Source: Candidatus Poribacteria bacterium | Lineage (GTDB): Bacteria; Poribacteria; WGA-4E; WGA-3G | Reading direction: 5' to 3' | Assembly (NCBI GenBank): GCA_026706025.1 | Contig: JAPOZO010000052.1 | Span: 48,337-112,336, forward strand | Length of the DNA: 64,000 nucleotides | In this document: piece by piece, positions 1-64,000 of the stretch | How the letters are laid out: each line of letters begins with the position of its first letter | Numbering within the stretch: position 1 is the stretch's first letter | Position numbers and translations under genes: made by a program | Notes under the pieces: model-generated | Database searches by the model: none | What the model was told of the DNA's origin: nothing | The model's input: only the letters and a program-made list of their open reading frames with translations

Positions 1-678
1 CCACACGCACGGCAAGCGGAATACGGTGAACACTACATTGATGTAGAACTCTTCGGAGAGCATCCGATTCCAGAAGGACGTGAGGCACATATCCAACTCT
101 GTGCTGAGCTCGGATTTAAACCGCGCGAGGTCGGCACCCTCCCGTATGCGTTAGCAGAATGGACGGAACGACTCGCACTCGCGTTTGCTGAGTATCGTAA
201 ATGGCCCGACAATCCGATGATCCAGAGTAAGTGTTTCGTCTATGCCGGCTTTCTCTCACACTACGCGCAGGATATGTGTCAACCCTTACACTTAACCATT
301 CATTTTGATGGGATTAAGCAACCGGACGGTACACGCCTACATCAGGGTATCCATGAGAAGGTTGATTCAGCAATTGAGCGTTTGGCACTCAAGCCGATGA
401 ATCTCGCGAAGGGACAACAGATTGAAGCTGTTGACGATTTGATGCCAGCGATAATAAAGCAGATCAAAGCTGAACACAGTTTCGTAGACGACGTTTACGA
501 ACTCGCCGAAGACTGGAAAAATTTGAAAAACCCGACACCTGCTCTGGTTGATTTTACAAATGACCGAGCGCGGGAAGCGGTCCGTTGGACAGCTTCGCTC
601 TATTTGACAGCGTGGCAATTATCTGAAAGCATCAGGTTACCTGGTTGGCTCGACCGCGCAAAAAACGATGAGGAATAG
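1..678 (+). CDS. S1/P1-type zinc nuclease, C-terminal part (5' end outside window)
   Basis: Frame 1 is open from position 1. The HYAQDMCQPLH motif matches the S1/P1 nuclease HxxGDxHQPLH zinc-binding signature. Stop at 676-678. Confidence 0.65.
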   Translation, partial: PHARQAEYGEHYIDVELFGEHPIPEGREAHIQLCAELGFKPREVGTLPYALAEWTERLALAFAEYRKWPDNPMIQSKCFVYAGFLSHYAQDMCQPLHLTIHFDGIKQPDGTRLHQGIHEKVDSAIERLALKPMNLAKGQQIEAVDDLMPAIIKQIKAEHSFVDDVYELAEDWKNLKNPTPALVDFTNDRAREAVRWTASLYLTAWQLSESIRLPGWLDRAKNDEE

Positions 679-681
679 TAG

Positions 682-832
682 TCAGTTATCAGTTTTCAGT
701 TATCGGTTATCAGTTAAAGAGGTTTGCTCTGGTATTCCGTCAATCGATAGACTTCTCCAGAAACTTTAACACCCCAAGACCTTCTTAACTGACAACTGAC
801 GACTGGTAGCTGATAACCGACAACTACAACTA
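682..832. repeat. Heptad-flanked palindromic intergenic element (family A copy 1)
   Basis: Left arm TCAGTTATCAGTTTTCAGTTATCGGTTATCAGTT; right arm AACTGACAACTGACGACTGG...GATAACCGACAACTACAACT. Central TTAAAGAGG...CTTCTTAAC. Ends 20 nt before the TTG start of the next gene. Confidence 0.8.
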
Positions 833-851
833 TTAAAAAGGAGAAATAAAC

Positions 852-2240
852 TTGTTACAACAGTGGAAACCTGATCCAACTTTTTATCCATCCCCTAAGA
901 TGGCGATTGAGGCACCTATTGAAGATGTTGCTTATGTCGCTGCGCCGAGAGATGATGACAAGCCCGACGCTATGTGTGTGGTTGACCTCAATCCAGCGTC
1001 CGATACTTATGGCGAGATTGTTCATAAACTGGAGCTCGGTGTTCGCGACGAAATCCACCACTTCGGTTGGAACGCTTGTAGTGCAGCACTCTGCCCCTAC
1101 GCACCACACCCTTATATAGAACGGCGTTACCTCGTTGTGCCAGCACTGCGCGGTTCCCATATCTATATCCTTGACGTGAAAGAGGACCCGAAGGCACCGA
1201 AACTCATTAAAACTTTAGATGCCAATGAAGTTGAATCACGATCAGGATATACCCGTCCGCATACAGTACACTGCGGTCCTGAAGGCATCTACATTAGTGC
1301 TTTGGCTTCAGCCGGTTCAGAAGAAGGTCCTGGCGGGATATTCCTTATGGATCACTATAACTTCAATATCTTGGGGCAGTGGGAAGTAGAACGCGGCTCT
1401 CAATCCCTGTCTTACGATTTCTGGTGGCACTTGGGTTATGATGTCGCTGTCACCAGTGAGTGGGGCACGCCAGCAATGATTGAAAACGGTGTAAGCCTTG
1501 AAGATTTGGGTGCCCGCAAATTCGGACATAAAATCCATATCTGGGATATCCGACATCGCAAGAATATCCAGACCTTAGATTTGGGCGATGACTATCAAAT
1601 GATTCTGGAATTACGTCCCGCGCACGACCCAACGAAGGCGCATGGGTTCGTCAATGCCGTGTTGAATATGACTGACCTCTCCAGTTCTATCTGGACATGG
1701 TATAAAGATGGAGACAATTGGGACATCAAAAAGATTATTGATATTCCGGCACAAGTTCCTGAAAATCCAGATGATTTGCCACCGGCTTTGAAGGATATCG
1801 GGATGATTCCTCCGCTTGTCACTGACCATATCCTCTCGTTAGATGACCGATTCCTATATGTCTCTTGTTGGGGGACCGGAGAGATGCTGCAATACGATGT
1901 ATCTGACCCGCTTAATCCGAAGCACACAGGCACCCTCAAGATAGGCGGTATTACCAAATCGCATCCGCACCCGGCTGCTGGACCTGTCAGTGGCGGTCCG
2001 CAGATGGTTGAATTGAGTCGGGATGGCAAGCGTCTCTACTTCACTAATTCTCTCTACGTTGCATGGGATAATCAGTTCTATCCGGATGGCGCAAATGGAT
2101 GGATGGTGAAGGCGGATGTCAACCCCGATGGTGGTTTTGAATTGGATCCTGACTTCTTCGTCGACTTCGGTGATAGCCGCGCGCATCAGATTCGGTTGCA
2201 AGGTGGCGATAGTTCTTCGGATACTTTTTGTTATCCGTAG
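852..2240 (+). CDS. Selenium-binding protein (SBP56) family / methanethiol oxidase-like
   Basis: Aligns along its full length with eukaryotic SELENBP1 (HHxGWNxCSS, LDDRFLYxSxW, GGPQMxxLSxDGKRLYxTxSLYxAWDxQFYPD). TTG start preceded by AAGGAG. Confidence 0.9.
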   Translation: MLQQWKPDPTFYPSPKMAIEAPIEDVAYVAAPRDDDKPDAMCVVDLNPASDTYGEIVHKLELGVRDEIHHFGWNACSAALCPYAPHPYIERRYLVVPALRGSHIYILDVKEDPKAPKLIKTLDANEVESRSGYTRPHTVHCGPEGIYISALASAGSEEGPGGIFLMDHYNFNILGQWEVERGSQSLSYDFWWHLGYDVAVTSEWGTPAMIENGVSLEDLGARKFGHKIHIWDIRHRKNIQTLDLGDDYQMILELRPAHDPTKAHGFVNAVLNMTDLSSSIWTWYKDGDNWDIKKIIDIPAQVPENPDDLPPALKDIGMIPPLVTDHILSLDDRFLYVSCWGTGEMLQYDVSDPLNPKHTGTLKIGGITKSHPHPAAGPVSGGPQMVELSRDGKRLYFTNSLYVAWDNQFYPDGANGWMVKADVNPDGGFELDPDFFVDFGDSRAHQIRLQGGDSSSDTFCYP

Positions 2241-2248
2241 GCATTTCG

Positions 2249-2315
2249 TAGGGGTTGGGAATGTAATACAAGGAACGGATTTAGTCTATTCCCAGACTAA
2301 ATCCCCCAACCCCTA
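2249..2315. repeat. Nested stem-loop (TAGGGGTTGGG...CCCAACCCCTA enclosing GGATTTAGTCT/AGACTAAATCC)
   Basis: Perfect 11-bp outer and 11-bp inner inverted repeats read directly from the sequence. Shares the CGTAGG/GGTTGGG motif with other intergenic hairpins (family E). Confidence 0.7.
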
Positions 2316-2362
2316 TTACTATAAAAAATATTTGACGTTTTTATATCCAGAAAGGCATTTTT

Positions 2363-3004
2363 ATGGATACCATTTCATGGTGGGGCATGCTTGGTCTCGG
2401 CGCATTTCACGGTATTAATCCAGGGATGGGTTGGCTTTTTGCTGTTGCTTTAGGCATGCAGGAAAAACGGAGAAGCGCCGTTATCGGTGCGCTCTTTCCG
2501 ATGGCACTTGGACACGCGCTATCCATTGCCGTTGTCGTATTCGTTATCGCCTTAGCACAGCGACAGCTGCCGGAGGGTGTGCTTCGCATTGCTTGTGCAA
2601 CTGTGTTGTTTGGTTTTGGCGTGTACAAATTTTTTAGTGCTCGACATCCGAAATGGGTCGGTATGCGTGTTAACTTCAAGGACTTAACGATCTGGTCCTT
2701 TCTGATGGCTTCCGCGCACGGTGCAGGTTTGATGCTGGCACCGCTTTTGTTACGGATGCCTGCTGCTGAGGCTTCAGGGCACATGCACCACGCACCCGCA
2801 AGCATGACGGATAACACAGTGATGTTACTGTCTGCCGTTGGGGTACATACCCTCAGTTTTTTTCTCGTGATGGGGGTTGTGGCGGTTATCGTCTATGAGG
2901 TGGTAGGACTCGCGTTGCTCCGCAAGGCGTGGTTTAATCTGGATCTGCTGTGGTCTATCGCTTTGATGATTGCTGGTATTGTTACCCTTTTCTTGAAGCA
3001 TTAG
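2363..3004 (+). CDS. Polytopic membrane protein, possible HupE/UreJ-like metal transporter
   Basis: About 6 predicted TM segments. Internally repeated FHGxNPG / SAHGAG histidine motifs and a His-rich loop (SGHMHHAP). Family assignment is tentative. Confidence 0.3.
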   Translation: MDTISWWGMLGLGAFHGINPGMGWLFAVALGMQEKRRSAVIGALFPMALGHALSIAVVVFVIALAQRQLPEGVLRIACATVLFGFGVYKFFSARHPKWVGMRVNFKDLTIWSFLMASAHGAGLMLAPLLLRMPAAEASGHMHHAPASMTDNTVMLLSAVGVHTLSFFLVMGVVAVIVYEVVGLALLRKAWFNLDLLWSIALMIAGIVTLFLKH

Positions 3005-3207
3005 AAGAAACTGCGTGTTTTTCGTTTGGGACGTTATATTTAGAGAGGCTCACTCTTCATTTTGCTTTATTTTTTTTCTCAAAAATCACAATTGCGCTGG
3101 TTGAATCTCCAAAAGCTGCAGATGGTATAACAATCTCGCAGAGTCGCCAACCTTCGCTTCCTTCGCGATTAAGCGTCATTTCAAGGGCCGGAATTGATCG
3201 GGAAACA

Positions 3208-3240
3208 AACCCTAACCCTTTCTGTTTGAGGGTTAGGGTT
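3208..3240. terminator. Bidirectional hairpin between convergent genes
   Basis: AACCCTAACCCT-ttctgtttg-AGGGTTAGGGTT perfect 12-bp stem followed by TTGT. Lies between the + gene ending at 3004 and the - gene ending at 3292. Confidence 0.5.
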
Positions 3241-3291
3241 TTGTATTCGTATTTAACCATTCAATGCCTCGCTTTCTTGTTTTGTTAACCG

Positions 3292-3879
3292 TTATATGCC
3301 TTCTTGATTCACCACAAGTTCTGTCCATGCCTGATTAATCGCTGCTTGGACATGGTTAGTTTCCACAAACGGAATTCCTAACTTAAAACATTCCGCTTGG
3401 ATCTCACGACTTTCCTTCTGATACCGGATAATTAGATTCCCTAATTCATAGTCTGAGAGAGATGTTGTCCAATGATCTATTCGGGTATATGTCCGTATTT
3501 CAGTGATTTTTGCCTCAACATTGACATCCACGTAACCCAAAAACACGCACTTAAAGCCTTCTTTATGAAGAACAGAGGCGGTTTTGGGGGATATATGATA
3601 CCCTTCTATGACAAAATTCAAACCTTCATATTTTGTATGTCGTGCCAATGCTTGGGTAAATGTTGAAAGTTTTTCACAAACGATTCGCGGGTTTGACGTA
3701 AAATGCGTGATATCAAGTTGCGGGAACGCGTCGTGCATTGAAGAGACGATTGCGTCCAAAGGGAAAATTGACGCTCCAAGTTTGTCTCGCAACTTTTTTG
3801 AAAGGCTTGACTTTCCAGATTGGGGTACACCACCGATAATAAAACAACACTGGTTTATTGCAGACATACATTCTTCCAT
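3292..3879 (-). CDS. P-loop kinase-like protein (chloramphenicol-phosphotransferase-like/AAA fold)
   Basis: N-terminal Walker A motif IIGGVPQSGKSSL. Small size and overall pattern resemble CPT/zeta-toxin-like kinases. Low GC. Confidence 0.4.
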   Translation of the reverse strand: MEECMSAINQCCFIIGGVPQSGKSSLSKKLRDKLGASIFPLDAIVSSMHDAFPQLDITHFTSNPRIVCEKLSTFTQALARHTKYEGLNFVIEGYHISPKTASVLHKEGFKCVFLGYVDVNVEAKITEIRTYTRIDHWTTSLSDYELGNLIIRYQKESREIQAECFKLGIPFVETNHVQAAINQAWTELVVNQEGI

Positions 3880-3896
3880 GTGGTATAACTGTCTTG

Positions 3897-4283
3897 TTAA
3901 ACCTTGATTTTATACTTTAGATCATTGGCTTCATCGCCTGTTATACCGCGAAAACCCCAGCAATGCGGTGGTTGCTCTTTTATCGTGATTTCAACATCTA
4001 TCGGGGAAATGGACAGTTGACTTTCTATCTCTTTGAAAAGCGTTTTGATAAGGGATTTTTGGGTTTCCACTTGACGACCTGCCATCATATTGATTTCAAT
4101 GACAGTATACGCATCAGTCCGACCGCCGGGATAGTAGAAATCTTCTTTCGCCATAGGCACAAAGCGGTGTGCTCGCTTGTCCTCTGGCATCCCAAGTACA
4201 GATTGCATACAGTCGTGGATTACGTCTGATAATTGTGCCTTTATCGGATTCAACTTTTCTTTGATGCCGTATACGATGATCAT
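3897..4283 (-). CDS. Tautomerase-family protein
   Basis: About 128 aa with the features of the tautomerase_2 family. 4-bp overlap with the downstream gene suggests an operon. Confidence 0.4.
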   Translation of the reverse strand: MIIVYGIKEKLNPIKAQLSDVIHDCMQSVLGMPEDKRAHRFVPMAKEDFYYPGGRTDAYTVIEINMMAGRQVETQKSLIKTLFKEIESQLSISPIDVEITIKEQPPHCWGFRGITGDEANDLKYKIKV

Positions 4284-4840
4284 GATTTTTCCTTAATCTG
4301 CGTAGGGAGCAACGCAACGCCGTATTTTTCTTGCAATGCGCGCAAGTCCGAAAAGTCGGTGTCTTGCAACATATATCCGAAATGTGAACGCACTTGGTAA
4401 TCCACTGATAGACATCGAACTTGCCGTCCACCAATAGAACCTATAGCATTCAGTTCCGGTTCAGTAATAATCCAATCAATTTCTCCTGGACCGTAGACTG
4501 CGCCCCCATTTTCCATCAGTTCAACCACATGAAAGTCAATTTTTCCGTGTAATTGATGCCCCATCACAAAGTTTCGGTCCGAACGGTCATCGGTATGGAT
4601 GTCAACAAAGCAGCGCGCGGAGAGTGCCTCGGTGAGTATTGCTGAATTTTTCCATGAGATGATAATATCCAAATCTTGGTGCTCCCGAGTGCATTCACCT
4701 AAGAGCGCATCAACACCCCAGCCACCGTCAATCCAGACTTTGATATCGAGCTCATTAAACAGATCAAGAAACCAGTGAACTCTGTCAGAGGTCATAGGGG
4801 AGACGTATTCGCTATCAGTGAGTGCGTTGCTCATTTTCAT
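4280..4840 (-). CDS. Aminoglycoside 2''-nucleotidyltransferase (ANT(2'')/AadB)-like nucleotidyltransferase
   Basis: VWIDGGWGVDALLGECTREHQDLDI aligns with the AadB motif LWIGGGWAIDARLGRVTRKHDDIDL. Similar length (186 aa). Confidence 0.6.
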   Translation of the reverse strand: MKMSNALTDSEYVSPMTSDRVHWFLDLFNELDIKVWIDGGWGVDALLGECTREHQDLDIIISWKNSAILTEALSARCFVDIHTDDRSDRNFVMGHQLHGKIDFHVVELMENGGAVYGPGEIDWIITEPELNAIGSIGGRQVRCLSVDYQVRSHFGYMLQDTDFSDLRALQEKYGVALLPTQIKEKS

Positions 4841-4851
4841 ATCGTCCTTAA

Positions 4852-5328
4852 CTAGGTCTTCAGTTGTTTCTCCAATTTAGACACACGTTCATGAAGTTCC
4901 AACACCAAATTTGCCAAGTTATCGAATGTCTTGGGGTAGAAAGCTTCTGGTGGTTCTTTATCAAACAGAAGTTCCATTTTCTCGCAAAAGCTTCGATCTT
5001 TAAGAATAGTTTTGGCCTTCTTTTCAACATTACTACGACTACGAAGGACAGGGTTCAACACCTTGGAAGCTATGAATTCAGCAGCTTTTCGACGATCCTC
5101 ATCTGCAAACTCTTCGTGAAGCCACCAACGAATGTGAGAAATTTTCTCTGGATTCAGTACAGTAGCGGAAGCCCCTGTTGTAACGCTGCTATCTTGGCGG
5201 ATTATGTGATTCGTGATACGATTTCGTAGGTCTTTACCATGCCCTACGTATACTAGTTTTTTGCTCTGATCGTAAATTGCATATATGCCAGGTTTTTTCG
5301 GTATTGAACTTGGAGAAAAGTCTATCAT
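4852..5328 (-). CDS. GIY-YIG nuclease domain protein
   Basis: KPGIYAIYD...LVYVGHGKDLRNRITNH contains the GIY..YVG..R..N signature. Confidence 0.6.
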   Translation of the reverse strand: MIDFSPSSIPKKPGIYAIYDQSKKLVYVGHGKDLRNRITNHIIRQDSSVTTGASATVLNPEKISHIRWWLHEEFADEDRRKAAEFIASKVLNPVLRSRSNVEKKAKTILKDRSFCEKMELLFDKEPPEAFYPKTFDNLANLVLELHERVSKLEKQLKT

Positions 5329-5375
5329 AACTTTGGGATCCTCCAGATTTTTAAGTTTGTTTTTTCAATTTTTTG

Positions 5376-5939
5376 TTAAAGGACCTTCAACGCGGCTTCA
5401 TACTTATCTCTAACGAGGTCTTGGATATCCTCTCGTAACTTCTGCCAGCTCCGTTGGAGTTTTGTTTTAACCCATGTTTTACCTTCATCAATTCCCATTC
5501 CGTGGTGAATGTACGCCAAGTATAAAAGCGAAGGAACGTGTTCAATATGGGACATGGCATCGGCATTGGCAAGACATGCTCCCTCTGGTCTCCGATGTTC
5601 AACTGTTACGCTTGCTCGATGTGTTGCGATAGCATCCTTGACAGCTTCCGTTTTTTCTTCTGGATAGTCGAAACGCTTGAGGAGTTTCTCCGCTTCAATT
5701 GGACCATGAATGTGATGATCAGCGTAAAGCGCTTTGTCCTTGATGCTGGCGTAATCGTGTAGTAATGCAGCGAATTCGACGATTTCTGGGTCAGCATCAA
5801 AGCGTGGGGCGAGCTGTTTTGCGTTTTGAATGACTGGTAAGATGTGATGCGTCCAAATATCGTAACCGAAGATGTTGGTATCAGCAGCACAAGCCTGCTC
5901 AACAATCTCCTCAATTCTATTTCTTATGGTTTCAATCAC
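5376..5939 (-). CDS. HD-domain phosphohydrolase
   Basis: H...HD motif (AALLHDYAS) with downstream conserved His and Asp residues. Confidence 0.55.
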   Translation of the reverse strand: MIETIRNRIEEIVEQACAADTNIFGYDIWTHHILPVIQNAKQLAPRFDADPEIVEFAALLHDYASIKDKALYADHHIHGPIEAEKLLKRFDYPEEKTEAVKDAIATHRASVTVEHRRPEGACLANADAMSHIEHVPSLLYLAYIHHGMGIDEGKTWVKTKLQRSWQKLREDIQDLVRDKYEAALKVL

Positions 5940-6114
5940 AGAGCGTTTCCTTTCTTGACATGAGTTTACAACTCATTTCTTAATGCGAAATTACGCAGTT
6001 CGCACAGCTTGTTTCCAACAATATTAAGCATACCATAAAACTGAAGCCGGGACAACTGAAAGTTGTGTCCGATAAAGATCGCGCGCTTGCTTCTAACCAT
6101 CCCGAAACGAAAAC

Positions 6115-6143
6115 TTGCTTTTTTTTGCTGTCTATGCTATAAT
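6115..6143 (+). promoter_or_regulatory. Sigma70-like promoter (TTGCTT-17-TATAAT)
   Basis: -35 at 6115-6120 and -10 at 6138-6143 with a 17-nt spacer, about 110 nt upstream of the 6252 start. Confidence 0.45.
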
Positions 6144-6251
6144 TTCTTTGCTTTACCTAAAACTTTAATCCGTTTTCTCAATATACGGGCTTGAAAGTAA
6201 CGCCCATCCATTAAAATTATCAAGCTGCACCCAGAAGGAGAACCTTATTTA

Positions 6252-7337
6252 ATGAACCTATATGGAGCAACGTATGACAGAATACAACTGCTTCGCCATG
6301 TCGGAGATATATCGCAAATCGCCCATGCAAAGGTATATCAATTGACGGATGGCAATGAAAAAGGTGTTGACGCAATTGATTTCCGAACCGGTAGCGGCTT
6401 AAATTTCACCGTGCTACCGAGCCGTGGGTTAGATGTCGCTTACGCCGAATATCAGGGGATTCCACTCTGTTGGCGTTCGAGTACAGGCGATGTCAATCCG
6501 GCACATTACGAACCTGATGGACTCGGCTGGTTGCGCAGCTTCTACGGCGGTTTACTGACGACTTGTGGGATGCGACAAGTCGGTGTACCCAATGAAGATG
6601 ACGACGAGGCACTCGGACTTCACGGACGGGTATCGCACATCCCTGCAAAAAACGTTTGGGTTGACAGCCGGTGGGAAGGACAACGCTATATGCTATGGGC
6701 GCAGGGCAAGGTTAAAGAAACCGCCGCTTTGGGCGAAAACCTCTCGCGCACTCGCAGGATCTGGACAGAACTCGGATCGCGTACGTTGCACATTGAAGAT
6801 ATTGTTGAAAATTTGGGATACCAAGATTCACCACACATGTACCTTTTCCATATTAATGTCGGATTTCCGATCCTTACCCAAGACAGTGAACTACTTGCGC
6901 CCTCCTCACAAGTCACACCGCGAGATGAACAAGCTGCCACAAACTTAAATAACTATAACCTCTGCGAACCGCCAACCGTCGATTTTCAAGAGCAGGCTTT
7001 CTACCATGAAATGGAACCAGATGTTGATAACCACATCTATGTCGCATTAGTAAACCGTGGGTTCAATAATGGACAAGGCATCGGTGTATCGGTGCGCTAT
7101 CACAAGACGCAGTTTCCAAATTTTGTTCAGTGGAAAATGTGTGGTGAAGGCACTTATGTCTTCGGTTTGGAACCTTCAAACTGCGGTGTAGAAGGCAGGG
7201 CAAAGGAGCGTGAACGCGGCACGTTACAGTATATTGAACCCGGTGGTCGTAGGCACTATGAAGTCGAAATCGGTGTGCTGACTTCCAATGCAGAGATTGA
7301 TGCCCTCCAAGAAAAAATCGCACAAACGCAAAATTGA
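6252..7337 (+). CDS. Conserved hypothetical protein (possibly aldose-1-epimerase-like/DUF4432-like)
   Basis: 361-aa ORF with a good SD (AGAAGGAG). Fold assignment rests on weak recollection only. Confidence 0.3.
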   Translation: MNLYGATYDRIQLLRHVGDISQIAHAKVYQLTDGNEKGVDAIDFRTGSGLNFTVLPSRGLDVAYAEYQGIPLCWRSSTGDVNPAHYEPDGLGWLRSFYGGLLTTCGMRQVGVPNEDDDEALGLHGRVSHIPAKNVWVDSRWEGQRYMLWAQGKVKETAALGENLSRTRRIWTELGSRTLHIEDIVENLGYQDSPHMYLFHINVGFPILTQDSELLAPSSQVTPRDEQAATNLNNYNLCEPPTVDFQEQAFYHEMEPDVDNHIYVALVNRGFNNGQGIGVSVRYHKTQFPNFVQWKMCGEGTYVFGLEPSNCGVEGRAKERERGTLQYIEPGGRRHYEVEIGVLTSNAEIDALQEKIAQTQN

Positions 7338-7396
7338 TGATACTATTCTCGTAGGAATATAGCGTTAGGCTGCCCTACGACTGAGGAGAAATTAAA

Positions 7397-9490
7397 ATGA
7401 AAAAATGTTTGTCTTTACCTCTTATCGCGTTAGCACTTCTCACAATGTGTATATGCGTCGGCTGTGGCGCGAAAGAAGTACCTCCAGCTACGACTTCAGC
7501 AGCTGCCGAATCGGCACCGGTACAGGAATCGCAAGAAATGGACGAGCTGCCTCAATCTGCGGAAGAGGCATCAGAACATGAGTCTGCCGAAGAAGCATCA
7601 GAACATGAATCCGAAGAAGAAACGTCAGAACACGAAACTGACGCGGAACATGAGCCTGCCGAAGAAGCATCAGAACATGAATCCGAAGAGAAAACGGCAG
7701 AACATGAGACTGACGCGGAAACATCGCATGAAACTGAACCTGAAATGGTGGAGATTCCGAACGGTAGTGTGTTACATCTGATTCCAAAACAAACAATAGG
7801 GCTTATCTATTGTCCGAGTTTGCTGGAGTTGGATTATCGGATTAACACACTGGTGACAGACTTGGTCCCAACAGATGAAACCCCAGAAATTCTTGCCGAA
7901 ATCTTAGCAGATGCCTTTGGAGCTGGGTTTGAAAGTCTCGCTGAGTTAGAGGAAATTGGACTTGATTTGAACCAAGACTTTGCGATCTTCACGACCTCTT
8001 TGAATCCGCCGCAACTTTCTGCGACTGTTCATCTAACAGATCCTGCAGCCATGAAACAGGTCATTGATGCTGAAAGTGCAGGAAGTGCCCCGGTTGAATA
8101 TAACGGTGTAACTTATTGGAACGCAAGCGGTGGCGGCGGTAGTTTCGCTATCTTGGACAATACGCTTGTCTTTTCTCAATCCGCTGAAGTGTGCGAAAGT
8201 GCTATTGATACCTATAAGGGAGCCGAACAATCTGTCGCAGCCAACCCAAGCTACACTTCATTTTTCACCGATATTATGGAGGGCGACGCGCAGATCGCAG
8301 CACATTTCAACCTTGAATCCATTGCTCCGCTGCTGACTGCTCCGATTAAGGAAGAATCAGAATCAATGCGCGACGGTCTTGAAAGCGACCCTGCCGCTAT
8401 GGCGTTTGCTCCGTTCCTTACGTCTATGTTTGATTCAGTCGTAAATGTAATTGAGCAGTTGGAATCTCTAAGCGCGACGCTTGAAGTGAAGGGGACCGAT
8501 GTACAACTTGCCCCGACCTTAAAATTCAAGAACGATAGCGAAATTCAGCGATCCTTGGCAGAGATGATGCCTGACGAATTGGCAGTTCTCAGCGATCTTC
8601 CAAATCTCGCTTTTGTAAATGGCGCCTTTCAAGGGAATACACAATTACTGCTTGACATGAACATGTTATGGCTAAAAATGTTTTCAGCAAGTGCTCCAGA
8701 GCAGCAAGCGAAATTGGAGGCACTCACCGAGCAGATGACAACTTTCTATAAATCTCTCGCCGATGAGTGGGGGTTCACTGTCAATTTTGGCGATAGCATT
8801 ATCCCGGATTATCTGATCGTCTATGAGATGAAGGATAAACAACTGGCGGAAACTTACATGAATGACATGTTTCTTGAACAACTCCGCAACACAATGCAGA
8901 TCATGCAGGAAATGATTGGAAATATGCCACAATTAGGCATGTACGATGGGGCACATGCTGGTCAACCGCTGATGCACAACGACGTTGAAATAAAAAGTTA
9001 TATCTTCCCCAACTTCGGTTCGGTTTTTGGTGAGATGCCACCTGAAGCTGCTGTAATGATACCTCAGGAATGGCACTGGTACTATGCCTTTCACGAAGAT
9101 CAACTGTTTTTTGCTATCGGTGGTTCTGATCTGCTTAAAGCCGCATTGGATAGGAAAGCTGGAATGGGTGAAAGCCTTTCTGAAAATGCAAGTTACCAGA
9201 AACTGACGGGTACGTTGGGGACAGACAATAACCTGCTTTTGGCTCTTTCCCCGATGACTATGGTTAAAGGTCTCATGCCTATTGTTGCGAAAGCCGACCC
9301 GAATGCTGGCGCAGCCATGCAAATGTTCGCAGGCATGTTTATGAATGTGCCTGAGACTTACAGCATCGGTTTTTCTGCTAAAGTCCAAGAGGATGGCGGA
9401 ATCGGCGCAAACCTGCTTCTCACCCTCGGCGACTTCAAGCAGGCCATCCAAATGATTCTGATGATGCAGAATATGCAACAGATGCAATAG
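7397..9490 (+). CDS. Lipoprotein with acidic tandem-repeat region, unknown function
   Basis: Signal peptide with a Cys-rich lipobox region (LTMCICVGC). Repeats of SAEEASEHES/EEETSEHETDAEHEP are encoded by 66-nt tandem units around 7594-7722. SD GAGGAG. Confidence 0.6.
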   Translation: MKKCLSLPLIALALLTMCICVGCGAKEVPPATTSAAAESAPVQESQEMDELPQSAEEASEHESAEEASEHESEEETSEHETDAEHEPAEEASEHESEEKTAEHETDAETSHETEPEMVEIPNGSVLHLIPKQTIGLIYCPSLLELDYRINTLVTDLVPTDETPEILAEILADAFGAGFESLAELEEIGLDLNQDFAIFTTSLNPPQLSATVHLTDPAAMKQVIDAESAGSAPVEYNGVTYWNASGGGGSFAILDNTLVFSQSAEVCESAIDTYKGAEQSVAANPSYTSFFTDIMEGDAQIAAHFNLESIAPLLTAPIKEESESMRDGLESDPAAMAFAPFLTSMFDSVVNVIEQLESLSATLEVKGTDVQLAPTLKFKNDSEIQRSLAEMMPDELAVLSDLPNLAFVNGAFQGNTQLLLDMNMLWLKMFSASAPEQQAKLEALTEQMTTFYKSLADEWGFTVNFGDSIIPDYLIVYEMKDKQLAETYMNDMFLEQLRNTMQIMQEMIGNMPQLGMYDGAHAGQPLMHNDVEIKSYIFPNFGSVFGEMPPEAAVMIPQEWHWYYAFHEDQLFFAIGGSDLLKAALDRKAGMGESLSENASYQKLTGTLGTDNNLLLALSPMTMVKGLMPIVAKADPNAGAAMQMFAGMFMNVPETYSIGFSAKVQEDGGIGANLLLTLGDFKQAIQMILMMQNMQQMQ

Positions 9491-9503
9491 ATGGATTTCT
9501 AAC

Positions 9504-9538
9504 TCGCCCACAACTCGATTGTGGGCGAATTTTTTTAT
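9504..9538 (+). terminator. Rho-independent terminator
   Basis: GCCCACAA-ctcga-TTGTGGGC stem followed by AATTTTTTTAT immediately after the 9490 stop. Confidence 0.75.
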
Positions 9539-10078
9539 CAGGGTGTCAACTTGTGTTTTCTTTTCTATTAAGTCTTCCGAAAATAGCGGCGAATCACAAA
9601 GAGTTTTATTACGACATTTATATATTTTTATTTTATTGTGAAAAAATATGACCTAACATAACTGATGTTTAAACCCTGATGACTATTGACTTTATATCAA
9701 TTTAAAATTTGACAAAAAATGAGATTTTGATAATATATATTTATAACTTTTGTGAAAATATGAAGTTTGTGAACGTTTCACAACGGATATTTTCCAGCGC
9801 GAATTTGCCACAGAATTTTTTAGAACCTATTCGCATCTGGCATCTTATATTGAACTCACGCTATAATAGGACTTACGCAAAATCAGAGAATTATGCCTAT
9901 GGCGCCGCGGTAGGTGGGGTTAGGAATGCAAATCGCAAATGTAAAGCATTCTGACTGCGAAGCAAAATTTGGTCTCCGTGTGTAGAAAACCAAATGTGGG
10001 TGCGTACACCGCAAAACCGCACCTACCAGGGAATTGCGTAAGCCCTAACTTAATTACCGACTTAAGGGGGAAGAACTG

Positions 10079-11386
10079 GTGCATAAACAGATAAGTTTCA
10101 TATTCAGTTTCGGCATCGCATTTTTGATTATCGTTTCTTCATTCACGATGGCGGAAACCGATACAACCGAAGGGACTGCAGCGGCAGTTGAGACCGTAGA
10201 ACCGAAGAAAAGTCCGGTTAAAATCGGCGGGGCACTCCGGATGAACTACATCTATGGCACTTACGTTGATCAAGGGCGGGGCGAAAAAATCGGTGATGTT
10301 GATCTGGAGATATTCCGTCTCAATGCTGATTTGGACTATCAAAATATCATTGGTAGACTTGAATACCGGTGGTATCCCAGATATTATGGGGGAACCCACG
10401 GTTACAGCATGATACATACCGCCTGGTTGGGGTATAATTTGGGTGATTTGGGTACGCTTAAAGCCGGGATTGTTCGGGTACCCTTTGGACCGGGTGCCTA
10501 TGGCGTTTCTACGAGTTGGTTTTTTGACCAACATTTCTATGTTGGACTTGCTGACGATCCAGATTTGGGGATCCTATGGACTGACACCCTTGATAAGTTG
10601 ACGCTTGATGTGGGCTACTTCCTCATGAGCGAACCTCAGCCGCTAAAGTATGGTAGTCTGGCGAGTTCGCGATACGCCTATGACATCGTCAAATGGGAAG
10701 AAAAAGCCGATGCGAAGGGAAACGTTGAATGGGGTGCTGGTGAAAATGGATTTGATGAGCAACATCAATTGAACCTCCGAGCAATCTATGCCCTTGAGGG
10801 TATCGCTGACGTGGGGGCATCGCTGCAATTCGGGATGCTGAAAGGGACAAATGTCGGGGATGATGATAGCGGTAACCACTATGCTGTCTCTGCTCACATG
10901 AAGAATACTGTTGCGGATTTCACGCTCTTTTCGCAATTCTCCTATTACGCACATAATATCACTGATGACACGCCTTGGGGCACCGGGGATTTAATTCCGA
11001 TGGGGGCTTATGACTTCGCGTGGCCCATCGCGTCCGAGGGATTAATACCCGCGCTCTCGCTACGTTATGGTGGGATAGATACCTCAAGCATCTCATGGAT
11101 TGACAGCGTCACGCCTTATGTAGAATGGAGCACTATCCTGAAAACGGTGGAAAACTACAATGCCAGTACTCTCGTGACAATCGGCGCAAGTTGGACAATC
11201 TTTGGGGGACTGTATGTGTATAGCGATGTAGGACTTTCCGATGGCAACTCTTTTGTCGGTAACAAGACAGCCGATGGTAAGAAAGAAGGCTATGGTAATA
11301 TCTACGATGGTGCCGGGGACTTTGGTGCTAACGGAAATAATGCTTGGAATTTGCGACTTAATTTCAACTTCGGTTATTATTTCTAA
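10079..11386 (+). CDS. Putative outer-membrane beta-barrel porin
   Basis: Signal peptide, alternating amphipathic beta-strand pattern, abundant Gly/Tyr/Asp and a C-terminal ...NFGYYF ending in Phe. GTG start with GGGGGAAG SD. Confidence 0.4.
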   Translation: MHKQISFIFSFGIAFLIIVSSFTMAETDTTEGTAAAVETVEPKKSPVKIGGALRMNYIYGTYVDQGRGEKIGDVDLEIFRLNADLDYQNIIGRLEYRWYPRYYGGTHGYSMIHTAWLGYNLGDLGTLKAGIVRVPFGPGAYGVSTSWFFDQHFYVGLADDPDLGILWTDTLDKLTLDVGYFLMSEPQPLKYGSLASSRYAYDIVKWEEKADAKGNVEWGAGENGFDEQHQLNLRAIYALEGIADVGASLQFGMLKGTNVGDDDSGNHYAVSAHMKNTVADFTLFSQFSYYAHNITDDTPWGTGDLIPMGAYDFAWPIASEGLIPALSLRYGGIDTSSISWIDSVTPYVEWSTILKTVENYNASTLVTIGASWTIFGGLYVYSDVGLSDGNSFVGNKTADGKKEGYGNIYDGAGDFGANGNNAWNLRLNFNFGYYF

Positions 11387-11387
11387 G

Positions 11388-11480
11388 TAGTTGTCAGTCG
11401 TCAGTTTTCAGTTTTCAGTTAAGCGGCAGATTGTTCCTGATAATCCCCTTAACTCTCACTGCGAGGCAAACTGACAACTC
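11388..11480. repeat. Family A heptad element copy 2
   Basis: GTCAGTCGTCAGTTTTCAGTTTTCAGTT ... CTTAACTCTCACTGCGAGGCAAACTGACAACTC. Confidence 0.8.
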
Positions 11481-11497
11481 TTTGAAAAAGGAGAACT

Positions 11498-13126
11498 TTG
11501 AAAATGCACGAAGAAGGAAAACAACCGCAACATATGAGGGAAAGGGAATATAGGAAATTATTCGGTTTAGAGATTTACTTAACGCCTGTATTCGTGATTT
11601 CCAGTATCGCTATTGTTGTCTTTATTATCGGGTCTCTTATTTTCCAAGAAGGTGCGACCAAACTCTTTGGGGGTCTTCGGGTTTGGCTCACCACGAACCT
11701 TGATTGGCTGTTCATGATCTCTACCAACCTTGTTTTTCTTTTCTGTCTGGTCGTGGCGTTTTCTCCACTCGGAAAAGTGCGTCTCGGAGGCACAGACGCA
11801 AAACCCGAATACTCTTACCTAACTTGGCTTGCTATGATCTTTGCAGCAGGCGTGGGCATTGGGCTCCTCTTCTTTGGCGTTTCGGAGCCGGTTACGTATT
11901 TTCAGGGTGGTAGTTATTCGCCGCTGGGGACAGAAACGGTTTATGACCCAGGGACGGAATACAATGCCGGAAATGTCCCCGATGCGGGGGATCCCAAGGT
12001 TCAAGCGGCGGCTTCCTTGGGTATAGCGACGACGGTTTTCCACTGGGGACTGCAAGGGTGGGCGATCTACGGTGTTGTTGGACTTGCCCTCGCATTTTTC
12101 GCCTATAACCGGGGTTTACCGCTCCTGATCCGATCTGCTTTTTATCCGATATTCGGTGACCGGATATGGGGGTGGCCTGGACACATCATTGACACGTTCG
12201 CTATATTCGCTGGTATCTTTGGACTAGCGACCTCGCTCGGTTTAGGGGTCCAGCAGGTGACCTCCGGTCTTAACCATCTGTTTGGAATACCAGTGGCCCC
12301 TGTCACCATGGTTCTCCTAATTGTCGTGATCACCTCCATCGCGCTGATCTCAGTGATGACAGGTATTAATGTCGGTATCAAACGTCTCAGTCAATTTAAT
12401 ATAATTCTCGCCTTTTTATTACTGGCGGCTATTATCCTTCTCGGGCCAACGCTCTACATTCTTCGGACGCTTTTTACCGGACTTGGCACCTATGTTATGA
12501 AGATTATTCCGCTCAGCAACTGGATTGGGCGTGAAGATACTGGATTCTTCCACGATTGGACGACGTTCTACTGGGCATGGTGGATCGCGTGGGCACCGTT
12601 CATCGGCACCTTCATTGCTCGGATTTCAAAGGGACGCACAGTTCGTGAGTTTGTCATCTTCGTTCTTCTGCTACCGACGCTGTTATGCTTAATCTGGTTT
12701 AGTGCTTTTGGTGGCACTGCTATCCACCAGTTCCTCGCTGAAGGTTACACGGGTGTAACCGAAAATGTTGAGACATATACTTACGAACTTGCCCTATTCA
12801 AAATGTTTGAAGGACTTCCGTGGACAACGCTGCTCTCCTGCGTCGCTATGACGTTAACAATCATTTTTTTCGTTACGTCGTCGGACTCCGGTTCTCTGAT
12901 TATTGACATCATCGCGGCGGGTGGCAAGGTTGACGCGCCGGTACCGCAACGTGTGTTCTGGTGTACTGTGGAAGGTTTAGTCGCTATCGCACTCTTACTT
13001 GGCGGAGGGCTGAAAGCATTACAAGCCGCTTCGCTCGCGACGGGCTTTCCGTTCGCGATTGTGATTTTAGGTATGGGTATCTGTGTCTGGATCGGGCTTA
13101 GTAAAGAGGCCCGTCAATCTGAATAG
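11498..13126 (+). CDS. BCCT-family (betaine/carnitine/choline) transporter
   Basis: 12-TM protein with the BCCT signature region WGLQGWAIYGVVGLALAFFAYNRGLPLLIRSAFYPIFGDRIWGWPGHIID. Confidence 0.85.
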   Translation: MKMHEEGKQPQHMREREYRKLFGLEIYLTPVFVISSIAIVVFIIGSLIFQEGATKLFGGLRVWLTTNLDWLFMISTNLVFLFCLVVAFSPLGKVRLGGTDAKPEYSYLTWLAMIFAAGVGIGLLFFGVSEPVTYFQGGSYSPLGTETVYDPGTEYNAGNVPDAGDPKVQAAASLGIATTVFHWGLQGWAIYGVVGLALAFFAYNRGLPLLIRSAFYPIFGDRIWGWPGHIIDTFAIFAGIFGLATSLGLGVQQVTSGLNHLFGIPVAPVTMVLLIVVITSIALISVMTGINVGIKRLSQFNIILAFLLLAAIILLGPTLYILRTLFTGLGTYVMKIIPLSNWIGREDTGFFHDWTTFYWAWWIAWAPFIGTFIARISKGRTVREFVIFVLLLPTLLCLIWFSAFGGTAIHQFLAEGYTGVTENVETYTYELALFKMFEGLPWTTLLSCVAMTLTIIFFVTSSDSGSLIIDIIAAGGKVDAPVPQRVFWCTVEGLVAIALLLGGGLKALQAASLATGFPFAIVILGMGICVWIGLSKEARQSE

Positions 13127-13245
13127 CAATCGGCTGTCAGCAATCGGCAGTCGGAAGAATAGTTGTCGGTTCTCGGCGCGCGGTTAAGAGGTTTGCTTGC
13201 GTCAAGCATCTCTTAACCAACCGTCGAAAGCCGAAAGCTGAAAGC
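13127..13245. repeat. Family A-related element copy 3 (GTCAG / CTGAAAG heptad variants around the GGTTAAGAGG...CTCTTAACC core)
   Basis: CAATCGGCTGTCAGCAATCGGCAGTCGG ... GTTAAGAGGTTTGCTTGCGTCAAGCATCTCTTAAC ... CGAAAGCCGAAAGCTGAAAGCC. Abuts the accA start, which has no SD. Confidence 0.65.
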
Positions 13246-13253
13246 CAATAAAT

Positions 13254-14228
13254 ATGAACGCAACAGAACTTGAATTTGAAAAATCGCTCATTGAATTAGA
13301 AAACCATCTCACGCAATTGGAAGCCTTCGCGGAAGACCATCCTGAGTTAGACCTTACAGCAGGGATTGATGCCCTAAAGCAAAATGCAGATGTGCTTACA
13401 AAGCAGACCTTCCAAAAACTAAGCCGCTGGGATAAAGTGAGGTTGGCGCGCCATGCGCAACGTCCACAAGCCTCCTTCTACATCAACGCACTCCTTGATG
13501 AACCTACCGAGATTCACGGCGATAAGTTGTACGGCGACGACCGCGCACTCATAGGTGGTTTCGCATGGTTTGATGGACATCCCCTCGTCTATCTCGCGCA
13601 GCAGAAAGGCACAAACCTTGAAGAGCGTCAAGAGATGAATTTTGGATACACGCATCCAGAAGGTTATCGCAAAGCGAGGCGGTTGATGCAGTTGGCAAAT
13701 AAGTTCAACCGACCCATTATCTGTTTCGTTGATACACCGGGCGCGCATTTCGATCTCCGTTCCGAAGAATACGGACAAGCCATGGCAATCGCTGAAAATC
13801 TCGCTGAGATGATGCAGCTGCGCGTGCCAATCCTCGTCGTTATTATCGGTGAAGGCGGGAGCGGCGGGGCGTTAGCAATTGCTGTCGGAAACCGCGTATT
13901 GATGATGGAGTATGCCGTCTATTGCGTCGCACCCCCTGAAGCCTGTAGCGGTATCGTATGGAAAGACAAAGGCGAGCATGCCCCAGAGGCAACCGAAGGC
14001 TATAAACCTACTGCCCCCGATCTGCTCAAATTAGATGTCATCGACCAGGTCATCCGTGAACCGCTCGGCGGTGCACACAGGGATCCAGAAGCCGCAGCAC
14101 GCAGTGTCAAACGCGCCATACGCAAGCATTTCACAGAATTGATGCAGATGACCCCTCAGCAACTCGTCCAACAAAGATATGAACGGTATCGGCACATCGG
14201 GCTTTACGGCGAAAATTCTGCTGCATAG
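13254..14228 (+). CDS. accA: Acetyl-CoA carboxylase carboxyltransferase alpha subunit
   Basis: Collinear with E. coli AccA (RLARHxxRP, FxxxHGDRxxxDDxAxxGG, IGEGGSGGALA, PLGGAHR). Confidence 0.95.
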   Translation: MNATELEFEKSLIELENHLTQLEAFAEDHPELDLTAGIDALKQNADVLTKQTFQKLSRWDKVRLARHAQRPQASFYINALLDEPTEIHGDKLYGDDRALIGGFAWFDGHPLVYLAQQKGTNLEERQEMNFGYTHPEGYRKARRLMQLANKFNRPIICFVDTPGAHFDLRSEEYGQAMAIAENLAEMMQLRVPILVVIIGEGGSGGALAIAVGNRVLMMEYAVYCVAPPEACSGIVWKDKGEHAPEATEGYKPTAPDLLKLDVIDQVIREPLGGAHRDPEAAARSVKRAIRKHFTELMQMTPQQLVQQRYERYRHIGLYGENSAA

Positions 14229-14243
14229 GTTAATACGCACCAC

Positions 14244-15374
14244 ATGAAAATAAGAACGATTACTACGGGCATTCCATTGCCTTTTTCTCCTTACCAGCTT
14301 CAACGTGCGGCAAAATTTAACACCGCCTGTCAAACCTACTTTGAGGCGAACGGCTATGAAGTCCAAACAACGCGTGTGAGTTGTCAAATCTGGAATGAAA
14401 AAAGAGATATTGATACAATCCTTAGGTTAGAGTCCGATGCACAAGCATTGGGAATTGAATTCCTAAACTTGGGGACAATCCTACCTGAGAAACGCCACAC
14501 GGAAACGCATCTCGCGTGTGTTTCTGATGTAATTGTCGAAAGTGAGATGCTTTTCGCCACCGTCACTCTTACGACACAATCTGGAGGTATGGCATCGGAC
14601 ATCGCTGAAAACACCGCAGACATCATTCGGCAGATCGCGCGTCAAACCGATGCTGGCTACGGAAATCTCCGCTTCGCAGCGTTGATGAACTGCCCACCAA
14701 ATACACCCTTCTTTCCAGCGGCGTACTGGCACGACACTCGGACGAACTTCAGCATCGGATGGCAGGCGATAGATCTTGTACAAAAGGCTTTCACAGATGC
14801 CCCGAATTTAGAAGTTGGTTTGCAGAACCTGAAAACGGTCATGGAGGCAGAAGGACAGAAAATTGTCGCACTCGCACAGACGTTAGCACAGGAGTGGGGC
14901 ATAAAGTTTGTTGGTATAGATGCATCGCTCGCACCGATGGGCGATGAAAGCATCGCTTACGCCATGGAACAACAACTCCCCGGTTATTTTGGCGAGCGTG
15001 GTACATTAACAGTCGCCGCCGGTCTGACCCGTACACTCCAATCCCTCGAACTACCCCTTTGTGGATATTCGGGATTAATGCTCCCTGTCCTTGAAGATGT
15101 CGGCTTGGGCGAGCGAAGTGAAGCAGGCTATTTTAACCTTGACAGTCTCCTCCTCTATTCTACTGTCTGTGGCACTGGATTGGATACCATTCCTATACCC
15201 GGCGATGCTTCGACATCTCAGATTGCCGCGATCCTAAGGGATGTCGCCACGCTCTCCATACAGTTAAGCAAACCGTTATCTGTACGCCTTTTTCCGGTTC
15301 CGGGATGCAACGCAGACTGCATGACAGAATTTGATTCTCCCTATCTAACAAACACCACAGTCATGCAGATTTGA
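14244..15374 (+). CDS. UPF0210/DUF711-family protein
   Basis: N-terminal IRTITTGIP and C-terminal CGTGLDTIPIPGD blocks match conserved motifs of the UPF0210 family. Confidence 0.5.
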   Translation: MKIRTITTGIPLPFSPYQLQRAAKFNTACQTYFEANGYEVQTTRVSCQIWNEKRDIDTILRLESDAQALGIEFLNLGTILPEKRHTETHLACVSDVIVESEMLFATVTLTTQSGGMASDIAENTADIIRQIARQTDAGYGNLRFAALMNCPPNTPFFPAAYWHDTRTNFSIGWQAIDLVQKAFTDAPNLEVGLQNLKTVMEAEGQKIVALAQTLAQEWGIKFVGIDASLAPMGDESIAYAMEQQLPGYFGERGTLTVAAGLTRTLQSLELPLCGYSGLMLPVLEDVGLGERSEAGYFNLDSLLLYSTVCGTGLDTIPIPGDASTSQIAAILRDVATLSIQLSKPLSVRLFPVPGCNADCMTEFDSPYLTNTTVMQI

Positions 15375-15395
15375 ACGGCCCCGCCACAGACTCCA

Positions 15396-15430
15396 CTACT
15401 GACAACTGATGACTGAAAACTGACAACTCC
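15396..15430. repeat. Family A right-arm fragment (CTACTGACAACTGATGACTGAAAACTGACAACTCC)
   Basis: Five consecutive AACTGNC-type heptads. The left arm is absent. Confidence 0.6.
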
Positions 15431-15537
15431 TAAAACTTTTTCCCTTGCCAATTGTCAAATCTTTTGGTAAGATGATGCGAACGAAATTTTGAGAGTATTG
15501 TCTATCTAATTGATATGCACATCGGAGGAAACTCACA

Positions 15538-16266
15538 ATGTATATGCGACATTGGTTACAGAGTCCTTCAAGCCTAACACACGGCAACATCATTAAACGT
15601 GAGATTTTTAGCAAACGTACAGAGGACGCTGCAGACAAAGAGGGCGCGATCCTCAGATATGTTGACAGTTTCTCTCGGTGCTACCTTGAACCGAGGATCG
15701 CTTCTGTGCCTACGGCACTTGATGACAGGCAGCTGATCTTTTACATCGTTGACGGCTCGGGTACATTTGAGGCGGGAGACTTGAAACAGCAAGTTACAGA
15801 GGGAGATGCAATCTTAGTCCCACCCGGACTCAACCATGTCTTAGAAAATTCGGAGCGCACGCCGTTAGAGTTTTTGATGTTGGAGGAGGTACTCTCGGAG
15901 GGCGTGGCGGCACCGCGCAAGGATGCACTGATCCGCAACTACAGGGAACGTCCTTTGGGACAAGGACATTGGACGCATCTCGTACATCCAATTTTCGGGC
16001 CGGACGACGGCTTGGTGACGCTACATTCAGTACTGATGGTACGGATTGAAGCGATGCAAACGCCTGATACGCACGGACACGGTCCTGATATGGACGAGGT
16101 GTGGTATATGCTCGAAGGCAACGGCATCCATGTTGTCAGCAGAAATGTATACCGGCAGATGCCGGGCGATGCTGTCTCTGTGGCTTCGTCTAACCCAGGG
16201 CATAGCCTAATCAACGACACAGATGAACCGCTCAAGACGTTCTATTTCGCACGCTACGACCGCTAA
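15538..16266 (+). CDS. Cupin-domain protein (probable bicupin)
   Basis: Two cupin-like G(x)5HxH...E...G segments. SD GGAGGA 8 nt upstream. Confidence 0.5.
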   Translation: MYMRHWLQSPSSLTHGNIIKREIFSKRTEDAADKEGAILRYVDSFSRCYLEPRIASVPTALDDRQLIFYIVDGSGTFEAGDLKQQVTEGDAILVPPGLNHVLENSERTPLEFLMLEEVLSEGVAAPRKDALIRNYRERPLGQGHWTHLVHPIFGPDDGLVTLHSVLMVRIEAMQTPDTHGHGPDMDEVWYMLEGNGIHVVSRNVYRQMPGDAVSVASSNPGHSLINDTDEPLKTFYFARYDR

Positions 16267-16277
16267 AGGGAATAACT

Positions 16278-17735
16278 ATGGCTGACAAACCACACGTTCT
16301 GCTCATCTCAACCGATCATTGGCCCAACTCACTTTTAGGGGTCAGCGGACATCCCGCTATCCAAACACCGACGCTTGATTCGATCGCACGAGCCGGTATC
16401 CGCTTCACGCGCGGATACAGCGAATGCCCGGTTTGCGTCCCCGCACGAAAAACGTTGATGACCGGTGCCACAACAAGGACCCACAAAGACCGCGTTTTCA
16501 ACGATCAAAAGGGAATAGACGGACTTCCGACAATCGCGCAGACGTTTCGCAACGCAGGATATCAGGCTTATGCTGTTGGTAAGCTGCACGTCTATCCGCA
16601 ACGAGACCGCATCGGATTTGATGATGTACTGTTGGGTGAGGAAGGTAGATTACAATACGGCGCGATTGACGACTATGAACTCTTCCTCGGCGACAGAGGG
16701 TATGCCGGTCAGCAGTTCGCACATGGGATGTGCAACAACGATTACCTCAACAGACCTTGGCATCTCCCGGAAGATTGCCACGTTACAAACTGGAGCACGC
16801 AGCAGATGGTCCGGATGATTAAACGCCGGGATCCAACGCGACCCGGATTCTGGTACCTCTCCTATTGCCACCCGCACCCGCCTTTGGCACCGCTCCAGTG
16901 TTATATGGATATGTATCGCGATATCGACGTGGATATGCCCTATTATGGCGAATGGTCAAAGCAGAGCGAGGAACTCCCCTTACCGATAAAAGGACGGCAG
17001 AAACAGGACGAACACTTTAATGAAGACTTGGTCCGTTCGGCACGTCAAGCCTTTTACGCGCTTTGTACGCACATTGACCATCAGTTACGGGTCGTTATCG
17101 GCACACTACGGGAAGAAGGCTTGTTGAACAACACGATTCTGCTGTTCACATCCGATCACGGTGATATGCTCGGAAATCATGGGATGTGGGCAAAACGGCT
17201 CTATTATGAAGACTCTGCCAACGTCCCGATGCTCCTTGTCGGCACCGCAGGCGATGAACGCGTAGGGCATCACAGAGTTGATGACCGACTCGTCGGATGG
17301 CAAGATGTGATGCCGACGCTCCTTCACCTCGCTGGAATCGAGATTCCAGATACAGTAGATGGGATACCAATGGTCGGTGACGAAAAACGGGAGTGGTTGT
17401 ACGGCGAATGTGGCGAAGGTGGAAGTGCGACTCGAATGATTCATGACGGACGCTTCAAGCTCATCTACTACGCTACCGGCAACTACCGACAACTCTTCGA
17501 TCTGGAAGAGGATCCACGAGAGTTAAACGACCTCGCTAATTCACCAGTACACGCCGAAATCCTTGAGCGATTAACGGATATCTTGATCGGTGAACTCTAC
17601 GGTAGCGATGAAAAATGGATTGAAGATGGCAAACTTGTCGGTCTGCCTGACCGTGAATATCGTCCTTCTGCGAACCGAGCCTTATCGGGCCAACGCGGAC
17701 TTCACTGGCCCCCACAGCCATCTGTAGGGCGTTAG
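16278..17735 (+). CDS. Sulfatase (Cys-type, CxPxR)
   Basis: SECPVCVPARKTLMTG carries the CxPxR formylglycine motif. SDHGDMLGNHGMWAKR matches the sulfatase signature II. Confidence 0.85.
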   Translation: MADKPHVLLISTDHWPNSLLGVSGHPAIQTPTLDSIARAGIRFTRGYSECPVCVPARKTLMTGATTRTHKDRVFNDQKGIDGLPTIAQTFRNAGYQAYAVGKLHVYPQRDRIGFDDVLLGEEGRLQYGAIDDYELFLGDRGYAGQQFAHGMCNNDYLNRPWHLPEDCHVTNWSTQQMVRMIKRRDPTRPGFWYLSYCHPHPPLAPLQCYMDMYRDIDVDMPYYGEWSKQSEELPLPIKGRQKQDEHFNEDLVRSARQAFYALCTHIDHQLRVVIGTLREEGLLNNTILLFTSDHGDMLGNHGMWAKRLYYEDSANVPMLLVGTAGDERVGHHRVDDRLVGWQDVMPTLLHLAGIEIPDTVDGIPMVGDEKREWLYGECGEGGSATRMIHDGRFKLIYYATGNYRQLFDLEEDPRELNDLANSPVHAEILERLTDILIGELYGSDEKWIEDGKLVGLPDREYRPSANRALSGQRGLHWPPQPSVGR

Positions 17736-17753
17736 GTAAAACTTATGAAAGTC

Positions 17754-17782
17754 TTGACAAAATTTCAGGAATCAATTATATT
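17754..17782 (+). promoter_or_regulatory. Strong sigma70-like promoter (TTGACA-17-TATATT)
   Basis: Consensus -35 at 17754-17759 and -10 at 17777-17782 with exact 17-nt spacing, about 80 nt upstream of the STAS gene. Confidence 0.6.
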
Positions 17783-17863
17783 ATTTAGTGGAATCTCTTC
17801 GTTAGGGCATAACTCGCAAGCCCATATTTGTTAATTATGCGATTAAGCATGAAAGGAAAATAG

Positions 17864-18217
17864 ATGTTAGCAGAAATACGTCAAAGAGAAGGGGTCATCG
17901 TTATTCGACCCACCGGACGCATGATCGGTGCAGCAAATGCTGAAATTCGAGAGCAGATTAATGAGGAACTGGAGGAGCATTTTGATTCTCCGAAGGTTAT
18001 CTTTAATCTTGAGAATGTCACCCGTATGGACAGTAGTGGGCTTGGCACGCTCGTCTCTGTGAATGTGACTGTCTCCCGTAAAGGCGGACGGACAGCACTT
18101 GTCAACGCCGGTGCACATATCCGCAACCTTCTTATCCTCGGCCGCTTAATGACTGTCTTTGAAACTTACAACAGCGAAGAAGAGGGAATCCTCGCGCTAA
18201 CTTCTGAAGAGAGTTAA
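17864..18217 (+). CDS. STAS-domain anti-sigma-factor antagonist (SpoIIAA-like)
   Basis: 117 aa with VTRMDSSGLGTLVSV, the conserved Ser/phospho-acceptor region of the STAS fold. Confidence 0.75.
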   Translation: MLAEIRQREGVIVIRPTGRMIGAANAEIREQINEELEEHFDSPKVIFNLENVTRMDSSGLGTLVSVNVTVSRKGGRTALVNAGAHIRNLLILGRLMTVFETYNSEEEGILALTSEES

Positions 18218-18351
18218 TGGGCGCGACAGAGCCATTTAGTTCCCTATTTACGCGACTGTAGTTAAGACTGAATGGCTCCGATAATACGGAGCCATATCTT
18301 GCACACCTACGCGAATTTTTCAGAGAAACCAAGATACGGAAAAGGAAATTT

Positions 18352-19518
18352 ATGGCAAATCAGAATCTTCCAACGTTTACTGTCAACGCCGGTTTCCATG
18401 ATCGAGATGGATGCCCGGTCAGTGTTAACGTTGACCATCCCGGTGTGAGCCAACTTCACGATCATTCTGTCACCTTGACAGATGTCGAATCCGGTGGCAC
18501 TATCTCAGCGCAATGCTACGCCGACGAGGACGGTATTACAACCTTAAACTGGATACTCAATGGACTCGCCGCTGGTGAATCGCGGACCTATACCCTTTCA
18601 GAGGGAAGCGTTGCTGGCGAATCGGGTGTCCAACTAAATGAAGAAGCCGCAACTATTGCCGTCACACTCAATGACCGCCCCTTTACAACGTTCCGTTATG
18701 CGACTTCTAACAACAAGGGGCAATTCCGCCCCTACTTCTTCCCTGTCTTCGGCCCCGATGGACGCGAGGTAACGCGCGGTGAAACAAGCGAGATATCGAA
18801 AGATCACGTGCATCACCGTTCACTCTACGTCGCCTATGGCGAAGTTAATGACGTTGATTTGTGGGGTGAAGGAAGCAATTCTGGAAGAGTCGTGCATCAA
18901 GGCTTTACACAAAAGCAAGGCGGTGCTGTCGTCGGCAGGATTTATACACATAACAATTGGGAGACACAGTCCGGTGATGTCTTGATGACGGATAAGCAGA
19001 ACTTCCGAATCTATAACCTTCCTGAGGATGCTGCGCTTATTGACTTGGATCTCAGTTTCATCGCTTCGGCGGGAGACGTTCATTTCGGAGATACCAAAGA
19101 AGGCGGTATTATGTCGATTCGAGTGCATCCGTCGATGAACGCTTCTGATGGCGGAAAGATTGAGAACGCTTTTGGCGGGATTAATGAGGCGGAAACTTGG
19201 GGAAAACGGGCGAACTGGTGTGATTATTCTGGCGTTGTTGACGGAACACCTGTCGGGATTGCTGTGTTTGATCATATTGTCAACCCGCGTTATCCGACAT
19301 ATTGGCATGTGCGTAACTACGGGTTAATGGGAAGCAATATCTTCGGTGGCGGCACCTTTGAAGGAGACCCTGCTAAAGATGGCTCCTACACGCTCAAACA
19401 GAGTGAAGAGATGCACTTCCGGTTCCGCGTCCTGATTCATGCAGGTGATGCAACTGTTGGAAAGGCTGGACAGAAATATCACGATTTCATCAACCCACCC
19501 GCTGTTGAGGTTTCCTGA
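18352..19518 (+). CDS. PmoA-family (DUF6807) protein
   Basis: Matches the family typically paired with Gfo/Idh/MocA oxidoreductases in PVC bacteria. The partner gene is immediately downstream. Confidence 0.55.
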   Translation: MANQNLPTFTVNAGFHDRDGCPVSVNVDHPGVSQLHDHSVTLTDVESGGTISAQCYADEDGITTLNWILNGLAAGESRTYTLSEGSVAGESGVQLNEEAATIAVTLNDRPFTTFRYATSNNKGQFRPYFFPVFGPDGREVTRGETSEISKDHVHHRSLYVAYGEVNDVDLWGEGSNSGRVVHQGFTQKQGGAVVGRIYTHNNWETQSGDVLMTDKQNFRIYNLPEDAALIDLDLSFIASAGDVHFGDTKEGGIMSIRVHPSMNASDGGKIENAFGGINEAETWGKRANWCDYSGVVDGTPVGIAVFDHIVNPRYPTYWHVRNYGLMGSNIFGGGTFEGDPAKDGSYTLKQSEEMHFRFRVLIHAGDATVGKAGQKYHDFINPPAVEVS

Positions 19519-19618
19519 CCGCGAAATTTATACCAAGATGGCTGTCGGCGGTCCGAAAGAAAACTCCGGCGGTTTTCGATAACCAGTCCACTGATAGCCA
19601 ATACACGGAGATTCATAT

Positions 19619-20686
19619 ATGCCGATCCCAACGATTCATGTGGGATGTACCCATTTCGCGCACGGTCGTTTACAAGCACAAGTCAATTCACACGGGTTAG
19701 AGCCCGTCGCGTGTGTGGACATCAACCTTGAAGCCGCACGCGATGGCGTATCATCAATAAACGATGCCCCTGAAGGCTTAACAGAACGTATCTACACCAC
19801 CATCACCGAAGCAAAAGAGAAGCACGATGCACAGGCTTGCCTTATCTATGCCTCAACAACTGTTCACGCCAAGTTAATCGTCGAAAGCCTGAACCTCGGT
19901 ATGCATACGCTCTGTGTCAAACCCATCGCAACAACACAGGCAGAATTCTACGACATTATTCAGGCACATAAAGCGAATCCAGGTTTAATGCTCGTTCAAG
20001 GGCAGAACAAACGTTGGAACCCCGCCGCCGCGAAGATGCGTGAATGGCTCCGCGAAGATGGTGGTATCGGTGAAATGTTAGCCGGTGAGTGCCGATTCTG
20101 GATCCGACAAAATCTGTACACTGGCCCTGATTCCCGGCAACCTGACGCTTATGTAGACGGACTCTTTTTTCATGCAGGCTGCAGCCATCAACTTGACCAA
20201 CTTGTTGCCGCAAAAGGTCTACCGAAATATGTCACCGCACATGTCCACAACCGCCGTGATCCTGAACTTGGGCAAATTGAGGCTTGGGGAACAGCAGGTG
20301 GAAACGCACTCATGGAATACGCAAACGGCGCGCCTTTCTCTTATGCTGGCACACGTGCAGGGCATGCCGGTCCCTTCGGTTGGAGCGGCAGCTGGAGCTT
20401 TCACGGCGAAGAAGGTGACCTCCGACGAGACGGAGGGCATCTGCAACTTTTCCAACTCGGCAAAAACGTCGAAGATTTAACGCTCCAAGATTTACACGCC
20501 GGTTTGATAGAAGATGATCGGCTTCAATTTGATGCTTTTGCGCAGGCGATTGTCAACGGCACGGATCGAGACTGGATGCAGGAGACAACCCTCGGCACAT
20601 GGATACTGATGGAAGCATTCAATGAGTCGGCGCGAACGCATGAACGCGTTGATGTTGAAGCGTTCGCTAAGAAGATGCTTGCTTGA
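19619..20686 (+). CDS. Gfo/Idh/MocA-family NAD(P)-dependent oxidoreductase
   Basis: Rossmann N-terminus and CVKPIATTQAE...LMLVQGQNKRWNP...IGEM conserved blocks. Confidence 0.75.
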   Translation: MPIPTIHVGCTHFAHGRLQAQVNSHGLEPVACVDINLEAARDGVSSINDAPEGLTERIYTTITEAKEKHDAQACLIYASTTVHAKLIVESLNLGMHTLCVKPIATTQAEFYDIIQAHKANPGLMLVQGQNKRWNPAAAKMREWLREDGGIGEMLAGECRFWIRQNLYTGPDSRQPDAYVDGLFFHAGCSHQLDQLVAAKGLPKYVTAHVHNRRDPELGQIEAWGTAGGNALMEYANGAPFSYAGTRAGHAGPFGWSGSWSFHGEEGDLRRDGGHLQLFQLGKNVEDLTLQDLHAGLIEDDRLQFDAFAQAIVNGTDRDWMQETTLGTWILMEAFNESARTHERVDVEAFAKKMLA

Positions 20687-20687
20687 T

Positions 20688-20790
20688 TAGTTATCAGTTG
20701 TCAGTTGTCGGTTGGTTATTCGGAACTATTAGTGAAAAGGTTTTACCTTATCCAACCACCTCTTAACCGACTACCGATCGCCATTTTGAA
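20688..20790. repeat. Family A heptad element copy 5
   Basis: TTAGTTATCAGTTGTCAGTTGTCGGTTGG ... GTGAAAAGGTTTTACC ... CCTCTTAACCGACTACCGATCG. Confidence 0.7.
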
Positions 20791-20804
20791 AATGGAGGCT
20801 TTTT

Positions 20805-22433
20805 ATGCAATCTCCACACGGTTCAGCGTTTCGTCCATCTGTGATGGGTAGGAACGGAATGGTTACTTCTGGACATGTACTTGCTTCGCAGGCAGGTATT
20901 CAGACAATGATGGCAGGCGGCAACGCCGTTGATGCTGCCATCGCAACCGCTGTAGCTCTCGGTATGGTTGAACCTGCTGGCTCTGGACTCGGAGGCGATG
21001 GGTTTATCCTCATCTATTGGGCGGATACCGGGAAGGTCGAAGCGGTAAATGGAACTGGACCTGCACCGCGTGCCGCGACACGGGAAACCTATCTCAAAGA
21101 TGGTGGAATCCCGATGAAAGGCATACGAAGTGTTTCGGTGCCGGGAATCGTTGACGCATGGCTCCTCGCACACGAACGCTACGGCACACTCAAATTAGAA
21201 GATGTTTTCGCGCCAGCAATCTCACTCTGCGAAGATGGATTTCCCGTCAGTCACAGACTTGCGGGCGGACTTAAAGGCGAGAACGCTCGTTTCGCCGCCG
21301 AACCTGACAGTCGCGCTATTTTTACAAACGATGGTGAACCCATCCCCGCCGGCCAGTTCATCGCCAACCCTAATCTCGGTGCTACACTCCGAAAGATTGC
21401 AAAACATGGCAGAGATATATTCTACAAGGGTGAAATCGCCAAAACTATCGGCGAATTCAGCCGTGCCTACGATGGACTCTTAACGGCTGAAGACCTCGCT
21501 GATTACCACGCACACTGGGCTGAACCGATACATGTCAACTACCGTGGATACGAAGTCTATGAGATGCCTCCAAATTCGAGTGGGCATATCTTGCTCCAAG
21601 AATTGAACATGGTTGAACTATTTGATTTGCAAAATTTGGGATGCAATACCGCTGAAAGCGTGCATTTGATGGTTGAAGCGAAAAAACTCGCTTTTGCTGA
21701 TCGCGAAAAATATATGGCGGACCCAGAATGGGTGGATGTTCCGATAGAAGGCATGTTATCGAAAGCCTACGCTGCCGAACAAGCCGAACGCATTGACTTG
21801 GAGAAAGCCGCTTTCGATGTGCCAGCCGGTGGGCCAGAGGCACATGAGGATACGACCTGTTTCTGCACCGCTGATCGCGCAGGAAACCTCGTCTGTATTT
21901 TGCAAAGCATCCAATCAGGTTTCGGTTCCGGTCTGGTTGCTGGGGACACAGGCGTTCTTTTGAACAATCGCATGACCTATTGGCATTTGGAAGAAGGGCA
22001 CCCGAACTGCTTGATACCGGGTAAACGCGTCCGTCATACGATGAACCCTGTCATTGTTACTAAAGACGGTCAGCCGTTCTTAGCGTGCGGGACACCAGGC
22101 GCGGATACACAGGTCCAGACAAACTTACAACTCGTTACCCATGTCCTCGATTTCGGAATGACTCCGCAAGAGGCGGTCTCTGCGCCGCGTTGGCGCAGTT
22201 TACAAAACCCGATGGAATCCACTATTCCGCACACTTGTTCTAATGACCTTCAGTTAGAAACCCGGTTCTCTTCAGATACCAAGGATGGATTAACAGAGAG
22301 GGGACACGAACTCCAAATCGTTGGGGATTGGGGCGGTCCCGGAAGTGCACAGATGATAATAGTTCATCCCGAATCTGGCGCGCTTATTGGAGGCTCTGAC
22401 CCAAGAACTGATGGGTACGCCGTTACTTTTTAG
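20805..22433 (+). CDS. ggt: Gamma-glutamyltranspeptidase
   Basis: GGT signature: N-terminal GGNAVDAAIA...GGDGF and catalytic Thr in TTCFCTADRAGNLV. 542 aa. Confidence 0.9.
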   Translation: MQSPHGSAFRPSVMGRNGMVTSGHVLASQAGIQTMMAGGNAVDAAIATAVALGMVEPAGSGLGGDGFILIYWADTGKVEAVNGTGPAPRAATRETYLKDGGIPMKGIRSVSVPGIVDAWLLAHERYGTLKLEDVFAPAISLCEDGFPVSHRLAGGLKGENARFAAEPDSRAIFTNDGEPIPAGQFIANPNLGATLRKIAKHGRDIFYKGEIAKTIGEFSRAYDGLLTAEDLADYHAHWAEPIHVNYRGYEVYEMPPNSSGHILLQELNMVELFDLQNLGCNTAESVHLMVEAKKLAFADREKYMADPEWVDVPIEGMLSKAYAAEQAERIDLEKAAFDVPAGGPEAHEDTTCFCTADRAGNLVCILQSIQSGFGSGLVAGDTGVLLNNRMTYWHLEEGHPNCLIPGKRVRHTMNPVIVTKDGQPFLACGTPGADTQVQTNLQLVTHVLDFGMTPQEAVSAPRWRSLQNPMESTIPHTCSNDLQLETRFSSDTKDGLTERGHELQIVGDWGGPGSAQMIIVHPESGALIGGSDPRTDGYAVTF

Positions 22434-22662
22434 TCTCTAATTTTTATACCAGAAAAGTGAAAAGAATGCCAACTCGCTCTCACATTTTGCTGTTATCATT
22501 TTCTTACCCTAAGTTGCTATGTTCTACAGTTTCCTACACGGCAATTTAGACTGTTTAGATTTAAACATTAAGAGCAAAAACCTTTAGAGTGACGATCTGG
22601 GTTCGGGATGTTAAACGAAACGGACATCGCTAACTTAATCGATACCTAATAGGAGGATTATC

Positions 22663-23511
22663 GTGAATAGCAGCATTATAGGGATCGTTGTACGTGCGAT
22701 CCTTTTAACAACCTTTTGTCTCGTAACATCACTGGTGTGGGCAGCTGATACTGTTCTCTTTGAAGAAGATTTTGAAGATGTAACCCTCGAAGCAAGTATA
22801 ATGGAACAGGTCAAAGATAAAAAAGTTTGGTCAGGGACACCGCCTGAGGGTTGGGAAATTACAAACGAAAACCCCAAAGACCTCGGAATGCCTGAGTGGA
22901 GGACCTGGGCGATTGTTGACCTTGAGTGGTGGACAGCAACGGCGGAAGACCAGCGGCGTAGCGAGTTCACAGGGGTACACAATGACGGCAAAGGCATCGG
23001 TAACGGAGCCGTTTCTGATCCTGATGAATGGGATGATTGGGAAGGAAATGGCGACCCTGACGCGTTGAGTCGTTGGAATGGCCACTTAATTACGCCACCG
23101 ATTAAAATCAAGGGCGCAGCAGCAAAGTCGCTCGTTTTAACGTTGGATTCGAGTTGGCGACCTGAAGATACGCAAAACGGTGAAATAACAGTAAGTTTTG
23201 ACGGTGGTAAGGAAGAACGCATCTTATTCTTCAAGAGTGTCGGTATTGACGCAGGCGCGCATACACTTGTTACAATTCCTACGCTCGACCTGGATGAGGA
23301 AGATATAAAGGATGGAGAACAGATAAACGAAACGTTAGAAATCCCGATTGATAATCCGGCAAATGCCACTGAGATGATCATTAGTTTCGGTGTCATTGAT
23401 GCACAGAATGATTGGTGGTGGGCAATAGATAATATAAAACTCATCAGCACAGCATTTTCTGTTGAGCCAAAACATAAATTAGCAGTTAGGTGGGCAGAAC
23501 TAAAATCCTAA
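22663..23511 (+). CDS. Secreted protein of unknown function with conserved C-terminal KLAVRWAELKS tail
   Basis: Signal peptide, LFEEDFED motif after the cleavage site, Trp-rich. C-terminus ...VEPKHKLAVRWAELKS is shared with three other exoproteins in the window. Confidence 0.6.
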   Translation: MNSSIIGIVVRAILLTTFCLVTSLVWAADTVLFEEDFEDVTLEASIMEQVKDKKVWSGTPPEGWEITNENPKDLGMPEWRTWAIVDLEWWTATAEDQRRSEFTGVHNDGKGIGNGAVSDPDEWDDWEGNGDPDALSRWNGHLITPPIKIKGAAAKSLVLTLDSSWRPEDTQNGEITVSFDGGKEERILFFKSVGIDAGAHTLVTIPTLDLDEEDIKDGEQINETLEIPIDNPANATEMIISFGVIDAQNDWWWAIDNIKLISTAFSVEPKHKLAVRWAELKS

Positions 23512-23583
23512 CAACACACCACCTTCGTCGCGTTGTGAGCGACTCGACATCGTTTACTGTTCGGCGAGGATAGCCGTAAAGAA

Positions 23584-23617
23584 GGGCTGTACTCACCTAA
23601 AGTGTAGCCCTTTTTTC
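23584..23617 (+). terminator. Rho-independent terminator
   Basis: GGGCTGTAC-tcacctaaa-GTGTAGCCC followed by TTTTTTC. Confidence 0.65.
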
Positions 23618-23646
23618 TATCTTGTTGGCTTTTAGGAGAAAAATTA

Positions 23647-24699
23647 ATGAAAATTTTAGTCACAGGCGGTACAGGTCGTATTGGGTCCAATCTTGTGAAA
23701 AAATTACTGGAAAAAGGACACGATATCCGCAGCTTTGTTTATCCGGGTGATGTCAATCGTGTCGGAAGATGGGACGGCGCGGAACGCGTTGAGACTGTCC
23801 TTGGCGATCTGCGCGAATATGAGGATGTGAAAAAAGCCGTTGAAGGTGTAGATGCCATCTATCATATCGCTGCTGCCTTCGGTGGCCCCTTCAATAACCG
23901 TGAATACTTGGCAATCAACGGCATGGGGACACTCAACATTTTAGAGTGTATCCGCGAATTCAATCCGAACATTCACCGTCTCGTTTATGCGTGTACCGAA
24001 GCGATTTATTGGGAACTCACCGAAAAAGGCAGATTTTTCAATGAACCCATCACAGAGGACATGGTTGCGAAGTACCATCACATGCCCTATTTCCTTACCA
24101 AATGGATCGGCGAGGAATTGTGCATGACTTATCACCACCAATACGGTGTGCCTTCCACGGTTTTCCGCTTCACAACCGTCATTGAACCGAGCGAATTCCT
24201 CAATGAGGACGGGTTACCAAAGCAATTCGTTTTTAGTCCGATCTATAATAGATATAAGAATTATAAAGGCGATGATCCAACTGAATTAGAGACCGCAGAG
24301 ACCGTCAAACGTCTCTGGGATGGACAAGAGAAGTTCATACTCAAACGCAACCGTGATGGACACCCCTTCAAGGAACATTTCACCGATGTCCGCGATATCG
24401 TGCAAGGGTTGGTCTTAGGAATTGAGAAAGATGCTGCTGTCGGTGAAGAATTCACGCTCGGTGGAAACGGCGTTTTCAAACACGAAGAGGTTATGCCATA
24501 CCTATCTGAACGCTACCAGATGGATTTTGTTGATGTGAAACTCGCACAATCCCTCTATTTTGAATTTGATTTAAGCAAAATCAAAACGCTGTTGGACTTC
24601 AAACCCCAGCACGACTTGGCAAGTATCCTTGATGCCGCAGAAGCGATGCGCCGCGGTGAAGATGTCGGTATTATTCCGACAGGTGTCCGGTGGAGTTAA
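23647..24699 (+). CDS. NAD-dependent epimerase/dehydratase family protein
   Basis: N-terminal VTGGTGRIGSNLV Rossmann motif. SDR-extended architecture. Confidence 0.8.
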   Translation: MKILVTGGTGRIGSNLVKKLLEKGHDIRSFVYPGDVNRVGRWDGAERVETVLGDLREYEDVKKAVEGVDAIYHIAAAFGGPFNNREYLAINGMGTLNILECIREFNPNIHRLVYACTEAIYWELTEKGRFFNEPITEDMVAKYHHMPYFLTKWIGEELCMTYHHQYGVPSTVFRFTTVIEPSEFLNEDGLPKQFVFSPIYNRYKNYKGDDPTELETAETVKRLWDGQEKFILKRNRDGHPFKEHFTDVRDIVQGLVLGIEKDAAVGEEFTLGGNGVFKHEEVMPYLSERYQMDFVDVKLAQSLYFEFDLSKIKTLLDFKPQHDLASILDAAEAMRRGEDVGIIPTGVRWS

Positions 24700-24800
24700 T
24701 ATCAATCTTTCTTCGCTTTTTCTTGACAATACCGCCAAAAATGGGTTAGACTCTTAAGAAACACATTTGTCCCAAATTGTGTCCTTGGAGGTTATCTACC

Positions 24801-26453
24801 GTGAAAAAATCCTTTGGAATTACTGCGCGTTACGCAATCGTTCTGGTCGCTTTTGCTTTCTTGACATTGAATTGCACCAAAGTTACGGTTGCCCCGACAC
24901 GGCAAGTCTCATCAAGCACAAAACACCTCGACCGGCACATCAACACTGTGCTTAAAAGAAAAGATATTCAACCCTCAGAAATGTCAGCGGACACGGAGTT
25001 TTTGCGTCGTGTTCATCTCGACCTAACAGGTAAAATTCCCACCCCCGAAGAAGTCTTGAATTTTCTCAAGGACGGCTCTCCTAACAAACGCCAAAAAAAG
25101 ATTGATCAATTGTTAGGCAGCGAGCCTTATATTGATTATTGGACTCGGTTGTGGGTAAACTGGTTAATCGGCAGGCGCGGTGATGGAGATGATCAGCGCA
25201 TCGGATTAACAGCTTGGGTACAGGACGCTTTGACGAAAAATATGCCCTACAATCAGTTCGTTCAAGAGCTCATCGCTGCGGACGGCGAGTTAAAGGACAA
25301 CGGTGCCGGAAACTATATCATGCGTTATGAGCGATCCCCGGTTGTGCTAACTTCGCATAGTTCGCGACTCTTTTTAGGGCTACCTATGCAGTGTGCTGAA
25401 TGCCACGATCATAAGACAGAAGCTTGGAGCCAAGCGGATTACTACGGTATTGCCGCCTTTTTTACTGGTATTGAGAGTGAACAGAAAGGATACATCCAGA
25501 CAATGGATATGGCGGGTAATGAGAGGCGGATGGAAAATTTTCTGATTACCAACAAACCGAGGAAGTCTATGTGGGTGGAGAGAATGGACGCAGAAGTCTC
25601 ACCGCGCTTCCTTGGCGGCACAGAATACACAGGTTCACTCACTAAAAGGCGTGCGGCACTCGCACAATGGATGACCGATAAATCAAACCCCTATTTCAGC
25701 CGGGCAATCGTAAACCGCATCTGGAAACACTTCATGGGACGCGCCTTTGTTGAACCTATTGATGGATTCGGCGAAGAGAATCTACCCACCAACCCGGAAT
25801 TGTTGAATTGGCTCGCAGAGGACCTTGTCATTTACGATTACGACCTGCGACACTTGATGCGGACAATCCTTAATTCAGAAGCTTACCAGCGTACATCACA
25901 AACGAATAAGAGTAATAAAGATGACGAACTTTATTATTCACACGCGTACTTGAAACCGCTAAGTGCTGAGCAGTTTTTCTATTCGCTCCTGCAGGCGACT
26001 GGCTATGAAAGGCTTCAGGAGGTGAAAATGAAAGGCGCGAACAGGCAGGGAGGTGAGGACCGCAGGGGGATGCTACGCGAGCTTGAACGGAGGAAACGCG
26101 ATCATCTCGAAAGGTTCCTGTTCCTACTTGATAACGGCGAAATGGAAGAGATCGAAGCGTTCAATGGAACCGTGCCACAGGCACTTATGATGATCAATGG
26201 AAACATGGTGAATGATAGCGCGACTCACGGAGAACGCGGCAGCTTTGTCAATTATGTCATGGAAAAATGGCGCCAACCCGCCGATCGACTGGAATATATC
26301 TATCTTAACATTCTCTCTCGGTTACCAACTGCTAAAGAGAAAACCTTTTTTCAACGTTATATGGAACGCAGCCTCTATCGAAATAAAGACTTGGCTTACG
26401 AAGACCTTTATTGGGTCTTGTTAAATTCAGCTGAATTTTCGCTTAATCATTAG
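24801..26453 (+). CDS. DUF1549/DUF1553 (PSD1-like) domain protein
   Basis: FLRRVHLDLTGKIPTPEE (DUF1549) and QCAECHDHKTEAWSQADYYG (DUF1553) motifs. GTG start at 24801 with GGAGG SD. The ATG at 24777 given in the ORF track is probably too far upstream. Confidence 0.7.
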   Translation: MKKSFGITARYAIVLVAFAFLTLNCTKVTVAPTRQVSSSTKHLDRHINTVLKRKDIQPSEMSADTEFLRRVHLDLTGKIPTPEEVLNFLKDGSPNKRQKKIDQLLGSEPYIDYWTRLWVNWLIGRRGDGDDQRIGLTAWVQDALTKNMPYNQFVQELIAADGELKDNGAGNYIMRYERSPVVLTSHSSRLFLGLPMQCAECHDHKTEAWSQADYYGIAAFFTGIESEQKGYIQTMDMAGNERRMENFLITNKPRKSMWVERMDAEVSPRFLGGTEYTGSLTKRRAALAQWMTDKSNPYFSRAIVNRIWKHFMGRAFVEPIDGFGEENLPTNPELLNWLAEDLVIYDYDLRHLMRTILNSEAYQRTSQTNKSNKDDELYYSHAYLKPLSAEQFFYSLLQATGYERLQEVKMKGANRQGGEDRRGMLRELERRKRDHLERFLFLLDNGEMEEIEAFNGTVPQALMMINGNMVNDSATHGERGSFVNYVMEKWRQPADRLEYIYLNILSRLPTAKEKTFFQRYMERSLYRNKDLAYEDLYWVLLNSAEFSLNH

Positions 26454-26556
26454 TTCGCACAACCTAACGGTTTCCTATCCTACGGAAGAAGATACAATAT
26501 CTGCACAGCCTAACAGGCTATGCTACTCCAAACAGAAGTAAAAGGAGGATTTTATT

Positions 26557-27279
26557 ATGAACAGACGTAATCTGTTCATCGCTATCTGCGGTATTACCCT
26601 CGGCATCGCCGCGATTGCGATGTCGCAAACCTATTTTGAAGATAATTTTGATGACCCAAAGGAATCTGAGAAGAAATGGGTCGCTCTCTTTGGCGATTGG
26701 GAATTCAAGGCTGATGAATACCATCAACTCCAAAATTCACCCAACTGCATGAGTGTCGTCGCTGACGAATTCTGGGACGACGAGTGGAATGATTACACTT
26801 TTGAGGTGAGAGGGAGTAAAATCAGTGGTGCTGAAGGCTTCCTGATTATGTTCCGGTGCCAAGGCTTGATGCAGCCTCGTGGTCAAGCACTCGAAGATCA
26901 TCCGCCGCGCATGGAGAAACTCAAACCTTCATTAGAGTACTGGTGGAACCTCGGCGGCTGGGGAAACACACGCTCACAGGTTGAATCTTGGGGTGGCAAA
27001 GGCGGTGCCAATAGCAATCACACTATCGACGAAAAAGAGTGGTATAGCATCAAGATCGTCAATGAACCGGGTAGTTACACGCTCTTCCTCAACGACGAAG
27101 AAGTCGCGAAGGTGGACGATGACACCGAGAATGGTGTCGGGAGAGTCGGGCTTGCAACCTGGAGCACCGTTGCGAAGTATGACGATGTTTTGGTTTATGG
27201 ACCGGATGGTCCCTCGTTACCAGTTGACGCGAAAAGCAAACTTGCAACAACTTGGGCACATCTGAAATCCGCAAAATAG
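26557..27279 (+). CDS. DUF1080-like (LamG/jellyroll, 3-keto-disaccharide-hydrolase-like) secreted protein, paralog 1
   Basis: Signal peptide, YFEDNFDD motif, jellyroll strand pattern (WxxxxGxW ... DYTFEVRGSKISGAEGFLIMFR ... VGLATWSTxxKYDDVLVYG). C-terminal KLATTWAHLKSAK. Confidence 0.6.
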   Translation: MNRRNLFIAICGITLGIAAIAMSQTYFEDNFDDPKESEKKWVALFGDWEFKADEYHQLQNSPNCMSVVADEFWDDEWNDYTFEVRGSKISGAEGFLIMFRCQGLMQPRGQALEDHPPRMEKLKPSLEYWWNLGGWGNTRSQVESWGGKGGANSNHTIDEKEWYSIKIVNEPGSYTLFLNDEEVAKVDDDTENGVGRVGLATWSTVAKYDDVLVYGPDGPSLPVDAKSKLATTWAHLKSAK

Positions 27280-27296
27280 AGAAGGAGGATGCTATT

Positions 27297-28016
27297 ATGA
27301 ACAGACGCAACTTGTTCATTGCTATTTGTACAATTACGCTCAGTATCGCCGCGCTTGCGATGTCCCAAACCTATTTTGAGGATAATTTTGATGATCCAAA
27401 GGAATCTGAAAAGAAATGGGTCGCTCTCTTCGGAGAATGGGAATTCAAGGATGATGAATACCATCAACTTCAAAACGAACCCAACTCCATGAGCGTCGTC
27501 GCCGACGAATTTTGGGATGACAAATGGAATGATTACACTTTTGAAGTGAGAGGGAGTAAAATCAGTGGTGCCGAAGGCTTCCTGATTATGTTCCGGTGTC
27601 AAGGCTTGATGCAAGACCGCGGCCGAACGCTCGAAGACCATCCGCCACGCATGGCGAAACTCGAACCTTCACTGCAGTATTGGTGGAATCTTGGGGGTTG
27701 GGGCAACTCACGCTCACAGGTTGAATCTTGGGGTGGCAAAGGCGGTGCCAATAGCAATCACACCATCGAAGACGATGAATGGTATGATATCAAGATTATC
27801 AATACACCCGATAGTTACACGCTCATCATCAACGACGAAGAAGTCGCGAAAATGGACGATAACACCGAAGATGGTGTGGGTAGAATCGGGCTTGCAACGT
27901 GGAGCACCGTTGTGAAGTATGACGAGGTTTTGGTTTATGGACCGGATGGGCTCACGCCGGTTGATCCAAAAAGTAAGCTCGCAACGGCTTGGGCACATCT
28001 GAAATCCGTGAAGTAG
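27297..28016 (+). CDS. DUF1080-like secreted protein, paralog 2 (tandem duplicate)
   Basis: About 88% amino-acid identity to the upstream gene, with an identical RBS context (AAGGAGGATnnTATTATG). C-terminal KLATAWAHLKSVK. The ORF-track start at 27252 is an artefact of the upstream overlap. Confidence 0.6.
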   Translation: MNRRNLFIAICTITLSIAALAMSQTYFEDNFDDPKESEKKWVALFGEWEFKDDEYHQLQNEPNSMSVVADEFWDDKWNDYTFEVRGSKISGAEGFLIMFRCQGLMQDRGRTLEDHPPRMAKLEPSLQYWWNLGGWGNSRSQVESWGGKGGANSNHTIEDDEWYDIKIINTPDSYTLIINDEEVAKMDDNTEDGVGRIGLATWSTVVKYDEVLVYGPDGLTPVDPKSKLATAWAHLKSVK

Positions 28017-28089
28017 ATTTTAAATACTACTCATAACCTATAGCGCGAGGTCTCGCTGCCTCGCGCTACCTTTATGCAAAAAATTTCAA

Positions 28090-29259
28090 ATGCAAAATTA
28101 TTTTTCTCCCCCACGCATTGAATTTGGCGACGGTGCCATTCAAAATTTAGGCGAACATGTCAAGGCGTTTAATGGCAAAAAACCTCTTGTAGTAACCGAT
28201 GCCGGTATTATTAACGCTGGTATTCTTGAGAAAGCGATAGAGGCACTGGACGCAACCGGTTTGACGCATGCCATTTATTCAGATATTGAACCGAATCCCA
28301 CAGATATCAGCATCACACACGGTGTGGAAGTCTACAAAGCCGAAGCCTGTGATGTCGTCATCGCTGTCGGTGGTGGTAGTGTCATGGATGCTGCCAAAGC
28401 CGTCCGCCTCTTGACGACCCATGAACCGCCTTTAGAACCGTACTACGCTGATGTTGGCGGACTTGAACGGATTCGCGGTGATATGCCGCCACTGATATGT
28501 GTCCCGACAACGGCTGGGACCGGTAGTGAAGTTTCACAAGGCGCGATCATTACGGATACATCGTTCAATACAACCGATCGCTGGCGCAAGCGGGCAATTG
28601 TTACGCCGTTCAATATGTCGAACATAGCACTCCTGGATCCGGGGATAACACTCGGCATGCCACCGGCACTCACTGCTGCCACGGGTATGGACGCTATTAC
28701 ACATGGTATTGAGGCGTATGTTGCGACGAAGTACCACCCGATTGCTGAAGGGGTCGCATTGCAAGCACTCAAAATGTTGAGTGCAAATATCCAAAAAGTC
28801 TATCACGATGGTGGAGATGTAACGGCGCGAGGCGAAATGCTCTTGGGGTCATGCATGGCGGCGTTTTCATTCCAGAAAGGTCTCGGTGCTGTCCATTCTC
28901 TGGCGCACCAACTCTCCACGGATGCCCCAATCCCACACGGTGTAGCGAACGCGATACTTCTCCCACCTGTTATGGAATTTAACTTTTCCCACGCAACGGA
29001 GAAATACGCCGAGATCGCGCGTGCTTTGGGCATAGATACCAGCGGCATGGATAGCAGTGAAGCGGGGAATGCTGCTATTGATAAGATTCGGGCATTCAAT
29101 ATAGAATTAAAGATGCCGGTGGGTCTCGGAGCTGCTGGTTTAGATAAAGAGAAAATTCCAAAACTCGGCGCAGATGCAATGCTCGATCACTGTCACAAAT
29201 TCAACCCGCGAGTCTGTACAGAAGAAGATATGGTTGCGTTATTTGAGGCAGCGTTTTAA
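28090..29259 (+). CDS. Iron-containing alcohol dehydrogenase
   Basis: Fe-ADH signatures GGGSVMDAAKA and the His cluster ...HSLAHQL... Confidence 0.85.
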   Translation: MQNYFSPPRIEFGDGAIQNLGEHVKAFNGKKPLVVTDAGIINAGILEKAIEALDATGLTHAIYSDIEPNPTDISITHGVEVYKAEACDVVIAVGGGSVMDAAKAVRLLTTHEPPLEPYYADVGGLERIRGDMPPLICVPTTAGTGSEVSQGAIITDTSFNTTDRWRKRAIVTPFNMSNIALLDPGITLGMPPALTAATGMDAITHGIEAYVATKYHPIAEGVALQALKMLSANIQKVYHDGGDVTARGEMLLGSCMAAFSFQKGLGAVHSLAHQLSTDAPIPHGVANAILLPPVMEFNFSHATEKYAEIARALGIDTSGMDSSEAGNAAIDKIRAFNIELKMPVGLGAAGLDKEKIPKLGADAMLDHCHKFNPRVCTEEDMVALFEAAF

Positions 29260-31448
29260 GGAAAATCAATCGGCACAATCCACGCCTGTGTTAGTGCCGG
29301 TTTATACGCATTATCGCGCAGATAATCTGACGTTTGCCACAAGCAGAGATGCTCGCCATCTGGTGTCCAGACGACGGATGTCAATTTCATTTCCGTTCGG
29401 GCAATAGCAGCCTTCTTACGGCTTTCAAGGTCATAAACCCAAACTTTCCAGCGGATGCCTTCGCAGTCTTCTCGTTCCAGATATGCTAACTGTTTGCCTG
29501 TCGGTGACCAAGCAGGCGACGTGTGTTTCAATATCTGGGTCTGCGTCAATGCCGGTGCCGACGCTGATATGTGCAACTGCTTATCAATTCGCTGACCGGG
29601 ACGATTGCTGCCGGATAGAACATAAGCCAACTGTGTCCCATCTGCCGACCAATTCAGGCGATGCACCTGTTGATGCTGTGTTTGAATCTCTTTTAAGCGT
29701 TCACCCTCTATATCTTGGATACGGATACCCACATATTTTGAGTTGTTCACACCAAAAGCGACACGTGTGCCATCAGGTGCCCAAGATGGAGCGGGAAGAT
29801 AGGTGTAGGTGCGTTGTCGGCGTTCAATCGGCACACGCGCAATCGCACGTAAACCGCTGCCATCGCTATTGATACGGTAGATAACATCCATCTCCTTTTC
29901 GCGTCTTCTAAAGACCAGACGATTTGAGGTCGGCGCCCAAGCGGGACCTTCGCCACGAACTAACTGTTTAATCCGTCCGAACTGCCAATCCATTGTATAG
30001 ATACGGCGTTCCCCCTCTTCGTCAACCTCAAATGCCAAGAGTCTGTTGTCCAATGACCAAGAGACATGCGGATTATAGAATTGCCCAGTCAGAAGTTTTC
30101 GTGCCTGTTCCCCTTTCCGATCCATAATCCACAATTCGTTCGCATGCCAATATCTACTGCCGACATCATTCCTTCTTAGGAATGCAATAAGTTCTCCATC
30201 CGGGCTCCAGCGAGGAAACTCCGCACCTTCAACCAATTCCATCCTACGCGGCGGGGCAGTTGGTAGACCCCGCTTACGACTAAAAGTTGTGTTGAACATG
30301 ATACCGTCAGTCTCTTCAAATTCTCCAAAAGCAAACTTATCCATCCAGCCCCGGACACCGTTCGGAAGTTCAACCTCATACCAACCCTCCGAAGTTTGCA
30401 CGATCGGCAAACGCACCCCGTCGTTGAGGTTTAACAACACAGAGGTGCCTTCTTTATTCGCGTAAACCGGTGCCGTGTCATGCACCACAACCCCCATCTC
30501 ACGATTCCTGTTGGCGAGGTTTGCAACCTCACTTGCGTTGGTAAACGCATAGACGCTACCATCACCGGATGCAGCATAGAGGATACCGTCAGAGATAGCA
30601 GGTGCAGCTTCCACAAAACCTCCGAGCTGATACGTCCAAGTCTGTGTCTTTGATGCCATGTCAAAGGCGTGAAGTTGCCCGTCGCGTGCGCCAATATAGA
30701 CGGTACCATTTGCTGTTACGGGATAACTTTCACTTCCTGCTGTCTCACCTCGCCATAACTTCGCATTGTGTTCCGGGGAGACCGGACGGAACACGCCATT
30801 TGCACATCCGTATTCAATACCACCGATCTGGATTGTCTTATCACGCCTTGCTTCAAGCGTCCCTGTCCTGGCATTCAGCACATAGATTGTTGACCGGAAC
30901 GCGCCAACATAAACCCTGTTATCCGTCACAATCGGGGGCGCATCCATCCAATTTTTCGATTTGAATTCCCATAGTTTTTTACCTGTTTTTGCATCCAAGG
31001 CATAGACTTTGTTATTCCGCGCACTGAAGTAGACCCGATCTCCGAGCACCGCGGCAGAATAGCGGATAGCATCTCCCGCATCGAACACCCATTTAATACC
31101 CCACTGCTTCGCATCCAGTGCATACAACTTGCCATCGGTCGAGCCGATATATAGAATTCCATTTGCAATCACTGGGGAGGCATAGAGGGGACCCCCCGTC
31201 TTGAATTTCCACAGCAATTTCAGTGGCGGTGCGAGGCTTTTATCAGGGCTAATCCCAGAGAAGCCTAAATCGTACATGAATGTATGCCAATCTTCAGCAC
31301 GCGGCGGCGTGACGGGTTCCGTCACTTCAGAGGACATCGGTTGCTGCCCCGCGGGTTGTTGTGACTGCTTATTTTCCTGTGAATCACATCCCCATACAAG
31401 CACGAGTAGGAGTAGGACTAAGACTTGTTTTGTATTCCAGAAACGCAC
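29256..31448 (-). CDS. Multidomain lipoprotein: PQQ-like beta-propeller + SH3-like + TolB/PD40-like beta-propeller
   Basis: Lipobox LVWGC. Repeated xLYALDAKTGKxLWxF PQQ-type blades. SH3-like GWYEVELPNGVRGWM. C-terminal SPDG/APDG PD40 repeats. Confidence 0.6.
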   Translation of the reverse strand: MRFWNTKQVLVLLLLVLVWGCDSQENKQSQQPAGQQPMSSEVTEPVTPPRAEDWHTFMYDLGFSGISPDKSLAPPLKLLWKFKTGGPLYASPVIANGILYIGSTDGKLYALDAKQWGIKWVFDAGDAIRYSAAVLGDRVYFSARNNKVYALDAKTGKKLWEFKSKNWMDAPPIVTDNRVYVGAFRSTIYVLNARTGTLEARRDKTIQIGGIEYGCANGVFRPVSPEHNAKLWRGETAGSESYPVTANGTVYIGARDGQLHAFDMASKTQTWTYQLGGFVEAAPAISDGILYAASGDGSVYAFTNASEVANLANRNREMGVVVHDTAPVYANKEGTSVLLNLNDGVRLPIVQTSEGWYEVELPNGVRGWMDKFAFGEFEETDGIMFNTTFSRKRGLPTAPPRRMELVEGAEFPRWSPDGELIAFLRRNDVGSRYWHANELWIMDRKGEQARKLLTGQFYNPHVSWSLDNRLLAFEVDEEGERRIYTMDWQFGRIKQLVRGEGPAWAPTSNRLVFRRREKEMDVIYRINSDGSGLRAIARVPIERRQRTYTYLPAPSWAPDGTRVAFGVNNSKYVGIRIQDIEGERLKEIQTQHQQVHRLNWSADGTQLAYVLSGSNRPGQRIDKQLHISASAPALTQTQILKHTSPAWSPTGKQLAYLEREDCEGIRWKVWVYDLESRKKAAIARTEMKLTSVVWTPDGEHLCLWQTSDYLRDNAYKPALTQAWIVPIDFP

Positions 31449-31757
31449 ATTGACCCTTTCGTTAAGAGTTTGGTCGGAAAATTGAGGCTATAGGAGAATC
31501 GTAGTTCGAGACTGTTAAAACATTTTATTATTTATTAGATTACCATATTATTGAGTAGCATGCAACTGAAATACTTTCTTGTGGGATTCTCACTGCAAAG
31601 CACTCTCGGTCGCGATAGCTCGGCGGGGTTTGATGGCGTTTATGGTGTTCGTTTTTTGAAGGAATTAAAATAAGAGGCAACAAACACAATAGTATTAAGC
31701 AGAACGGCACTGATTTTACGAGGACAACCTTCGGAAATCTGCCCAATTTACGAAAAA

Positions 31758-31786
31758 TTTGAATTTGTGGCAAATCTGTGTTAAAA
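31758..31786 (+). promoter_or_regulatory. Sigma70-like promoter for glyA (TTGAAT-17-TAAAAT)
   Basis: -35 at 31758-31763 and -10 at 31781-31786, 57 nt upstream of the start. Confidence 0.45.
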
Positions 31787-31842
31787 TTTATGTTCTAAAC
31801 CTTTACAATACAACACCAATTTAATCGCAAGCGGTACCCAAA

Positions 31843-33096
31843 ATGAATAAATTATTAGGTGAAGTTGACCCACAGATCGTTGAGATCGCCGCCAAAGACC
31901 TAACACGCCAACAAGATTCCCTCATGTTAATCCCCTCGGAGAACTATGCCAGCCGTGCCGTTATGGAAGCTCAAAGCAGCATTCTCGCTAACAAATATGC
32001 TGAGGGCTATCCGGGTGAGCGTTACTATAACGGATGCCGGTATATGGACGATGTTGAATCCCTCGCGATTGAACGCGCGAAGGCTCTTTTCGGGGTTGAG
32101 CACGTCAACGTCCAACCGCACGCCGGTAGCCAAGCGAATATGGCAGCCTACCATGCGCTGCTTGAACCCGGTGATACGATTCTCGGCATGTCGCTCAGTC
32201 AAGGTGGGCATCTCACGCACGGTGCTAACGTCAACTTTTCAGGAAATCTTTACAATATAGCTGCTTATGGTGTAGATGCTGAGACCGAGCGTATTGACAT
32301 GGAAGAAATCGCGCGGCTCGCAGAACAGCATCGTCCCAAACTCATCGTTGTTGGCGCGACAGCCTATCCCCGGCACTTTGACTTTGCGGCGTGGCGACAG
32401 GTTGCCGATGCCGTAGGCGCGTATCTCCTTGCAGATATAGCACATATTGCAGGACTCATCGCAGGCGGCGTTCATCCAGATCCCGTTCCTTATGCCGATG
32501 TGATTACGACAACAACACACAAAACCTTACGCGGGCCTCGCGGGGCAATGATTATGTGTAAAGCCGAGTATGCAGACAAGATTGACCGTGCTGTATTTCC
32601 CGGTTTACAAGGCGGTCCCTTCCTCCATACGATTGCTGCCAGAGCCGTTGCATTCAAAGAGGCAAGCGAACCCGACTTTAAAATATATCAAGCGCAGATT
32701 GTTAAAAATGCCAAGGCACTTGCCGCGCGGTTAATCGAAAACGGGTTCCGACTGGTGAGCGGCGGAACTGACAATCATCTCATGCTGATGGATCTCACCA
32801 CGAAATATGAGAAATTGAGTGGACGACAAGCCGCCGATCACTTAGAAGATGCTGGGATTATTGTAAACAAAAATACAATTCCGTTCGACAAAAGGAAACC
32901 GAGAACGACAAGCGGTTTACGTATCGGTACTCCGATGATTACAACGCGCGGCATGAAAGAGGATGATATGGTTCAAGTCGCCGATTTTATTACAGAGACG
33001 CTTGAGAACAGGCAGAAAGCCGCCATCAAACGCCAGGTGCGGGCGAAAGTCAAGGAACTCTGCACACAATTCCCGATTTATGAATATTTAGAGTAG
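31843..33096 (+). CDS. glyA: Serine hydroxymethyltransferase
   Basis: Full-length match, including the PLP-binding region [13 protein letters not shown]. Confidence 0.95.
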
Positions 33097-33254
33097 TTAT
33101 CGGTTGTCAGTTTTCAGAGGAATAGTTGTCAGTCATCAGACCGCTTCGCTTTCAGTTTTCAGTCAAGAGGGTCCGCGTAGCAGCTACAATGAACTGGACT
33201 GCCATAGGTGATTAACTGACGACTCTCACTGCGAGGCAAACTGAAAACTAACAA
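33095..33254. repeat. Family A heptad element copy 6 (largest; intercistronic glyA-folC)
   Basis: TAGTTATCGGTTGTCAGTTTTCAG ... TAGTTGTCAGTCATCAG ... TTTCAGTTTTCAGTCAAGAGG ... TTAACTGACGACTCTCACTGCGAGGCAAACTGAAAACTAACAACT. Runs to within 2 nt of the folC ATG, which has no SD. Confidence 0.85.
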
Positions 33255-33256
33255 CT

Positions 33257-34627
33257 ATGAATTACGAAGCGGCACTCGCCTATATTGAAGCGTTTATTGA
33301 CTATGAAAGAAGCCCTGATTTTTCACGACAGGCGCGGCTCTACAATCTTAACCGAATTTCTCTGTTGCTGAAACGACTCGGCAATCCACACGATAAATTG
33401 CGGGTTATCCACATTGCGGGTAGCAAAGGGAAAGGTTCTACCGCCGCACTCGTTGCCTCTGCTCTTACACACGCTGGCTATAAAACCGGTTTGTTTACAT
33501 CGCCGCATCTCATTACGCCCCGAGAACGATGCCGTATTGATGGGGAGCCAATTTCAGAGGCAGACGTTGGTTTCTATATTGATAGGATGAAACCTACGAT
33601 CGAAACCGTTTCCGCTTCCGAATTCGGACGTGTCTCGTTTTTTGAAATATACACCGCGCTCGCTTTTACCTATTTTGCCGACAAAGCGACTGATTTCGCT
33701 GTTATTGAAGTCGGCTTAGGTGGGAGACTTGATGCAACTAACGTTGTTAAACCCGTCGCGACTGTTATCACGCCGATTGGTTTAGAGCATACGGCAATAT
33801 TAGGGGAAACATACAGCGAGATAGCAGCTGAGAAAGCGGAGATCATCAAAGACGGATGTCCGCTCGCACTCGCGCCACAACATCCGGAAGCGCGGGCGGT
33901 GTTTGAAAAAGTTGCAAATGAACGGAACGCATTGATTGTTGAAACTAAAATCCATGACGCAGCTTCCCAACTCGTCGAGAATGTCGATGGTTTACCTGTC
34001 GCACAACGATTTGATGTGGAAACAGATTTTGAAAGTTATTCACAACTCACAATACCGCTACTTGGGCACCATCAGTTTGTGAATGCAACAACTGCTATCG
34101 CAGCGATTGAATGCCTGAAACAGAAAGGATATACAATTCCGAAAAATAGTATTTATGCCGGATTCAAGAATGTGCAATGGCACGGACGCATCCAACGGAT
34201 TATGTCTGCCCCACTTGTCGTATTGGATGGTGCGCATTCCGCTGTCTCAATGGAGGCACTCTGCTTGACGCTCCGTGAGAGTTTTCGTTACACTCGGGCG
34301 ATTTTTATCGTTAGTTTAATGAAAGATAAAAACCTTAAAGCAATTGGGGATATTGTCTCTAAAACCGCAGACACCGTGATTGCGACGCAAGTTTCTGAGA
34401 ATCCGCGTGTGATGGCGGCTGAAGCAATACAGGCTGTATGGTCTGGTACGTGTCAGAAAATTACAATATGCCCAAAGCCAGAAAAAGCAATCGCCAGGGC
34501 GTTAGCATCCGCATCGCCGACGGACCTGATCTGCATTACGGGTTCACTCTACCTTGTCGGTCAGGCACTTAAAATATTTAAATCAAATTTTTCAGCGAAA
34601 GATCGTATTGGAATTCCTCTTTCTTAG
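33257..34627 (+). CDS. folC: Folylpolyglutamate synthase/dihydrofolate synthase
   Basis: Mur-ligase P-loop IHIAGSKGKGST plus a Mur ligase C-terminal domain. Confidence 0.85.
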   Translation: MNYEAALAYIEAFIDYERSPDFSRQARLYNLNRISLLLKRLGNPHDKLRVIHIAGSKGKGSTAALVASALTHAGYKTGLFTSPHLITPRERCRIDGEPISEADVGFYIDRMKPTIETVSASEFGRVSFFEIYTALAFTYFADKATDFAVIEVGLGGRLDATNVVKPVATVITPIGLEHTAILGETYSEIAAEKAEIIKDGCPLALAPQHPEARAVFEKVANERNALIVETKIHDAASQLVENVDGLPVAQRFDVETDFESYSQLTIPLLGHHQFVNATTAIAAIECLKQKGYTIPKNSIYAGFKNVQWHGRIQRIMSAPLVVLDGAHSAVSMEALCLTLRESFRYTRAIFIVSLMKDKNLKAIGDIVSKTADTVIATQVSENPRVMAAEAIQAVWSGTCQKITICPKPEKAIARALASASPTDLICITGSLYLVGQALKIFKSNFSAKDRIGIPLS

Positions 34628-34641
34628 CGAAAGATCGTAAG

Positions 34642-34775
34642 TCCGTAATGAAGCAGATCGCTTATGGGGTTTTTGCTTGGGGCTTCTTCAAGTACGCCGC
34701 AAAATGGAGGGCGGCTCTACGGAAAGGAACTCCAATGCTCAAACCCACTTTATTGAACCGCAAGGAAAATTAAAA
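34642..34775 (+). promoter_or_regulatory. Conserved leader motif (family C) upstream of hppA
   Basis: Blocks CCGTAATGAAGCAGATCGCTTATGGG / GTACGCCGCAAAATGGAGGGCGG / CAAACCCACTTTATTGAACCGCAAGGAAAATTAAAAA, near-identical to 42328-42442. Confidence 0.55.
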
Positions 34776-34795
34776 AAGAAAAAGAGAGGTTTTAA

Positions 34796-37153
34796 ATGCG
34801 TGATATCACTTGCAAAAGATGGTGGCTAAATTGGAAGTCATTTCTAATAGTCCTACCGCTTCTAAATTTAGCCACCGAAGCTTTTGCCCAAACAACTCCT
34901 CGTCCAGATGTACCGCCAGCATGGTGGATTGCCCCTATTGGTGCCCTCATCGCTTTGGGATTTGCTTACCACTTTTACCGTGCCGTGATGAAGCAAGACG
35001 AGGGCAATGAAACAATGCGAGACATAGCGCAATCCGTGCGCGAGGGCGCGATGGCATATCTCAGGCAACAATACAAAGTGGTAGGTATCGTCTTTGTTGT
35101 CCTTTGTCTGATCTTCATCTTCATGGCTTTCGTCCTCAAAGCCCAAAATGAAGTTATTCCCTTCGCTTTCCTCACAGGGGGTTTTTTCTCAGGCCTCTGC
35201 GGTTTCCTCGGCATGAAAACCGCGACCAACGCCTCTGCCCGCACCACAAGCGCGGCTATGCAAGGACTCAACGCCGGTTTGAAGGTCTCGTTCCGTGCCG
35301 GGGCGGTCATGGGATTGATAGTCGTCGGATTCGCACTGCTTGATATTACCGGATGGTTCCTCATTCTCTACTACCTCTTCCCCAAGATATTACCCGGATT
35401 CTTAGAAGTGAACCCGCTGCCCCAGATTACTGTGATTATGCTCAGTTTCGGTATGGGTGCTTCAACACAAGCCCTCTTCGCCCGCGTTGGTGGCGGTATC
35501 TATACAAAAGCAGCGGATGTCGGGGCAGACCTCGTCGGAAAAGTTGAAGCCGGAATTCCAGAGGATGACCCGCGCAATCCGGCTGTTATCGCAGATAATG
35601 TTGGGGACAACGTCGGTGATGTTGCAGGCATGGGGGCGGATCTCTACGAATCTTATGCGGGTTCAATTCTCGCGACCGCTGCCCTCGGTGTCGCTGCGGT
35701 TGCTGCGAAAGATCACGATAACCTTGTGGACCAGCTTAAATATCTCTCAGCACCGATGATTATCGCTGGCATCGGCGTGATCCTCTCTATTTTGGGTATC
35801 TACATGGTCCGAACAAAAGAGGGTGCGACCATGAAACAGTTGATGGGTTCCCTTAACTTCGGGATTAACGGTAGTGCTTTCGGCATCGCCATCTTGTCGC
35901 TCCCTGTGCTTATCTACCTCGATCTCCCGAACAAGTGGCAGGTGTGGGGCGCAATCATCGCTGGGCTTGTAGCAGGCTTGATTATCGGCAAAGTCACCGA
36001 AATCTTTACCTCTCACGATTACAAACCGACACGTGCAATCGCTAAGCAGGCGCAAACCGGCCCCGCAACTGTAATTATTGAAGGTATTGCTGTCGGTATG
36101 GAATCAACGGCGATTCCAGTCATAACGATTGTTGCTGCGGTCGCTGTCAGCTACTATCTTCCGGGTGGCGCAACCGAACCGCTGATGGGACTTTACGGTG
36201 TCGGTATCGCTGCTGTCGGTATGCTGGCGACGCTCGGTATAACCCTTGCCACAGATGCTTACGGACCCATCGCAGACAACGCCGGTGGGAACGCTGAAAT
36301 GGCAAAACTCGATGAAAGTGTCCGAGAACGCACGGATCAATTAGACGCGCTCGGGAATACGACCGCCGCAACCGGTAAGGGGTTTGCAATCGGTTCAGCC
36401 GCGCTAACAGCACTCGCACTCCTTGCCGCCTATTTGGAAGAAATCCGGTACGGTTTGATTCACCTGGCAGGTAAGGACACCCTGGATATCGAAGGCGAGG
36501 GCACGGTTGAGACGTTGAAGGTTAGCGTCAGCCAATTTATGGATTACTACGATGTCACGCTGATGAACCCGCAAGTGCTCATCGGATTGTTCATCGGGGC
36601 AGTGATGGCGTTTTATTTTTGTGCATTGACGATGAAAGCCGTCGGACGTGCCGCCGGTGCTATGGTGGCAGAAGTCCGTCGCCAGTTTCGTGAAAAACCG
36701 GGCATTATGAAAGGCGAAGAGAAACCGGATTACGCACGGTGTGTTGAAATCTCTACCGTTGGCGCGCAACGGGAGATGATTTTCCCGTCGCTTATCGCTA
36801 TCGTTGTGCCTGTGCTTGTCGGCTTGATTTTTGATGTCGGTGGCGTGTTAGGATTGCTGGCGGGCGGCTTAGCAACCGGTTTCGTCCTCGCAATTATGAT
36901 GGCAAATGCCGGAGGCGCGTGGGACAACGCCAAAAAGTTTATTGAAGAGGGTAGACACAAGGACGAATATGGTGAAAAAGGCTCCGACGAGCACAAAGCG
37001 ACTATTGTCGGTGATACCGTCGGAGACCCCTTCAAAGATACTTCCGGGCCCTCGCTTAACATCCTAATTAAGTTGATGTCTATGGTGTCTGTCGTGTTTG
37101 CCGGACTCATAGCGAAATACGGTGGTGTGCTTAGCAGTTGGCTCGGTATATAG
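34796..37153 (+). CDS. hppA: Membrane-bound proton-translocating pyrophosphatase
   Basis: Signature GGIYTKAADVGADLVGKVE and DNVGDNVGDVAGMGADL motifs. About 16 TM helices. Confidence 0.9.
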   Translation: MRDITCKRWWLNWKSFLIVLPLLNLATEAFAQTTPRPDVPPAWWIAPIGALIALGFAYHFYRAVMKQDEGNETMRDIAQSVREGAMAYLRQQYKVVGIVFVVLCLIFIFMAFVLKAQNEVIPFAFLTGGFFSGLCGFLGMKTATNASARTTSAAMQGLNAGLKVSFRAGAVMGLIVVGFALLDITGWFLILYYLFPKILPGFLEVNPLPQITVIMLSFGMGASTQALFARVGGGIYTKAADVGADLVGKVEAGIPEDDPRNPAVIADNVGDNVGDVAGMGADLYESYAGSILATAALGVAAVAAKDHDNLVDQLKYLSAPMIIAGIGVILSILGIYMVRTKEGATMKQLMGSLNFGINGSAFGIAILSLPVLIYLDLPNKWQVWGAIIAGLVAGLIIGKVTEIFTSHDYKPTRAIAKQAQTGPATVIIEGIAVGMESTAIPVITIVAAVAVSYYLPGGATEPLMGLYGVGIAAVGMLATLGITLATDAYGPIADNAGGNAEMAKLDESVRERTDQLDALGNTTAATGKGFAIGSAALTALALLAAYLEEIRYGLIHLAGKDTLDIEGEGTVETLKVSVSQFMDYYDVTLMNPQVLIGLFIGAVMAFYFCALTMKAVGRAAGAMVAEVRRQFREKPGIMKGEEKPDYARCVEISTVGAQREMIFPSLIAIVVPVLVGLIFDVGGVLGLLAGGLATGFVLAIMMANAGGAWDNAKKFIEEGRHKDEYGEKGSDEHKATIVGDTVGDPFKDTSGPSLNILIKLMSMVSVVFAGLIAKYGGVLSSWLGI

Positions 37154-37197
37154 CCGCGCAACTATTAAGGACTTGGTGCATCAAAATGGACGTAAAC

Positions 37198-37713
37198 ATG
37201 AAACCAAAAAACGTCATTGTATATACCTTGAGTATATTTGTCTTCTGCATAGGGTGTCAGCAGTTAAATGACCAGATGAAGACGGGCTCCGATGATGCCG
37301 TATCTGTTTCTGTAGATGACGTTAATCCAGACGAAATATTCTATACAGGGACTGTTTTCGTTGGTGATGCAGGAGATAGGTTCGGAACCGACGCATATAC
37401 CTTAAATTCTGCTACTATCACAGGTGATACGCTAAATATCAGTGTATCCTACAGTGGTGGGTGCCAAGAACATCAATTGACACTTGTTGTTTCGGATGCA
37501 TTCCTTGAATCGTTCCCGGTTCAACTCCATGTTTCCCTTGCACACAATGCTAACGAGGATGCATGCGAAGCATGGCTAACTGATAACTATCACTTCGATC
37601 TTACGCCTATCAAAACCATGTATCAGGAAGCTTACCAACAGGAAGCAGGCACGATCGTTTTACGCCTCAAAGACGCGCCAGACGGAGAACTTATTTACGA
37701 ATTTACCATGTAG
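37198..37713 (+). CDS. Small lipoprotein, unknown function
   Basis: [22 protein letters not shown] signal with lipobox. The earlier ATG at 37138 overlaps the hppA end and is less likely to be the start. Confidence 0.45.
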
Positions 37714-37801
37714 TTGCTATTTTTATTTTCGGCGTTGTAGGGAAACGGATTCCCTTGTCGCCACCTTCCGCTTGTTGCTAATTTGTAGGAGAATAAAAGA
37801 A

Positions 37802-39481
37802 ATGTCCAATAAATTGAAACCCCGAAGTTATGCGATTACCGATGGACCTGACCGCGCCGCCGCTCGGACAATGCTCATGTTCGGCGATGGCGGGCTTTCA
37901 CCTGAAGACCTTGACAAACCGATTATCGGGGTTGCCAATACGTGGATCGAGATCGGTCCTTGTAACTTCCACCTAAGAAGACTTGCCGCTAAAGTTAAAG
38001 AAGGCATCCGCGCCGCAGGTGGCACACCGCTTGAATTCAATACCGTTAGCATCTCTGATGGCATCACCATGGGCACCGAAGGTATGAAAACCTCGCTGAT
38101 TAGCCGAGAGATCATCGCTGATTCGATCGAGTTGGTCTCCATCGGCAACATGTTTGATGCTGTCGTCGCACTCTGTGGCTGCGATAAGACCGTTCCGGGT
38201 ACCGTCATGGCACTGGCGCGGTTAGACATCCCATCTCTTACGCTTTACGGCGGTTCGATTATGCCGGGCAACTTTCAAGGACGCGATGTCACGATCCAAG
38301 ATGTATTTGAAGCGGTCGGACAGCACGCTGAAGGCACAATAACCGTTGAAGAACTTGACGACCTGATTAGCAAAGGGTGTCCCGGTCCCGGGGCATGCGG
38401 CGGACAGTTTACTGCCAATACCATGGCAACAGCCGTTGAAATGTTAGGCATCGCGCCGATGGGAAGTGGGAGTGTCCCCGCTGTCGTAGAAGAAAAGGAC
38501 AACGAGGCATACAAAGCCGGACAACTCGTCATGGACATGCTCGCCGCTGACCGACGACCGAGTCAAATTATTACCCGTAAGTCGCTTGAGAATGCAATTA
38601 CTTCTGTCGCCGCGACCGGTGGTTCTACCAACGGCGTTCTACATCTCCTTGCTATCGCACACGAAGCGCAGGTCCCGATAACAATTGAAGATTTCCACAC
38701 CATTAGTCAAAGAACGCCCGTATTAGCAGACCTTAAACCGGGCGGGCAGTTTGTCGCCAACGATCTCTATGAAGCCGGGGGCATCCCGTTCTTAGCAAAA
38801 CGCATGGCAGAGGCAGGTCTACTCCATACCGACGAACTCACTGTCACAGGTCAAACCATCGGTCAGGAGGCAGGCGCAGCCACTGAAACCGACGGACAAC
38901 AGGTCGTCAGATCCGTGGATGCCCCGCTCAAACCGACCGGTGGCTTTGCCATTTTGAGAGGTAATCTCGCACCAGATGGGTGTGTTATCAAGTTAGCCGG
39001 ACAAGACAAAACCCTTCACCGTGGTCCCGCACGTATCTTTGAACGTGAAGAGGATACCTTCGCTGCCATTAAAGGCGGAGAGATCAAACCCGGTGATGTT
39101 GTCGTTATCCGTTATGAAGGACCCACCGGTGGTCCTGGCATGCGTGAGATGTTAGGCGTAACTGCAGCACTCGTTGGTGCCGGTTTGAGTGAAGATGTCG
39201 CACTTTTAACCGACGGTAGATTCTCCGGCGCGACGCACGGTTTCATGATCTGCCATGTCGCTCCTGAAGCAGCGAAAGGCGGTCCCATTGCCATCCTCCA
39301 AGAAAGCGACGAAATCGTCATTGACGCAAAGGAAAGACGACTCGACGTTCAACTCTCCGACGCTGAAATCCAAGCACGCTTTGAGGAATGGACACCCCCT
39401 GAACCGCGTTATGCCCGTGGGGTCATGGCGAAATATGCGAACTCTGTATCTTCTGCCTCCGAAGGTGCTGTGACTGGATAA
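37802..39481 (+). CDS. ilvD: Dihydroxy-acid dehydratase
   Basis: IlvD/EDD family (CDKxxP, SGGxxGxxHL-type motifs CGCDKTVPG). Start taken at MSNKLKPRS with AGGAG SD. Confidence 0.9.
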
Positions 39482-39505
39482 AGCCCTTTTCCATTTCTAC
39501 TTGTA

Positions 39506-39537
39506 GGGCAGGCCCGAGTGCCTGCCTCTTTTCTTTT
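39506..39537 (+). terminator. Rho-independent terminator
   Basis: GGCAGG-cccgagtg-CCTGCC stem followed by TCTTTTCTTTT. Confidence 0.7.
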
Positions 39538-39642
39538 AGTCAGGTATGTACAGTTAACCTTGTCTTCTCTGACAATTGAATGCTTCTGATCGAATTGGAA
39601 AAAACCTTGTAAAACCCCTCCTAATTTGTTAGACTATATCCC

Positions 39643-40041
39643 ATGAATAAACAAAAACCAATCATCCTCAACGAAGCAGAACTCGACTGGGAAACTTGGG
39701 ACGATCCGGAACTCGCTGCCAGAAGTCCAGTCCGATGGAAAATCCTTATATCGGGTGAACGCGGGCCCAGCAGTCAACTCTCTACTGGCATAGCAGAGAT
39801 GACACCGGGGACCCTGCTGCCGCTCCATCACCATGCTCCTGCAGAGACATACTATGTCATCAGCGGTCACGGGTATGTCACGGTGGACGATCGTGAGGCA
39901 TCACTTGGGCCCGGGGCATCAGTCTTTATACCCGCTAATGCAAAGCACTCACTCCGTTGTACCGGGACTGAGAATTTAGTTTTCTTGTTCACCTTCGCAG
40001 CGGACCGGTTCGATGAAATCGTCTACCATTTCGATGCGTAG
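39643..40041 (+). CDS. Cupin-domain protein
   Basis: PLHHHAPAETYYVISGHG matches the cupin motif 1 and ASVFIPANAKHSL the motif 2. Confidence 0.6.
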   Translation: MNKQKPIILNEAELDWETWDDPELAARSPVRWKILISGERGPSSQLSTGIAEMTPGTLLPLHHHAPAETYYVISGHGYVTVDDREASLGPGASVFIPANAKHSLRCTGTENLVFLFTFAADRFDEIVYHFDA

Positions 40042-40089
40042 TGCTCACTTGCCGGCGGTTTGGAAACGCCACTAAGGTAAATTATTGAA

Positions 40090-41079
40090 ATGTCAACGTT
40101 AAAAACAACAGACGCTACACCTATCACTTCCAATGCGGATGCCAGTCTAATAGACATCGGCGATGGTGTTGTTCAACTTGAACTGCATGGAAAACTGAAC
40201 ATCATAACGGATGGAATGCTGGAGATGTTCGATGCCGCGTTGGACGAGGTGGAAACCAATTACGCAGGCATGATTATCGCCACAGAGGCGAAGCATTTTT
40301 CGGTCGGACTCAACCTAATTCTCCTGCTGGAGCGTGCGAAGAACCAAGACTGGGACGCGATTTCGGGAACACTCCGCAAACTGCAAACCGTCTGCACCAG
40401 ACTCCGGACGGCATCAAAGCCGGTTGTAGCCGCAACAGCGGGTATGGCACTCGGTGGTGGCTGTGAGATCGCTTTCGGTGCGGATGCCGTACAAGCTTTC
40501 ACTGAAAGTTCGCTTGGTCTCGTTGAACTCCGTGTCGGACTTATTCCGGCTGGCGGTGGCACTAAGGAGATGGCACTTCGATGCTTAGAGGGGCAAACGC
40601 TGCCCGCCCCGATTCAGGACCTGTTCCCGTCCGTTAATAAGGCTTTTGATATAATCCGCGAATCTACCGTTTCACAAAACGCTGCAGATGCGGTCGAACT
40701 CGGTTATCTCCGTCACAGGGATGCTATCTCATCAAACCAAGAGACACACCTTGACGATGCTAAGCTACTCGTTCTCTCAATGCACGAAGCCGGGTATTCT
40801 CCCCCTGAGCCGCAACAAATATTTGTCCTTGGTGAAGAAGGGATTGCTCGGCTCAACCTGCAAACACACCTACTTCGACAAGCGGACACTATCGACGATT
40901 ATACGCAGCACCTCGCCAATCAATTGGCTTATGTACTCTGTGGAGGTGAACTGTCAACCCCTCAGTTTGTCTCCGAACAATATCTGCTCGATTTGGAGCA
41001 TGAGGTGTTCCTCAGTCTTTGTGGAGAACAAGAAACGCACGCAAGGATAGAAGCAACGCTCCAGAGAGGTAAGAAGTAA
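40090..41079 (+). CDS. Enoyl-CoA hydratase/isomerase (crotonase) family protein
   Basis: Crotonase fold with oxyanion-hole segment ATAGMALGGGCEIAF. Translationally coupled to the downstream thiolase. Confidence 0.6.
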   Translation: MSTLKTTDATPITSNADASLIDIGDGVVQLELHGKLNIITDGMLEMFDAALDEVETNYAGMIIATEAKHFSVGLNLILLLERAKNQDWDAISGTLRKLQTVCTRLRTASKPVVAATAGMALGGGCEIAFGADAVQAFTESSLGLVELRVGLIPAGGGTKEMALRCLEGQTLPAPIQDLFPSVNKAFDIIRESTVSQNAADAVELGYLRHRDAISSNQETHLDDAKLLVLSMHEAGYSPPEPQQIFVLGEEGIARLNLQTHLLRQADTIDDYTQHLANQLAYVLCGGELSTPQFVSEQYLLDLEHEVFLSLCGEQETHARIEATLQRGKK

Positions 41080-42266
41080 TGCAAACGACACCGAGCGTAG
41101 TTATCGTATCCGCTGTGCGCACAGCCGTAGGAAGGGCCGGAAGGGGCAGACTGAAAAACACGCGTCCAGACGAACTCGCCGCTGCGGCGCTCCGTGGTGC
41201 GGTGGAAAGACTTCCGCAGCTTGCACTTGATACCGTAGACGATGTTATCATCGGTTGCGCTACACATGAGGGCCCCCAGAGTTACAATGTTGCGCGTATT
41301 GCCAGTTTACGAGCAGGATTTCCGGTCTCCGTCCCTGCCATTACGATCAACCGTTTCTGCGCCTCCGGTTTAGAAACGATAGCGATGGGTGCCGAGCAGA
41401 TTCTATCTGGACGGGCGGAGGTAGTCATTGCTGGCGGTGTCGAGAGCATGAGTCGAGTCCCGTTCGGTGTCGACCTCTCCCCGAACCCAGTGCTCATAGC
41501 ACACGCACCCGATACCTATCTCAGCATGGGATTGACTGCCGAAAACTTGACGCGGAAATATGGTATATCTCGCGCCGCGCAAGATGCCTATGCATATCAG
41601 AGCCATCGCAAGGCAATCGCAGCAATTGATGCAGGTAAATTTCGCAAAGAAATCGTGCCGTTGACGATAGAAGAGATGCACTTCAATTCAGAAGACGCGC
41701 CTGAAACCGTTAGCACTGTCTTTGATACAGATGAAGGACCGCGCCGTGATACTTCACCAGAGGCACTGGGATCTCTCAAACCTGTTTTTCACGTAGACGG
41801 GACAGTGACGGCTGGCAACGCTTCGCAAATGAGCGACGCTGCCGCCGCTGTCGTCCTGATGTCCGAAACGCGAGCAAAAGCAGAGGGTTACGACCCATTG
41901 GCACATTTTGTCAGTTACGCCACAGCCGGTGTGCCACCTGAAATTATGGGCATCGGACCGGTGCCTGCAATTCCTAAAGCACTCGCGTCCGCAGGGTTAA
42001 CTTTAGCCGATATAGATGTCATAGAACTCAACGAAGCGTTTGCCGTGCAAGCCCTTGCTGTCCTTCAAGAGGCGCAGTTACCAACCAACAAGGTGAACGT
42101 CAACGGTGGTGCAGTTGCCCTCGGACATCCGCTCGGTTGTACAGGCACAAAACTCACTGTGAGCCTGCTTAATGAGATGCGTAGGCAAAATCACGAATAC
42201 GGTATGGTAACGATGTGTGTTGGTGGGGGCATGGGTGCCGCCGGTATTTTTTTAAACCCGACGTAG
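41079..42266 (+). CDS. Acetyl-CoA C-acyltransferase (thiolase)
   Basis: Thiolase signatures: N-terminal active-site Cys region NRFCASGLE and C-terminal GHPLGCTG...CVGGGMG. Its ATG shares a nucleotide with the upstream TAA. Confidence 0.9.
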
Positions 42267-42327
42267 GAAAAAGGAGGCGGCGTCCCTCCGCTTCCGCCAC
42301 ACCTACGAAGTTTTAATGCGCGCATAG

Positions 42328-42442
42328 CCCGTAATGAAGCAGATCGCTTATGGGCGAGTACGCCGCAAAATGGAGGGCGGATAGAGGGAGAAGAACGTCA
42401 AAGGTCAAACCCACTTCAACGAACCGCAAGGAAAATTAAAAA
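42328..42442 (+). promoter_or_regulatory. Conserved leader motif (family C) upstream of the lactonase gene
   Basis: Same three blocks as 34642-34775, ending 1 nt before the ATG. Confidence 0.55.
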
Positions 42443-42443
42443 T

Positions 42444-43460
42444 ATGCAAACGCACGTCTATCTCTCCATAGCTGGAGAAAACAGAATCGCCATTTATACA
42501 TTCGACGTATCTAATGGTGACATCGAACTTCAGGAAAATATCAACGTCACGGGTTCTCCAGGTCCCTTAGCACTTTCACCGTGCGGTCATTACCTATATG
42601 CCGGGCTGCGGTCGAGTCGTGAAATCGCCAGTTTCCGCATTGATGAAGAGACGAAACACCTCTCACATTTGCGGACAATCCAACTCGACGCGGACACGTG
42701 TTATATCGCAACAGATAAAACTGGGAGTTTCTTGCTCTCCGCCTATTACGGTGCTGGCAAGGTTACCGTGCATGCCATCGGTGAGGACAAAACCGTCCAA
42801 GGTGAAACACTTCAGACGGTCGAAACCGATATACACGCCCACTGCGTCGAGACCGATGCCTCGAACCGATACGCTTTCGTACCGCACACTGTCCCGCGGA
42901 ACGCTATTTATCAGTTTCATTTCGATGAAAAGACAGGCACGCTCACACAGAATATTGTAGGGAATCTCAATCCGGGTGCACCGATCGGCCCCCGTCACTT
43001 CTGTTTCCATCCGAGTAAACCGATCCTCTATTTCTCAAACGAAAATGGGTCGAGTGTTTCGGCGTACACACTTCAAGAAGGCGGAGACCACCCCGGAATC
43101 TTAGTAGACCTCCAAGAAGACCTCTCTACGCTTCCAGCAGATTTTGAGGCGGACAACACCTGCGCGCAAATTCACATTGATCCACAAGGGCGATTTCTCT
43201 ATGTCTCCAATCGCGGACATGATAGCATCGCTGGGTTTAGTGTTAACGAAGAGAATGGGAAGCTCACTGCTATTGGACAGCAGTTAACTGAACCGATACC
43301 CCGTGTCTTCAACATTGATGGGACCGGCAATTTCCTTTTTGCCGGGGGGCAAGGCTCTGGCAGACTTGCGACCTATCGTATCAATCGGCAGAGTGGTGAA
43401 TTATCGCCGCTGGCTACCTATGAGGTTGGTGAAAGCCCAATGTGGGTGCTTTTTATCTAA
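42444..43460 (+). CDS. Lactonase, 7-bladed beta-propeller family (6-phosphogluconolactonase-like)
   Basis: Repeated blade pattern and length are typical of the PF10282 family. Confidence 0.55.
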   Translation: MQTHVYLSIAGENRIAIYTFDVSNGDIELQENINVTGSPGPLALSPCGHYLYAGLRSSREIASFRIDEETKHLSHLRTIQLDADTCYIATDKTGSFLLSAYYGAGKVTVHAIGEDKTVQGETLQTVETDIHAHCVETDASNRYAFVPHTVPRNAIYQFHFDEKTGTLTQNIVGNLNPGAPIGPRHFCFHPSKPILYFSNENGSSVSAYTLQEGGDHPGILVDLQEDLSTLPADFEADNTCAQIHIDPQGRFLYVSNRGHDSIAGFSVNEENGKLTAIGQQLTEPIPRVFNIDGTGNFLFAGGQGSGRLATYRINRQSGELSPLATYEVGESPMWVLFI

Positions 43461-43469
43461 AGGAAAAAA

Positions 43470-44087
43470 ATGGCACAGCGCGGGATTTTCATTACTTTTG
43501 AAGGCGTAGAAGGCGCAGGCAAGACCACACAAGTACGACGGTTGGCGACCGCCCTCGGTCCAGACGTTGTTGTCACCCGTGAACCCGGCGGCACGCCTGT
43601 CTCAGAGCGGATCCGAGATGTCTTTCTGACATCTGATAGAATAACAACGATGACAGAGTTGTTGTTGATCGCTGCCGCACGCGCACAACACGTAGATGAA
43701 CGCATACGTCCTGCATTGGCTTCAAATCAAATTGTTATCTGTGACAGATTTATTGATGCTACCGTAGCGTATCAAGGGTATCGTGGCGGTATCGATCTTG
43801 AGATTATCCATCAGTTAAATCATGTTGCTACGGGTGGCTTGATCCCAGATATTACCTTTATGCTTGACCTATCGCCGGAGATCGGTTTGCAACGTCAGCA
43901 ACAAGATGAGACGTACCGCGACCGTTTAGATAAAGAACCGTTAGAATTCCATCGTAGAGTCCGAGAAGGGTATCTGGCCACCGCAAAATCGGAGCCGCAT
44001 CGTGTCAAATTGATAGATGCGACACAGTCTCCTGATGCTGTCCATGCCCAAATCTTAACTGAATATCAAAAGTTCCTATCAAAGTAA
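43470..44087 (+). CDS. tmk: Thymidylate kinase
   Basis: FITFEGVEGAGKTTQ P-loop and DRF/LID region. Confidence 0.9.
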   Translation: MAQRGIFITFEGVEGAGKTTQVRRLATALGPDVVVTREPGGTPVSERIRDVFLTSDRITTMTELLLIAAARAQHVDERIRPALASNQIVICDRFIDATVAYQGYRGGIDLEIIHQLNHVATGGLIPDITFMLDLSPEIGLQRQQQDETYRDRLDKEPLEFHRRVREGYLATAKSEPHRVKLIDATQSPDAVHAQILTEYQKFLSK

Positions 44088-44106
44088 AACGACACTTAGA
44101 AGGAAA

Positions 44107-45063
44107 ATGCCAAATCCGATCATTGGACATCAACAGATTACCGAACAACTCCAGCATACTGTGGCATCGGATCGTATTGCTGGGGCATATCTTTTCGTCG
44201 GACCGACAGGTGTCGGAAAAGAGATGGTCGCACGTTATTTCGCGCAGATGATCTTCTGTCAGCAAGACACACAGCCTCCCACAATATGTGGCGCGTGTCT
44301 CGCTTGTCGGAAGGTGGATTCTGGAAATCATCCGGATCTACAGTTTATTCGACCTGACGGCAGTCTACTGAAAATTGGACAAATTCGGGAGTTGCAAAAA
44401 CAAATTATCTACGAGCCTCTTGAAGCGAGTCGGAAGGTCTACATCTTGACGGATGTCGAGCGGATGAACGCGGAGGCAGAGAACTGTTTACTCAAGACGC
44501 TTGAGGCACCCCCCGCATCCTCCGTTTTAATCCTACTCACATCAAATATACGAGCGTTACTGCCAACCACACGTTCCCGATGCCAGATTCTACAATTCCA
44601 CCCAATGCCGACACAGGAATTAGCCGCGATCTTGGTGGAAAGATTTTCAGTAGCACCCGAGCAAGCAACAACACTCGCTATTACTGCGGATGGTGCGATT
44701 GGAAAGGCACTCACGCGACTTGAAAAAGGCGACGTATTCACAGAAGAAGTCCCCGAAATCCTCAAGACAACAGATCGATTAGCGGCTTTCAGACTCGCCG
44801 AGCACTTCAAAGATAATCCTGAAACTTTAGGCGAGTTAGTCACATGGTATCGCGACCTGCTCTTTTTACAACAAGGCGCGCCCAGCGACCTCATAACACA
44901 CATCCACTCCCTTGAGGAACTCCAACGCATTGTCCCGCGATATTCCCGCTTACGCATACAACAAGCCATCCAAACGGTCTTTGACACCAAGTCCCTCATC
45001 GAAAACACAAACACAAATGCTACCTTGGCTTTAGAGGTAATGTGTTTGAAGTTACTCAGATAA
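44107..45063 (+). CDS. holB: DNA polymerase III delta-prime subunit
   Basis: AAA+ P-loop FVGPTGVGK and the zinc module CGACLACRKVDSGNHPD. Confidence 0.8.
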   Translation: MPNPIIGHQQITEQLQHTVASDRIAGAYLFVGPTGVGKEMVARYFAQMIFCQQDTQPPTICGACLACRKVDSGNHPDLQFIRPDGSLLKIGQIRELQKQIIYEPLEASRKVYILTDVERMNAEAENCLLKTLEAPPASSVLILLTSNIRALLPTTRSRCQILQFHPMPTQELAAILVERFSVAPEQATTLAITADGAIGKALTRLEKGDVFTEEVPEILKTTDRLAAFRLAEHFKDNPETLGELVTWYRDLLFLQQGAPSDLITHIHSLEELQRIVPRYSRLRIQQAIQTVFDTKSLIENTNTNATLALEVMCLKLLR

Positions 45064-45215
45064 GTGTTACCTTTCCTTTGATGACGAACCACCGACTGCT
45101 GACTGCCGATAGGAACCGATAGCCAAGAAACTGAGATTGACAAATGGGTTTCTTGGTGGTATAATTTTTAGCAATGAGTCAATGCTACCTGAACTGGAAT
45201 CTGAAAAGGAATACG

Positions 45216-47111
45216 ATGAGCACATTTTACGTCACCACCCCAATCTACTATCCTAACAGCGAACCACATGCGGGAAACGCCTATACCACTATCGCTGCCG
45301 ATGTTTTAGCACGCTATCACCGTCTCAAAGGCAATGAAGTTTGCTTTCTTACTGGCGTTGATGAACATGCTGCGAATGTGTATAACGCTGCGAAAAAGGA
45401 AGGGCTCTCGCCACAAGCCTATTGCGATAAGATCGCGCCAACGTTCGTTAAACTGTGGGAACGCCTGAACATCTCGCATGACATCTTTTTTCGTACAACC
45501 AGCGATTTGCACAAGCGTGGCGCGCAAAAATTCCTTAATGTGCTCTATGACAACGGTGATGTTTATAAGGGAAAATACGAAGGGTATTACTGTCTCTCAT
45601 GCGAAGAGTTCTTTTCAGAGAAAGAACTCACAGACGAAAAAATCTGTCCTGTTCATAAACTGCCACTGCAATGGTTAGAAGAGGAGAATTATTTTTTTCG
45701 ACTCTCCAAATATCAAGATCGTTTACTGGCACATATCCATGAGCATCCGGATTTCGTCTATCCCGCGGCGCGTCGTAACGAGTTATTAAACTTTCTGGAA
45801 TCTGGATTACAAGATGTGAGTATCTCCCGGGCTTCCCTATCTTGGGGGATTCCGTTCCCGTTCGATCCGGAACATATTATCTACATTTGGATAGAGGCTT
45901 TGAGTAATTACATTACCGCACTCGGCTACGAAACCGATAATGAGCAGTACCGCACTTTTTGGCCCGCCGATGTTCACATGATGGGAAAAGACATCACCCG
46001 TTTTCACGCCCTACTCTGGCCCGCAATGCTAATGGCTGCGAACTTGCCACTTCCCAAACATATCGTCGGGCACGGCTGGCTGACAAAGGACGGCGAGGCA
46101 CTGAGCAAAACACGGGGTATCTTCATTGATATGGATGGCGATATCGAAACTTATGGCGTTGATGCGTTCCGTTATTACCTCCTGCGCGAATTTAGTTTCG
46201 GAAACGATGGCGACTATCGTCCTGCCCGTTTGCATGCACGCTACAACGCCGATCTCGCAAATGATCTCGGCAATCTCCTCAATCGCGTTCTCGGTTTAGT
46301 CAACAAGAACTTTGAGGGAATTCCCGCACCGACAACACCGGGCGAATTTGACGACGAAGTCAGAGAGATGGCACAAACGACGGTAGATAAATTAGATACA
46401 CATATAAACGCGTTCGCGTTTGACGCTGCCTTGGAAACTGTCTGGGAATTTGTCAGGCGCATCAACCGCTATGTCCAACAGACGCAGGTTTGGACGCTCG
46501 CGAAACCGGAGACGAAACCGAGAATGGGCACCATCCTTTACAATAGTTTGGAAGCACTACGGTTTATCTCTGTGCTAATTTCTCCTTTTATTCCTGAAAC
46601 CGCTGAAAAGATCCAGAAACAGATCGGTTTGTCAGAATTCGATACCACCGCAGAATGGGGACATTTACCGGTAGATATCACTGTCAGTAGAGGTGAGCCT
46701 ATCTTCCCGCGCGTCGATACGAAACAGCAGAAACAGGCACAGCCTGAAAAAGCAGCGAAACCGAAGCAGAAAAAAGAAAAGAAAACAACCGACTTAGTCT
46801 CCTTTGCCGATTTCCAAAAGTTGGATCTGCGGGTCGCGCGTATTCTCACTGCTGAACCCATTGAAGGTGCCGACCGACTTCTCAAATTGCAAGTAGACCT
46901 CGGTACTGAAAAACGGCAAGTCGTTGCGGGAATTGCCGAACACTATACGCCTGAAACCCTCGTAGGCAAACAGGTAATAATCGTCGCAAATCTGGAGCCC
47001 GCCACTATCCGTAACGTCGAATCACACGGCATGATTCTCGCAGGCAGCGGGGACGCTGTAGTTCTCGCAACTCTTGAAACAGAAATGCCGCTCGGTACGC
47101 AAGTAAGGTAA
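45216..47111 (+). CDS. metG: Methionyl-tRNA synthetase with C-terminal tRNA-binding (EMAP-like) domain
   Basis: HAGNAYT (HIGH), KMSKS-like region, Zn knuckle CLSCEEF...CPVH, C-terminal OB-fold. Start taken at MSTFYVTT with AAAAGGA SD. Confidence 0.95.
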   Translation: MSTFYVTTPIYYPNSEPHAGNAYTTIAADVLARYHRLKGNEVCFLTGVDEHAANVYNAAKKEGLSPQAYCDKIAPTFVKLWERLNISHDIFFRTTSDLHKRGAQKFLNVLYDNGDVYKGKYEGYYCLSCEEFFSEKELTDEKICPVHKLPLQWLEEENYFFRLSKYQDRLLAHIHEHPDFVYPAARRNELLNFLESGLQDVSISRASLSWGIPFPFDPEHIIYIWIEALSNYITALGYETDNEQYRTFWPADVHMMGKDITRFHALLWPAMLMAANLPLPKHIVGHGWLTKDGEALSKTRGIFIDMDGDIETYGVDAFRYYLLREFSFGNDGDYRPARLHARYNADLANDLGNLLNRVLGLVNKNFEGIPAPTTPGEFDDEVREMAQTTVDKLDTHINAFAFDAALETVWEFVRRINRYVQQTQVWTLAKPETKPRMGTILYNSLEALRFISVLISPFIPETAEKIQKQIGLSEFDTTAEWGHLPVDITVSRGEPIFPRVDTKQQKQAQPEKAAKPKQKKEKKTTDLVSFADFQKLDLRVARILTAEPIEGADRLLKLQVDLGTEKRQVVAGIAEHYTPETLVGKQVIIVANLEPATIRNVESHGMILAGSGDAVVLATLETEMPLGTQVR

Positions 47112-47285
47112 TAACACACGCCGTATACCGTGATGACTATCGGTGTGTGAACGCCGTCTGAATCAGGATTTATCCGAATATAATCCTGATGGAATCCGTC
47201 CTAAAATTGTCGCGAAAACAAACCTCTTTAGCCCCGTTGGGGCGGCATGTTTATAGCAGTAGGCACGCGCCCTGTGCCGTGACAG

Positions 47286-50200
47286 ATGGAAAATATAGAA
47301 AACACCCTTAAAACCCGCATTGAAAATGATAAGGCACATACCTTTGTCGTCATTGTGCCGACCGATTCCGCACGTTTGCATCGCCAACGCGAATTGGTCA
47401 GTTATCACCCAAACCGCGCAGTTGCCAATTTACGCGTGCATACCAGTGTGGATTTCATCCAAAGATTATACAATCAAGCTGGGTCACCAAAACAACATAT
47501 CTTATCAGGGATCCAACACCTTTGGCTTCACGAAATAGTAGATCCTGACGCTGACAATACCGATACCTACCAATATGATGCCTTTCGTCCAATCCAAAAT
47601 ACTGCCATTCCCGATAGTACACTCTCTCTCATCTTGGACACGATAAATCACCTTAGGGATCAAGGAGAGACTGAACCGAACTTTGTAGAAAATGATCTAA
47701 CCAAGGTAGACCTCGCTCGCATTTATAGCGATCATGAGGCGAAACTTGGAAACCGATGGATAGATGAGAAGGGAAAACACTACTACCTGGCGAACAATTT
47801 CAAAGAAGAGTTCATCAAGAGGGCATTCCCTGGTGCTAACCTTGTTGTTGTTGAAGGTTTCACTTTGATTTCAAAAGCCGATATTAAACTCTTGAGACAC
47901 ATCGCCGAAATATCTGATACAAAGATGTGGTTTCGCACCGACTGTGTTGAAGACAATAAAGCCCTTTATAAAAGCATTATCGACCTCGTTTCACAATTTA
48001 AAGACACGGATGCTTACATTGATACCGACTATGAACGGGATCCCGACCAACATCAACATTTCGCTGAGAATCTGTTCAAAACGGATGTTACCTTGGACCA
48101 GAAAATTGATTTAACAGATAAGATTAAGGTTTTAGAACCAACTGATCGATCCGAAGAGGTGGAACAGATTGCTCATCTAATTCAGAAACAGGTCTTAAGT
48201 GCTGACTGTAAACTGAGTGAGATTTGTGTTGTATGCTACAATATAGGTAATTACCAACACCGAATTGCGGAAGTTTTTCCCACTTATGGCATCCCCTATT
48301 CATTCGTTGAAAGTGTTCCGTTGATGAGGTCAGAGGTTGTCAAAGAAATCTTTTCTCATATTTCACCGCGGCAAGTTCCTCTCGGCAACACCTATGTCTC
48401 TGAGGTTAAATCTAAATTATATATAGAAGCTTTTCATCCCGACGAATTTAAGAATTACATTGACAACTTTCTCGAATCTACGGAAGTCATTTCCAAGATT
48501 TTAAACCCGATGCTGCTGAAAGATGGAAAAATTGTTGGAGGTGAGGTGAACGCATTACAGCAGTTTAAAAAAATAATTAAGGGGTTTTGTGACGTGTTAA
48601 AATCTGAGGAAGATAGGTTATACAAATTTGAAGATTATATTAATAAACTCAGATATATTGCGAAGCATACACACTATCAAAATGGAGCACCGGCAAGCCA
48701 AGAAACCGTTAAGATTTTCCCACTTAGTGAACTCACAAGTTTAGCATATAATAATGAACTCAGAAGTTTAGAATTTGACACCGTCTTTTTAGGTGATTTT
48801 GTAGAGGGTCGGTTTCCAGAAAATTATCGTCCAGACCCGTTGTTACCAGAAACACCTTATCGCAACGAAGAGGAGCAACTCCACGATAATCGGCTCTTGT
48901 TTTATCGGGTACTCAAGTCTTTTCGCGAACGACTCTATATCCTTATACCACAACGTGAGCGCGAAGCAGAACTGATTCCTTCTCCTTTTCTTGGACAATT
49001 AAAAGCAATCGCCGATGTTGAAACTATTAAAGTCGACAATCCTGAACGAGGCAGCATCCCAGGTTTTCTCAGTACATACGGCAACCATGTATGGACAACA
49101 GAGACACTTTCCGATGGAAAATTTCCCGCCAACCTTATGAACATGCGTTCTTTAATAAAGCATGTTGTTAAGGTTGAAAAGAGCCGTGAAAAAACGCACA
49201 AACATCTTGTCTATGAAGGCGTATTAACTCCTGAAACCCTTTCTCCTGAAAGCCGTGCTGGTTTAGAAGAACGGCGGCAACGGACCTATTCTGTTACAGA
49301 ATTAGAAACTTACGCCAAGTGTCCATTTCAGTATTTTGCAGCTGAAATCTTAGAACTCGGTAGTCCAGATGAGGAAGACACTGAAGGCTTATCCAGCCGT
49401 GAAAAAGGTGAGTTGGTTCACGATATTCTTGTAAGATTCTATGACGATCGCCGAGAACAACCCGCTGTTAGCCAATGTGATGAAACAAGTTTTGAAGCGG
49501 CAAAACAACAATTATCTAACATCATAGATGAGATGATAAGTGATACTGACTCGGAAGATCTCTTTCGGAGAGTAGATAAAACACATTTAAAAGTTATGCT
49601 GAATCAATGGCTTACAGTAGAGCGGGGATATGATGTAACTACCATCCCGCGCTACTTTGAAGTCAGCGTTGGTCGTAGGAAAGGGATAATCGATTCAGTC
49701 CTCAGTCGTCCCAAACCTATCTGTATCAGCAATGTAAGTCTCAATGCAAAAATTGATCGCATTGATATAGGCAACGGTGTTTTTAATGTTATTGACTATA
49801 AAACTGGAAGAACATTTGGAGCAAAGGATATTCTTGAGGGGCGGGCTCTCCAATTGCCCATCTATCTTGAAATTGCGAGGCGACTGCTCGGAGACGGATA
49901 CGAAACGGCAGCAGGTTTATATCATAAAGTCAAATTGAACGATTGCAAAATAGAACTTGGTATTGGGAAAGAATCTTGTAGAGGTGAGACGTACATTCTG
50001 GCGCGAAAAACGCAGCAAATGCTGTCAGATGAGACCTTTGATAGCATGATCGCACGTGTAAGTGGTTATCTTGAGCAGTACATTAGTGGAATGAGCAATG
50101 GCAATTTTCCGCTCATTACACGCGTCAAAACGTTTGTAAGGACGAAAAAAGAAGTTGAGGAAGATCGCCTTATAGAGACTGAGGAATACGGTTTTGTAGA

Positions 50201-50324
50201 GACTGAAGCAGATGGTAACAAACCTCTTACCCCTCGCAACAAAACGGCACCCTGTAGTTATTGTGCCTATAAGCGTATCTGCCGTGTCGGCGCGTTCGCT
50301 GAATCAAGCGAATCAGAAGAGTAA
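47286..50324 (+). CDS. AddB/RexB-like inactivated-helicase/PD-(D/E)XK nuclease protein (no AddA partner in window)
   Basis: Degenerate N-terminal P-loop region and a UvrD-C-like DTVFLGDFVEGRFP segment. C-terminal RecB nuclease motifs (GxIDRID, VIDYKTGR) and an AddB-type 4-Cys pattern (YAKCPFQYF ... CSYCAYKRIC). Confidence 0.65.
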   Translation: MENIENTLKTRIENDKAHTFVVIVPTDSARLHRQRELVSYHPNRAVANLRVHTSVDFIQRLYNQAGSPKQHILSGIQHLWLHEIVDPDADNTDTYQYDAFRPIQNTAIPDSTLSLILDTINHLRDQGETEPNFVENDLTKVDLARIYSDHEAKLGNRWIDEKGKHYYLANNFKEEFIKRAFPGANLVVVEGFTLISKADIKLLRHIAEISDTKMWFRTDCVEDNKALYKSIIDLVSQFKDTDAYIDTDYERDPDQHQHFAENLFKTDVTLDQKIDLTDKIKVLEPTDRSEEVEQIAHLIQKQVLSADCKLSEICVVCYNIGNYQHRIAEVFPTYGIPYSFVESVPLMRSEVVKEIFSHISPRQVPLGNTYVSEVKSKLYIEAFHPDEFKNYIDNFLESTEVISKILNPMLLKDGKIVGGEVNALQQFKKIIKGFCDVLKSEEDRLYKFEDYINKLRYIAKHTHYQNGAPASQETVKIFPLSELTSLAYNNELRSLEFDTVFLGDFVEGRFPENYRPDPLLPETPYRNEEEQLHDNRLLFYRVLKSFRERLYILIPQREREAELIPSPFLGQLKAIADVETIKVDNPERGSIPGFLSTYGNHVWTTETLSDGKFPANLMNMRSLIKHVVKVEKSREKTHKHLVYEGVLTPETLSPESRAGLEERRQRTYSVTELETYAKCPFQYFAAEILELGSPDEEDTEGLSSREKGELVHDILVRFYDDRREQPAVSQCDETSFEAAKQQLSNIIDEMISDTDSEDLFRRVDKTHLKVMLNQWLTVERGYDVTTIPRYFEVSVGRRKGIIDSVLSRPKPICISNVSLNAKIDRIDIGNGVFNVIDYKTGRTFGAKDILEGRALQLPIYLEIARRLLGDGYETAAGLYHKVKLNDCKIELGIGKESCRGETYILARKTQQMLSDETFDSMIARVSGYLEQYISGMSNGNFPLITRVKTFVRTKKEVEEDRLIETEEYGFVETEADGNKPLTPRNKTAPCSYCAYKRICRVGAFAESSESEE

Positions 50325-50380
50325 CCTTCTTGTTTCTACGCTTCGCTGCCGGAATTGAAACTCCACCCTTCAGAAAAAAC

Positions 50381-50409
50381 TTGCACACTTCTAACAAATC
50401 TGCTATACT
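50381..50409 (+). promoter_or_regulatory. Sigma70-like promoter for SOD gene (TTGCAC-17-TATACT)
   Basis: -35 at 50381-50386 and -10 at 50404-50409. Confidence 0.5.
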
Positions 50410-50501
50410 CTTTGTGATTTTTTAAGTACATTGTTTGCACGCCTCTTAGCGCGCAACTTGCAAACGCATGTAAAAAAAATAAAACAGGAGGCTATTTTTA
50501 A

Positions 50502-51107
50502 ATGGCACACACATTACCAGCGCTCCCGTATGCGCACGATGCTTTGGAACCTCATATTGACGCACAAACCATGGAAATCCATCACGGCAAACACCATCAA
50601 GGCTACGTCAACAACCTTAACGCTGCCTTAGAAGGACTCGGTGATCTCGCCGATATGGATATTCACGAATTACTCAGTAATATTGACCAGGTTCCAGAAG
50701 ACAAGCGTCAGGCTGTCATCAACAACGGCGGTGGACACGCCAATCATTCACTTTTCTGGTCCATTATGAGCCCCAACGGTGGCGAACCCGGCGGCGAAAT
50801 CGCAGCAGCGATAAGTGGTGCTTTCGGGTCGCTTGAAGCGGCGAAAGAGCAGTTTGTGACTGCCGCGACTACACGTTTTGGCTCCGGTTGGGCATGGCTT
50901 GTGCTTGGTGATAGCGGCTTGGAAATCTACTCCACCGCAAATCAGGACAGCCCAATTATGGACGGACATACCCCGCTCCTCGGCATTGATGTCTGGGAAC
51001 ACGCATACTATCTGAAATATCAGAATCTGCGTCCAGCTTACGTTGAAGCGTGGACAAACGTCATCAATTGGACACGGGTTAACGAACTCTACGTGGCGAA
51101 TGCCTAA
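50502..51107 (+). CDS. sodA: Fe/Mn superoxide dismutase
   Basis: LPYAxDALEPHI, [15 protein letters not shown] signatures. Fe versus Mn type cannot be decided from sequence alone. Confidence 0.9.
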
Positions 51108-51223
51108 CTTGCCATAACAACTTTTGGGTGTCGTAGGGGTAGGCGCGAGCAGCGTTCAAACCTACCCTCTACTTCCCAAAGGACCTGCTATCTGTCGGAA
51201 TGGTCTACCAGATCAATTTTTCT

Positions 51224-51251
51224 TGACATCTCTCTTGAAATGTGTTATACT
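51224..51251 (+). promoter_or_regulatory. Sigma70-like promoter with extended -10 (TTGACA-16-TGtTATACT) driving the ilvB leader
   Basis: Consensus -35 at 51224-51229; TG-extended -10 at 51243-51251. Confidence 0.55.
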
Positions 51252-51339
51252 TAAAATACAAAAGATAATTCTTTTTAGCATACCCGTGAAACTTCATAAA
51301 ATGGTGTGCGTAATTAACATCTAAATAGTTACCCAAAAA

Positions 51340-51601
51340 GCGTTGAAGGGGAGGAGTAAGTCGCCCGGGCTTGCAAGAGATGGAGACTCATCGGCTGAAA
51401 GGTCTCCTCAAGTTACCACGACTGAAGGTCGCCCTGGAGCTGCTAATCTGAACACATATCAGTAGGATTAGTCGGTCCGATGCCCGTTATCGTATCCCAA
51501 AGAGTGCTCTTTCTCATAAGAGAAAGGGAATTGGAGTGGTACCACGGTAAGGTCAGTATTATGTCCTTCTCGTCTCCATGTTTGGAACGAGAAGGTTTTT
51601 T
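51340..51601 (+). promoter_or_regulatory. T-box riboswitch leader with intrinsic terminator, upstream of ilvB
   Basis: Stem I region with an AGAGA motif (51376-51380). T-box sequence AATTGGAGTGGTACCACGG (51529-51547) matches the consensus AATTAGGGTGGTACCGCGG at 15 of 19 positions. Terminator CCTTCTCGT...ACGAGAAGG + TTTTTT at 51565-51601, 55 nt before the ilvB ATG. Confidence 0.6.
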
Positions 51602-51654
51602 AATTTTAACGACTCCCGTAGGGACAATCCCTACTACTTATAAGGAAAATTGGC

Positions 51655-53331
51655 ATGGAACTTTCAGGAGCACAAATCCTGGTTGATGGTCTCAAGCGGG
51701 AAGGTGTCGAATATATCTTCGGTGTCAACGGTGGCGCAGCGATGCCGATTTTTGATGCCTTGTACGGCGAGACCGAAATCAAATTGATTCCGATGCGGCA
51801 TGAACAAGGGGCTTCCCACGCCGCTGATGGCTACGCACGCGCCACCGGGAAGGTCGGTGTTGCACTCGCAACCTCCGGTCCCGGCGCTACCAATCTCGTC
51901 ACCGGTATCGCTACTGCCTATATGGACTCCATTCCGATGGTCGCGATTACTGGTCAGGTTTTCACGCACTATATCGGCAGTGATGCTTTCCAAGAATGCG
52001 ATGTTATCGGCGTGACACGCCCGATCTGTAAGCACAGTTACCTCATTACAAGCAGTGACGAAATCGCAGATGTTGTCGCTGAAGCGTTTCACATCGCGAA
52101 AACAGGGAAACCGGGTCCTGTTATTATTGACATCGCCAAAGATGCGCAGATACATGAAGCCCTGTTTCAGTATCCAGAAACGGTTGACATCCGTAGCTAC
52201 AAACCTCAAGTTCATGGCGATCCGGTACAAATTGCCAAGGCGGCGGCACTGATAAAAGAAGCCAAACGCCCTATGCTTTATGCCGGCGGCGGTGTAGTCC
52301 TTGCGAATGCCAGCGAAGAACTACGGCAGCTGACCTTGAATACACAGATCCCGATTACCGTTACCTTGATGGGACTTGGCGCGTTCCCTGAGACGCATCC
52401 GTTAGCAATGGAGATGCCCGGCATGCACGGCTCCTGTTGCGCAAATTATGCCTTCACCGATTCAGACTTGGTTATCGCTATTGGTGCGAGATTTGACGAC
52501 CGCGTTACCGGGGATCTCAGTAAATTCGCACCTAACGCCAAGAAGATCCACATTGATATAGACGCGTCTTGTATTGGGAAAAACGTCCCTGTTGATGTCC
52601 CGATCGTTGGCGATGCGAAAAGCGTCCTGACGGAACTCAACAAACAGGTCGGTACAGCGGATATCGACCCGTGGCGCGCCCAGATTCAGGAGTGGAAGCA
52701 GAAATACCCATTTGAATACGATCAAAAATCGGATATAGTCATGCCGCAATTTGTTATTGAAAAAATATATGAGCATTACAGTGATGCCATCGTTGTTGCG
52801 GATGTCGGACAACACCAGATGTGGGCAGCGCAGTACTTCAAATTCACTGAACCTCGACAGTGGCTTAATTCTGGAGGGCTTGGCACGATGGGCTTTAGCC
52901 TACCCGCCGCAATCGGTGCGCAGCTCGGATGTCCAGACAAAACCGTCGTCAATATCAACGGGGACGGGTCCTATATCATGACGATCCAAGAACTGGTCCC
53001 AGCGGTTACCATGAAGCTGCCGCTTAAGGTCTTCATCATTAACAATATGTACCTCGGAATGGTACGCCAGTGGCAGGAATTGTTCCACGGCAAACGTTAT
53101 TCCGCTGTTGATTACCACGACAACCCTGATTTCGCCTTGCTCGCACAAGCGTTCGGTGCCACGGGCTTGCGGGTCGAACACCCTGAAGATGTCGAACCCG
53201 CATTACAGAAGGCAAAAGGGATTACCGACGGTCCTGTGGTCATTGACTTTATTGTTGATGAAGAAGAGAACGTGTTCCCGATGGTGCCAGCCGGTAAAGG
53301 GCTTGGAGATGTTATTCGCGGGTTATCTTAA
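51655..53331 (+). CDS. ilvB: Acetolactate synthase large subunit
   Basis: ThDP-enzyme blocks, including GDG(S/A)...NN region IINNMYLGMVRQWQ. Confidence 0.9.
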   Translation: MELSGAQILVDGLKREGVEYIFGVNGGAAMPIFDALYGETEIKLIPMRHEQGASHAADGYARATGKVGVALATSGPGATNLVTGIATAYMDSIPMVAITGQVFTHYIGSDAFQECDVIGVTRPICKHSYLITSSDEIADVVAEAFHIAKTGKPGPVIIDIAKDAQIHEALFQYPETVDIRSYKPQVHGDPVQIAKAAALIKEAKRPMLYAGGGVVLANASEELRQLTLNTQIPITVTLMGLGAFPETHPLAMEMPGMHGSCCANYAFTDSDLVIAIGARFDDRVTGDLSKFAPNAKKIHIDIDASCIGKNVPVDVPIVGDAKSVLTELNKQVGTADIDPWRAQIQEWKQKYPFEYDQKSDIVMPQFVIEKIYEHYSDAIVVADVGQHQMWAAQYFKFTEPRQWLNSGGLGTMGFSLPAAIGAQLGCPDKTVVNINGDGSYIMTIQELVPAVTMKLPLKVFIINNMYLGMVRQWQELFHGKRYSAVDYHDNPDFALLAQAFGATGLRVEHPEDVEPALQKAKGITDGPVVIDFIVDEEENVFPMVPAGKGLGDVIRGLS

Positions 53332-53340
53332 CGATTTTAA

Positions 53341-53500
53341 GGGTTGTCAGTTTTAAGAGTTATCAGTTTTCAGTTAAGACCCTGTGTCGAGAACATTTTC
53401 TGTCGCTGTCACAAGATACCTCTTTAACTGACGACTGATAACTATTCCCTCTGATAACTGACGACTGAAAGGGTTGCGTAGCAACCCGCACTGAAAACTA
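53341..53500. repeat. Family A heptad element copy 8 (intercistronic ilvB-ilvN)
   Basis: GGTTGTCAGTTTTAAGAGTTATCAGTTTTCAGTTAAGACC ... CTCTTTAACTGACGACTGATAACT ... CTGATAACTGACGACTGAAAG ... CACTGAAAACT. Ends 8 nt before the ilvN ATG. Confidence 0.85.
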
Positions 53501-53507
53501 TAAAAAA

Positions 53508-54008
53508 ATGAATTCAGAAGAACGACATATCTTTTCCGTTTTAGTCGAAAACCGATTCGGAGTCCTTGCACGCGTTGCGGGGCTCTTTAGCGGGCGCGGC
53601 TTTAATATCGACAGTCTCAACGTCGCTGAGACACATGACAAAAGCATCTCGCATATAACTCTTGTCACACACGGTGACGCGCAAATTATGGAACAGATCT
53701 ACCAGCATCTAAACAGACTCATCGACGTTATTGAGGTGACCGACCTTTCCGCTGCTGGAACGCATGTTGAGCGAGAACTTGTTCTTATTAAAATTGCTAC
53801 CGATGATCCTCAAAAACGCACCGAGATTCTACAAGTCGCGGAGGTTTTTCGTGGGCGGGTCATAGATATGAAGCCTGCCTCCCTTGTGCTTGAAATTACC
53901 GGTGATGAAGGTAAATTGAAAGCGGCAATTGATATTTTCAATACGTACGGTATCCTTGAGCTGACACGCACCGGCAAAATAGCGATGTTACGCGGCTCCG
54001 AGAAATAG
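53508..54008 (+). CDS. ilvN: Acetolactate synthase small (regulatory) subunit
   Basis: ACT-domain N-terminus LVENRFGVLARVAGLFSGRGFNIDSL typical of IlvH/IlvN. Confidence 0.85.
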   Translation: MNSEERHIFSVLVENRFGVLARVAGLFSGRGFNIDSLNVAETHDKSISHITLVTHGDAQIMEQIYQHLNRLIDVIEVTDLSAAGTHVERELVLIKIATDDPQKRTEILQVAEVFRGRVIDMKPASLVLEITGDEGKLKAAIDIFNTYGILELTRTGKIAMLRGSEK

Positions 54009-54011
54009 GAT

Positions 54012-54140
54012 ATGGTTGTCGGTACGTTCCGCTGCGCTCCACTTTCAGCTATAGGTTATCAGTTGAATGTGTGGCGGGTGAAAAGGTTTAACCTGCTACA
54101 AACGAGTTACTGACAACTGGCAACTGACAACTGATAACTT
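54012..54140. repeat. Family A heptad element copy 9 (intercistronic ilvN-ilvC)
   Basis: GGTTGTCGGT ... CAGCTATAGGTTATCAGTTG ... GTGAAAAGGTTTAACC ... GTTACTGACAACTGGCAACTGACAACTGATAACTT. Confidence 0.8.
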
Positions 54141-54157
54141 AAAAAGGAATAGACTTT

Positions 54158-55150
54158 ATGGCAACGATTTATTACGATAGTGATGCTAATTTTGACTTAC
54201 TGAAAGAGCGTACCGTCGCTGTTGTTGGCTATGGTGCGCAAGGACGTGCACAGTCGCTAAATCTCAAAGACAGCGGTGCAAACGTGATCGTCGCATTATA
54301 CGAAGGCAGCCGTTCAAAAGCCCGTGCAGAAGCGGAAGGTCTGACTGTCAAGAACGTTGAAGAAGCCGCAGCAATGGCAGACATCGTCCAAGTTCTCATA
54401 CCTGACGAACGCCACGCCGCTGTCTATCGCGACCAGATTGCCCCTAACATGGAAGCAGGCAATATGCTCCTCGTCTCACACGGGTTTAGCGTCCACTTTG
54501 GGCAGATTGTACCTGCCAGCGACATTGATGTCGCAATGATTGCGCCTAAGGGCCCCGGTTCCCTCGTTCGTGAAGTGTTTGAAGGCGGTGGTGGTGTGCC
54601 GTGCCTTATCGCCATCCATCAAGACACCACAGGTCTCGCGCGCGATGTCGCACTCGCTTATGCAAGAGGTATCGGCGGCACACGTGCTGGGGTCATTGAA
54701 ACGACGTTCCGCGAGGAGACCGAAACCGATCTCTTCGGTGAGCAAGCCGTGTTGTGTGGCGGAACCGCTGCCCTCATCAAAGCCGCCTTTGATACACTCG
54801 TTGAAGCCGGTTATCAACCGGAAATGGCTTATTTTGAATGCCTCCACGAGTTGAAATTGATTGTTGACCTGATCTATACGGGTGGGTTGAGCAAGATGCG
54901 GAACGATGTCAGCAACACCGCCGAATACGGTGATCTAACACGCGGTCCTCAACTCATTGACGATAGTGTCCGGGACAAGATGCGCCAAATCTTGAAAGAC
55001 GTTCAAGGCGGTGTCTTTGCACGTGAATGGGTTTTGGAAAATGAGGCGAACCAACCCGTGTTAGGCGCGCTCCGCCGACAAGAGGCGGAACTTGAGATCG
55101 AAGAAGTCGGAAAAAATCTCCGTAGCATGATGAGTTGGCTTGATGAATAG
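54158..55150 (+). CDS. ilvC: Ketol-acid reductoisomerase
   Basis: [21 protein letters not shown] Rossmann motif and the KARI C-terminal knotted domain. Confidence 0.95.
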
Positions 55151-55238
55151 CCGCTCCTTTCGGTAATTGTGGTAGGTGCGGTTTTGCGGTGTACCATAGG
55201 TGTCAATTTAGTAGATTTTCAGTGGTTTTCTCTTGAAG

Positions 55239-55490
55239 TCCCGTAGGTTGGGTTGAACGGCGTTGAGAAGTGGACTGTTGACAGGTCAAACACCCCTGAA
55301 AGTCAATATCCGACCACATCTATTCGTGAACGTAGTGAAACCCAACTTTACGCTGTCAGCCCCGCGGAACCTTCAAATCAAAAGCGTTGGGTTTCACTCG
55401 GTCTCTGATGGGTGTGGTGTATCTGGAACAAGTTGTGTTTTCTATGATTTTCGGGTTTTTAGTGGCATCCGTTCAACCCAACCTACGGGA
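55239..55490. mobile_element. MITE-like 252-bp element with 22-bp perfect terminal inverted repeats and a nested 13-bp inverted repeat
   Basis: Terminal inverted repeats TCCCGTAGGTTGGGTTGAACGG (55239-55260) and CCGTTCAACCCAACCTACGGGA (55469-55490). Inner repeats AGTGAAACCCAAC (55334-55346) and GTTGGGTTTCACT (55386-55398). No transposase gene and no clear target-site duplication. Confidence 0.5.
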
Positions 55491-55520
55491 CGATACTTGG
55501 GTATTTCTGCGGATTTCTTC

Positions 55521-55553
55521 GCGTACACCGCAGAATTGCCCTACTACAAACGG
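55521..55553. repeat. GCGTACACCGCAGAATTGCCCTACTACAAAC repeat module (second copy at 63287-63317)
   Basis: 29 of 31 nt identical between the two copies. The GCGTACACCGCA submodule also occurs at 10003-10014 and as GGTAGGTGCGGTTTTGCGGTGTAC at 55171-55194. Confidence 0.7.
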
Positions 55554-55640
55554 TCAGGTTCGTAGTAGTGCGATTCATCGCACGTTCCGACATTACCGAA
55601 TTAATAAATTAATCCTCATCCAACCGCACCGCAATAGTAA

Positions 55641-56087
55641 ATGGATTCATCCGGCAACGCAAACGTCCACTCAGACCCTTTTTTAATTCGGGAGTGCCAC
55701 CTTGAAGAAGCAGAAGCACTTCTTGCATTATGGCAGGCTGCTGGAACATCTCCGAGCGTCACAGATACCACTACAGATATCCAAAGTGTGATAGAAGGTC
55801 CCGCATCGGTGTTAGTAGCAGAGGTCAATAAACGACTTGTCGGTTCCTTAATCGCCACTTTTGATGGGTGGAGAGGGAACATGTATCGCATAGCGGTTCA
55901 TCCTGACTATCGACGGCGTGGTATTGGGCGAGCATTGGTTGCGGAAGGCGAAAAACGTTTAGCAAAACTCGGTGTCAAACGCATCACAGCACTCGTGGAA
56001 GAGAAGTATCCGTGGGCTGTCGCGTTCTGGTCAAGTGTCGGGTATGAGATAGAACCTGGAATCGTGAGGTTTTTCCGCAATCCTTAG
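55641..56087 (+). CDS. GNAT-family N-acetyltransferase
   Basis: Acetyl-CoA-binding motif A: RRRGIGRALVAEGEKRLAKLGVKRI. Confidence 0.75.
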   Translation: MDSSGNANVHSDPFLIRECHLEEAEALLALWQAAGTSPSVTDTTTDIQSVIEGPASVLVAEVNKRLVGSLIATFDGWRGNMYRIAVHPDYRRRGIGRALVAEGEKRLAKLGVKRITALVEEKYPWAVAFWSSVGYEIEPGIVRFFRNP

Positions 56088-56116
56088 ATGAGGATAAGCA
56101 TACGAGGAGATCAACC

Positions 56117-57235
56117 GTGAAATTCAGAGGATATCTGTTAGACGATACCGTCAAAAGCGTTTATGGACTCGCAGTCGCTGATATAAACGGCGACGGTCAA
56201 CTCGACATCATCGCTGGCTCCACAGGCGAACCCATCATCGCTTGGTACGAGGCACCGCACTGGAAAAGACACCTCGTAACCGATCAGGGCAGCGGACACA
56301 TCACTATTGCGCCTTATGATCTCACAGGCAATAGCACCCCTGACCTCATCGTTGGGAGCGGTTTTTTTCGTGGTGTAAACGCTGCGGGTGGTTATCTCCA
56401 TTGGCTTGAAGCACCGACACAAGACGGACAGAACTGGAGTAGTCACCACATTGCCGATGTCCCTTTCATCCACCGCATCGCACTCGCAAATTTATCAGGA
56501 GACGCGGCGAAGGTAACGCCTTTTCTGATTGTCGCCTCAATCCGCGGTGAAGACGGCAAACCCGGCGAATGGCACAGTCCCGGCTCTCTCTGGTGCTATG
56601 AACTCTCTGATACCCCGCGAGATGCAGCCTCTTGGCACGCCCACCTCCTTGACGATTCCCTCCATATCAATCACGGTTTGAGCATCAACGATGTTGACCA
56701 AGACGGACGCGATGACGTGCTGATTAGCTGCACAGAAGGCTTAATCTGGTATGAACCGCCTATTGATCCGATGACGGATGACTGGGGCAAATGGATTATC
56801 AGTGACCGTGAGTGTAGTGATACCTATGCTGCAGACATTGATGGCGACGGTGTCAACGAGATTTTAGCGATTGAGCCGTGGCACGGGAACAATCTCGTCT
56901 GGTATAAAGCCACTGGCGACCTACGGACCGATCCGTGGGAGCGTCACCTCATTGACGACACACTCAACCGCGGGCACTCCCTCGCCGCTGTTGACGTTGA
57001 TGACGACGGTGTGCTTGAAATTATCTGTGGCTACAACGGCGAAGGCACGAGCCTGCACCTCTACCGCCCAGAGAATCTGGCGCATAACCACTGGCGTAAA
57101 GAGACCATTGACGATGGCGGTTTAGGTGTCGGACAGATGCACGTCTTGGACATGAACCAAAACGGCAGATTAGACATCGTAGCGAGCGGGCTCAGCACCG
57201 GCAACGTCAAGTGGTATGAAAACCTATTCAGTTAA
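56117..57235 (+). CDS. FG-GAP/VCBS-repeat (integrin-alpha-like beta-propeller) protein
   Basis: Five DxDxDG-type Ca-binding-like repeats (DINGDGQLDI, DVDQDGRDDV, DIDGDGVNEI, DVDDDGVLEI, DMNQNGRLDI). Confidence 0.55.
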   Translation: MKFRGYLLDDTVKSVYGLAVADINGDGQLDIIAGSTGEPIIAWYEAPHWKRHLVTDQGSGHITIAPYDLTGNSTPDLIVGSGFFRGVNAAGGYLHWLEAPTQDGQNWSSHHIADVPFIHRIALANLSGDAAKVTPFLIVASIRGEDGKPGEWHSPGSLWCYELSDTPRDAASWHAHLLDDSLHINHGLSINDVDQDGRDDVLISCTEGLIWYEPPIDPMTDDWGKWIISDRECSDTYAADIDGDGVNEILAIEPWHGNNLVWYKATGDLRTDPWERHLIDDTLNRGHSLAAVDVDDDGVLEIICGYNGEGTSLHLYRPENLAHNHWRKETIDDGGLGVGQMHVLDMNQNGRLDIVASGLSTGNVKWYENLFS

Positions 57236-57275
57236 GAAATTCTCTGTCCCAAAGGGTAGTGAGTTTTCTGGGATT

Positions 57276-57620
57276 TTATGATTCTGAATCGGGCTGCAAC
57301 ACAGCAGAAAGAGTATCTGTAACCCATTGATCAAGATTCTTACCACTTGCTTCGGCCGCCATAGCGATGCCTATATGAACTTCGGGCGGAATGGACAAAG
57401 TCACGTTCCCAGAATAGGGTTTCTGCGGTGGCCTCCCTGATTCTTCGCACATTTCAAGGTAATCCTCCACTGCTTCTTCAAAAGCAGTTCGTAATTCGGC
57501 AACGGAATCGCCGTGAAACCCGACAATATCCCTAATTCCAGCGATTTCGCCAACAAGACAACTGTCCTCAGCACTATATCTAATTTCGGCTATATAGCCT
57601 TTGTATACCATTGTATTCAC
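57276..57620 (-). CDS. hicB: HicB-family antitoxin
   Basis: N-terminal HicB fold (YKGYIAEIRYSAEDSCLVGEIAGIRDIVGFHGDSVAELRTAFEEAVEDYLE) plus a C-terminal RHH-like segment. Overlaps the upstream gene by 4 nt. Confidence 0.7.
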   Translation of the reverse strand: MNTMVYKGYIAEIRYSAEDSCLVGEIAGIRDIVGFHGDSVAELRTAFEEAVEDYLEMCEESGRPPQKPYSGNVTLSIPPEVHIGIAMAAEASGKNLDQWVTDTLSAVLQPDSES

Positions 57621-57934
57621 GGTGTTATTCCTACCTCCTCAAGAAAACGTCGTGCGTTTTGCACTTGGTAAACTTTTGCCTCCTTCTGGCCATGCGGTCG
57701 ATGAAACGTAACGGCAACATTATTCAATTCAAACCGTACTCGCGATCCCCGTCCTTCAGTAAATTTGGCACCAAGGGCCACAAAAAGGGATTCAATACGT
57801 CGCCACCTCAATGTAGCCGGGACCGGCCTCCTGAAAATAGCGTTCAAAGTGTTCTGATGTCGTTTATTCATTTTTGTAAGAAATAATTTTCCATCTCCGT
57901 CCTCGATACATCCGGAGATCAGTTCTACCGGCAC
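57617..57934 (-). CDS. hicA: HicA-family mRNA-interferase toxin (with N-terminal extension)
   Basis: GAKFTEGRGSRVRF...VTFHRPHGQKEAK pattern, resembling HicA GSHxxF...HxPHxxK. Located immediately upstream of hicB. Confidence 0.5.
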   Translation of the reverse strand: MPVELISGCIEDGDGKLFLTKMNKRHQNTLNAIFRRPVPATLRWRRIESLFVALGAKFTEGRGSRVRFELNNVAVTFHRPHGQKEAKVYQVQNARRFLEEVGITP

Positions 57935-57936
57935 AA

Positions 57937-59073
57937 TTACCTATCCTCAATCGCTTCAACGTTCGCGCGGGGCAGCGTTGTTTGTTCGCCGTTTTCGAGT
58001 TCAACGCGCAGTACCCGTACCTGCGCCTCTGTCTCCAAATTCTGGAGTTCTACCGGCAGCTCCGTGACGCGTCCGAGTTTGCCGAAATACGGTTCCCGGA
58101 TGATCCGCACCGAGCTGCCAACTTCCAGAATCCCTTCAGTCGCACCATCGTCCGTATTGGCGGCTGCATCTGCAGTCTCTGGTGCGAACGGAATCACAAT
58201 CTCCGGGCGGACAACCCCAGCACGAATCTGCGTCGCACCGTTGATAGACGTTTTCATACCTTCCCGCGCTTTCAGGAGCGTAAACGTCTGCTCCGCCATA
58301 GCGATGCCTCCGAACCCTTCCGTAATAACGAGCGTAATCCCGATCTCCTCAGAACCGGTAATCGCTACACCGAGTTCATAGCCGAGAAGTTCTCGCAGGT
58401 CCGCGTCATCAATACCACCAGCAATAATGCCCTTTACACGCTGTTGAACCGCTTGCTGAATTGTCTCCGTTGTAACCAGCGAACCACCAACTAAAATGTT
58501 ATCTTTATGTTCTGGCAGTATCTGTTCAGCGGTCAATGCATCGCTCGGCGATTGAGAGACAACGACTAAGTTCCCCACCGTTTCACCACCGATCCCAAAG
58601 ATGCCTTGGATATAGGTGCCGTAAGTTTCGACTGTGACACCTTCGTTCGGAACGGTCTCCGTTACCGTGCCATCTGTATAGGCTTTGACCTCCACAGGGA
58701 TAGGTGGTTCGCGAAGGATAACCTGTCCGGTAACATCCGAAACCGCTTCAATCGTACCGCCAATCGGTGAACGCGCTTGCGATTTGAAAAGTCCGAAAAG
58801 CCCTTTGGTTGTAGCGATAATCTCGTCTTCTGAGACGGCTTCGCCTACAGATTTGAGCATGTATTCCGCAATCTCTTCCGGTGGAATACTGAGTAAGTTA
58901 GCAATATTCAATAGTTGAACGTTGCCCGGCAGGTCTGCCTTTGCGACGACATCCTCTGCCTTAACTGTTGTACCGGCTTGCACGAGGACCTCGCCTTCAA
59001 GCGGGAGCCGGCGTTCTTTTTGAATTGTCACCCCCTCGGTCACCTTAAGACCGGGGGTATATGCATGCGCCAT
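57937..59073 (-). CDS. Conserved hypothetical protein
   Basis: 378-aa ORF rich in Gly/Val/Thr. N-terminal beta-barrel-like region. No confident family assignment from sequence alone. Confidence 0.3.
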   Translation of the reverse strand: MAHAYTPGLKVTEGVTIQKERRLPLEGEVLVQAGTTVKAEDVVAKADLPGNVQLLNIANLLSIPPEEIAEYMLKSVGEAVSEDEIIATTKGLFGLFKSQARSPIGGTIEAVSDVTGQVILREPPIPVEVKAYTDGTVTETVPNEGVTVETYGTYIQGIFGIGGETVGNLVVVSQSPSDALTAEQILPEHKDNILVGGSLVTTETIQQAVQQRVKGIIAGGIDDADLRELLGYELGVAITGSEEIGITLVITEGFGGIAMAEQTFTLLKAREGMKTSINGATQIRAGVVRPEIVIPFAPETADAAANTDDGATEGILEVGSSVRIIREPYFGKLGRVTELPVELQNLETEAQVRVLRVELENGEQTTLPRANVEAIEDR

Positions 59074-59116
59074 TAATTAGCCCCAATTTCAAAATATAAT
59101 CCGTAATATGATTTTT

Positions 59117-59240
59117 AGGTTATAAGTTTTCAGTTTCCAGTCTTCGGTCTTCAGTTACAAACGGTTACCCGTAAATGAACACGCTCTTAACTGATAAATC
59201 TCACTGCGATGCAAACTGATGACTGATAACTTCTCTAACT
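59117..59240. repeat. Family A heptad element copy 10
   Basis: GGTTATAAGTTTTCAGTTTCCAGTCTTCGGTCTTCAGTTAC ... CTCTTAACTGATAAATCTCACTGCGATGCAAACTGATGACTGATAACTTCTCTAACTGAA. Confidence 0.8.
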
Positions 59241-59458
59241 GAATGCCCAGAGCCATTCAATTCTCCATTTTCCGAGCGAATCTTCACCGCCAGGCCCGGT
59301 AGGTGCGGTTTCCGAACCGCACCGGATCTTGGAAAAAAGACGTGAAACCCCATAATTTCTTAAAATTGAATGGCTCTGCTGAATGCCTAATATATTATAC
59401 CATTTTAGTTGAGTTTGTGGTAGAATGAAATCAGAATTTTGATAAGAGGCAACTAACA

Positions 59459-60307
59459 ATGGCAACCCAAAGTGTAACTTACAAGACTGATAAAATCATG
59501 CCGACGTGGGAACAACTCGCTGAGATGGGGCGCGATCTCCAATTTCACCCAAGCATCACCGAGCAGCCGAAGGTGCTGACTCAGGAACAGGTGACTGATT
59601 TCAACAACGTCGGCTATATCAAAGGCATTCCAATTTTCGATGCAACCGAAATCGGTGAACACCGCCAATACTTTGACACGCTATTGGCGAACGTCCTTTC
59701 AGAAGGCGGAAGTAGTTATTCGATTATCTCTGCGCACATGAAGTATGGAAAGGTCTATGATCTGCTCACGCACCCAAAGATCGTTGCCTCTGTAAAAGAT
59801 TTGATTGGCGAAGATGTTATCGGTTGGGGCGCGCACTACTTCTGCAAAATGCCGCACGACTCGAAGACCGTCGGTTGGCATCAGGATGCCGGTTACTGGC
59901 CCCTCACACCCTCCAAAACCGTTACCGTCTGGCTCGCAATTGACGATGCATCGGTTGAAAACGGGGCGATGCGGTTCATCGCTGGTTCGCATCACCTCGG
60001 ACATTTAACCGCTCGGCACAGCGAACCCGACGAAAACAGTGTCCTGGGTCAAATCGTTGAAAACGCAGAAGAGCTCGGCGAATCGGTAGATGTTGAACTC
60101 AAAGCAGGCGAAATTTCTATCCACACCGACCTGCTGTTGCACGGCTCGAACGCCAATCCTTCACCGAAACGGCGGTGTGGTCTCACACTCCGCTACTGTA
60201 CCTCCGATGTCCGGGCATCTTTTCGCTGGGATCGGGAAGGTGTTGTGGTGAGCGGCAAAGATAGAAACCGGTATTGGAGCAACCCACCACGTCCTGCTGT
60301 CGATTAA
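59459..60307 (+). CDS. Phytanoyl-CoA dioxygenase (PhyH)-family 2OG/Fe(II) oxygenase
   Basis: HQDAGYW ... metal-binding HxD...H pattern and length are typical of PhyH-family proteins. Confidence 0.65.
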   Translation: MATQSVTYKTDKIMPTWEQLAEMGRDLQFHPSITEQPKVLTQEQVTDFNNVGYIKGIPIFDATEIGEHRQYFDTLLANVLSEGGSSYSIISAHMKYGKVYDLLTHPKIVASVKDLIGEDVIGWGAHYFCKMPHDSKTVGWHQDAGYWPLTPSKTVTVWLAIDDASVENGAMRFIAGSHHLGHLTARHSEPDENSVLGQIVENAEELGESVDVELKAGEISIHTDLLLHGSNANPSPKRRCGLTLRYCTSDVRASFRWDREGVVVSGKDRNRYWSNPPRPAVD

Positions 60308-60497
60308 TCCAAGATAACAGACGAGTAGTCTGTCCAGTCTAAAATTGGGAATAATCCCGCTCGTAGTAGGGCAATTCATTGCCCGTTCCTAAGCATCGGA
60401 CGTGCGATAAATCGCACTACTACGAACTAATCCACCTACAATTCAAAGATAGACAGACTACGAGGTAGACGAAATCGTAATATTTTAATTGCCAACA

Positions 60498-61274
60498 TCA
60501 ATCCTGGATCTTGAGTGCGCCCCAAGTTACCGCCAGTTTTTCAGTAGGTTCAACCGCCAACGCCAGTGTATGCAATCTCCTTACGTCGGCATCACTTAAC
60601 GCCCCTTCAAAAATGGCAACTTCGTCAATGGCACCGGCGTACCAGATACCGCCCAAGTGCTGTGTGTAGGCGATTGTCGGCTTTTGCGCCGCACCGTAAG
60701 CGATGCTGATCGGGTCAGGTGCCTCGGTCGTTTTTTTCAACTCACCGTCCAGATAAATTCGGACGGACTTTTTGTTCTCAACAACCCCAACGACATGATG
60801 CCACTCGCCATCAGCTGGGAACGGCACATAAGCGGAGGGCCAATGCTTTGCCGCGTTCGCTGTGTCCGCTCGAATCCAGATGCCAACATTATTGTTATCA
60901 AGCAGTTGAATACCGTAGTTGTATTTGTCATAGATCGGATTTCGTGTGCCAAGGGTCGGCTTAATAATCGCCGCCATCGTCACAGAAGGGAAGAAGATGT
61001 CTTCACCCATTCGGACCAAATCAACAGCACCGTCAAAATCAAGGGCTTCACTGCGAAATCCATCGATTGGGTTGGGTTTGCCGGTAATGGTTCCGGTGTT
61101 CTTCCCGAAAACATCCTCAACATCTTTCCCTTGAACGGTGCCTTTGTCAAAGGTCCAAAGTGCCGCAAGCCCCATTTTGACCCTTGGATCCTCGGCTTCT
61201 GCAGGTTGAATCACTGTGATAGAAATTACGAAACCGACGAAAAGCAGAACAGAGACAGATAATTTCGTTTTCAT
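60498..61274 (-). CDS. LamG-like jellyroll (Laminin_G_3) secreted protein with conserved C-terminal KLAVTWGALK tail
   Basis: Signal peptide. Classic LamG_3 block GLAALWTFDKGTVQGKDVEDVFGKNTGTITG...ALDFDG. C-terminus ...VEPTEKLAVTWGALKIQD. Confidence 0.7.
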   Translation of the reverse strand: MKTKLSVSVLLFVGFVISITVIQPAEAEDPRVKMGLAALWTFDKGTVQGKDVEDVFGKNTGTITGKPNPIDGFRSEALDFDGAVDLVRMGEDIFFPSVTMAAIIKPTLGTRNPIYDKYNYGIQLLDNNNVGIWIRADTANAAKHWPSAYVPFPADGEWHHVVGVVENKKSVRIYLDGELKKTTEAPDPISIAYGAAQKPTIAYTQHLGGIWYAGAIDEVAIFEGALSDADVRRLHTLALAVEPTEKLAVTWGALKIQD

Positions 61275-61716
61275 GAATCATCCCTCCTTAGATTCTGATG
61301 CCTTTTAGACAAGTTAATGTAGCACAAACTTCCCAGTTTGTGTGCTATGGGCGCAAACTGGAAAGTTTTGCGGCGTATTCGCCCAGATGCGACGTGCATC
61401 GCGCTACAACATGCTTATCAAACTCACGTTAAAGTACGTACTTAAAATCCAATACCTTCGCCCAAATAGGGCAAATCTCCTAAAGTTATGGAAAACCAAA
61501 CTATAACTTAGAAAAGATACTAACCCACGTATAAAATTGTATCACTGTTCACCGTTTAAATCCACGCAAAAAATTTAAAGCCACGCAACGCATTGCGCGA
61601 CTACAAACGGCACTACTAACAGTGTTGGGTTTCGCTTACGCTCTACCCAACCTACGATAAATTGTATGTGTTGAATTGTTAGGTTTTGCTACACGCTAAT
61701 CAACCTACAGAATCGG

Positions 61717-63246
61717 TTATTTCACATCGCTCCGCAAAAACGCTAAGACAGCCGCCATAAACAGGAGCAGCGAGAGTAAAATTAACAACGTCAGATCCAA
61801 CAGTGCCGATTTGAAAGTGATGCCCAAGGTTAGCTTTTCTGAAAATTTGGGGATGCTACTAAAGGCGACAGGTTTTTGGGACAATCCTTCCTTGACAAGA
61901 TAGACGTGATAACTTTCTTTATCCCCATTGTCCTCAGATTTGATAAAATTAACGAACTGTTGTCTGTAGCGGCGCGCGTGTTGGATAAATCTTTTATGTC
62001 TGGCGAACCCTGTGCCAGAGAGAGATTCTACGGCATATTTGTAGATAGCCGCTGGGGAGAGTCGCGTAATTTGTTGCGTGAACGCAACCTGTGCGAACTG
62101 TTTATTTAGATGTTCATCCTCAATCCTGTTCTTTGCATCAGCGTGTTCGTTTAGATAGTCAGCCCACAGCTTTAACACCTCAATTTTAGGAGGTTGATCG
62201 GAAGGCGAACCTGTTCGGTAAAGTTTGTCACCCTCTTTATGCCGAGTATCAATTTCTTCTGCTGTTGCTTTCTTTGTTCGAGATATTTCGCTTTTGGAGG
62301 GAACCTGCTTGAAACCGCTTGCCAAAACTCCCATTGTGTTTGGAATAAGCACCACAAAGACGATCCAAATTAACAACAACGTCAGCAAGCTGCTTGACGA
62401 ATTAGAAAATTGACTTGAGATAAACAATCCAAGCCATAAAAATATTGAGAGGTAGAGAGCCGAAATACCAACGATAATTCCAACTCTTCCCCACTCGCCT
62501 CCATCAAGTGACACCAAGTCTGAGGCGTTGACAATCAGTAAATTTAACAATATTCCTATAATTAGCGGGACCATGATGCTAAGAAACGCACCGATAAACT
62601 TTGCCAGAAGCACGGTTGCACGGGGTACAGAATTAGCCATGAGCAAGCTTAACGTTCCTGTTTCACGCTCGCCAGAGACAGCGTCGTAAGTGAACAGAAT
62701 CGCCATAAAACTCATAACCAATCCGATAATGAACGTCCAATCTAATTCCGTGAAATTGGGTAGCGAATCGTTTTTGCGGGATATGTCCTGTGGATACTGA
62801 AGCCACCAGTTCGCTGACCAAGAGTAGTTGAAGTTAAAATCAGGCGTTGTCATACCGATACCATAGCCACCACTATAGGCACCTTCAACTCGCTTTGGTA
62901 GGTTCGCATCTTCACCGGTAGCGATGAAGGTTAATGGACTCACGGATTTGTATAGATCGCCTGGCCCCTTTACTGCAAGTTCACCTAAATTACGACTTTT
63001 CTTCTTCAGCGACTCAGCGGCTTTGTGCGTATCTTCGGAATATTCCGCGATCCTTCGCGGATATTGACTGCTCACAAATACCACGGCATTCAGCACCATC
63101 AGCACCATCACCAGAATCAGCGTGAGTGCAAACCGAAAACGCGTCAAATTATCAAGGATTTCCCGTTTTGCTATGTGCCAGATCATGTTGTCCTTTTTTC
63201 TGCTATCATTTGAAAGACGGGCAATAATGCACGTCGCAACCCCCAA
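61717..63246 (-). CDS. ABC-2-type transporter permease-like membrane protein (NosY/DUF3526-like)
   Basis: N-terminal MIWHIAKREILDNL and 6 TM helices, a long soluble insert and a final TM ending FLRSDVK. The true start is probably the internal MIWHIAK. Confidence 0.5.
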   Translation of the reverse strand: MGVATCIIARLSNDSRKKDNMIWHIAKREILDNLTRFRFALTLILVMVLMVLNAVVFVSSQYPRRIAEYSEDTHKAAESLKKKSRNLGELAVKGPGDLYKSVSPLTFIATGEDANLPKRVEGAYSGGYGIGMTTPDFNFNYSWSANWWLQYPQDISRKNDSLPNFTELDWTFIIGLVMSFMAILFTYDAVSGERETGTLSLLMANSVPRATVLLAKFIGAFLSIMVPLIIGILLNLLIVNASDLVSLDGGEWGRVGIIVGISALYLSIFLWLGLFISSQFSNSSSSLLTLLLIWIVFVVLIPNTMGVLASGFKQVPSKSEISRTKKATAEEIDTRHKEGDKLYRTGSPSDQPPKIEVLKLWADYLNEHADAKNRIEDEHLNKQFAQVAFTQQITRLSPAAIYKYAVESLSGTGFARHKRFIQHARRYRQQFVNFIKSEDNGDKESYHVYLVKEGLSQKPVAFSSIPKFSEKLTLGITFKSALLDLTLLILLSLLLFMAAVLAFLRSDVK

Positions 63247-63333
63247 CCCCCCATATCCCCCCTTATCAGGGGGGCAGGGGGTAGGCGAGTACGCCGCAGA
63301 ATTGCCCTACTACAAACAATTCAGAGTTATCCA

Positions 63334-64000
63334 CTATATAACGTCGTAGCGCAGGAATGAGATAAATGCTCCCATGAAGAATAGGACGTTTAATACCACG
63401 AGTATCATAATGTCCAATGTTGCGCGTTGCAGACTATTACCAATGCCTTCGCTCCGTTCCTTAAACCTTGGGATTTTGCTCAAATCAAAAGGTTCCTCGA
63501 ATTCAGTTGTAAACCATCTACGTGAAGAAAATATTTTTTCGTCTCTTAGATAGTCGACCCATTCACGACGATATTGTCGCGTCTGTTCCATAAATCGCCA
63601 GAAACTTCTGAGATCTGTTTCTGCCAGAATTGCAGCAGCATTATAATAAACCGCTGCCGGAGATATACGGGATATGTTTAGTGCTAATAGAGACTGTCGG
63701 TTTGGATTTTTGTCGAGATATGCTTTGCGTACTTGCCATATCCGATCGGCGTATTGTGCACGGAGGTTTTCCTTGAATTCGTAACACTCTTGGGCAAGAG
63801 GCAAGCCTTTTTCATTCCGAAAACCGCTCGCACTGACTGTCTCTCCACTGTCGTAATCATTGACACCTGATCGGGAACCCATACCACTGGGATTGGCGAG
63901 ATTAAGAGAATTCTCAACGCCTCGTTTCTGTAAATAATCTTTGACTTCGGCTTCATATTGCTTCCACAAGTCGCCTGCCTGCCCTTTATACGACTCCTCT
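63334..64000 (-). CDS. Paralogous ABC-2-type permease-like protein, C-terminal part (5' end beyond window)
   Basis: The frame is open to the window edge. Aligns with the C-terminal 220 aa of the downstream paralog, including the final TM ending FLRYDVI. Confidence 0.5.
   Translation of the reverse strand, partial: EESYKGQAGDLWKQYEAEVKDYLQKRGVENSLNLANPSGMGSRSGVNDYDSGETVSASGFRNEKGLPLAQECYEFKENLRAQYADRIWQVRKAYLDKNPNRQSLLALNISRISPAAVYYNAAAILAETDLRSFWRFMEQTRQYRREWVDYLRDEKIFSSRRWFTTEFEEPFDLSKIPRFKERSEGIGNSLQRATLDIMILVVLNVLFFMGAFISFLRYDVI

What the first reader, a model, noticed from the sequence alone, without database searches (positions are those of the whole stretch)
3040..6250. Low-GC islet of five small minus-strand accessory genes
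Between the hairpin at 3208-3240 and the promoter at 6115-6143, five genes (3292-5939) sit back-to-back on the minus strand. By eye they have a GC content of about 40-43%, against about 52-56% for flanking housekeeping genes. They encode a P-loop kinase, a tautomerase, an ANT(2'')-like nucleotidyltransferase, a GIY-YIG nuclease and an HD phosphohydrolase. The composition, the functions and the bracketing structural elements suggest a horizontally acquired islet. No integrase or transposase is present.
Basis: partly seen in the sequence, partly recalled or inferred. Interest (0 to 1): 0.6.

Follow-up and report, generated by a model that had tools for sequence, protein, structure and literature searches.

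The report
Hypervariable accessory gene array in Poribacteria
The low-GC cluster is real, but it is one species' version of a small gene array that sponge-symbiont Poribacteria keep between the same two conserved genes and reshuffle gene by gene without any integrase, a known kind of recombination hotspot rather than a freshly imported island.

Summary
The five minus-strand genes exist as described. The array GC is 42.9% against a window mean of 48.0%. The flanks are 47-51%, not 52-56%.

The window is from Candidatus Poribacteria. In 47 other Poribacteria species that keep both flanking genes, the space between them ranges from 266 bp (an empty site) to 9.9 kb, and the 48 loci show 41 different gene arrangements.

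Most of the window's genes are old residents of this site:
- The Lnu-like nucleotidyltransferase is present in 38 of 47 species.
- The HD hydrolase is present in 33 of 47.
- The tautomerase is present in 11 of 47 and DUF4177 in 15 of 47.
- The first three track the species divergence.

Only the P-loop kinase and the GIY-YIG nuclease, the two lowest-GC genes, are lineage-specific. The DUF4177 and P-loop segment shows clear lateral exchange: dS to L028 is 0.06-0.19, against about 1.1 for neighbouring genes.

Other species carry toxin-antitoxin pairs, GmrSD, DUF4268 and IS elements at the same site. I found no integrase, attC site, tRNA or flanking repeat.

Verdict: this is an integrase-less, core-flanked hypervariable hotspot, a new member of a known kind. 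The "horizontally acquired islet" reading is only partly right.

The parts
3005..6109 (.). Variable segment between the conserved membrane-protein gene (2363-3004) and the conserved DUF4432 promoter and gene (6110 onwards).
   Evidence: blastn and tblastn against 80 Poribacteria loci. The interval is 266 bp to 9854 bp in 48 loci, with 41 arrangements.
3057..3260 (-). DUF4177 gene (67 aa).
   Evidence: Pfam PF13783, E 8.5e-13. Called as a gene in L081-L084. dN/dS 0.26. The allele is shared with L028 and L007 at 91-94% aa, against 62-73% in the nearest species.
3207..3241 (.). Perfect 13-bp inverted repeat (AAACCCTAACCCT ... AGGGTTAGGGTTT) inside codons 6-19 of DUF4177.
   Evidence: the repeat finder pair I7. 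Folding z -4.1 and -3.6 on the two strands. Present only in the WIN, L028 and L007 allele. Function unexplained.
3292..3879 (-). Small P-loop NMP-kinase-like protein. The ORF is 195 aa; public gene calls start at 3867, giving 191 aa. Lineage-specific cassette.
   Evidence: Walker A motif GGVPQSGKS and an invariant EGYH motif. Weak Pfam hits. The AF2 model has pLDDT 86 and matches adenylate, shikimate and gluconate kinases. A profile search finds 1152 representatives of an unnamed family of about 185 aa. Close homologues sit only in this array. GC 40.6%, z -2.3.
3897..4283 (-). Tautomerase_2 protein (128 aa) of the HI1388.1 type. It lacks the canonical N-terminal proline.
   Evidence: Pfam E 5.6e-22. 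PDB 1mww E 1.5e-43; both proteins start MI(I/T)V. dN/dS 0.05. Present in 11 of 47 species, plus 4 fragments.
4280..4840 (-). Lnu/ANT(2'')-family nucleotidyltransferase (186 aa; public calls give 184 aa). Its stop codon overlaps the tautomerase start codon (ATGA).
   Evidence: PF10706 E 2e-31. LnuD model 90.6 bits against a cut-off of 325. PDB LnuA 4fo1 E 2e-18. Present in 38 of 47 species. dN/dS 0.13.
4852..5328 (-). Stand-alone GIY-YIG nuclease (158 aa) with a C-terminal helical extension. Lineage-specific cassette.
   Evidence: Pfam E 6e-7. The AF2 model matches the UvrC N-terminal GIY-YIG domain 1yd6, target-normalised TM 0.7. Only 25 homologues were found, and the next best is 66% identical in the alignment. 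At this site it occurs only in L022, at 59%. Homologues elsewhere sit in other contexts. GC 40.9%.
5376..5939 (-). HD-domain phosphohydrolase (187 aa, GTG start). First, promoter-proximal gene of the array.
   Evidence: PF01966 E 1.3e-9. Present in 33 of 47 species. dN/dS 0.07. 66-72% identity to homologues in other phyla.
6023..6073 (-). Conserved promoter-like element for the array: TTGTCC, 17 nt, TGgTATGCT. A palindrome, ACAACTTTCAGTTGT (6052-6066), overlaps the -35 region.
   Evidence: Alignment of 34 HD upstream regions. The palindrome occurs once per locus in 11 species and in the window's own population. Promoter function is inferred.
6115..6143 (+). Promoter-like site of the flanking DUF4432 gene: TTGCTT, 17 nt, TGcTATAAT. 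It is not part of the islet.
   Evidence: Conserved in L051 (empty site) and L034. It faces the plus-strand gene at 6252.

Best explanation
The region is the window species' configuration of a hypervariable, single-strand gene array. Sponge-symbiont Poribacteria keep this array next to the DUF4432 gene.

In this clade the array lies between a conserved membrane-protein gene and DUF4432. It appears to be read from one conserved promoter-like element upstream of the HD gene. The order is HD, then variable cassettes, then nucleotidyltransferase, then optionally tautomerase, P-loop kinase and DUF4177. Spacing is very tight: gaps of 11-47 bp or ATGA stop/start overlaps.

The genes are independent modules, not one machine. 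HD, the nucleotidyltransferase and the tautomerase are old residents, inherited mostly vertically and sometimes lost. Toxin-antitoxin pairs, nucleases, small enzymes and IS elements come and go between and beside them. In the window lineage the additions are the GIY-YIG nuclease and the P-loop kinase. The P-loop kinase arrived together with a foreign DUF4177 allele.

Turnover happens by recombination between related Poribacteria genomes, using conserved flanks and shared cassettes as homology, plus gene-sized deletions. It does not involve an integrase or attachment sites.

Shown: the variability, the mosaic ancestry, the deletion scars, and purifying selection on all six genes. Inferred: operon transcription, the recombination mechanism, and the biochemical roles. 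The roles I infer are small-molecule or nucleotide modification by the nucleotidyltransferase and kinase, DNA cleavage by GIY-YIG, and phosphoester hydrolysis by HD.
For: - Taxon and synteny: 80 Poribacteria loci were fetched through DUF4432. 48 loci have both anchors, with a variable interval of 266-9854 bp and 41 arrangements.
- Presence counts in 47 other species: nucleotidyltransferase 38, HD 33, DUF4177 15, tautomerase 11, P-loop 1, GIY-YIG 1. None has all six.
- Breakpoints fall at gene borders. The P-loop module 3278-3887 and the GIY-YIG module about 4799-5367 are absent from nearest relatives, and DUF4177 is joined directly to the nucleotidyltransferase in L005 and L012.
- Junctions are mostly ATGA overlaps or short gaps, whichever gene is the neighbour.
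- Deletion scars and fragments exist. In L032 the first five DUF433 codons are fused to the nucleotidyltransferase. Fragments of the tautomerase, nucleotidyltransferase and HD occur in 8 loci.
- Other species' cassettes are DUF433/DUF5615, BrnT/CopG, an Unstab_antitox protein next to an 87-aa RelE-like protein (that assignment is by eye), DUF4268, GmrSD and TnpB.
- Vertical signal: Spearman correlation with DUF4432 identity is 0.48, 0.40 and 0.78 for the nucleotidyltransferase, HD and tautomerase.
- Lateral signal: between the window and L028, dS is 0.06 (DUF4177) and 0.19 (P-loop), against 1.11 (nucleotidyltransferase) and 1.13 (DUF4432). Between the window and L008, dS is 0.12 (membrane gene) and 0.23 (HD), but 0.90 for DUF4177.
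- Within the window's subclade, P-loop and GIY-YIG are unique to the window, and they are the two lowest-GC genes.
- dN/dS is 0.05-0.31 for all six genes.
- The same six-gene array occurs in at least 5 independent metagenome assemblies.
- A conserved promoter-like element lies upstream of HD.
- A deeper clade has the same families in the same order, inverted.
- No tRNA, no Rfam match, no flanking repeats, no PADLOC system.
Against: - Transcription as one unit is not shown. The sigma-70 scan did not score the proposed promoter, and toxin-antitoxin cassettes normally carry their own promoters.
- The donor of the GIY-YIG gene is unknown; the nearest homologue is about 60-66% identical.
- Collinearity, fragments and deletion scars mean much of the variation could be differential loss rather than gain.
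- The dS estimate for DUF4177 rests on 67 codons.
- L028 is cut at the flank limit, so the left end of the shared tract is not seen.
- Species representatives only were compared, so the rate of turnover within a species is unknown. The window's own population shows one arrangement.
Confidence: 0.7

Rival explanations
1. Differential loss only. An ancestral long operon that carried all cassette families has been eroded by independent deletions in each species, with no lateral input.
For: Cassette order is collinear across 48 loci. Fragments of the tautomerase, nucleotidyltransferase and HD exist. L032 carries a deletion scar. Identity of the nucleotidyltransferase, HD and tautomerase tracks the flank.
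Against: dS for DUF4177 and P-loop between the window and L028 is 0.06-0.19, where adjacent genes have about 1.1. The DUF4177 allele distribution is incongruent with the flanks. The tautomerase and HD of the deep clade (dS 0.8-1.2) are closer to the window's than the saturated DUF4432 is. Order is rearranged in some loci, with HD before the RelE/C5 pair in L027, L039 and L048. IS insertions occur.
Confidence: 0.12
2. One reading: the five or six genes are one recently acquired horizontally transferred islet.
For: Lower GC than the flanks. Empty site in L051. No species shares the full set.
Against: The nucleotidyltransferase, HD and tautomerase are present at this site in most related species and diverge along with the flanks. 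Different segments have different nearest relatives. There is no integrase, tRNA or direct repeat. The proposed boundary elements belong to a gene and to the neighbour's promoter.
Confidence: 0.05
3. The six genes form one co-functional system, for example an anti-phage or nucleotide-modifying pathway that combines nucleotidyltransferase, kinase, HD hydrolase and nuclease.
For: Same strand, near-zero spacing and one upstream promoter-like element. The enzyme types recur in defence systems. The same site holds GmrSD, toxin-antitoxin pairs and a 1035-aa protein in L028 that I judged by eye to be type IIG restriction-methyltransferase-like, not tested against Pfam.
Against: Each gene occurs without the others in many species, and no other species has the set. 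No PADLOC match beyond generic domains. HD homologues in other phyla are never next to a PF10706 gene. P-loop and GIY-YIG joined only in this lineage.
Confidence: 0.08
4. An integron-like cassette array (a cluster of attC sites lacking an integrase).
For: Small, promoterless-looking genes in one orientation downstream of one promoter, with gene-sized presence/absence.
Against: Intergenic gaps are -4 to 47 bp, too short for attC sites, which by my own recollection are roughly 55-140 bp. No conserved inter-cassette repeat. No integrase was seen among the genes examined in the window or in the variable intervals of the loci; most of the window's ORFs were not tested.
Confidence: 0.03

Closest known systems
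Hypervariable genomic islands of small ORFs between purF and radC in clostridial CAG-217 (AcrIIA22 loci; PMC8545432)
   Same: A short region of small genes between two conserved genes. Many arrangements exist (54 among 128 loci there; 41 among 48 here). One or two genes are retained while neighbours turn over. The authors found no integrase, transposase or recombinase and proposed turnover by recombination.
   Different: That case shows turnover among nearly identical strains, with a prophage origin and phage homologues. Here the comparison is between species of a phylum, and no viral relatives were found. The retained genes are an HD hydrolase and a nucleotidyltransferase, not an anti-CRISPR.
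Core-gene-flanked defence hotspots (for example Pseudomonas aeruginosa core defence hotspots, PMC10250203) and integrase-less HGT hotspots maintained by homologous recombination in flanking core genes (concept from my own knowledge: Oliveira, Touchon and Rocha 2017)
   Same: Conserved flanks, variable cargo rich in toxin-antitoxin and nuclease genes, an empty site in some genomes, and lower GC than the core.
   Different: This array is very small (0.3-10 kb). It is single-stranded and operon-like, with ATGA-coupled junctions. The window's own cargo is mostly small enzymes that match no catalogued defence system.
Integron cassette arrays
   Same: One-orientation, gene-sized cassettes downstream of a fixed promoter.
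   Different: No attC sites and no IntI. Spacers are too short. Junctions lie at start/stop codons.
Lnu lincosamide and ANT(2'')-Ia aminoglycoside nucleotidyltransferases
   Same: The 4280-4840 protein has the PF10706 domain and aligns over its full length with LnuA and LnuD. The GG...DLD motif is present; this is my reading of the sequence.
   Different: Scores are 34-91 bits against curated cut-offs of 300-350 bits. It is a distant family member of unknown substrate, not a resistance gene call.

Membership tests
Classical genomic island (integrase-mediated) | Integrase or recombinase gene in or next to the island | tested here: not met
   None of the six genes is a recombinase. Other species' arrays carry only sporadic IS transposases.
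Classical genomic island (integrase-mediated) | Insertion next to a tRNA or tmRNA gene, with flanking direct repeats | tested here: not met
   No tRNA in the 64 kb window. No direct repeat spans the borders. The border inverted repeat is not conserved.
Classical genomic island (integrase-mediated) | Compositional deviation from the genome | tested here: met
   GC is 42.9% against 48.0%, in the lowest 3.9% of windows. The tetranucleotide z-score is 2.3. The deviation is moderate and not unique in the window.
Core-flanked hypervariable hotspot (integrase-less) | Conserved flanking genes with variable cargo across related genomes, including empty sites | tested here: met
   48 loci, interval 266-9854 bp, 41 arrangements. 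L051 is empty.
Core-flanked hypervariable hotspot (integrase-less) | Mosaic ancestry or recombination signal across the region | tested here: met
   Segment-wise dS differs up to about 18-fold between adjacent genes. blastn best-match partners change along the array.
Core-flanked hypervariable hotspot (integrase-less) | Cargo enriched in defence, toxin-antitoxin or selfish genes | tested here: met
   In other species the cargo is DUF433/DUF5615, BrnT/CopG, an antitoxin-like protein beside a RelE-like protein, GmrSD, DUF4268 and TnpB. In the window itself only the GIY-YIG nuclease fits this class.
Integron / attC cassette array | attC recombination sites between cassettes | tested here: not met
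   Gaps are -4 to 47 bp, with no shared inter-cassette repeat. No attC covariance model was available to run.
Integron / attC cassette array | IntI integrase with attI and Pc | tested here: not met
   No integrase among the genes examined in the islet, its flanks or the variable intervals of the fetched loci. Most of the window's ORFs were not tested. Complete genomes were not searched beyond 10 kb.
Lnu / ANT(2'') resistance nucleotidyltransferases | Score above the curated NCBIfam cut-off of a named resistance enzyme | tested here: not met
   Best is LnuD at 90.6 bits against 325. ANT(2'')-Ia scores 34.3 against 350.
Lnu / ANT(2'') resistance nucleotidyltransferases | PF10706 domain over its full length | tested here: met
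   E 2.2e-31, profile positions 5-148 of 149. LnuA 4fo1 E 2e-18.
Known anti-phage defence systems (PADLOC) | Significant match of components to a catalogued system | tested here: not met
   Only generic hits: the Cas3 HD domain at 2e-5, and weak PDC-S14 and Csx3 hits.
Tautomerase superfamily (catalytically canonical) | N-terminal catalytic proline (Pro-1) | tested here: not met
   The protein starts MIIV, and its closest solved relative HI1388.1 starts MITV. The fold-family match is strong (E 1.5e-43).
Free-standing GIY-YIG homing endonuclease | GIY-YIG catalytic domain | tested here: met
   Pfam E 6e-7. The model matches the UvrC GIY-YIG domain.
Free-standing GIY-YIG homing endonuclease | Appended sequence-specific DNA-binding domain and demonstrated mobility into cognate empty alleles | not testable with these tools
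   The C-terminal 60 aa are helical with no recognisable DNA-binding domain. Homologues occupy different genomic contexts, which hints at mobility but is not a test.

The most novel reading that the evidence does not exclude
The Poribacteria array could be a promoter-anchored cassette-exchange platform that works like an integron but without IntI or attC. In this reading, gene-sized modules are swapped at start/stop-codon junctions such as ATGA overlaps. The driver would be an unrecognised mechanism, for example microhomology-directed recombination, or breaks made by resident nucleases such as the GIY-YIG protein or toxin nucleases. This would give these sponge symbionts a dedicated locus for sampling accessory genes across species.
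Probability: 0.1. Interest if true: 0.65.

Novelty: new member of a known kind. Interest (0 to 1): 0.4.

Why it matters
Poribacteria are uncultivated, abundant sponge symbionts. Their accessory genome is thought to matter for life inside the host, for example through defence, toxin-antitoxin systems and handling of bioactive compounds.

This locus gives a clean, alignable example of how their gene content turns over without mobile-element machinery. It has a fixed address, about 40 arrangements, visible deletion scars and at least one datable lateral exchange.

It is also a caution for annotation. Low GC and 'resistance-like' domains here do not indicate a recently imported resistance island. 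The Lnu/ANT-like gene and the HD gene are old residents, and the Lnu/ANT-like gene falls far below the resistance-family cut-offs.

The locus could serve as a marker for strain and species typing and for studying recombination among sponge-symbiont populations.

Tried and rejected
- Flanking repeats: no direct repeat spans the islet. The 12-nt inverted repeat at both borders (3019-3030 and 6102-6113) was checked in 48 loci. Its left copy is confined to three species and its right copy is part of the conserved DUF4432 upstream region, so I judged it chance.
- The hairpin as a boundary or repeated element: it lies inside DUF4177, is allele-specific and occurs nowhere else.
- Known RNA families in 2800-6500: none at E<=1.
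- tRNA genes in the window: none.
- Defence-system models (PADLOC): only generic domain hits.
- Phage origin: no relatives of the nucleotidyltransferase, GIY-YIG or P-loop genes in IMG/VR by the pattern-based scan. PHROGs hits were weak, apart from a generic HD family.
- HD-nucleotidyltransferase as a conserved functional pair or toxin-antitoxin pair: HD homologues in other phyla are not next to a nucleotidyltransferase. At least 9 species have the nucleotidyltransferase without a full-length HD and 4 the reverse (derived). Rejected as an obligate pair.
- Exact look-up of the 186-aa nucleotidyltransferase ORF failed, because public gene calls start two codons later.
- ORF clustering artefacts, corrected with tblastn counts: single linkage merged an 87-aa RelE-like toxin with the nucleotidyltransferase cluster through fused ORFs, and the antisense ORF 2950-3288 displaced DUF4177.
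- One literature search call failed on syntax. Two searches found no paper describing this Poribacteria locus.

Full report
**1. What is in the sequence**

Pfam and NCBIfam confirm the domain readings:
- 3292-3879 is a P-loop protein with only weak Zeta_toxin, CPT and 2-phosphoglycerate-kinase similarity.
- 3897-4283 is Tautomerase_2 (E 5.6e-22).
- 4280-4840 is PF10706 'Aminoglyc_resit' (E 2.2e-31).
- 4852-5328 is GIY-YIG (E 5.9e-7).
- 5376-5939 is HD (E 1.3e-9).

A sixth minus-strand gene was missed: 3057-3260 encodes a 67-aa DUF4177 protein (E 8.5e-13). Public assemblies of the same organism call it as a gene.

The genes are packed with gaps of 47, 11, -4 (an ATGA overlap), 17 and 31 bp.

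**2. Composition**

The window is 48.0% GC and the array is 42.9%. Same-size windows have a mean of 48.1% and an SD of 2.6, and 3.9% of them are as low.

The flanking genes are 51.1, 49.0, 48.5 and 46.6% GC, not 52-56%.

Against 55 ORFs of the window (mean GC 48.4%, SD 3.4), the z-scores are:

| Gene | GC z-score |
|---|---|
| P-loop | -2.3 |
| GIY-YIG | -2.2 |
| Tautomerase | -1.7 |
| HD | -0.9 |
| Nucleotidyltransferase | -0.8 |

The 3-kb tetranucleotide distance has z = 2.3. That is second to a region at 47-50 kb with z = 4.0, which encodes an AddB-like helicase-nuclease. So the deviation is real but moderate, and in this genome low GC is not by itself a sign of import.

**3. The 'bracketing elements'**

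The hairpin is real. It spans 3207-3241, has 13-bp perfect arms, and folds with z about -4 on either strand. However, it lies in codons 6-19 of DUF4177. It exists only in the DUF4177 allele shared by the window, L028 and L007; other alleles do not fold. It is not repeated elsewhere.

The site at 6115-6143 reads TTGCTT, 17 nt, TGcTATAAT. It faces the plus-strand DUF4432 gene and is conserved even where the array is absent, in L051 and L034. It is therefore the neighbour's promoter.

A different conserved element lies upstream of HD on the minus strand at 6023-6073. It reads TTGTCC, 17 nt, TGgTATGCT, and the palindrome ACAACTTTCAGTTGT overlaps its -35 region. It is conserved in 34 aligned HD upstream regions and occurs once per locus. 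I take it as the array's promoter. This is an inference, because the consensus scan did not score it.

**4. Where it comes from, and synteny**

Scanning one genome per species with the DUF4432 protein returned 80 loci. All are Candidatus Poribacteria, at 74-98% identity.

In 48 loci, counting the window, the membrane-protein gene and DUF4432 are both present. The interval between them ranges from 266 bp (L051, effectively empty) and 628 bp (L034) up to 9854 bp (L028). The window's interval is 3247 bp. In every species the interval is lower in GC (0.39-0.46) than its flanks (0.46-0.51).

Full-length copies among the 47 other species:

| Gene | Full-length | Fragments only |
|---|---|---|
| Nucleotidyltransferase | 38 | 2 |
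| HD | 33 | 2 |
| DUF4177 | 15 | 0 |
| Tautomerase | 11 | 4 |
| P-loop | 1 | 0 |
| GIY-YIG | 1 | 0 |

No species has all six genes, and two species have none. There are 41 distinct minus-strand arrangements in the 48 loci.

**5. What else sits at this site**

Other species carry the following at the same address, mostly between the nucleotidyltransferase and HD:
- DUF433/DUF5615 pairs.
- BrnT/CopG pairs.
- An Unstab_antitox protein next to an 87-aa protein that I read as a RelE-like toxin. That assignment is by eye, not by Pfam.
- DUF4268 and GmrSD.
- A retropepsin-like pair with no Pfam match.
- IS elements. The TnpB type is supported by Pfam; the IS3, IS4 and IS630 assignments are by eye.
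- In L028, a 1035-aa protein that I judged by eye to be type IIG restriction-methyltransferase-like.

In a deeper clade, where DUF4432 is 74-81% identical, the membrane gene is not upstream. Yet the same families occur there: DUF4177, tautomerase, nucleotidyltransferase, HD, GIY-YIG, GmrSD, DUF433/DUF5615, BrnA and DUF4268. They are on the plus strand in the mirrored order, ending with DUF4177, then a MetE-like gene, then DUF4432. The array is therefore an old, phylum-wide feature.

**6. Modularity**

blastn breakpoints between the window and its relatives fall at gene borders:
- 3278-3887, the P-loop module, is missing from L001, L008 and L009.
- 3261 is joined to 4280 in L005 and L012.
- About 4799-5367, the GIY-YIG module, is missing from nearly all.

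Junctions are mostly ATGA overlaps or gaps of 10-50 bp, whichever gene is the neighbour.

L032 keeps the first five codons of DUF433 fused to the nucleotidyltransferase, which is a deletion scar. Fragments of the tautomerase, nucleotidyltransferase and HD show ongoing decay. In one assembly of the window's own species, the nucleotidyltransferase is split into two ORFs (L083).

**7. Vertical versus lateral history**

Identity of the nucleotidyltransferase, HD and tautomerase to the window correlates with DUF4432 identity (Spearman 0.48, 0.40 and 0.78). DUF4177 does not correlate (0.24, not significant).

Segment-wise dS shows a mosaic:

| Comparison | Gene | dS |
|---|---|---|
| Window vs L028 | DUF4177 | 0.06 |
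| Window vs L028 | P-loop | 0.19 |
| Window vs L028 | Nucleotidyltransferase | 1.11 |
| Window vs L028 | DUF4432 | 1.13 |
| Window vs L008 | Membrane gene | 0.12 |
| Window vs L008 | HD | 0.23 |
| Window vs L008 | DUF4432 | 0.31 |
| Window vs L008 | DUF4177 | 0.90 |

So an L028/L007-type DUF4177 allele plus the P-loop gene sits in an otherwise L008-like background.

In the window's own subclade (L001-L005, L007-L009, L013), every species has a different array, and P-loop and GIY-YIG are unique to the window. These are also the two lowest-GC genes.

Close P-loop homologues are few: 11 in the word-indexed search. Those whose context could be read sit in this same array.

GIY-YIG homologues number 25, and the next best is about 60-66% identical. 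They occur in other contexts, next to DUF433 or next to DUF6884, a HerA-like ATPase and TGT genes.

All six genes are under purifying selection, with dN/dS of 0.05-0.31. The six-gene arrangement recurs in at least five independent assemblies.

**8. The proteins**

- P-loop protein: the AF2 model has pLDDT 86. It matches adenylate, shikimate and gluconate kinases with TM about 0.55. A profile search finds 1152 cluster representatives of an unnamed family of about 185 aa, annotated at best as 'AAA family ATPase' or 'NMP kinase'.
- Tautomerase: it matches H. influenzae HI1388.1 (1mww) at E 1.5e-43. Like that protein, it lacks the canonical Pro-1.
- Nucleotidyltransferase: it aligns with LnuA (4fo1, E 2e-18). 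It scores 34-91 bits against cut-offs of 300-350, so it is not a resistance-gene call.
- GIY-YIG protein: the model (pLDDT 82) matches the UvrC N-terminal nuclease domain and has extra C-terminal helices.
- HD protein: it has 409 homologues. Members in other phyla are 66-72% identical and sit beside citrate synthase, or beside tRNA_bind and YjbR genes. They are never beside a PF10706 gene. The HD-nucleotidyltransferase pairing is therefore Poribacteria-specific and not an obligate pair.

**9. Interpretation**

The best reading (confidence 0.7) is an integrase-less, core-flanked hypervariable hotspot organised as a tight one-strand array. Old residents (HD, nucleotidyltransferase, tautomerase, DUF4177) are kept or lost. 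Selfish or accessory modules are exchanged by recombination among Poribacteria and removed by gene-sized deletions. In the window lineage the recent additions are the P-loop kinase, which arrived with a foreign DUF4177 allele, and the GIY-YIG nuclease.

Four rivals are addressed in their own section:
- Loss only.
- Acquisition of the islet as a unit.
- A single co-functional system.
- An integron-like array.

There is no tRNA, no Rfam match, no flanking repeat, no PADLOC system and no viral relative.

**10. Comparison with what is known**

The closest described analogue is the purF-radC hypervariable island of small ORFs in clostridial CAG-217. It has 54 arrangements, no recombinase, and turnover attributed to recombination (PMC8545432). 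Core-flanked defence hotspots are also close (PMC10250203).

This case differs in four ways. It is conserved at phylum depth. It is operon-like, with start/stop-coupled junctions. It has no detectable phage link. In the window it carries mainly small enzymes.

I did not find a paper describing this Poribacteria locus. That is a limited search, not proof of absence.

**11. Verdict**

It is a new member of a known kind, of moderate interest (0.4).

The most novel reading not excluded is that the array is a dedicated, integron-like but integrase-free cassette-exchange platform (probability about 0.1).

Noticed in passing
window 47286-50324 (+): This is the lowest-GC long gene of the window (41.4%) and its region is the most tetranucleotide-deviant (z 4.0). 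It encodes an AddB-like helicase-nuclease (PDDEXK_1, UvrD_C, ADDB_N) and lies between a methionyl-tRNA synthetase gene and a superoxide dismutase gene. It shows that low GC here is not restricted to accessory genes.
   Followed up: partly
window 57276-57934 (-): A HicA toxin / HicB antitoxin pair: 57617-57934 is HicA and 57276-57620 is HicB. The two genes overlap by 4 bp and have somewhat low GC (about 46%).
   Followed up: partly
window 3207-3241: The coding-region hairpin is built from two telomere-like GGGTTAGGGTT units. On the plus-strand RNA it is followed by a U-rich run (UUUUGUAUUCGUAUUU). It could therefore act as a terminator for the convergent membrane-protein gene, or as an mRNA 3'-end or translation-control element for DUF4177. 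It is conserved only in the WIN/L028/L007 allele.
   Followed up: partly
L083 1763-2317: In one metagenome assembly of the window's own species, the nucleotidyltransferase gene is split into 50-aa and 94-aa ORFs while the other five genes are intact. This is either a pseudogene in that population or an assembly error.
   Followed up: no
window 7397-9490 (+): A DUF3352 lipoprotein-like protein with an acidic tandem-repeat region (…SAEEASEHESEE…) near its N-terminus. It is much more divergent between species (45-93% identity) than its neighbour DUF4432.
   Followed up: no
window 9400-10000: An intergenic stretch with very low GC (33%) between the DUF3352 gene and the next gene at 10079.
   Followed up: no
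window 852-3004 (+): An SBP56 selenium-binding-protein homologue (E 3e-179) is followed by a 213-aa multi-pass membrane protein with no Pfam or NCBIfam match. The two are syntenic in 44 or more Poribacteria species. dS values show that this flank is also mosaic between species.
   Followed up: partly
L028 2658-5765 and L029 7378-9177: At the same address, other species carry a 1035-aa protein that I judged by eye to be type IIG restriction-methyltransferase-like (L028), and a full-length GmrSD-type enzyme (L029). L007 has a DUF262-like gene disrupted by what looks by eye like an IS630-family element.
   Followed up: partly
L087 4293-9883: A 60%-identical GIY-YIG homologue sits between a DUF6884 gene and genes for a HerA-like DUF87 ATPase and a TGT (tRNA-guanine-transglycosylase-like) protein. 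This neighbourhood is reminiscent of 7-deazaguanine DNA-modification (Dpd-like) islands.
   Followed up: no
L075 5999-8321: In the deep clade, the inverted array carries a RelE/HigB-like toxin with an HTH antitoxin, a TolB-like beta-propeller protein and a GNAT-like acetyltransferase upstream of DUF4177. These assignments were made by eye from the translations.
   Followed up: no

Follow-up and report, generated by a model that had tools for sequence, protein, structure and literature searches.

Why exported proteins of different folds should end in the same short peptide is the question raised by a window of 64,000 nucleotides on a Candidatus Poribacteria metagenome scaffold. A sequence-only reading of this DNA had claimed that four ORFs share a C-terminal tail. 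An ORF check, a regular-expression search and an HMM all bear this out: the ORFs lie at the coordinates first given for them and end in the tail, and the same four are found among independent gene calls on the source scaffold.

Four ORFs with one C-terminal tail

ORF 1, 22663-23511, + strand: 282 aa, predicted exported, signal-peptide-like at about residues 1-28 (gene call L001 6107-6955); C-terminus ...SVEPKHKLAVRWAELKS, then stop
Tail 1, 23461-23508, + strand: VEPKHKLAVRWAELKS, stop codon at 23509-23511 (HMM, 23.2 bits)
ORF 2, 26557-27279, + strand: 240 aa, signal peptide at about residues 1-23, DUF1080/CBM66-like beta-sandwich at 25-214, linker, tail (Pfam, AF2, Foldseek); C-terminus ...PVDAKSKLATTWAHLKSAK, then stop
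Tail 2, 27223-27276, + strand: VDAKSKLATTWAHLKSAK (HMM, 30.4 bits; AF2 residues 222-237 at pLDDT <50)
ORF 3, 27297-28016, + strand: 239 aa, architecture as in ORF 2 (gene call L001 10741-11460); C-terminus ...PVDPKSKLATAWAHLKSVK, then stop
Tail 3, 27960-28013, + strand: VDPKSKLATAWAHLKSVK (HMM, 30.1 bits)
ORF 4, 60498-61274, - strand: 258 aa, signal peptide at about 61194-61274, Laminin_G_3, linker, tail (Pfam, 61 bits); C-terminus ...AVEPTEKLAVTWGALKIQD, then stop
Tail 4, 60501-60554, - strand: VEPTEKLAVTWGALKIQD (HMM, 26.8 bits)

The pattern V-[DE]-[PA]-x-x-K-L-A-[TV]-x-W-[AG]-x-L-K stands 1-3 residues ahead of the stop in exactly four ORFs of the window. Searched in all six frames, K-[LIVM]-[AST]-x(1,2)-W-[AGS]-x-[LIVM]-K gives four matches, all 1-3 residues from a stop. 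An HMM trained on 60 tails, the four window tails included, scores the latter at 23-30 bits, with a runner-up of 6.4 bits among 1193 six-frame segments; neither the regular expression nor the HMM finds further tail-like sequence in the six frames of the window. The tail is conserved as protein and not as DNA. The aligned tail DNA differs synonymously (AAATTAGCA / AAACTTGCA / AAGCTCGCA / AAACTGGCG), conservation is confined to the coding part, and the alignment reveals none 3' of the four stops. Because nothing is conserved past the stop codons, a DNA repeat or mobile cassette is ruled out.

The carriers themselves are diverse. The ORF 1 protein matches no Pfam family and has no PDB relative in a sequence search; the tail profile likewise finds no meaningful match in the PDB. 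ORF 3 is a tandem paralogue of ORF 2 (85% identical), and the earlier assignment of both to a DUF1080-like type holds, with PF06439 (3keto-disac_hyd/DUF1080) at 31.3 bits in ORF 2 and 35.3 bits in ORF 3 against a Pfam gathering cutoff of 26.8. Foldseek agrees: the AF2 model of ORF 2, a ConA-like beta-sandwich with a pLDDT of 88, retrieves CBM66 4b1m (E 1.5e-8), and also 1oq1 and the DUF1080 structure 3hbk. ORF 4 was equally well called as a LamG_3 protein, since PF13385 (Laminin_G_3) scores 61 bits against a gathering cutoff of 27.6.

The tail was proposed to be a module in its own right, and three observations support this. Only the 18 tail residues align when the ORF 1 protein is compared with the DUF1080-like family by hhalign, the AF2 model of ORF 2 places the tail outside the fold as a disordered segment (pLDDT <50), and at least 32 unrelated sequence clusters carry it. 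Within the DUF1080-like family, the tail is kept in all complete members. An N-terminal (F/Y)FE(D/E)(D/N)F(D/E)D motif had been noted as shared along with the tail. Three of the four window proteins do have it, with LFEEDFED in protein 1, but it is a feature of the fold and no part of a tag: the FE(D/E)-type motif makes up the opening beta-strand (25-29 in the AF2 model) of the DUF1080-like fold, and it is unrelated to the tail because it is present in just 6 of 157 tail proteins.

Distribution and consensus of the tail

A wider search for ORFs ending in the tail, which the sequence-only reading had called for, matched many unrelated carriers in Poribacteria. An HMM of the tail alone, run over 1.84e9 representatives with matches listed at E<=1e-3, gives 22 matches, most of them at the C-terminus and at least 20 within 3 residues of the end; one of the 22 (P0121) is an ankyrin-repeat false positive. 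Among the matched carriers are LamG-like and Kelch-like proteins and others of no recognised type, and every named member of the clusters behind the matches comes from Poribacteria. A DNA pattern for the tail, scanned over 185,579 species genomes, matched at least 120 blocks, and 114 of the blocks listed are titled Poribacteria (about 82 assemblies). A single Rhodobacteraceae block proved to be a chance match to the DNA pattern, with no ORF there. Among the genomes scanned, the tail thus appears almost confined to Poribacteria and, judged by these matches, phylum-wide there.

The matched DNA (0.93 Mb) holds 184 HMM hits, 180 of them within 8 residues of a stop, and yields 157 complete tail ORFs of 96-364 aa in 32 BLAST clusters. 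The N-terminus is hydrophobic, like that of a signal peptide, in 146 of these 157. A lipobox-like match ([LVI][ASTVI][GAS]C) occurs in only 1 of 161 tail proteins, so the carriers do not look like lipoproteins. A Pfam census of 150 carriers assigns 89 to Laminin_G_3, 8 to DUF1080, 6 to PD40, 5 to CBM9, 4 to CBM_4_9, 2 to F5/8C and 1 to HmuY; Kelch propellers and LTD also occur among the carriers. At least 32 unrelated clusters, with several different folds, thus have the tail at their very end, and the possibility that it occurs only in the window paralogues did not hold. Very roughly, a genome may encode a hundred or more small Sec-exported binding modules with the tail alone. A LamG gene bearing the tail is also carried by a phage.

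Across these proteins the consensus is [AP]-V-[DE]-P-x-G-K-L-[AT]-T-T-W-[GA]-x-[IL]-K, followed by 0-8 residues that are mostly basic or polar, with Arg and Lys enriched after the last Lys. Almost no variation is seen at Lys 0 and Lys 9 (K or R only) or at the Trp (W in all), and an acidic residue at position -4 is conserved. Of 160 tail proteins, 103 end in R, K, Q or N and 18 in an aromatic residue. At least one residue follows the last Lys in all 248 tails of two sets, which might be taken as evidence for a leaving group. This regularity is broken in a third set, where 2 of 22 tail-only ORFs stop exactly at the last Lys, and an obligatory leaving group is therefore disfavoured.

The tail motif ahead of T9SS type A CTDs

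The same motif is found inside larger proteins, exactly six residues upstream of poribacterial T9SS type A (Por_Secre_tail/FlgD_ig) domains, in WD40, NHL and ASPIC proteins. In one of them (L113:5055-6926), FG-GAP and ASPIC domains are followed by the tail (518-534) and then by PF18962 (541-620), the CTD scoring 28 bits with PF18962 (cutoff 27) and 45.9 bits with FlgD_ig. Among the best 120 CTD hits, some 35 show the string V-E-P-x-G-K-x3-T-[WL]-G-x-[IV]-K-x6-N|YPNPF, on different passengers; other poribacterial CTD proteins have a different segment upstream of the CTD and no such motif. A metagenome scan seeded solely with W-G-x-[LIVMF]-K-x6-NYPNPF gave 98 sites, 77 of them unique, and the upstream positions that were not part of the seed are nevertheless conserved in the unique sites (V 71/77, P 59/77, K 73/77, T 64/77). 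The contigs that yielded the 98 sites also hold 22 tail-only ORFs. Three positions are well conserved in the bare tail (L 116/160, T 140/160, T 150/160) and variable in the pre-CTD version, a comparison that is confounded, since the DNA pattern by which the bare tails were chosen already demanded Thr at both places.

The AF2 model of a tail+CTD fragment combines a confident CTD beta-sandwich, which resembles FlgD Ig-like domains and also the CTD-bearing PorU and PorZ, with a disordered tail. A role for the tail as an extra, donated strand of the CTD sandwich is not supported by this model. Downstream of the stops of tail-only genes there is no CTD signal or relic in any frame, which rules out readthrough or frameshifting into a downstream CTD. 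Because the motif is fixed six residues upstream of the CTDs, the tail is best read as the linear motif that precedes the CTD in a T9SS-like sorting module, here employed by itself.

Comparison with known signals

The sequence-only reading held that the tail matches none of the PEP-CTERM, LPXTG, GlyGly-CTERM and T9SS CTD signals. No model in Pfam or NCBIfam matches it, and the comparison with TIGRFAM sorting-signal models, which had been suggested as a check, likewise came back empty: NCBIfam returns nothing at E<=10 on isolated tails and nothing at E<=1 on the 150 carriers. Nor was a description of the motif found in the literature on Poribacteria and their sorting or type IX secretion. As far as Pfam, NCBIfam and the literature searched are concerned, the tail has not been described before, and it is not a CTD; what must be amended is its isolation from known systems, as the same motif precedes poribacterial T9SS type A CTDs.

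The tail has several features in common with the type A CTD itself (TIGR04183/PF18962; FlgD_ig-like). Each is a lineage-wide C-terminal signal, a putative one in the case of the tail, found on a wide range of unrelated Sec-exported proteins; ahead of poribacterial CTDs the motif lies within the disordered linker, the part that PorU cleaves in P. gingivalis; and PorV/PorQ-like barrel genes lie near tail genes. The CTD, however, is a folded beta-sandwich of 70-90 residues, whereas the tail, with its 16-20 residues, is disordered and has no sequence similarity to it. The window proteins are without a CTD: TIGR04183/PF18962 matches neither the four proteins nor the isolated tails, and only 1-3 residues follow the motif. 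In the literature read on the Bacteroidota T9SS, no extended pre-CTD motif was found described. Cargo with a type B CTD is anchored by adjacent PorP/SprF-like barrels (PMC9143113). Tail genes show a likeness to this arrangement where they lie beside genes for PorV/PorP-family barrels, which could hold cargo at the surface, but the type B CTD, unlike the tail, is folded, and the barrel adjacency of tail genes is sporadic and its specificity putative.

Short linear motifs near the C-terminus of exported proteins are also used by LPXTG/sortase systems and in the PorU step. There, part of the motif stays on the mature protein and a leaving group is removed; for the tail, this role might fall to a short peptide or to an entire CTD. 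Unlike LPXTG, the tail is followed by neither a hydrophobic helix nor a charged anchor, no sortase was identified, and two tails end at the last Lys. PEP-CTERM/exosortase, GlyGly-CTERM/rhombosortase and IPTL-CTERM are likewise lineage-restricted, multicopy signals at the C-terminal end of signal-peptide proteins, and IPTL-CTERM has an L-x-x-W-G core, as does the tail. These signals are tripartite (motif, transmembrane helix, Arg/Lys cluster), whereas the tail has no transmembrane segment and 0-8 polar or basic residues after the motif; it does not combine motif, helix, basic cluster and model match. Dockerins resemble the tail as portable C-terminal modules that bring many unrelated extracellular modules to one partner, yet they are domains of 60-70 residues with a duplicated Ca-binding F-hand (PF00404), to which the tail has no homology; Pfam gives no match on the tails. 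The tail is not an outer-membrane beta-signal, in which a C-terminal F, Y or W closes a beta-barrel; the carriers are soluble beta-sandwiches.

Gene neighbours and candidate machinery

PorV/PorQ-family barrels adjoin tail genes on contigs L192 (4209-5168; 98.5 bits) and L220 (100-1017; 116.8 bits), against a cutoff of 90. In named Poribacteria blocks, divergent PorV/PorQ relatives score 33-82 bits, below the family cutoff of 90; in L119, such a relative (4308-5288) lies 220 bp from a LamG tail-only gene. Barrel adjacency is found in 3 of 120 blocks and 4 of 95 contigs, a frequency that is not statistically secure without copy number. FGE-sulfatase lipoproteins near tail genes were considered as PorK/GldK and rejected at 124-158 bits against a cutoff of 350. 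Kamke et al. (2014) found no core T9SS genes (SprA, PorU, PorK-N) in poribacterial single-cell genomes, which were incomplete (PMC3909097). Cohesin and dockerin domains are present in the genomes studied here.

The commonest neighbours of tail genes are PhyH dioxygenases (26 ORFs in 21 of 120 blocks). Since over 1.9% of all genes in Poribacteria belong to PhyH anyway (PMC3909097), and the PhyH and tail genes of the window are convergently oriented, the family was treated as background and not as a tail-linked modifying enzyme.

Possible functions of the tail

The tail has about an even chance of being a sorting-module motif that is read by a T9SS-like apparatus, most likely as a recognition or attachment signal. 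Shared by exported proteins and placed before T9SS CTDs, it probably directs placement or tethering; its recognition, its reader and the outcome we infer as follows. An N-terminal signal peptide would take the protein across the inner membrane. The tail would then be read in trans by a conserved T9SS-like sorting or attachment component, for which an outer-membrane barrel of the PorV/PorQ type and a sortase/peptidase resembling PorU are candidates, and the mature C-terminus so marked would be retained at, or attached to, the cell envelope. Tail+CTD proteins would end in the motif once the CTD is removed; tail-only proteins end in it from the outset. In P. gingivalis, PorU cuts the CTD off in the linker and the new C-terminus is joined to A-LPS (PMC4560394, PMC8545088). 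The PorU of P. gingivalis needs no extended upstream motif, which counts against a T9SS-like reader, as does the lack of the motif in part of the poribacterial CTD proteins. A single reader for both classes would also face a topological problem, because tail-only proteins are without the CTD, the outer-membrane translocation signal in Bacteroidota.

A stronger form of this proposal, in which the 16-residue tail would be a sufficient, CTD-independent signal of the sortase type or for docking to PorV, and would direct surface export or tethering through T9SS-related machinery outside Bacteroidota, is tentative and somewhat doubtful. The tether might be covalent or non-covalent, the cargo would be small lectin-like proteins, and tail+CTD proteins would bare the same motif after removal of the CTD.

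Instead of directing T9SS-type sorting, the tail might be a docking or oligomerisation peptide that assembles a cohesin-dockerin-like complex at the surface or in the periplasm through non-covalent contacts such as beta-strand augmentation. The partner would be a scaffold or other tail proteins, so that many lectin-like modules are brought together. Most carriers are non-catalytic binding modules, the motif is rich in beta-branched residues beside a flexible linker, the putative strand is conserved on both faces, and these genomes encode cohesin and dockerin domains; docking also needs no leaving group, as befits the two tails that end exactly at the last Lys. Even so this reading is unlikely, as it leaves unexplained why, on unrelated passengers, the motif always stands six residues from a T9SS-type CTD, no candidate receptor was found, and AF2 gives the peptide no structure.

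Direct binding to the outer membrane or to anionic LPS, with the tail as a cationic, Trp-containing amphipathic anchor that replaces covalent attachment to A-LPS, is decidedly improbable. The near-invariant Lys 0, Lys 9 and Trp and the enrichment of Arg and Lys after the last Lys suit such an anchor, as do a low-confidence AF2 helix with an L-W-L face and the correct location once a CTD has been removed. But the peptide has just some 10 residues, with much Thr and Gly among them, which implies a weak hydrophobic moment, and it keeps an acidic residue at position -4. The conserved V-[DE]-P-x-G and Thr-Thr suggest specific recognition by a protein over lipid binding.

A tail without a sorting role, whether a vestige of CTD loss from former T9SS-type cargo or a C-terminal tag for degradation or quality control, is very hard to sustain. 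Truncation is a plausible origin because the tail equals the pre-CTD segment, and periplasmic proteases of the Prc/Ctp type are generally known to read C-terminal peptides. A vestige would not be expected to persist phylum-wide in over 30 families with a fixed spacing to the stop codon, to leave no CTD relic 3' of tail-only genes in any frame, or to occur on a phage-borne LamG gene; the bare tail is also more conserved than its pre-CTD version, a contrast confounded by the DNA pattern noted above. As for a degron, the extreme C-terminal residues, which are those that PDZ proteases read, vary here. Shared ancestry alone, with the carriers as divergent paralogues and the tail as the last conserved piece of one family or DNA cassette, is scarcely credible and contradicted by the evidence, for although ORFs 2 and 3 are tandem paralogues and LamG and DUF1080 are both ConA-like folds, profile comparison aligns the tail alone, AF2 puts it outside the fold, DNA conservation stops with the coding part, and the carriers include PD40/Kelch propellers, HmuY, LTD and CBM9.

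Significance for Poribacteria

If a T9SS-like apparatus does read the tail, it would represent a new class of C-terminal sorting signal, short and without a transmembrane helix, and could become an HMM for annotation. Kamke et al. (2014; PMC3909097) left open what becomes of T9SS-type CTD proteins in a phylum where no T9SS has been recognised, and a conserved motif at the junction of passenger and CTD, used without the CTD too, offers a handle on this question. It makes two predictions that metaproteomics can test: a specific mature C-terminus, and a specific reader in the form of either a PorV/PorQ-like barrel or an enzyme akin to PorU. Poribacteria are uncultivated and dominant symbionts of sponges. 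Contact with host glycans presumably runs through their surface and secreted proteins, and a phylum-wide tag on lectin- and CBM-like modules would define that surface proteome from sequence alone.

A shared C-terminal tail in four window proteins

Four open reading frames (ORFs) in the window encode proteins that end in a common peptide of about 16 residues, V-[DE]-[PA]-x-x-K-L-A-[TV]-x-W-[AG]-x-L-K, numbered here from the Lys of K-L-A, K(0). All four have signal-peptide-like N-termini, as judged by inspection.

22663-23511, plus strand: ORF 1, without a family in Pfam or NCBIfam
26557-27279, plus strand: ORF 2, PF06439/DUF1080 family
27297-28016, plus strand: ORF 3, tandem paralogue of ORF 2 (85% identity), same family
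60498-61274, minus strand: ORF 4, Laminin_G_3 protein

Independent gene calls on the source scaffold, ENA ERZ23496776 ROBB21-1 scaffold_84 of 179 kb with the window at 48321-112320, agree with these frames. Searching the six frames by regex locates the core K-L-A-[TV]-x-W-[AG]-x-L-K exactly four times in the window, in each case with 1-3 residues left to the stop. Scored with a profile from 60 tails that include these four, the window tails reach 23-30 bits, against 6.4 bits for the highest of the remaining 1193 six-frame segments. Coordinates, gene calls, regex scan and profile scores confirm the sequence-only observation of four proteins with a common tail. Near the four stops the DNA is alignable in its coding part only, with synonymous differences, and alignment of the four loci reveals no DNA similarity downstream, so that what the four share is a peptide under selection. 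A DNA repeat as the shared feature is ruled out, since the similarity ends at the coding part.

Judged from structural models and profile alignments, the tail is separate from its carrier domains. AlphaFold2, supplied with 54 homologues, predicts a confident beta-sandwich for ORF 2 (residues 25-214, mean pLDDT 88), while residues 222-237 fall below 50. Foldseek neighbours of this domain are CBM66, a galectin-like Bacillus protein, calreticulin lectin domains and DUF1080 structures. When the profile of ORF 1 is compared with that of the DUF1080-like family, the last 18 residues align and nothing else does. Lying outside the fold and forming the sole aligned part of ORF 1, the tail behaves as the independent, undescribed tag first proposed. 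An N-terminal motif, 'YFEDNFDD', had also been noted in three of the four proteins; it is the first beta-strand of the sandwich (strand 25-29) and is present in just 6 of the 157 tail proteins. It thus belongs to the fold, has no bearing on the tail and is no second tag.

ORFs 2 and 3 form a tandem duplication with a 17-bp spacer. Directly upstream lies a PSCyt2/PSD1 (DUF1549/DUF1553) gene (24777-26453), whose product is of a type typical of Planctomycetes-like genomes.

Distribution and cargo

The tail is conserved across the candidate phylum. ORF 3 has about 120 homologues; all named ones are Candidatus Poribacteria, and every full-length one bears the tail. In this family K(0), W(+5) and K(+9) are essentially invariant (K/R exchanges only), V(-5) is nearly so, and 1-8 residues follow the last Lys. 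A tail-only HMM searched against 1.84 billion representative proteins returns 22 matches at E<=1e-3, most at the C-terminus, in LamG-like, Kelch-like and untyped proteins; a match in one ankyrin-repeat protein is false. The cluster members with a name come from Poribacteria, and their annotation is limited to 'LamG domain-containing' or 'hypothetical'.

A DNA scan with back-translated V-x4-K-x-[AT]-T-T-W-[GA]-x-[LIVMF]-K, covering 185,579 species at one genome each, yields at least 120 blocks. Among those listed, the title names Poribacteria for 114 (about 82 assemblies); four belong to 'uncultured bacterium' MAGs and carry real tails, and one, also with real tails (two of them), is from a sponge-derived 'Pseudomonadota' bin that is probably misbinned. 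A Rhodobacteraceae block has no ORF behind its match. Conservation extends outside the search pattern, to -7 (L/T/F), -6 (A/P/S), -4 (E/D), -3 (P/A), -1 (G/D), +1 (L) and +8 (L/I/V).

The cargo is diverse. In 0.93 Mb of fetched DNA, 184 HMM sites score at least 10 bits and none falls between about 2 and 10 bits; 180 of the 184 lie within 8 residues of a stop. The complete tail ORFs (n=157) span 96-364 aa (median 264), 146 have a hydrophobic N-terminal segment, and a lipobox occurs in just 1 of 161 tail proteins. With the tail removed, the ORFs fall into 32 BLAST clusters. Pfam assigns 89 of 150 carriers to Laminin_G_3, 8 to DUF1080, 6 to PD40/DPPIV_N propellers, 5 to CBM9, 4 to CBM_4_9 and 2 to F5/8 type C, alongside HmuY, DUF3108-like and other families. 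Kelch-like proteins (620-660 aa) and one LTD protein (1052 aa) also end in the tail. DNA not chosen for them contains 23 tail-only genes (tail at the extreme C-terminus, no sorting domain) in 681 kb, and the 74 kb examined of the source scaffold contain four. Very roughly, this amounts to one every 30 kb. A genome would then have on the order of a hundred or more, an extrapolation and not a census.

Viral contigs carry the tail as well. L007 (IMGVR_UViG_3300021791_000527) is a phage fragment by its PHROGs (DNA polymerase B at 1032 bits, UvsX, DnaB-like helicase, clamp loader). Its gene at 12770-13696 specifies a 308-aa Laminin_G_3 protein with a hydrophobic N-terminus and the C-terminal end ...KVEPKLKLTTTWGEVKK before the stop. 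A second viral contig encodes a homologue (L009:6454-6558), and in a third the tail is followed by 28 extra residues (L008:3527-4393). This suggests that phages of Poribacteria borrow the host tag.

Relation to known C-terminal signals

Neither Pfam nor NCBIfam, including the TIGRFAM sorting-signal models, matches the tail in full proteins, in the 150 carriers or in isolated tails (E<=10), in line with the initial impression that no documented sorting signal fits. The PEP-CTERM, LPXTG and GlyGly-CTERM class is excluded because no transmembrane helix follows the motif, and the OMP beta-signal because the last residue is rarely aromatic. The defining features of a dockerin are absent, and unlike a type IX secretion system (T9SS) CTD (the type-A C-terminal sorting domain, Por_Secre_tail/FlgD_ig), the tail has no folded domain and no HMM match. 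It would work like C-terminal sorting signals in general, yet lies outside every described family. Full-text literature searches did not find the motif described.

The supposition that the tail is unrelated to T9SS signals fails, as the motif directly precedes many poribacterial CTDs. Two of four non-C-terminal HMM matches are orthologous 624-627-aa proteins from named Poribacteria (blocks L113 and L091), in which FG-GAP repeats and UnbV_ASPIC are followed by the tail (518-534), six residues and an N-YPNPFNPETW... Por_Secre_tail/FlgD_ig domain. This domain scores 28 bits against PF18962 (cutoff 27) and 45.9 bits against FlgD_ig. A search with tail plus CTD returns 2495 proteins; of the 120 best, some 35 show V-E-P-x-G-K-x3-T-[W/L]-G-x-[IV]-K-x3-[LV]-[FYL]-Q-N immediately before YPNPF. 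ASPIC, WD40 and NHL proteins are among the passengers of these, and the named ones are poribacterial 'T9SS type A sorting domain-containing protein' entries.

A metagenome scan seeded with W-G-x-[LIVMF]-K-x6-N-Y-P-N-P-F alone finds 98 sites (77 unique) on 95 contigs, all with the NP[ED]TWIP CTD subtype. Unseeded upstream positions are those of the bare tail: V(-5) in 71, P(-3) in 59, K(0) in 73 and T(+4) in 64 of the 77. The same contigs bear 22 tail-only ORFs. In an AlphaFold2 model of a tail-CTD fragment, the CTD sandwich reaches pLDDT 90-96 and is similar to FlgD Ig-like domains and to PorU and PorZ of P. gingivalis, which bear CTDs; the tail is disordered (26-46, below 50). Downstream of the tail-only genes, no frame holds a CTD remnant, and there is no CTD in the window. 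The shared motif before CTDs, together with the lack of a CTD after tail-only genes, indicates a passenger-CTD linker motif that is also used alone.

Most poribacterial CTD proteins without the tail have another conserved pre-CTD segment, ...(Q/R)RGIxxLEQLLxxLxPKETxLLxN|YPNPF (database proteins P0184-P0282). A 790-aa protein on two contigs (L228:17385-19757, L229:7725-10097) combines Laminin_G_3, Cohesin, Dockerin_1 and a FlgD_ig/T9SS-type CTD and has a Dockerin_1-bearing neighbour, so cohesin-dockerin modules coexist with the CTD system in those genomes.

Candidate machinery and gene neighbours

The one related statement that the literature searches turned up is that of Kamke et al., who reported TIGR04183-like domains on poribacterial proteins and found no T9SS genes (Kamke et al., 2014; PMC3909097). 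On four metagenome contigs, PorV/PorQ-family outer-membrane barrels lie a few kb from genes for tail-CTD proteins, and two exceed the NCBIfam cutoff (98.5 and 116.8 bits versus 90). Divergent relatives below that cutoff (33-82 bits) occur in 3 of 120 named poribacterial blocks; in L119 one lies 220 bp from a LamG tail-only gene, divergently oriented. This adjacency is a lead, not proof.

PorV/PorQ-family barrels beside tail-only or tail-CTD genes
L119:4308-5288, minus strand: PorV/PorQ-like barrel adjoining L119:5509-6306 (plus strand)
L043:646-1800: PorV/PorQ-family barrel
L103:2-853: PorV/PorQ-family barrel
L192:4209-5168: PorV/PorQ-family barrel
L220:100-1017: PorV/PorQ-family barrel

FGE-sulfatase lipoproteins near tail genes were rejected by score as PorK/GldK, and the window holds no sorting-enzyme-like gene. 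The commonest neighbours are PhyH (Fe/2OG dioxygenase) genes, in 21 of 120 poribacterial blocks and, in the window, convergent with ORF 4 (59459-60307, plus strand); the expansion of PhyH known from this phylum (>1.9% of genes) probably accounts for this, rather than a functional link. Tail genes repeatedly have large ECF-sigma/transmembrane/BNR-propeller fusions nearby (20 ORFs in 15 blocks, e.g. L002:5116-6375 and L074:5132-7999). In the window, the LamG-tail gene adjoins two ABC2_membrane/DUF3526 permease genes and an ECF sigma-factor gene (61717-63246 and 63334-63969, minus strand), and a HicA/HicB toxin-antitoxin pair (about 57276-57934, minus strand) adjoins an unannotated 378-aa ORF (57937-59073).

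Possible role of the tail

The CTD of P. gingivalis drives translocation across the outer membrane. PorU cleaves the linker immediately upstream of it, at X/(G,S,A)(V,L,I), and joins the new C-terminus to anionic LPS; PorV and PorQ belong to the shuttle and attachment complex (PMC4560394, PMC8545088). A disordered, conserved motif at exactly the passenger-CTD junction that is also the natural C-terminus of many CTD-less exported proteins fits best with a recognition element that some component of a T9SS-equivalent apparatus, possibly a sortase-like enzyme or a docking barrel, would read in trans, and that would be left at, or define, the mature C-terminus. We give an even chance to the tail being a sorting or attachment tag tied to a T9SS-type pathway. 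Most often Ser or Ala follows the last Lys, and at least one residue does so in 248 of 248 tails from two sets, points for a processing site; a third set, in which 2 of 22 tails stop right at the Lys, is a point against it.

The rival readings make the tail a peptide for docking or oligomerisation and nothing more, a cationic anchor that binds LPS or membrane through its Trp, or a vestige or degron. Common ancestry as the sole origin is, alone among the rivals, effectively excluded.

The tail can be described as a phylum-specific C-terminal tag that is short, lacks a transmembrane helix and is physically tied to a T9SS-type CTD subtype. Lacking a CTD, the tail-only proteins should stay periplasmic, unless the tail suffices for export or its reader acts before translocation.

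Follow-up and report, generated by a model that had tools for sequence, protein, structure and literature searches.

The gap between glyA and folC in a Candidatus Poribacteria genome is occupied from stop codon to start codon by short arrays of a seven-nucleotide unit in inverted orientation, which raises the question of what kind of element this is, how it came to lie there, and how it can sit between two genes. Its parts are listed below, with positions counted in the window, the whole 64,000-nt stretch of DNA that was analyzed.

33094-33114, unstranded: outer left arm, heptads TAGTTAT CGGTTGT CAGTTTT, in inverted-repeat pairing with 33238-33257.
33115-33127, unstranded: junction CAGAGGAATAGTT, in which the terminus motif AATAGTT comes after an inner-core-like AGAGG.
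33123-33139, unstranded: left heptads of the inner unit, TAGTTGT CAGTCAT CAG, in inverted-repeat pairing.
33140-33151, unstranded: non-heptad insert ACCGCTTCGCTT in the left arm, in inverted-repeat pairing.
33152-33170, unstranded: inner left heptads TCAGTTT TCAGTCA and inner core AGAGG, in inverted-repeat pairing.
33171-33211, unstranded: loop, of a family (...ACTGGACTGCCAYARGGTGA) that recurs in elements at other loci of other Poribacteria (L105, L012).
33212-33224, unstranded: inner right arm, TTAACTGAC GACT, in inverted-repeat pairing.
33225-33238, plus strand: module A, CTCACTGCGAGGCA, 14 nt (two heptad lengths) inserted into the right array.
33239-33256, unstranded: outer right arm, AACTGAA AACTAAC AACT.

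The first TAG of the outer left arm is itself the glyA stop codon, and the outer right arm abuts the folC ATG (33257), which has no Shine-Dalgarno sequence. The junction CAGAGGAATAGTT marks a stacked or nested second unit; together with its complement, AACTATTCCTCTG, it is also found at 53341-53500 in the window and at loci L008, L067, and L068. The insert ACCGCTTCGCTT is partly complementary to the module A of the right arm, and similar inserts occur in the copy at 54012-54140 and at L014 and L025. Folding z-scores of this copy are -1.7 on the plus strand and -3.6 on the minus strand, and two other assemblies with the same glyA are identical to the window at the locus.

The original prediction, made from the window alone, described an abundant intergenic non-coding element built from inverted heptad arrays, and this description holds. 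With up to one mismatch allowed, CAGTTNTCAGTTNT occurs 21 times in the window against 0.38 expected, a count reached by none of 100 shuffles, and Tandem Repeats Finder reports period-7 arrays at 682, 787, 11389, 15398, 20689, 53358, and 54109. Twelve of the 13 arrays of at least three units are intergenic, in a window that is 12.5% intergenic (p = 1.7e-10); the density of CAGTTNT/NAACTGA arrays is about 144 times that in 711 kb of unrelated bacterial DNA; and the elements contain no ORF. All nine copies that had been listed contain what was described there, and the single architecture proposed for them applies to eight, which have an arm on each side and can form long, imperfect hairpins, the ninth (15396-15430) being a lone right-type array. 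The copy at 13127-13245 has degenerate arms, and in 20688-20790 the right side is degenerate. Hairpin potential is real but uneven: folding back is possible, with RNA folding z-scores as low as -7.2, and at the other end of the range the score is only -0.5. The conserved cores that all copies were thought to share have to be given up, since exact GTTAAGAGG and exact CCTCTTAAC occur once each in the window, with variants in other copies; these two are separable modules, and CTCACTGCGAGGCA is a 14-nt insert in heptad arrays. The form CTCACTGCGA(G/T)GCAAACTGA is present in three copies, at 11455, 33225, and 59200. The other copies in the window are as follows.

682-831, unstranded: copy 1, five left and six right heptads with core GTTAAAGAGG...CTTCTTAAC (z -6.7 / -4.6); the cleanest foldback of the window, between an unannotated ORF and an SBP56-family gene, with a loop that is the reverse complement of the L100 loop.
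11388-11480, unstranded: copy 2, five left heptads, module A at 11455-11474, and a short right arm; upstream of a BCCT-family transporter gene.
13127-13245, unstranded: copy 3, variant heptads (CGGCAGT / CGGTT type) around GTTAAGAGG...CTCTTAAC (z -5.7 / -7.2); between the BCCT-family transporter gene and accA.
15395-15429, unstranded: copy 4, five right-type heptads with no left partner.
20688-20790, unstranded: copy 5, four left heptads, CCTCTTAAC, and the degenerate right arm; upstream of a gamma-glutamyltranspeptidase gene.
53341-53500, unstranded: copy 7, in the ilvB/ilvN gap, a stacked foldback plus a small perfect hairpin GGGTTGCGTAGCAACCC (z -5.4), its last heptad 9 nt before the start codon.
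54012-54140, unstranded: copy 8, in the ilvN/ilvC gap, a degenerate left arm and five right heptads.
59117-59240, unstranded: copy 9, in a divergent gap, with a module A variant (G to T) at 59200-59219; kept at the orthologous site of the Poribacteria MAG IRC4_bin_27 (L044).

Additional degenerate relatives lie at about 19540-19600 and 45087-45135, and separate GTAG-type palindromes occur elsewhere in the window. Several familiar kinds of repeat or structured RNA do not fit these copies. CRISPR, already excluded in the original prediction by the 7-nt period and the lack of spacers, has direct repeats of 23-47 nt with unique spacers of comparable length, neither of which is present, and arrays here have at most six units. 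An intrinsic terminator would have a G+C-rich stem and a U run, whereas the stems here are A/T-rich and followed by A-rich sequence. A tRNA explanation was also rejected. At gathering thresholds the only Rfam family identified in the window is a T-box leader, and when the focal copy and copies 7 and 8 were scanned permissively, nothing came up but one weak match of no meaning.

The heptad itself, which had gone unrecognized, is known: TCAGTTA/TAACTGA is the heptamer of MacGregor 2015 (Front Microbiol, PMC4679880), whose direct repeats of unknown function were described from Beggiatoaceae, Thiocystis, Cyanobacteria, and Bacteroidetes. A BLAST check of copy 1 returned heptad arrays of this TAACTGA kind and nothing else, in Microcystis, Nostoc, Fischerella, Planktothrix, Brasilonema, and Bernardetia plasmids and in Microcystis phage Mic1. 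The Poribacteria arrays resemble the published ones in the heptamer, in being short (2-6 units) and intergenic with related 7-mers interspersed, and in the position of forward arrays immediately ahead of start codons that often lack a Shine-Dalgarno sequence (PMC4679880). They differ in being paired. The Orange Guaymas 'Maribeggiatoa' genome (BOGUAY) has 147 forward but 12 reverse arrays, and a single inverted pair was found among its 170 sets (PMC4679880), whereas in Poribacteria left and right arrays are about equally numerous (101 and 87) and stand in a fixed foldback order, left then right in 88 cases and right then left in 2 (p = 7e-24), among loci that were gathered through module A and are thus biased toward elements bearing it. 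Poribacteria are also not among the host groups of PMC4679880, and our literature search found no paper linking the phylum with such repeats.

The paired arrays are part of a modular grammar in which termini and an AAGAGG/CCTCTT core are combined with loop families and a pair of nested modules, all of which are additions to the published repeats. In order, an element consists of the terminus AATAGTT, (TCAGTTN)n, CAGTTAAGAGG, a loop that belongs to one of a few families, CCTCTTAACTG, (NAACTGA)n, and the terminus AACTATT, with a median length of 122 nt and a range of about 60-250 nt. The unit consensus is C-A-G-T-T-N-T, most commonly CAGTTAT, CAGTTAA, CAGTTGT, and CAGTTTT, and arrays have 3-6 units. 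Module A (CTCACTGCGAGGCA) occurs in either arm. Module B is a hairpin with a perfect stem of 5-8 bp nested in the arrays; four of seven stem pairs covary, there are no one-sided (G·U) changes, and the stems are solely Watson-Crick. Module A is also found inserted within the module B loop. Such order bears on the explanation that these are ordinary simple-sequence repeats arising by slippage in place, with no identity as a unit and no function. Heptanucleotide repeats are reported by Mrazek 2007 to be the most abundant class in most genomes; the arrays are short (3-6 units), 7-nt indels separate orthologous copies (3 of 11 indels are exactly 7 nt), and the array lengths of the two arms are uncorrelated. 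Slippage does not, however, yield an 88:2 inverted order, conserved termini and inner cores, loops common to unrelated loci, or a 20-nt module identical across the phylum, and the fixed arm order, shared loops, and phylum-wide module A largely refute this reading, which we regard as highly improbable.

Beyond the window, the exact 20-nt core occurs in at least 120 stretches from at least 31 species-level genomes (assemblies); the named assemblies among the matches listed are all Candidatus Poribacteria, and two of the 31 are titled only 'uncultured bacterium'. The window is 88-96% identical to the MAG IRC4_bin_27 over 6 kb. Units and modules are scattered over unrelated loci, in either orientation: once heptads and module A had been masked, 46 of 85 elements still had an interior matching that of a non-orthologous copy, against 0-2 for shuffled interiors, and these matches are divided between minus (35) and plus (25) orientation. 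Relatives also differ by the gain or loss of elements. Those with GlyA identities of 91%, 88%, and 72% have a plain spacer of 45-150 nt between glyA and folC, and no heptad arrays were found in 72 kb from these empty-site relatives. Elsewhere, 135 nt present in L067 and L073 are absent from L064, with boundaries exactly at the termini. At other orthologous sites the element is kept and its modules are swapped, as between L072 and L096, where the flanks are 93.6% identical and the interiors rearranged.

We would give about even chances to the reading that these are a phylum-wide Poribacteria family of short, non-coding, non-autonomous, modular foldback mobile elements that are co-transcribed and looped out of the mRNA. 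They resemble MITEs in being short and non-coding, with inverted arms ending in terminus motifs (AATAGTT, AACTATT), and in having dispersed copies with common interiors (46/85) and empty sites (at glyA-folC and L064). The data suggest something close to the remnants of a MITE-like family, an outcome that the original prediction had set against its own account of the element. They are unlike MITEs in that about 950 kb of Poribacteria DNA yielded neither a related autonomous element encoding a transposase nor any autonomous partner or transposase with heptad arrays on its flanks. Four left-right pairs with spacings of 0.7-4 kb were considered as an autonomous element and rejected, as the enclosed genes are ordinary (between distant arrays lie genes for a PhyH-like protein and a beta-propeller-like protein, and ilvN). 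A screen for multi-copy ORFs yielded one TnpB and a family of DUF6785 membrane proteins, and heptads flank neither of them. A further point against the mobile reading is that the one clean filled/empty pair, L067/L073 versus L064 (junctions TAGTCAT / ... / AAACTATT), shows no visible direct repeat or target-site duplication; a TA...TA reading with a 9-nt footprint is possible at the L064 junction in this one pair.

Several known systems offer partial parallels. REP, BIME, and REPIN sequences with RAYT are intergenic palindromes that form mosaic clusters of sequence-constrained hairpins, turn over rapidly, and are not known to leave a target duplication, and REPs are single palindromes of 20-40 nt with a conserved GTAG-type head. 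The Poribacteria elements share with them their abundance as intergenic foldbacks, sequence-constrained hairpins in mosaic clusters, and fast structural turnover at orthologous sites, but have arms made of heptad arrays and no GTAG head, and no heptad-flanked RAYT was found. Neisseria Correia/NEMIS and enterobacterial ERIC elements are short inverted repeats present in hundreds of copies next to genes, with which they are co-transcribed into long mRNA hairpins that are processed by RNases; Correia elements have unique terminal repeats of 26 bp and a TA duplication. Here the analogy is one of how the elements work, with no sequence relation, since the Poribacteria arms are heptads in variable number and no duplication was seen. 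Eukaryotic Foldback (FB) transposons, which are kilobase-scale and have inverted arms of variable tandem short repeats around a variable central loop, are an architectural analogy from a different system. Modules B and A-in-B look like the SDR of Nostoc, very small hairpin repeats within tandem heptamer (STRR) arrays that Elhai and colleagues reportedly described in 2008, and which are said to show nested insertions and compensatory changes in the small hairpins with no known mobilizer; the sequences and the host phylum differ, and we know of no inverted-array foldback from stop to start codon among them.

The elements are placed almost exclusively in the interval from one gene's stop codon to the ribosome site or start codon of the next, beginning about 5-7 nt past the stop and finishing about 20 nt before the start. 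The distance from the last heptad to the start codon has a median of 22 nt and is at most 12 nt in 25 of 93 cases (27%), and 24 of these 25 start codons have no Shine-Dalgarno-like motif. Copies 7 and 8 separate ilvB, ilvN, and ilvC, with one promoter and a T-box leader ahead and no promoter-like or terminator-like site inside either copy. Divergent gaps hold 10-14% of copies, and convergent gaps are nearly devoid of them. Under the mobile reading, elements would have spread as DNA through machinery that recognizes hairpins or heptads and would then be co-transcribed with the flanking genes; the transcript would fold back, loop the insert out, and bring the upstream stop beside the downstream start. 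Such folding may be why operons tolerate the elements. The 3' arm would supply a stop-rich, A/U-rich TAACTGA leader, which in about a quarter of cases alone would precede the start codon.

Alternatively, the same placement could mean that the elements are host cis-acting RNAs, which would act either like an RNase III site, as signals for processing or stability, or as a translational coupling device, in which a ribosome terminating upstream would open the base of the hairpin and free the TAACTGA leader and the next start codon. The span from stop to ribosome site, the presence in the ilvBNC operon, the 27% of starts that lie within 12 nt of the hairpin base and lack a Shine-Dalgarno sequence, and folding z-scores down to -7 agree with this, and a translational role has been proposed for forward TAACTGA arrays (MacGregor 2015, PMC4679880). 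So does conservation: orthologous elements differ at 4.7% of positions and their flanks, which are coding DNA, at 8.4% (p = 6e-5). Elements that diverge less than coding flanks are unlike junk, which counts against the mobile reading, and some element is retained at orthologous sites of different species with flanks only about 78-82% identical, despite changed content, so that a site could need one. Against this, arm pairing is generic. There is no sense-strand wobble bias (150 G·U versus 168 A·C, p = 0.34) and no arm covariation, the mean pairing score being 39.2 for real elements and 40.4 for chimeras, and the real element outscoring each of six chimeras no more often than by chance (11 of 76 cases). 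Heptad variants are not matched between the arms except at position 4. Arms are no more complementary within an element than to the arms of other elements, and copying as a perfect palindrome is therefore not supported; this and the lack of correlation between the heptad counts of the two arms (rho 0.11) also weigh against the mobile reading. In addition, module A is found in both orientations relative to transcription (47 versus 35), close relatives express glyA-folC with no element, and the copies in divergent gaps have no upstream gene for coupling. On balance we consider a host RNA element unlikely.

The elements are constrained in sequence without being constrained in pairing, and the constraint on the heptads suggests a trans-acting factor, which may be a mobilizer or a host protein. 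The suggestion in the original prediction that the heptads may be protein-binding iterons fits this constraint. In a further account, heptads and module A would be iterated DNA recognition sites, bound for example by a regulator, a nucleoid protein, or a factor for uptake or recombination, and the inverted layout would reflect binding geometry, not hairpin formation. CAGTT/AACTG may bear a Myb-like or Tc1-like resemblance, on which none of these readings rests. In favor of recognition sites, the heptad consensus is held while the arms fail to covary, and the exact 20-nt module A kept across at least 31 genomes, the symmetry of mismatches between strands, the Watson-Crick-only stems of module B, and the heptamer in both orientations in cyanobacterial plasmids and phage Mic1 agree with them as well. 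Recurrent loop families, nested modules, and empty sites would be left unexplained, however, as would the tight stop-to-start fit and the near absence from convergent gaps, and no candidate protein was found; we judge the account improbable.

Similar foldbacks also lie between genes of a phage-like contig, where the layout from stop to left arm and from right arm to ribosome site is identical. This shared layout is a further point for the host RNA element, and it counts against the mobile reading, since dead weight between phage genes is unexpected. Among viral contigs, 111 stretches have arrays of at least four heptads, and a search of viral contigs for module A gave no match. A broader proposal, which we put forward only as speculation and think rather doubtful, is that heptad-armed foldbacks are a new class of bacterial and phage mobile elements, intercistronic inserts that loop themselves out, in which machinery acting on single-stranded DNA or hairpins would move the hairpin modules and heptad units and build them anew. 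A common process of this kind might lie behind the TAACTGA and other heptamer arrays of Cyanobacteria, Beggiatoaceae, Bacteroidetes, and their phages, with phages as the vehicle for patchy spread across phyla.

Tandem heptamer arrays beside start codons have been noted for decades in cyanobacteria and giant sulfur bacteria, and to our knowledge they have no accepted function or origin. New here are Poribacteria as a host phylum of TAACTGA-type arrays, the fixed foldback order 5'-(TCAGTTN)n ... (NAACTGA)n-3', the modular grammar of termini, core, loop families, and nested modules, and the span from stop codon to ribosome site, even within the T-box-controlled ilvBNC operon. The Poribacteria version is unusually informative because of its grammar: polarity, termini, loops and modules, filled and empty sites, and constraint without pairing. 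This grammar leads to testable models, namely a mobile foldback, an intercistronic RNA device, and a protein-binding array. The elements also matter for genome annotation: short-read assemblies break at them, and they can provide genes with stop codons and start-codon contexts. If they are co-transcribed hairpins within operons such as ilvBNC, they would shape expression genome-wide in a dominant, uncultured sponge symbiont.

The focal copy of the heptad element (window 33094-33256) fills its gap exactly, from the glyA stop codon to the folC ATG. Its 5' end is made of the heptads TAGTTAT CGGTTGT CAGTTTT, the first of which provides the glyA stop codon, and its 3' end reads AACTGAA AACTAAC AACT.

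31843-33096: glyA, serine hydroxymethyltransferase
33094-33256: focal copy of the heptad element
33257: ATG of folC, folylpolyglutamate synthase

All nine copies listed in the original prediction were confirmed in place. The single architecture it ascribed to them holds for eight, which carry both arms; 15395-15429 is a lone right-type array (tandem NAACTGA units, complementary to the left-type TCAGTTN), while 13127-13245 has degenerate arms and 20688-20790 a degenerate right arm. Two further degenerate relatives lie at ~19540-19600 and ~45087-45135. With at most one mismatch, CAGTTNTCAGTTNT occurs 21 times in the window against 0.38 expected, a count attained in no shuffle; Tandem Repeats Finder reports seven period-7 arrays, and heptad-array density is about 144 times that in 711 kb of unrelated bacterial DNA. 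The predicted intergenic location was borne out: by simple ORF calls, 12 of the 13 arrays with at least three units are intergenic, against an intergenic share of 12.5% for the window (p = 1.7e-10).

Element anatomy was described from 120 Poribacteria loci and the window (954 kb pooled), a biased sample since the loci were gathered via module A. The pooled unit consensus is C-A-G-T-T-N-T, in arrays of 3-6 units. Neighbouring arrays run left type then right type 88 times and in the reverse order twice, and because this order reads identically on both strands, the polarity is a property of the element rather than of its orientation. Outer termini tend to AATAGTT / AACTATT and inner ends to CAGTTAAGAGG / CCTCTTAACTG. 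Module A, a 14-nt insert within heptad arrays (CTCACTGCGAGGCA), can sit in either arm and faces either way with respect to the neighbouring genes (47 against 35). Module B is a small hairpin (CTGAAAG-stem-loop-stem-CGTACTG; 39 instances, 28 distinct) in which four of seven stem pairs covary and none shows a one-sided (G·U) change. Units are also nested: twice a module B loop holds an inserted module A, and stacked or nested units, the focal copy included, are recognisable by the junction CAGAGGAATAGTT and its complement.

Shared interiors have dispersed in both orientations. Once heptads and module A had been masked, 46 of 85 interiors could be matched to that of some non-orthologous element (0-2 in shuffles), 35 of the matches running in minus orientation and 25 in plus; the focal loop family recurs in comparison loci L105 and L012, and the loop of copy 1 (682-831) is the reverse complement of that in L100. 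Elements have also been gained and lost among relatives. The glyA-folC gap is a plain spacer of 45-150 nt in relatives whose GlyA is 91%, 88%, and 72% identical and whose DNA is ~80% identical over 20 kb of synteny, and 72 kb from these relatives held no heptad arrays. A 135-nt unit present in L067 and L073 is missing from the orthologous L064, where the empty site reads GAATAGTCAT|AAACTATTC, with one heptad per side and, at this single clean junction compared, no direct repeat. Other orthologous sites always keep an element and differ in its modules, as in L072 and L096 (flanks 93.6% identical) and likewise in L029, L036, and L081; among 11 indels that distinguish orthologous copies, three have a length of exactly 7 nt.

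The 20-nt core CTCACTGCGAKGCAAACTGA, which carries module A, was searched for in one genome for each species of Bacteria and Archaea. Among the matches listed were at least 120 stretches from 31 assemblies, all named ones being Candidatus Poribacteria, and the Poribacteria MAG IRC4_bin_27 (L044) matches window 57.9-64 kb at 88-96% identity; these sequence matches indicate that the element family is phylum-wide in Poribacteria, to which the window belongs. Slippage alone, as an explanation of the arrays, cannot yield an 88:2 bias in array order, loops that recur between elements, or an identical 20-mer across the phylum. The original prediction took the element to be unnamed; its heptad had been published as the TAACTGA repeat (MacGregor 2015, PMC4679880), whose complement is TCAGTTA. 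Intergenic TAACTGA direct repeats are abundant in marine Beggiatoaceae, Thiocystis, 15 Cyanobacteria, and 5 Bacteroidetes, as arrays of 2-6 copies often interrupted by related 7-mers; they are mostly 'forward' and a few nucleotides from a start codon that usually has no ribosome-binding site, and a translational role has been proposed for them (MacGregor 2015, PMC4679880). The Orange Guaymas 'Maribeggiatoa' genome (BOGUAY) has 147 forward and 12 reverse arrays, with one inverted pair (PMC4679880). The Poribacteria element matches these repeats in sequence, intergenic site, and start-codon proximity but, unlike them, is not a lone direct array. Our literature search found no paper connecting Poribacteria with such repeats. 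When copy 1 was compared with plasmids and phages by BLAST, only its heptad array matched, in plasmids of Microcystis, Nostoc, Fischerella, Planktothrix, Brasilonema, and Bernardetia and in Microcystis phage Mic1.

Viral contigs contain no module A; NAACTGA arrays four or more units long are present in 111 viral stretches, with left-then-right order nine times against one. The phage-like contig L225 (IMG/VR 3300031520_000176), which encodes a head-protease fusion, a tail protein, and a holin, has three left-then-right foldbacks between genes (2840-3038, 3867-3949, 12348-12603), laid out as in Poribacteria from stop codon to left arm and from right arm to ribosome site; in one, (CAGTTGC)x17 faces (AACTGGC/AACTGAC)n. 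Mic1 (MN013189, 59820-60200) carries 17 direct TCAGTTA units from the gp57 stop codon to the gp58 ribosome site and a 4-unit array after gp58, both unannotated and without an inverted partner; BLAST finds 13 such array places in this phage.

The window and comparison loci hold other features of note. A classical MITE at 59239-59387 has 15-bp terminal inverted repeats CAGAGCCATTCAATT / AATTGAATGGCTCTG (59248-59378) bounded by a 9-bp target duplication, CTGAATGCC, and is missing at the orthologous L044 site, which has a single CTGAATGCC. GTAG-headed REP/REPIN-like palindromes (e.g. cgtagtagggcaattcattgcccgttcc ... ggacgtgcgataaatcgcactactacg; 55151-55640, 60308-60497) form a second intergenic family, unrelated to the heptad element. 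A ~150-nt repeat, GTAATGAAGCAGATCGCTTATGGG ... TACGCCGCAAAATGGAGGGCGG ... GAACCGCAAGGAAAATTAAAAA, sits just upstream of the next gene in gaps 34628-34795 and 42267-42443, with related pieces (TACGCCGCAGAATTGCCCTACTACAAA) at ~55530 and ~63290. Palindromes of the GGTAGGTGCGGTTTTGCGGTGTAC type are a further dispersed family (~10020-10050, ~55175-55200, ~59325-59350), one of them inside the MITE, and two minus-strand ORFs are separated by a short gap containing a C-run/G-run palindrome, CCCCCCATATCCCCCCTTATCAGGGGGGCAGGGGG (63247-63285). Within a 697-aa ORF (7397-9490), in-frame tandem repeats of 27 and 72 nt (7554-7723) probably encode an acidic repeat region. L036 (1-555), on a Poribacteria chromosome, holds a TnpB gene fragment (OrfB_IS605 / Cas12f-like TNB domain) with no heptads within 450 nt downstream. 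Paralogous membrane proteins of ~630-690 aa adjoin module A in ~9 of the 120 loci, which were themselves gathered via this module; the adjacency may only reflect a large paralog family.

L024 2329-4225: DUF6785 + DUF6784 protein
L070 1172-3116: DUF6785 + DUF6784 protein
L109 2147-4214: DUF6785 + DUF6784 protein
~6 more Poribacteria loci: DUF6785 + DUF6784 proteins

The hairpin potential claimed for the copies was upheld, as they fold into long imperfect hairpins as RNA from either strand (z-scores -0.5 to -7.2). In the cleanest (679-851), a single mismatch at the variable heptad position interrupts the stem between one 6-bp helix and the next. Folding of the focal copy is poorer (z -1.7 and -3.6), with several alternative pairing registers possible. 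If a sense RNA hairpin were selected, G·U mismatches should exceed A·C on the transcribed strand, and no such excess was found (150 vs 168, p = 0.34). Co-evolution of the two arms within an element should make them better pairing partners for each other than for foreign arms; mean pairing scores were 39.2 for real elements and 40.4 for chimeras, and in 11 of 76 cases, the chance rate, the real element scored above every one of its six chimeras. Minor heptad variants (such as CGGTT and CAGTC) are not matched between arms except at position 4, nor do left and right heptad counts correlate. Orthologous elements nevertheless diverge by 4.7%, against 8.4% in their mostly coding flanks (p = 6e-5). 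Null pairing tests together with low divergence argue from sequence comparison that the constraint is on heptad and module sequences, not on particular base pairs, and that pairing between arms is generic.

About 119 of 129 core sites are intergenic (82 between co-directional, 18 divergent, and 4 convergent genes). Elements leave ~5-7 nt between themselves and the preceding stop codon and ~20 nt between themselves and the following start codon; the last heptad is at most 12 nt from the start in 25 of 93 cases, and 24 of those starts, including folC, have no Shine-Dalgarno-like motif. Elements are also placed inside an operon: copies 7 (53341-53500) and 8 (54012-54140) sit between ilvB, ilvN, and ilvC, downstream of a near-consensus promoter (TTGACA-17-TATACT with upstream TG) followed by a T-box leader.

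51223-51580: region of the promoter and T-box leader (Rfam RF00230, 113.7 bits)
51655-55150: ilvB-ilvN-ilvC

No promoter-like or terminator-like site was found inside copies 7 and 8, and since the promoter and T-box lie upstream, both copies are very probably part of the polycistronic ilv mRNA and very probably cannot be efficient terminators. A terminator identity is excluded for the heptad element, as are REP/REPIN, any Rfam family, and, as predicted, a CRISPR array.

What fits best is a foldback repeat that is modular and non-autonomous, spreads at the DNA level, and resides between one gene's stop codon and the next gene's start. Two rivals, a host intercistronic RNA device and a DNA protein-binding array, stay alive against a simple selfish reading because neither a target duplication nor an autonomous partner was found in ~950 kb, elements are conserved beyond their flanks and kept at orthologous sites, and they also occur in phage-like L225. 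The element is built like eukaryotic Foldback elements and plausibly works like Neisseria Correia elements; it also resembles small dispersed repeats in heptamer arrays of Nostoc, reportedly described by Elhai in 2008. A factor recognising the heptads or hairpins would move or maintain the elements, which would be co-transcribed with neighbouring genes, and the 3' arm may serve as the TAACTGA leader known from Beggiatoaceae. Fold-back of the mRNA would loop out the insert and draw the stop codon close to the start codon, and would thereby account for the tolerance of such inserts between genes such as ilvB and ilvN.
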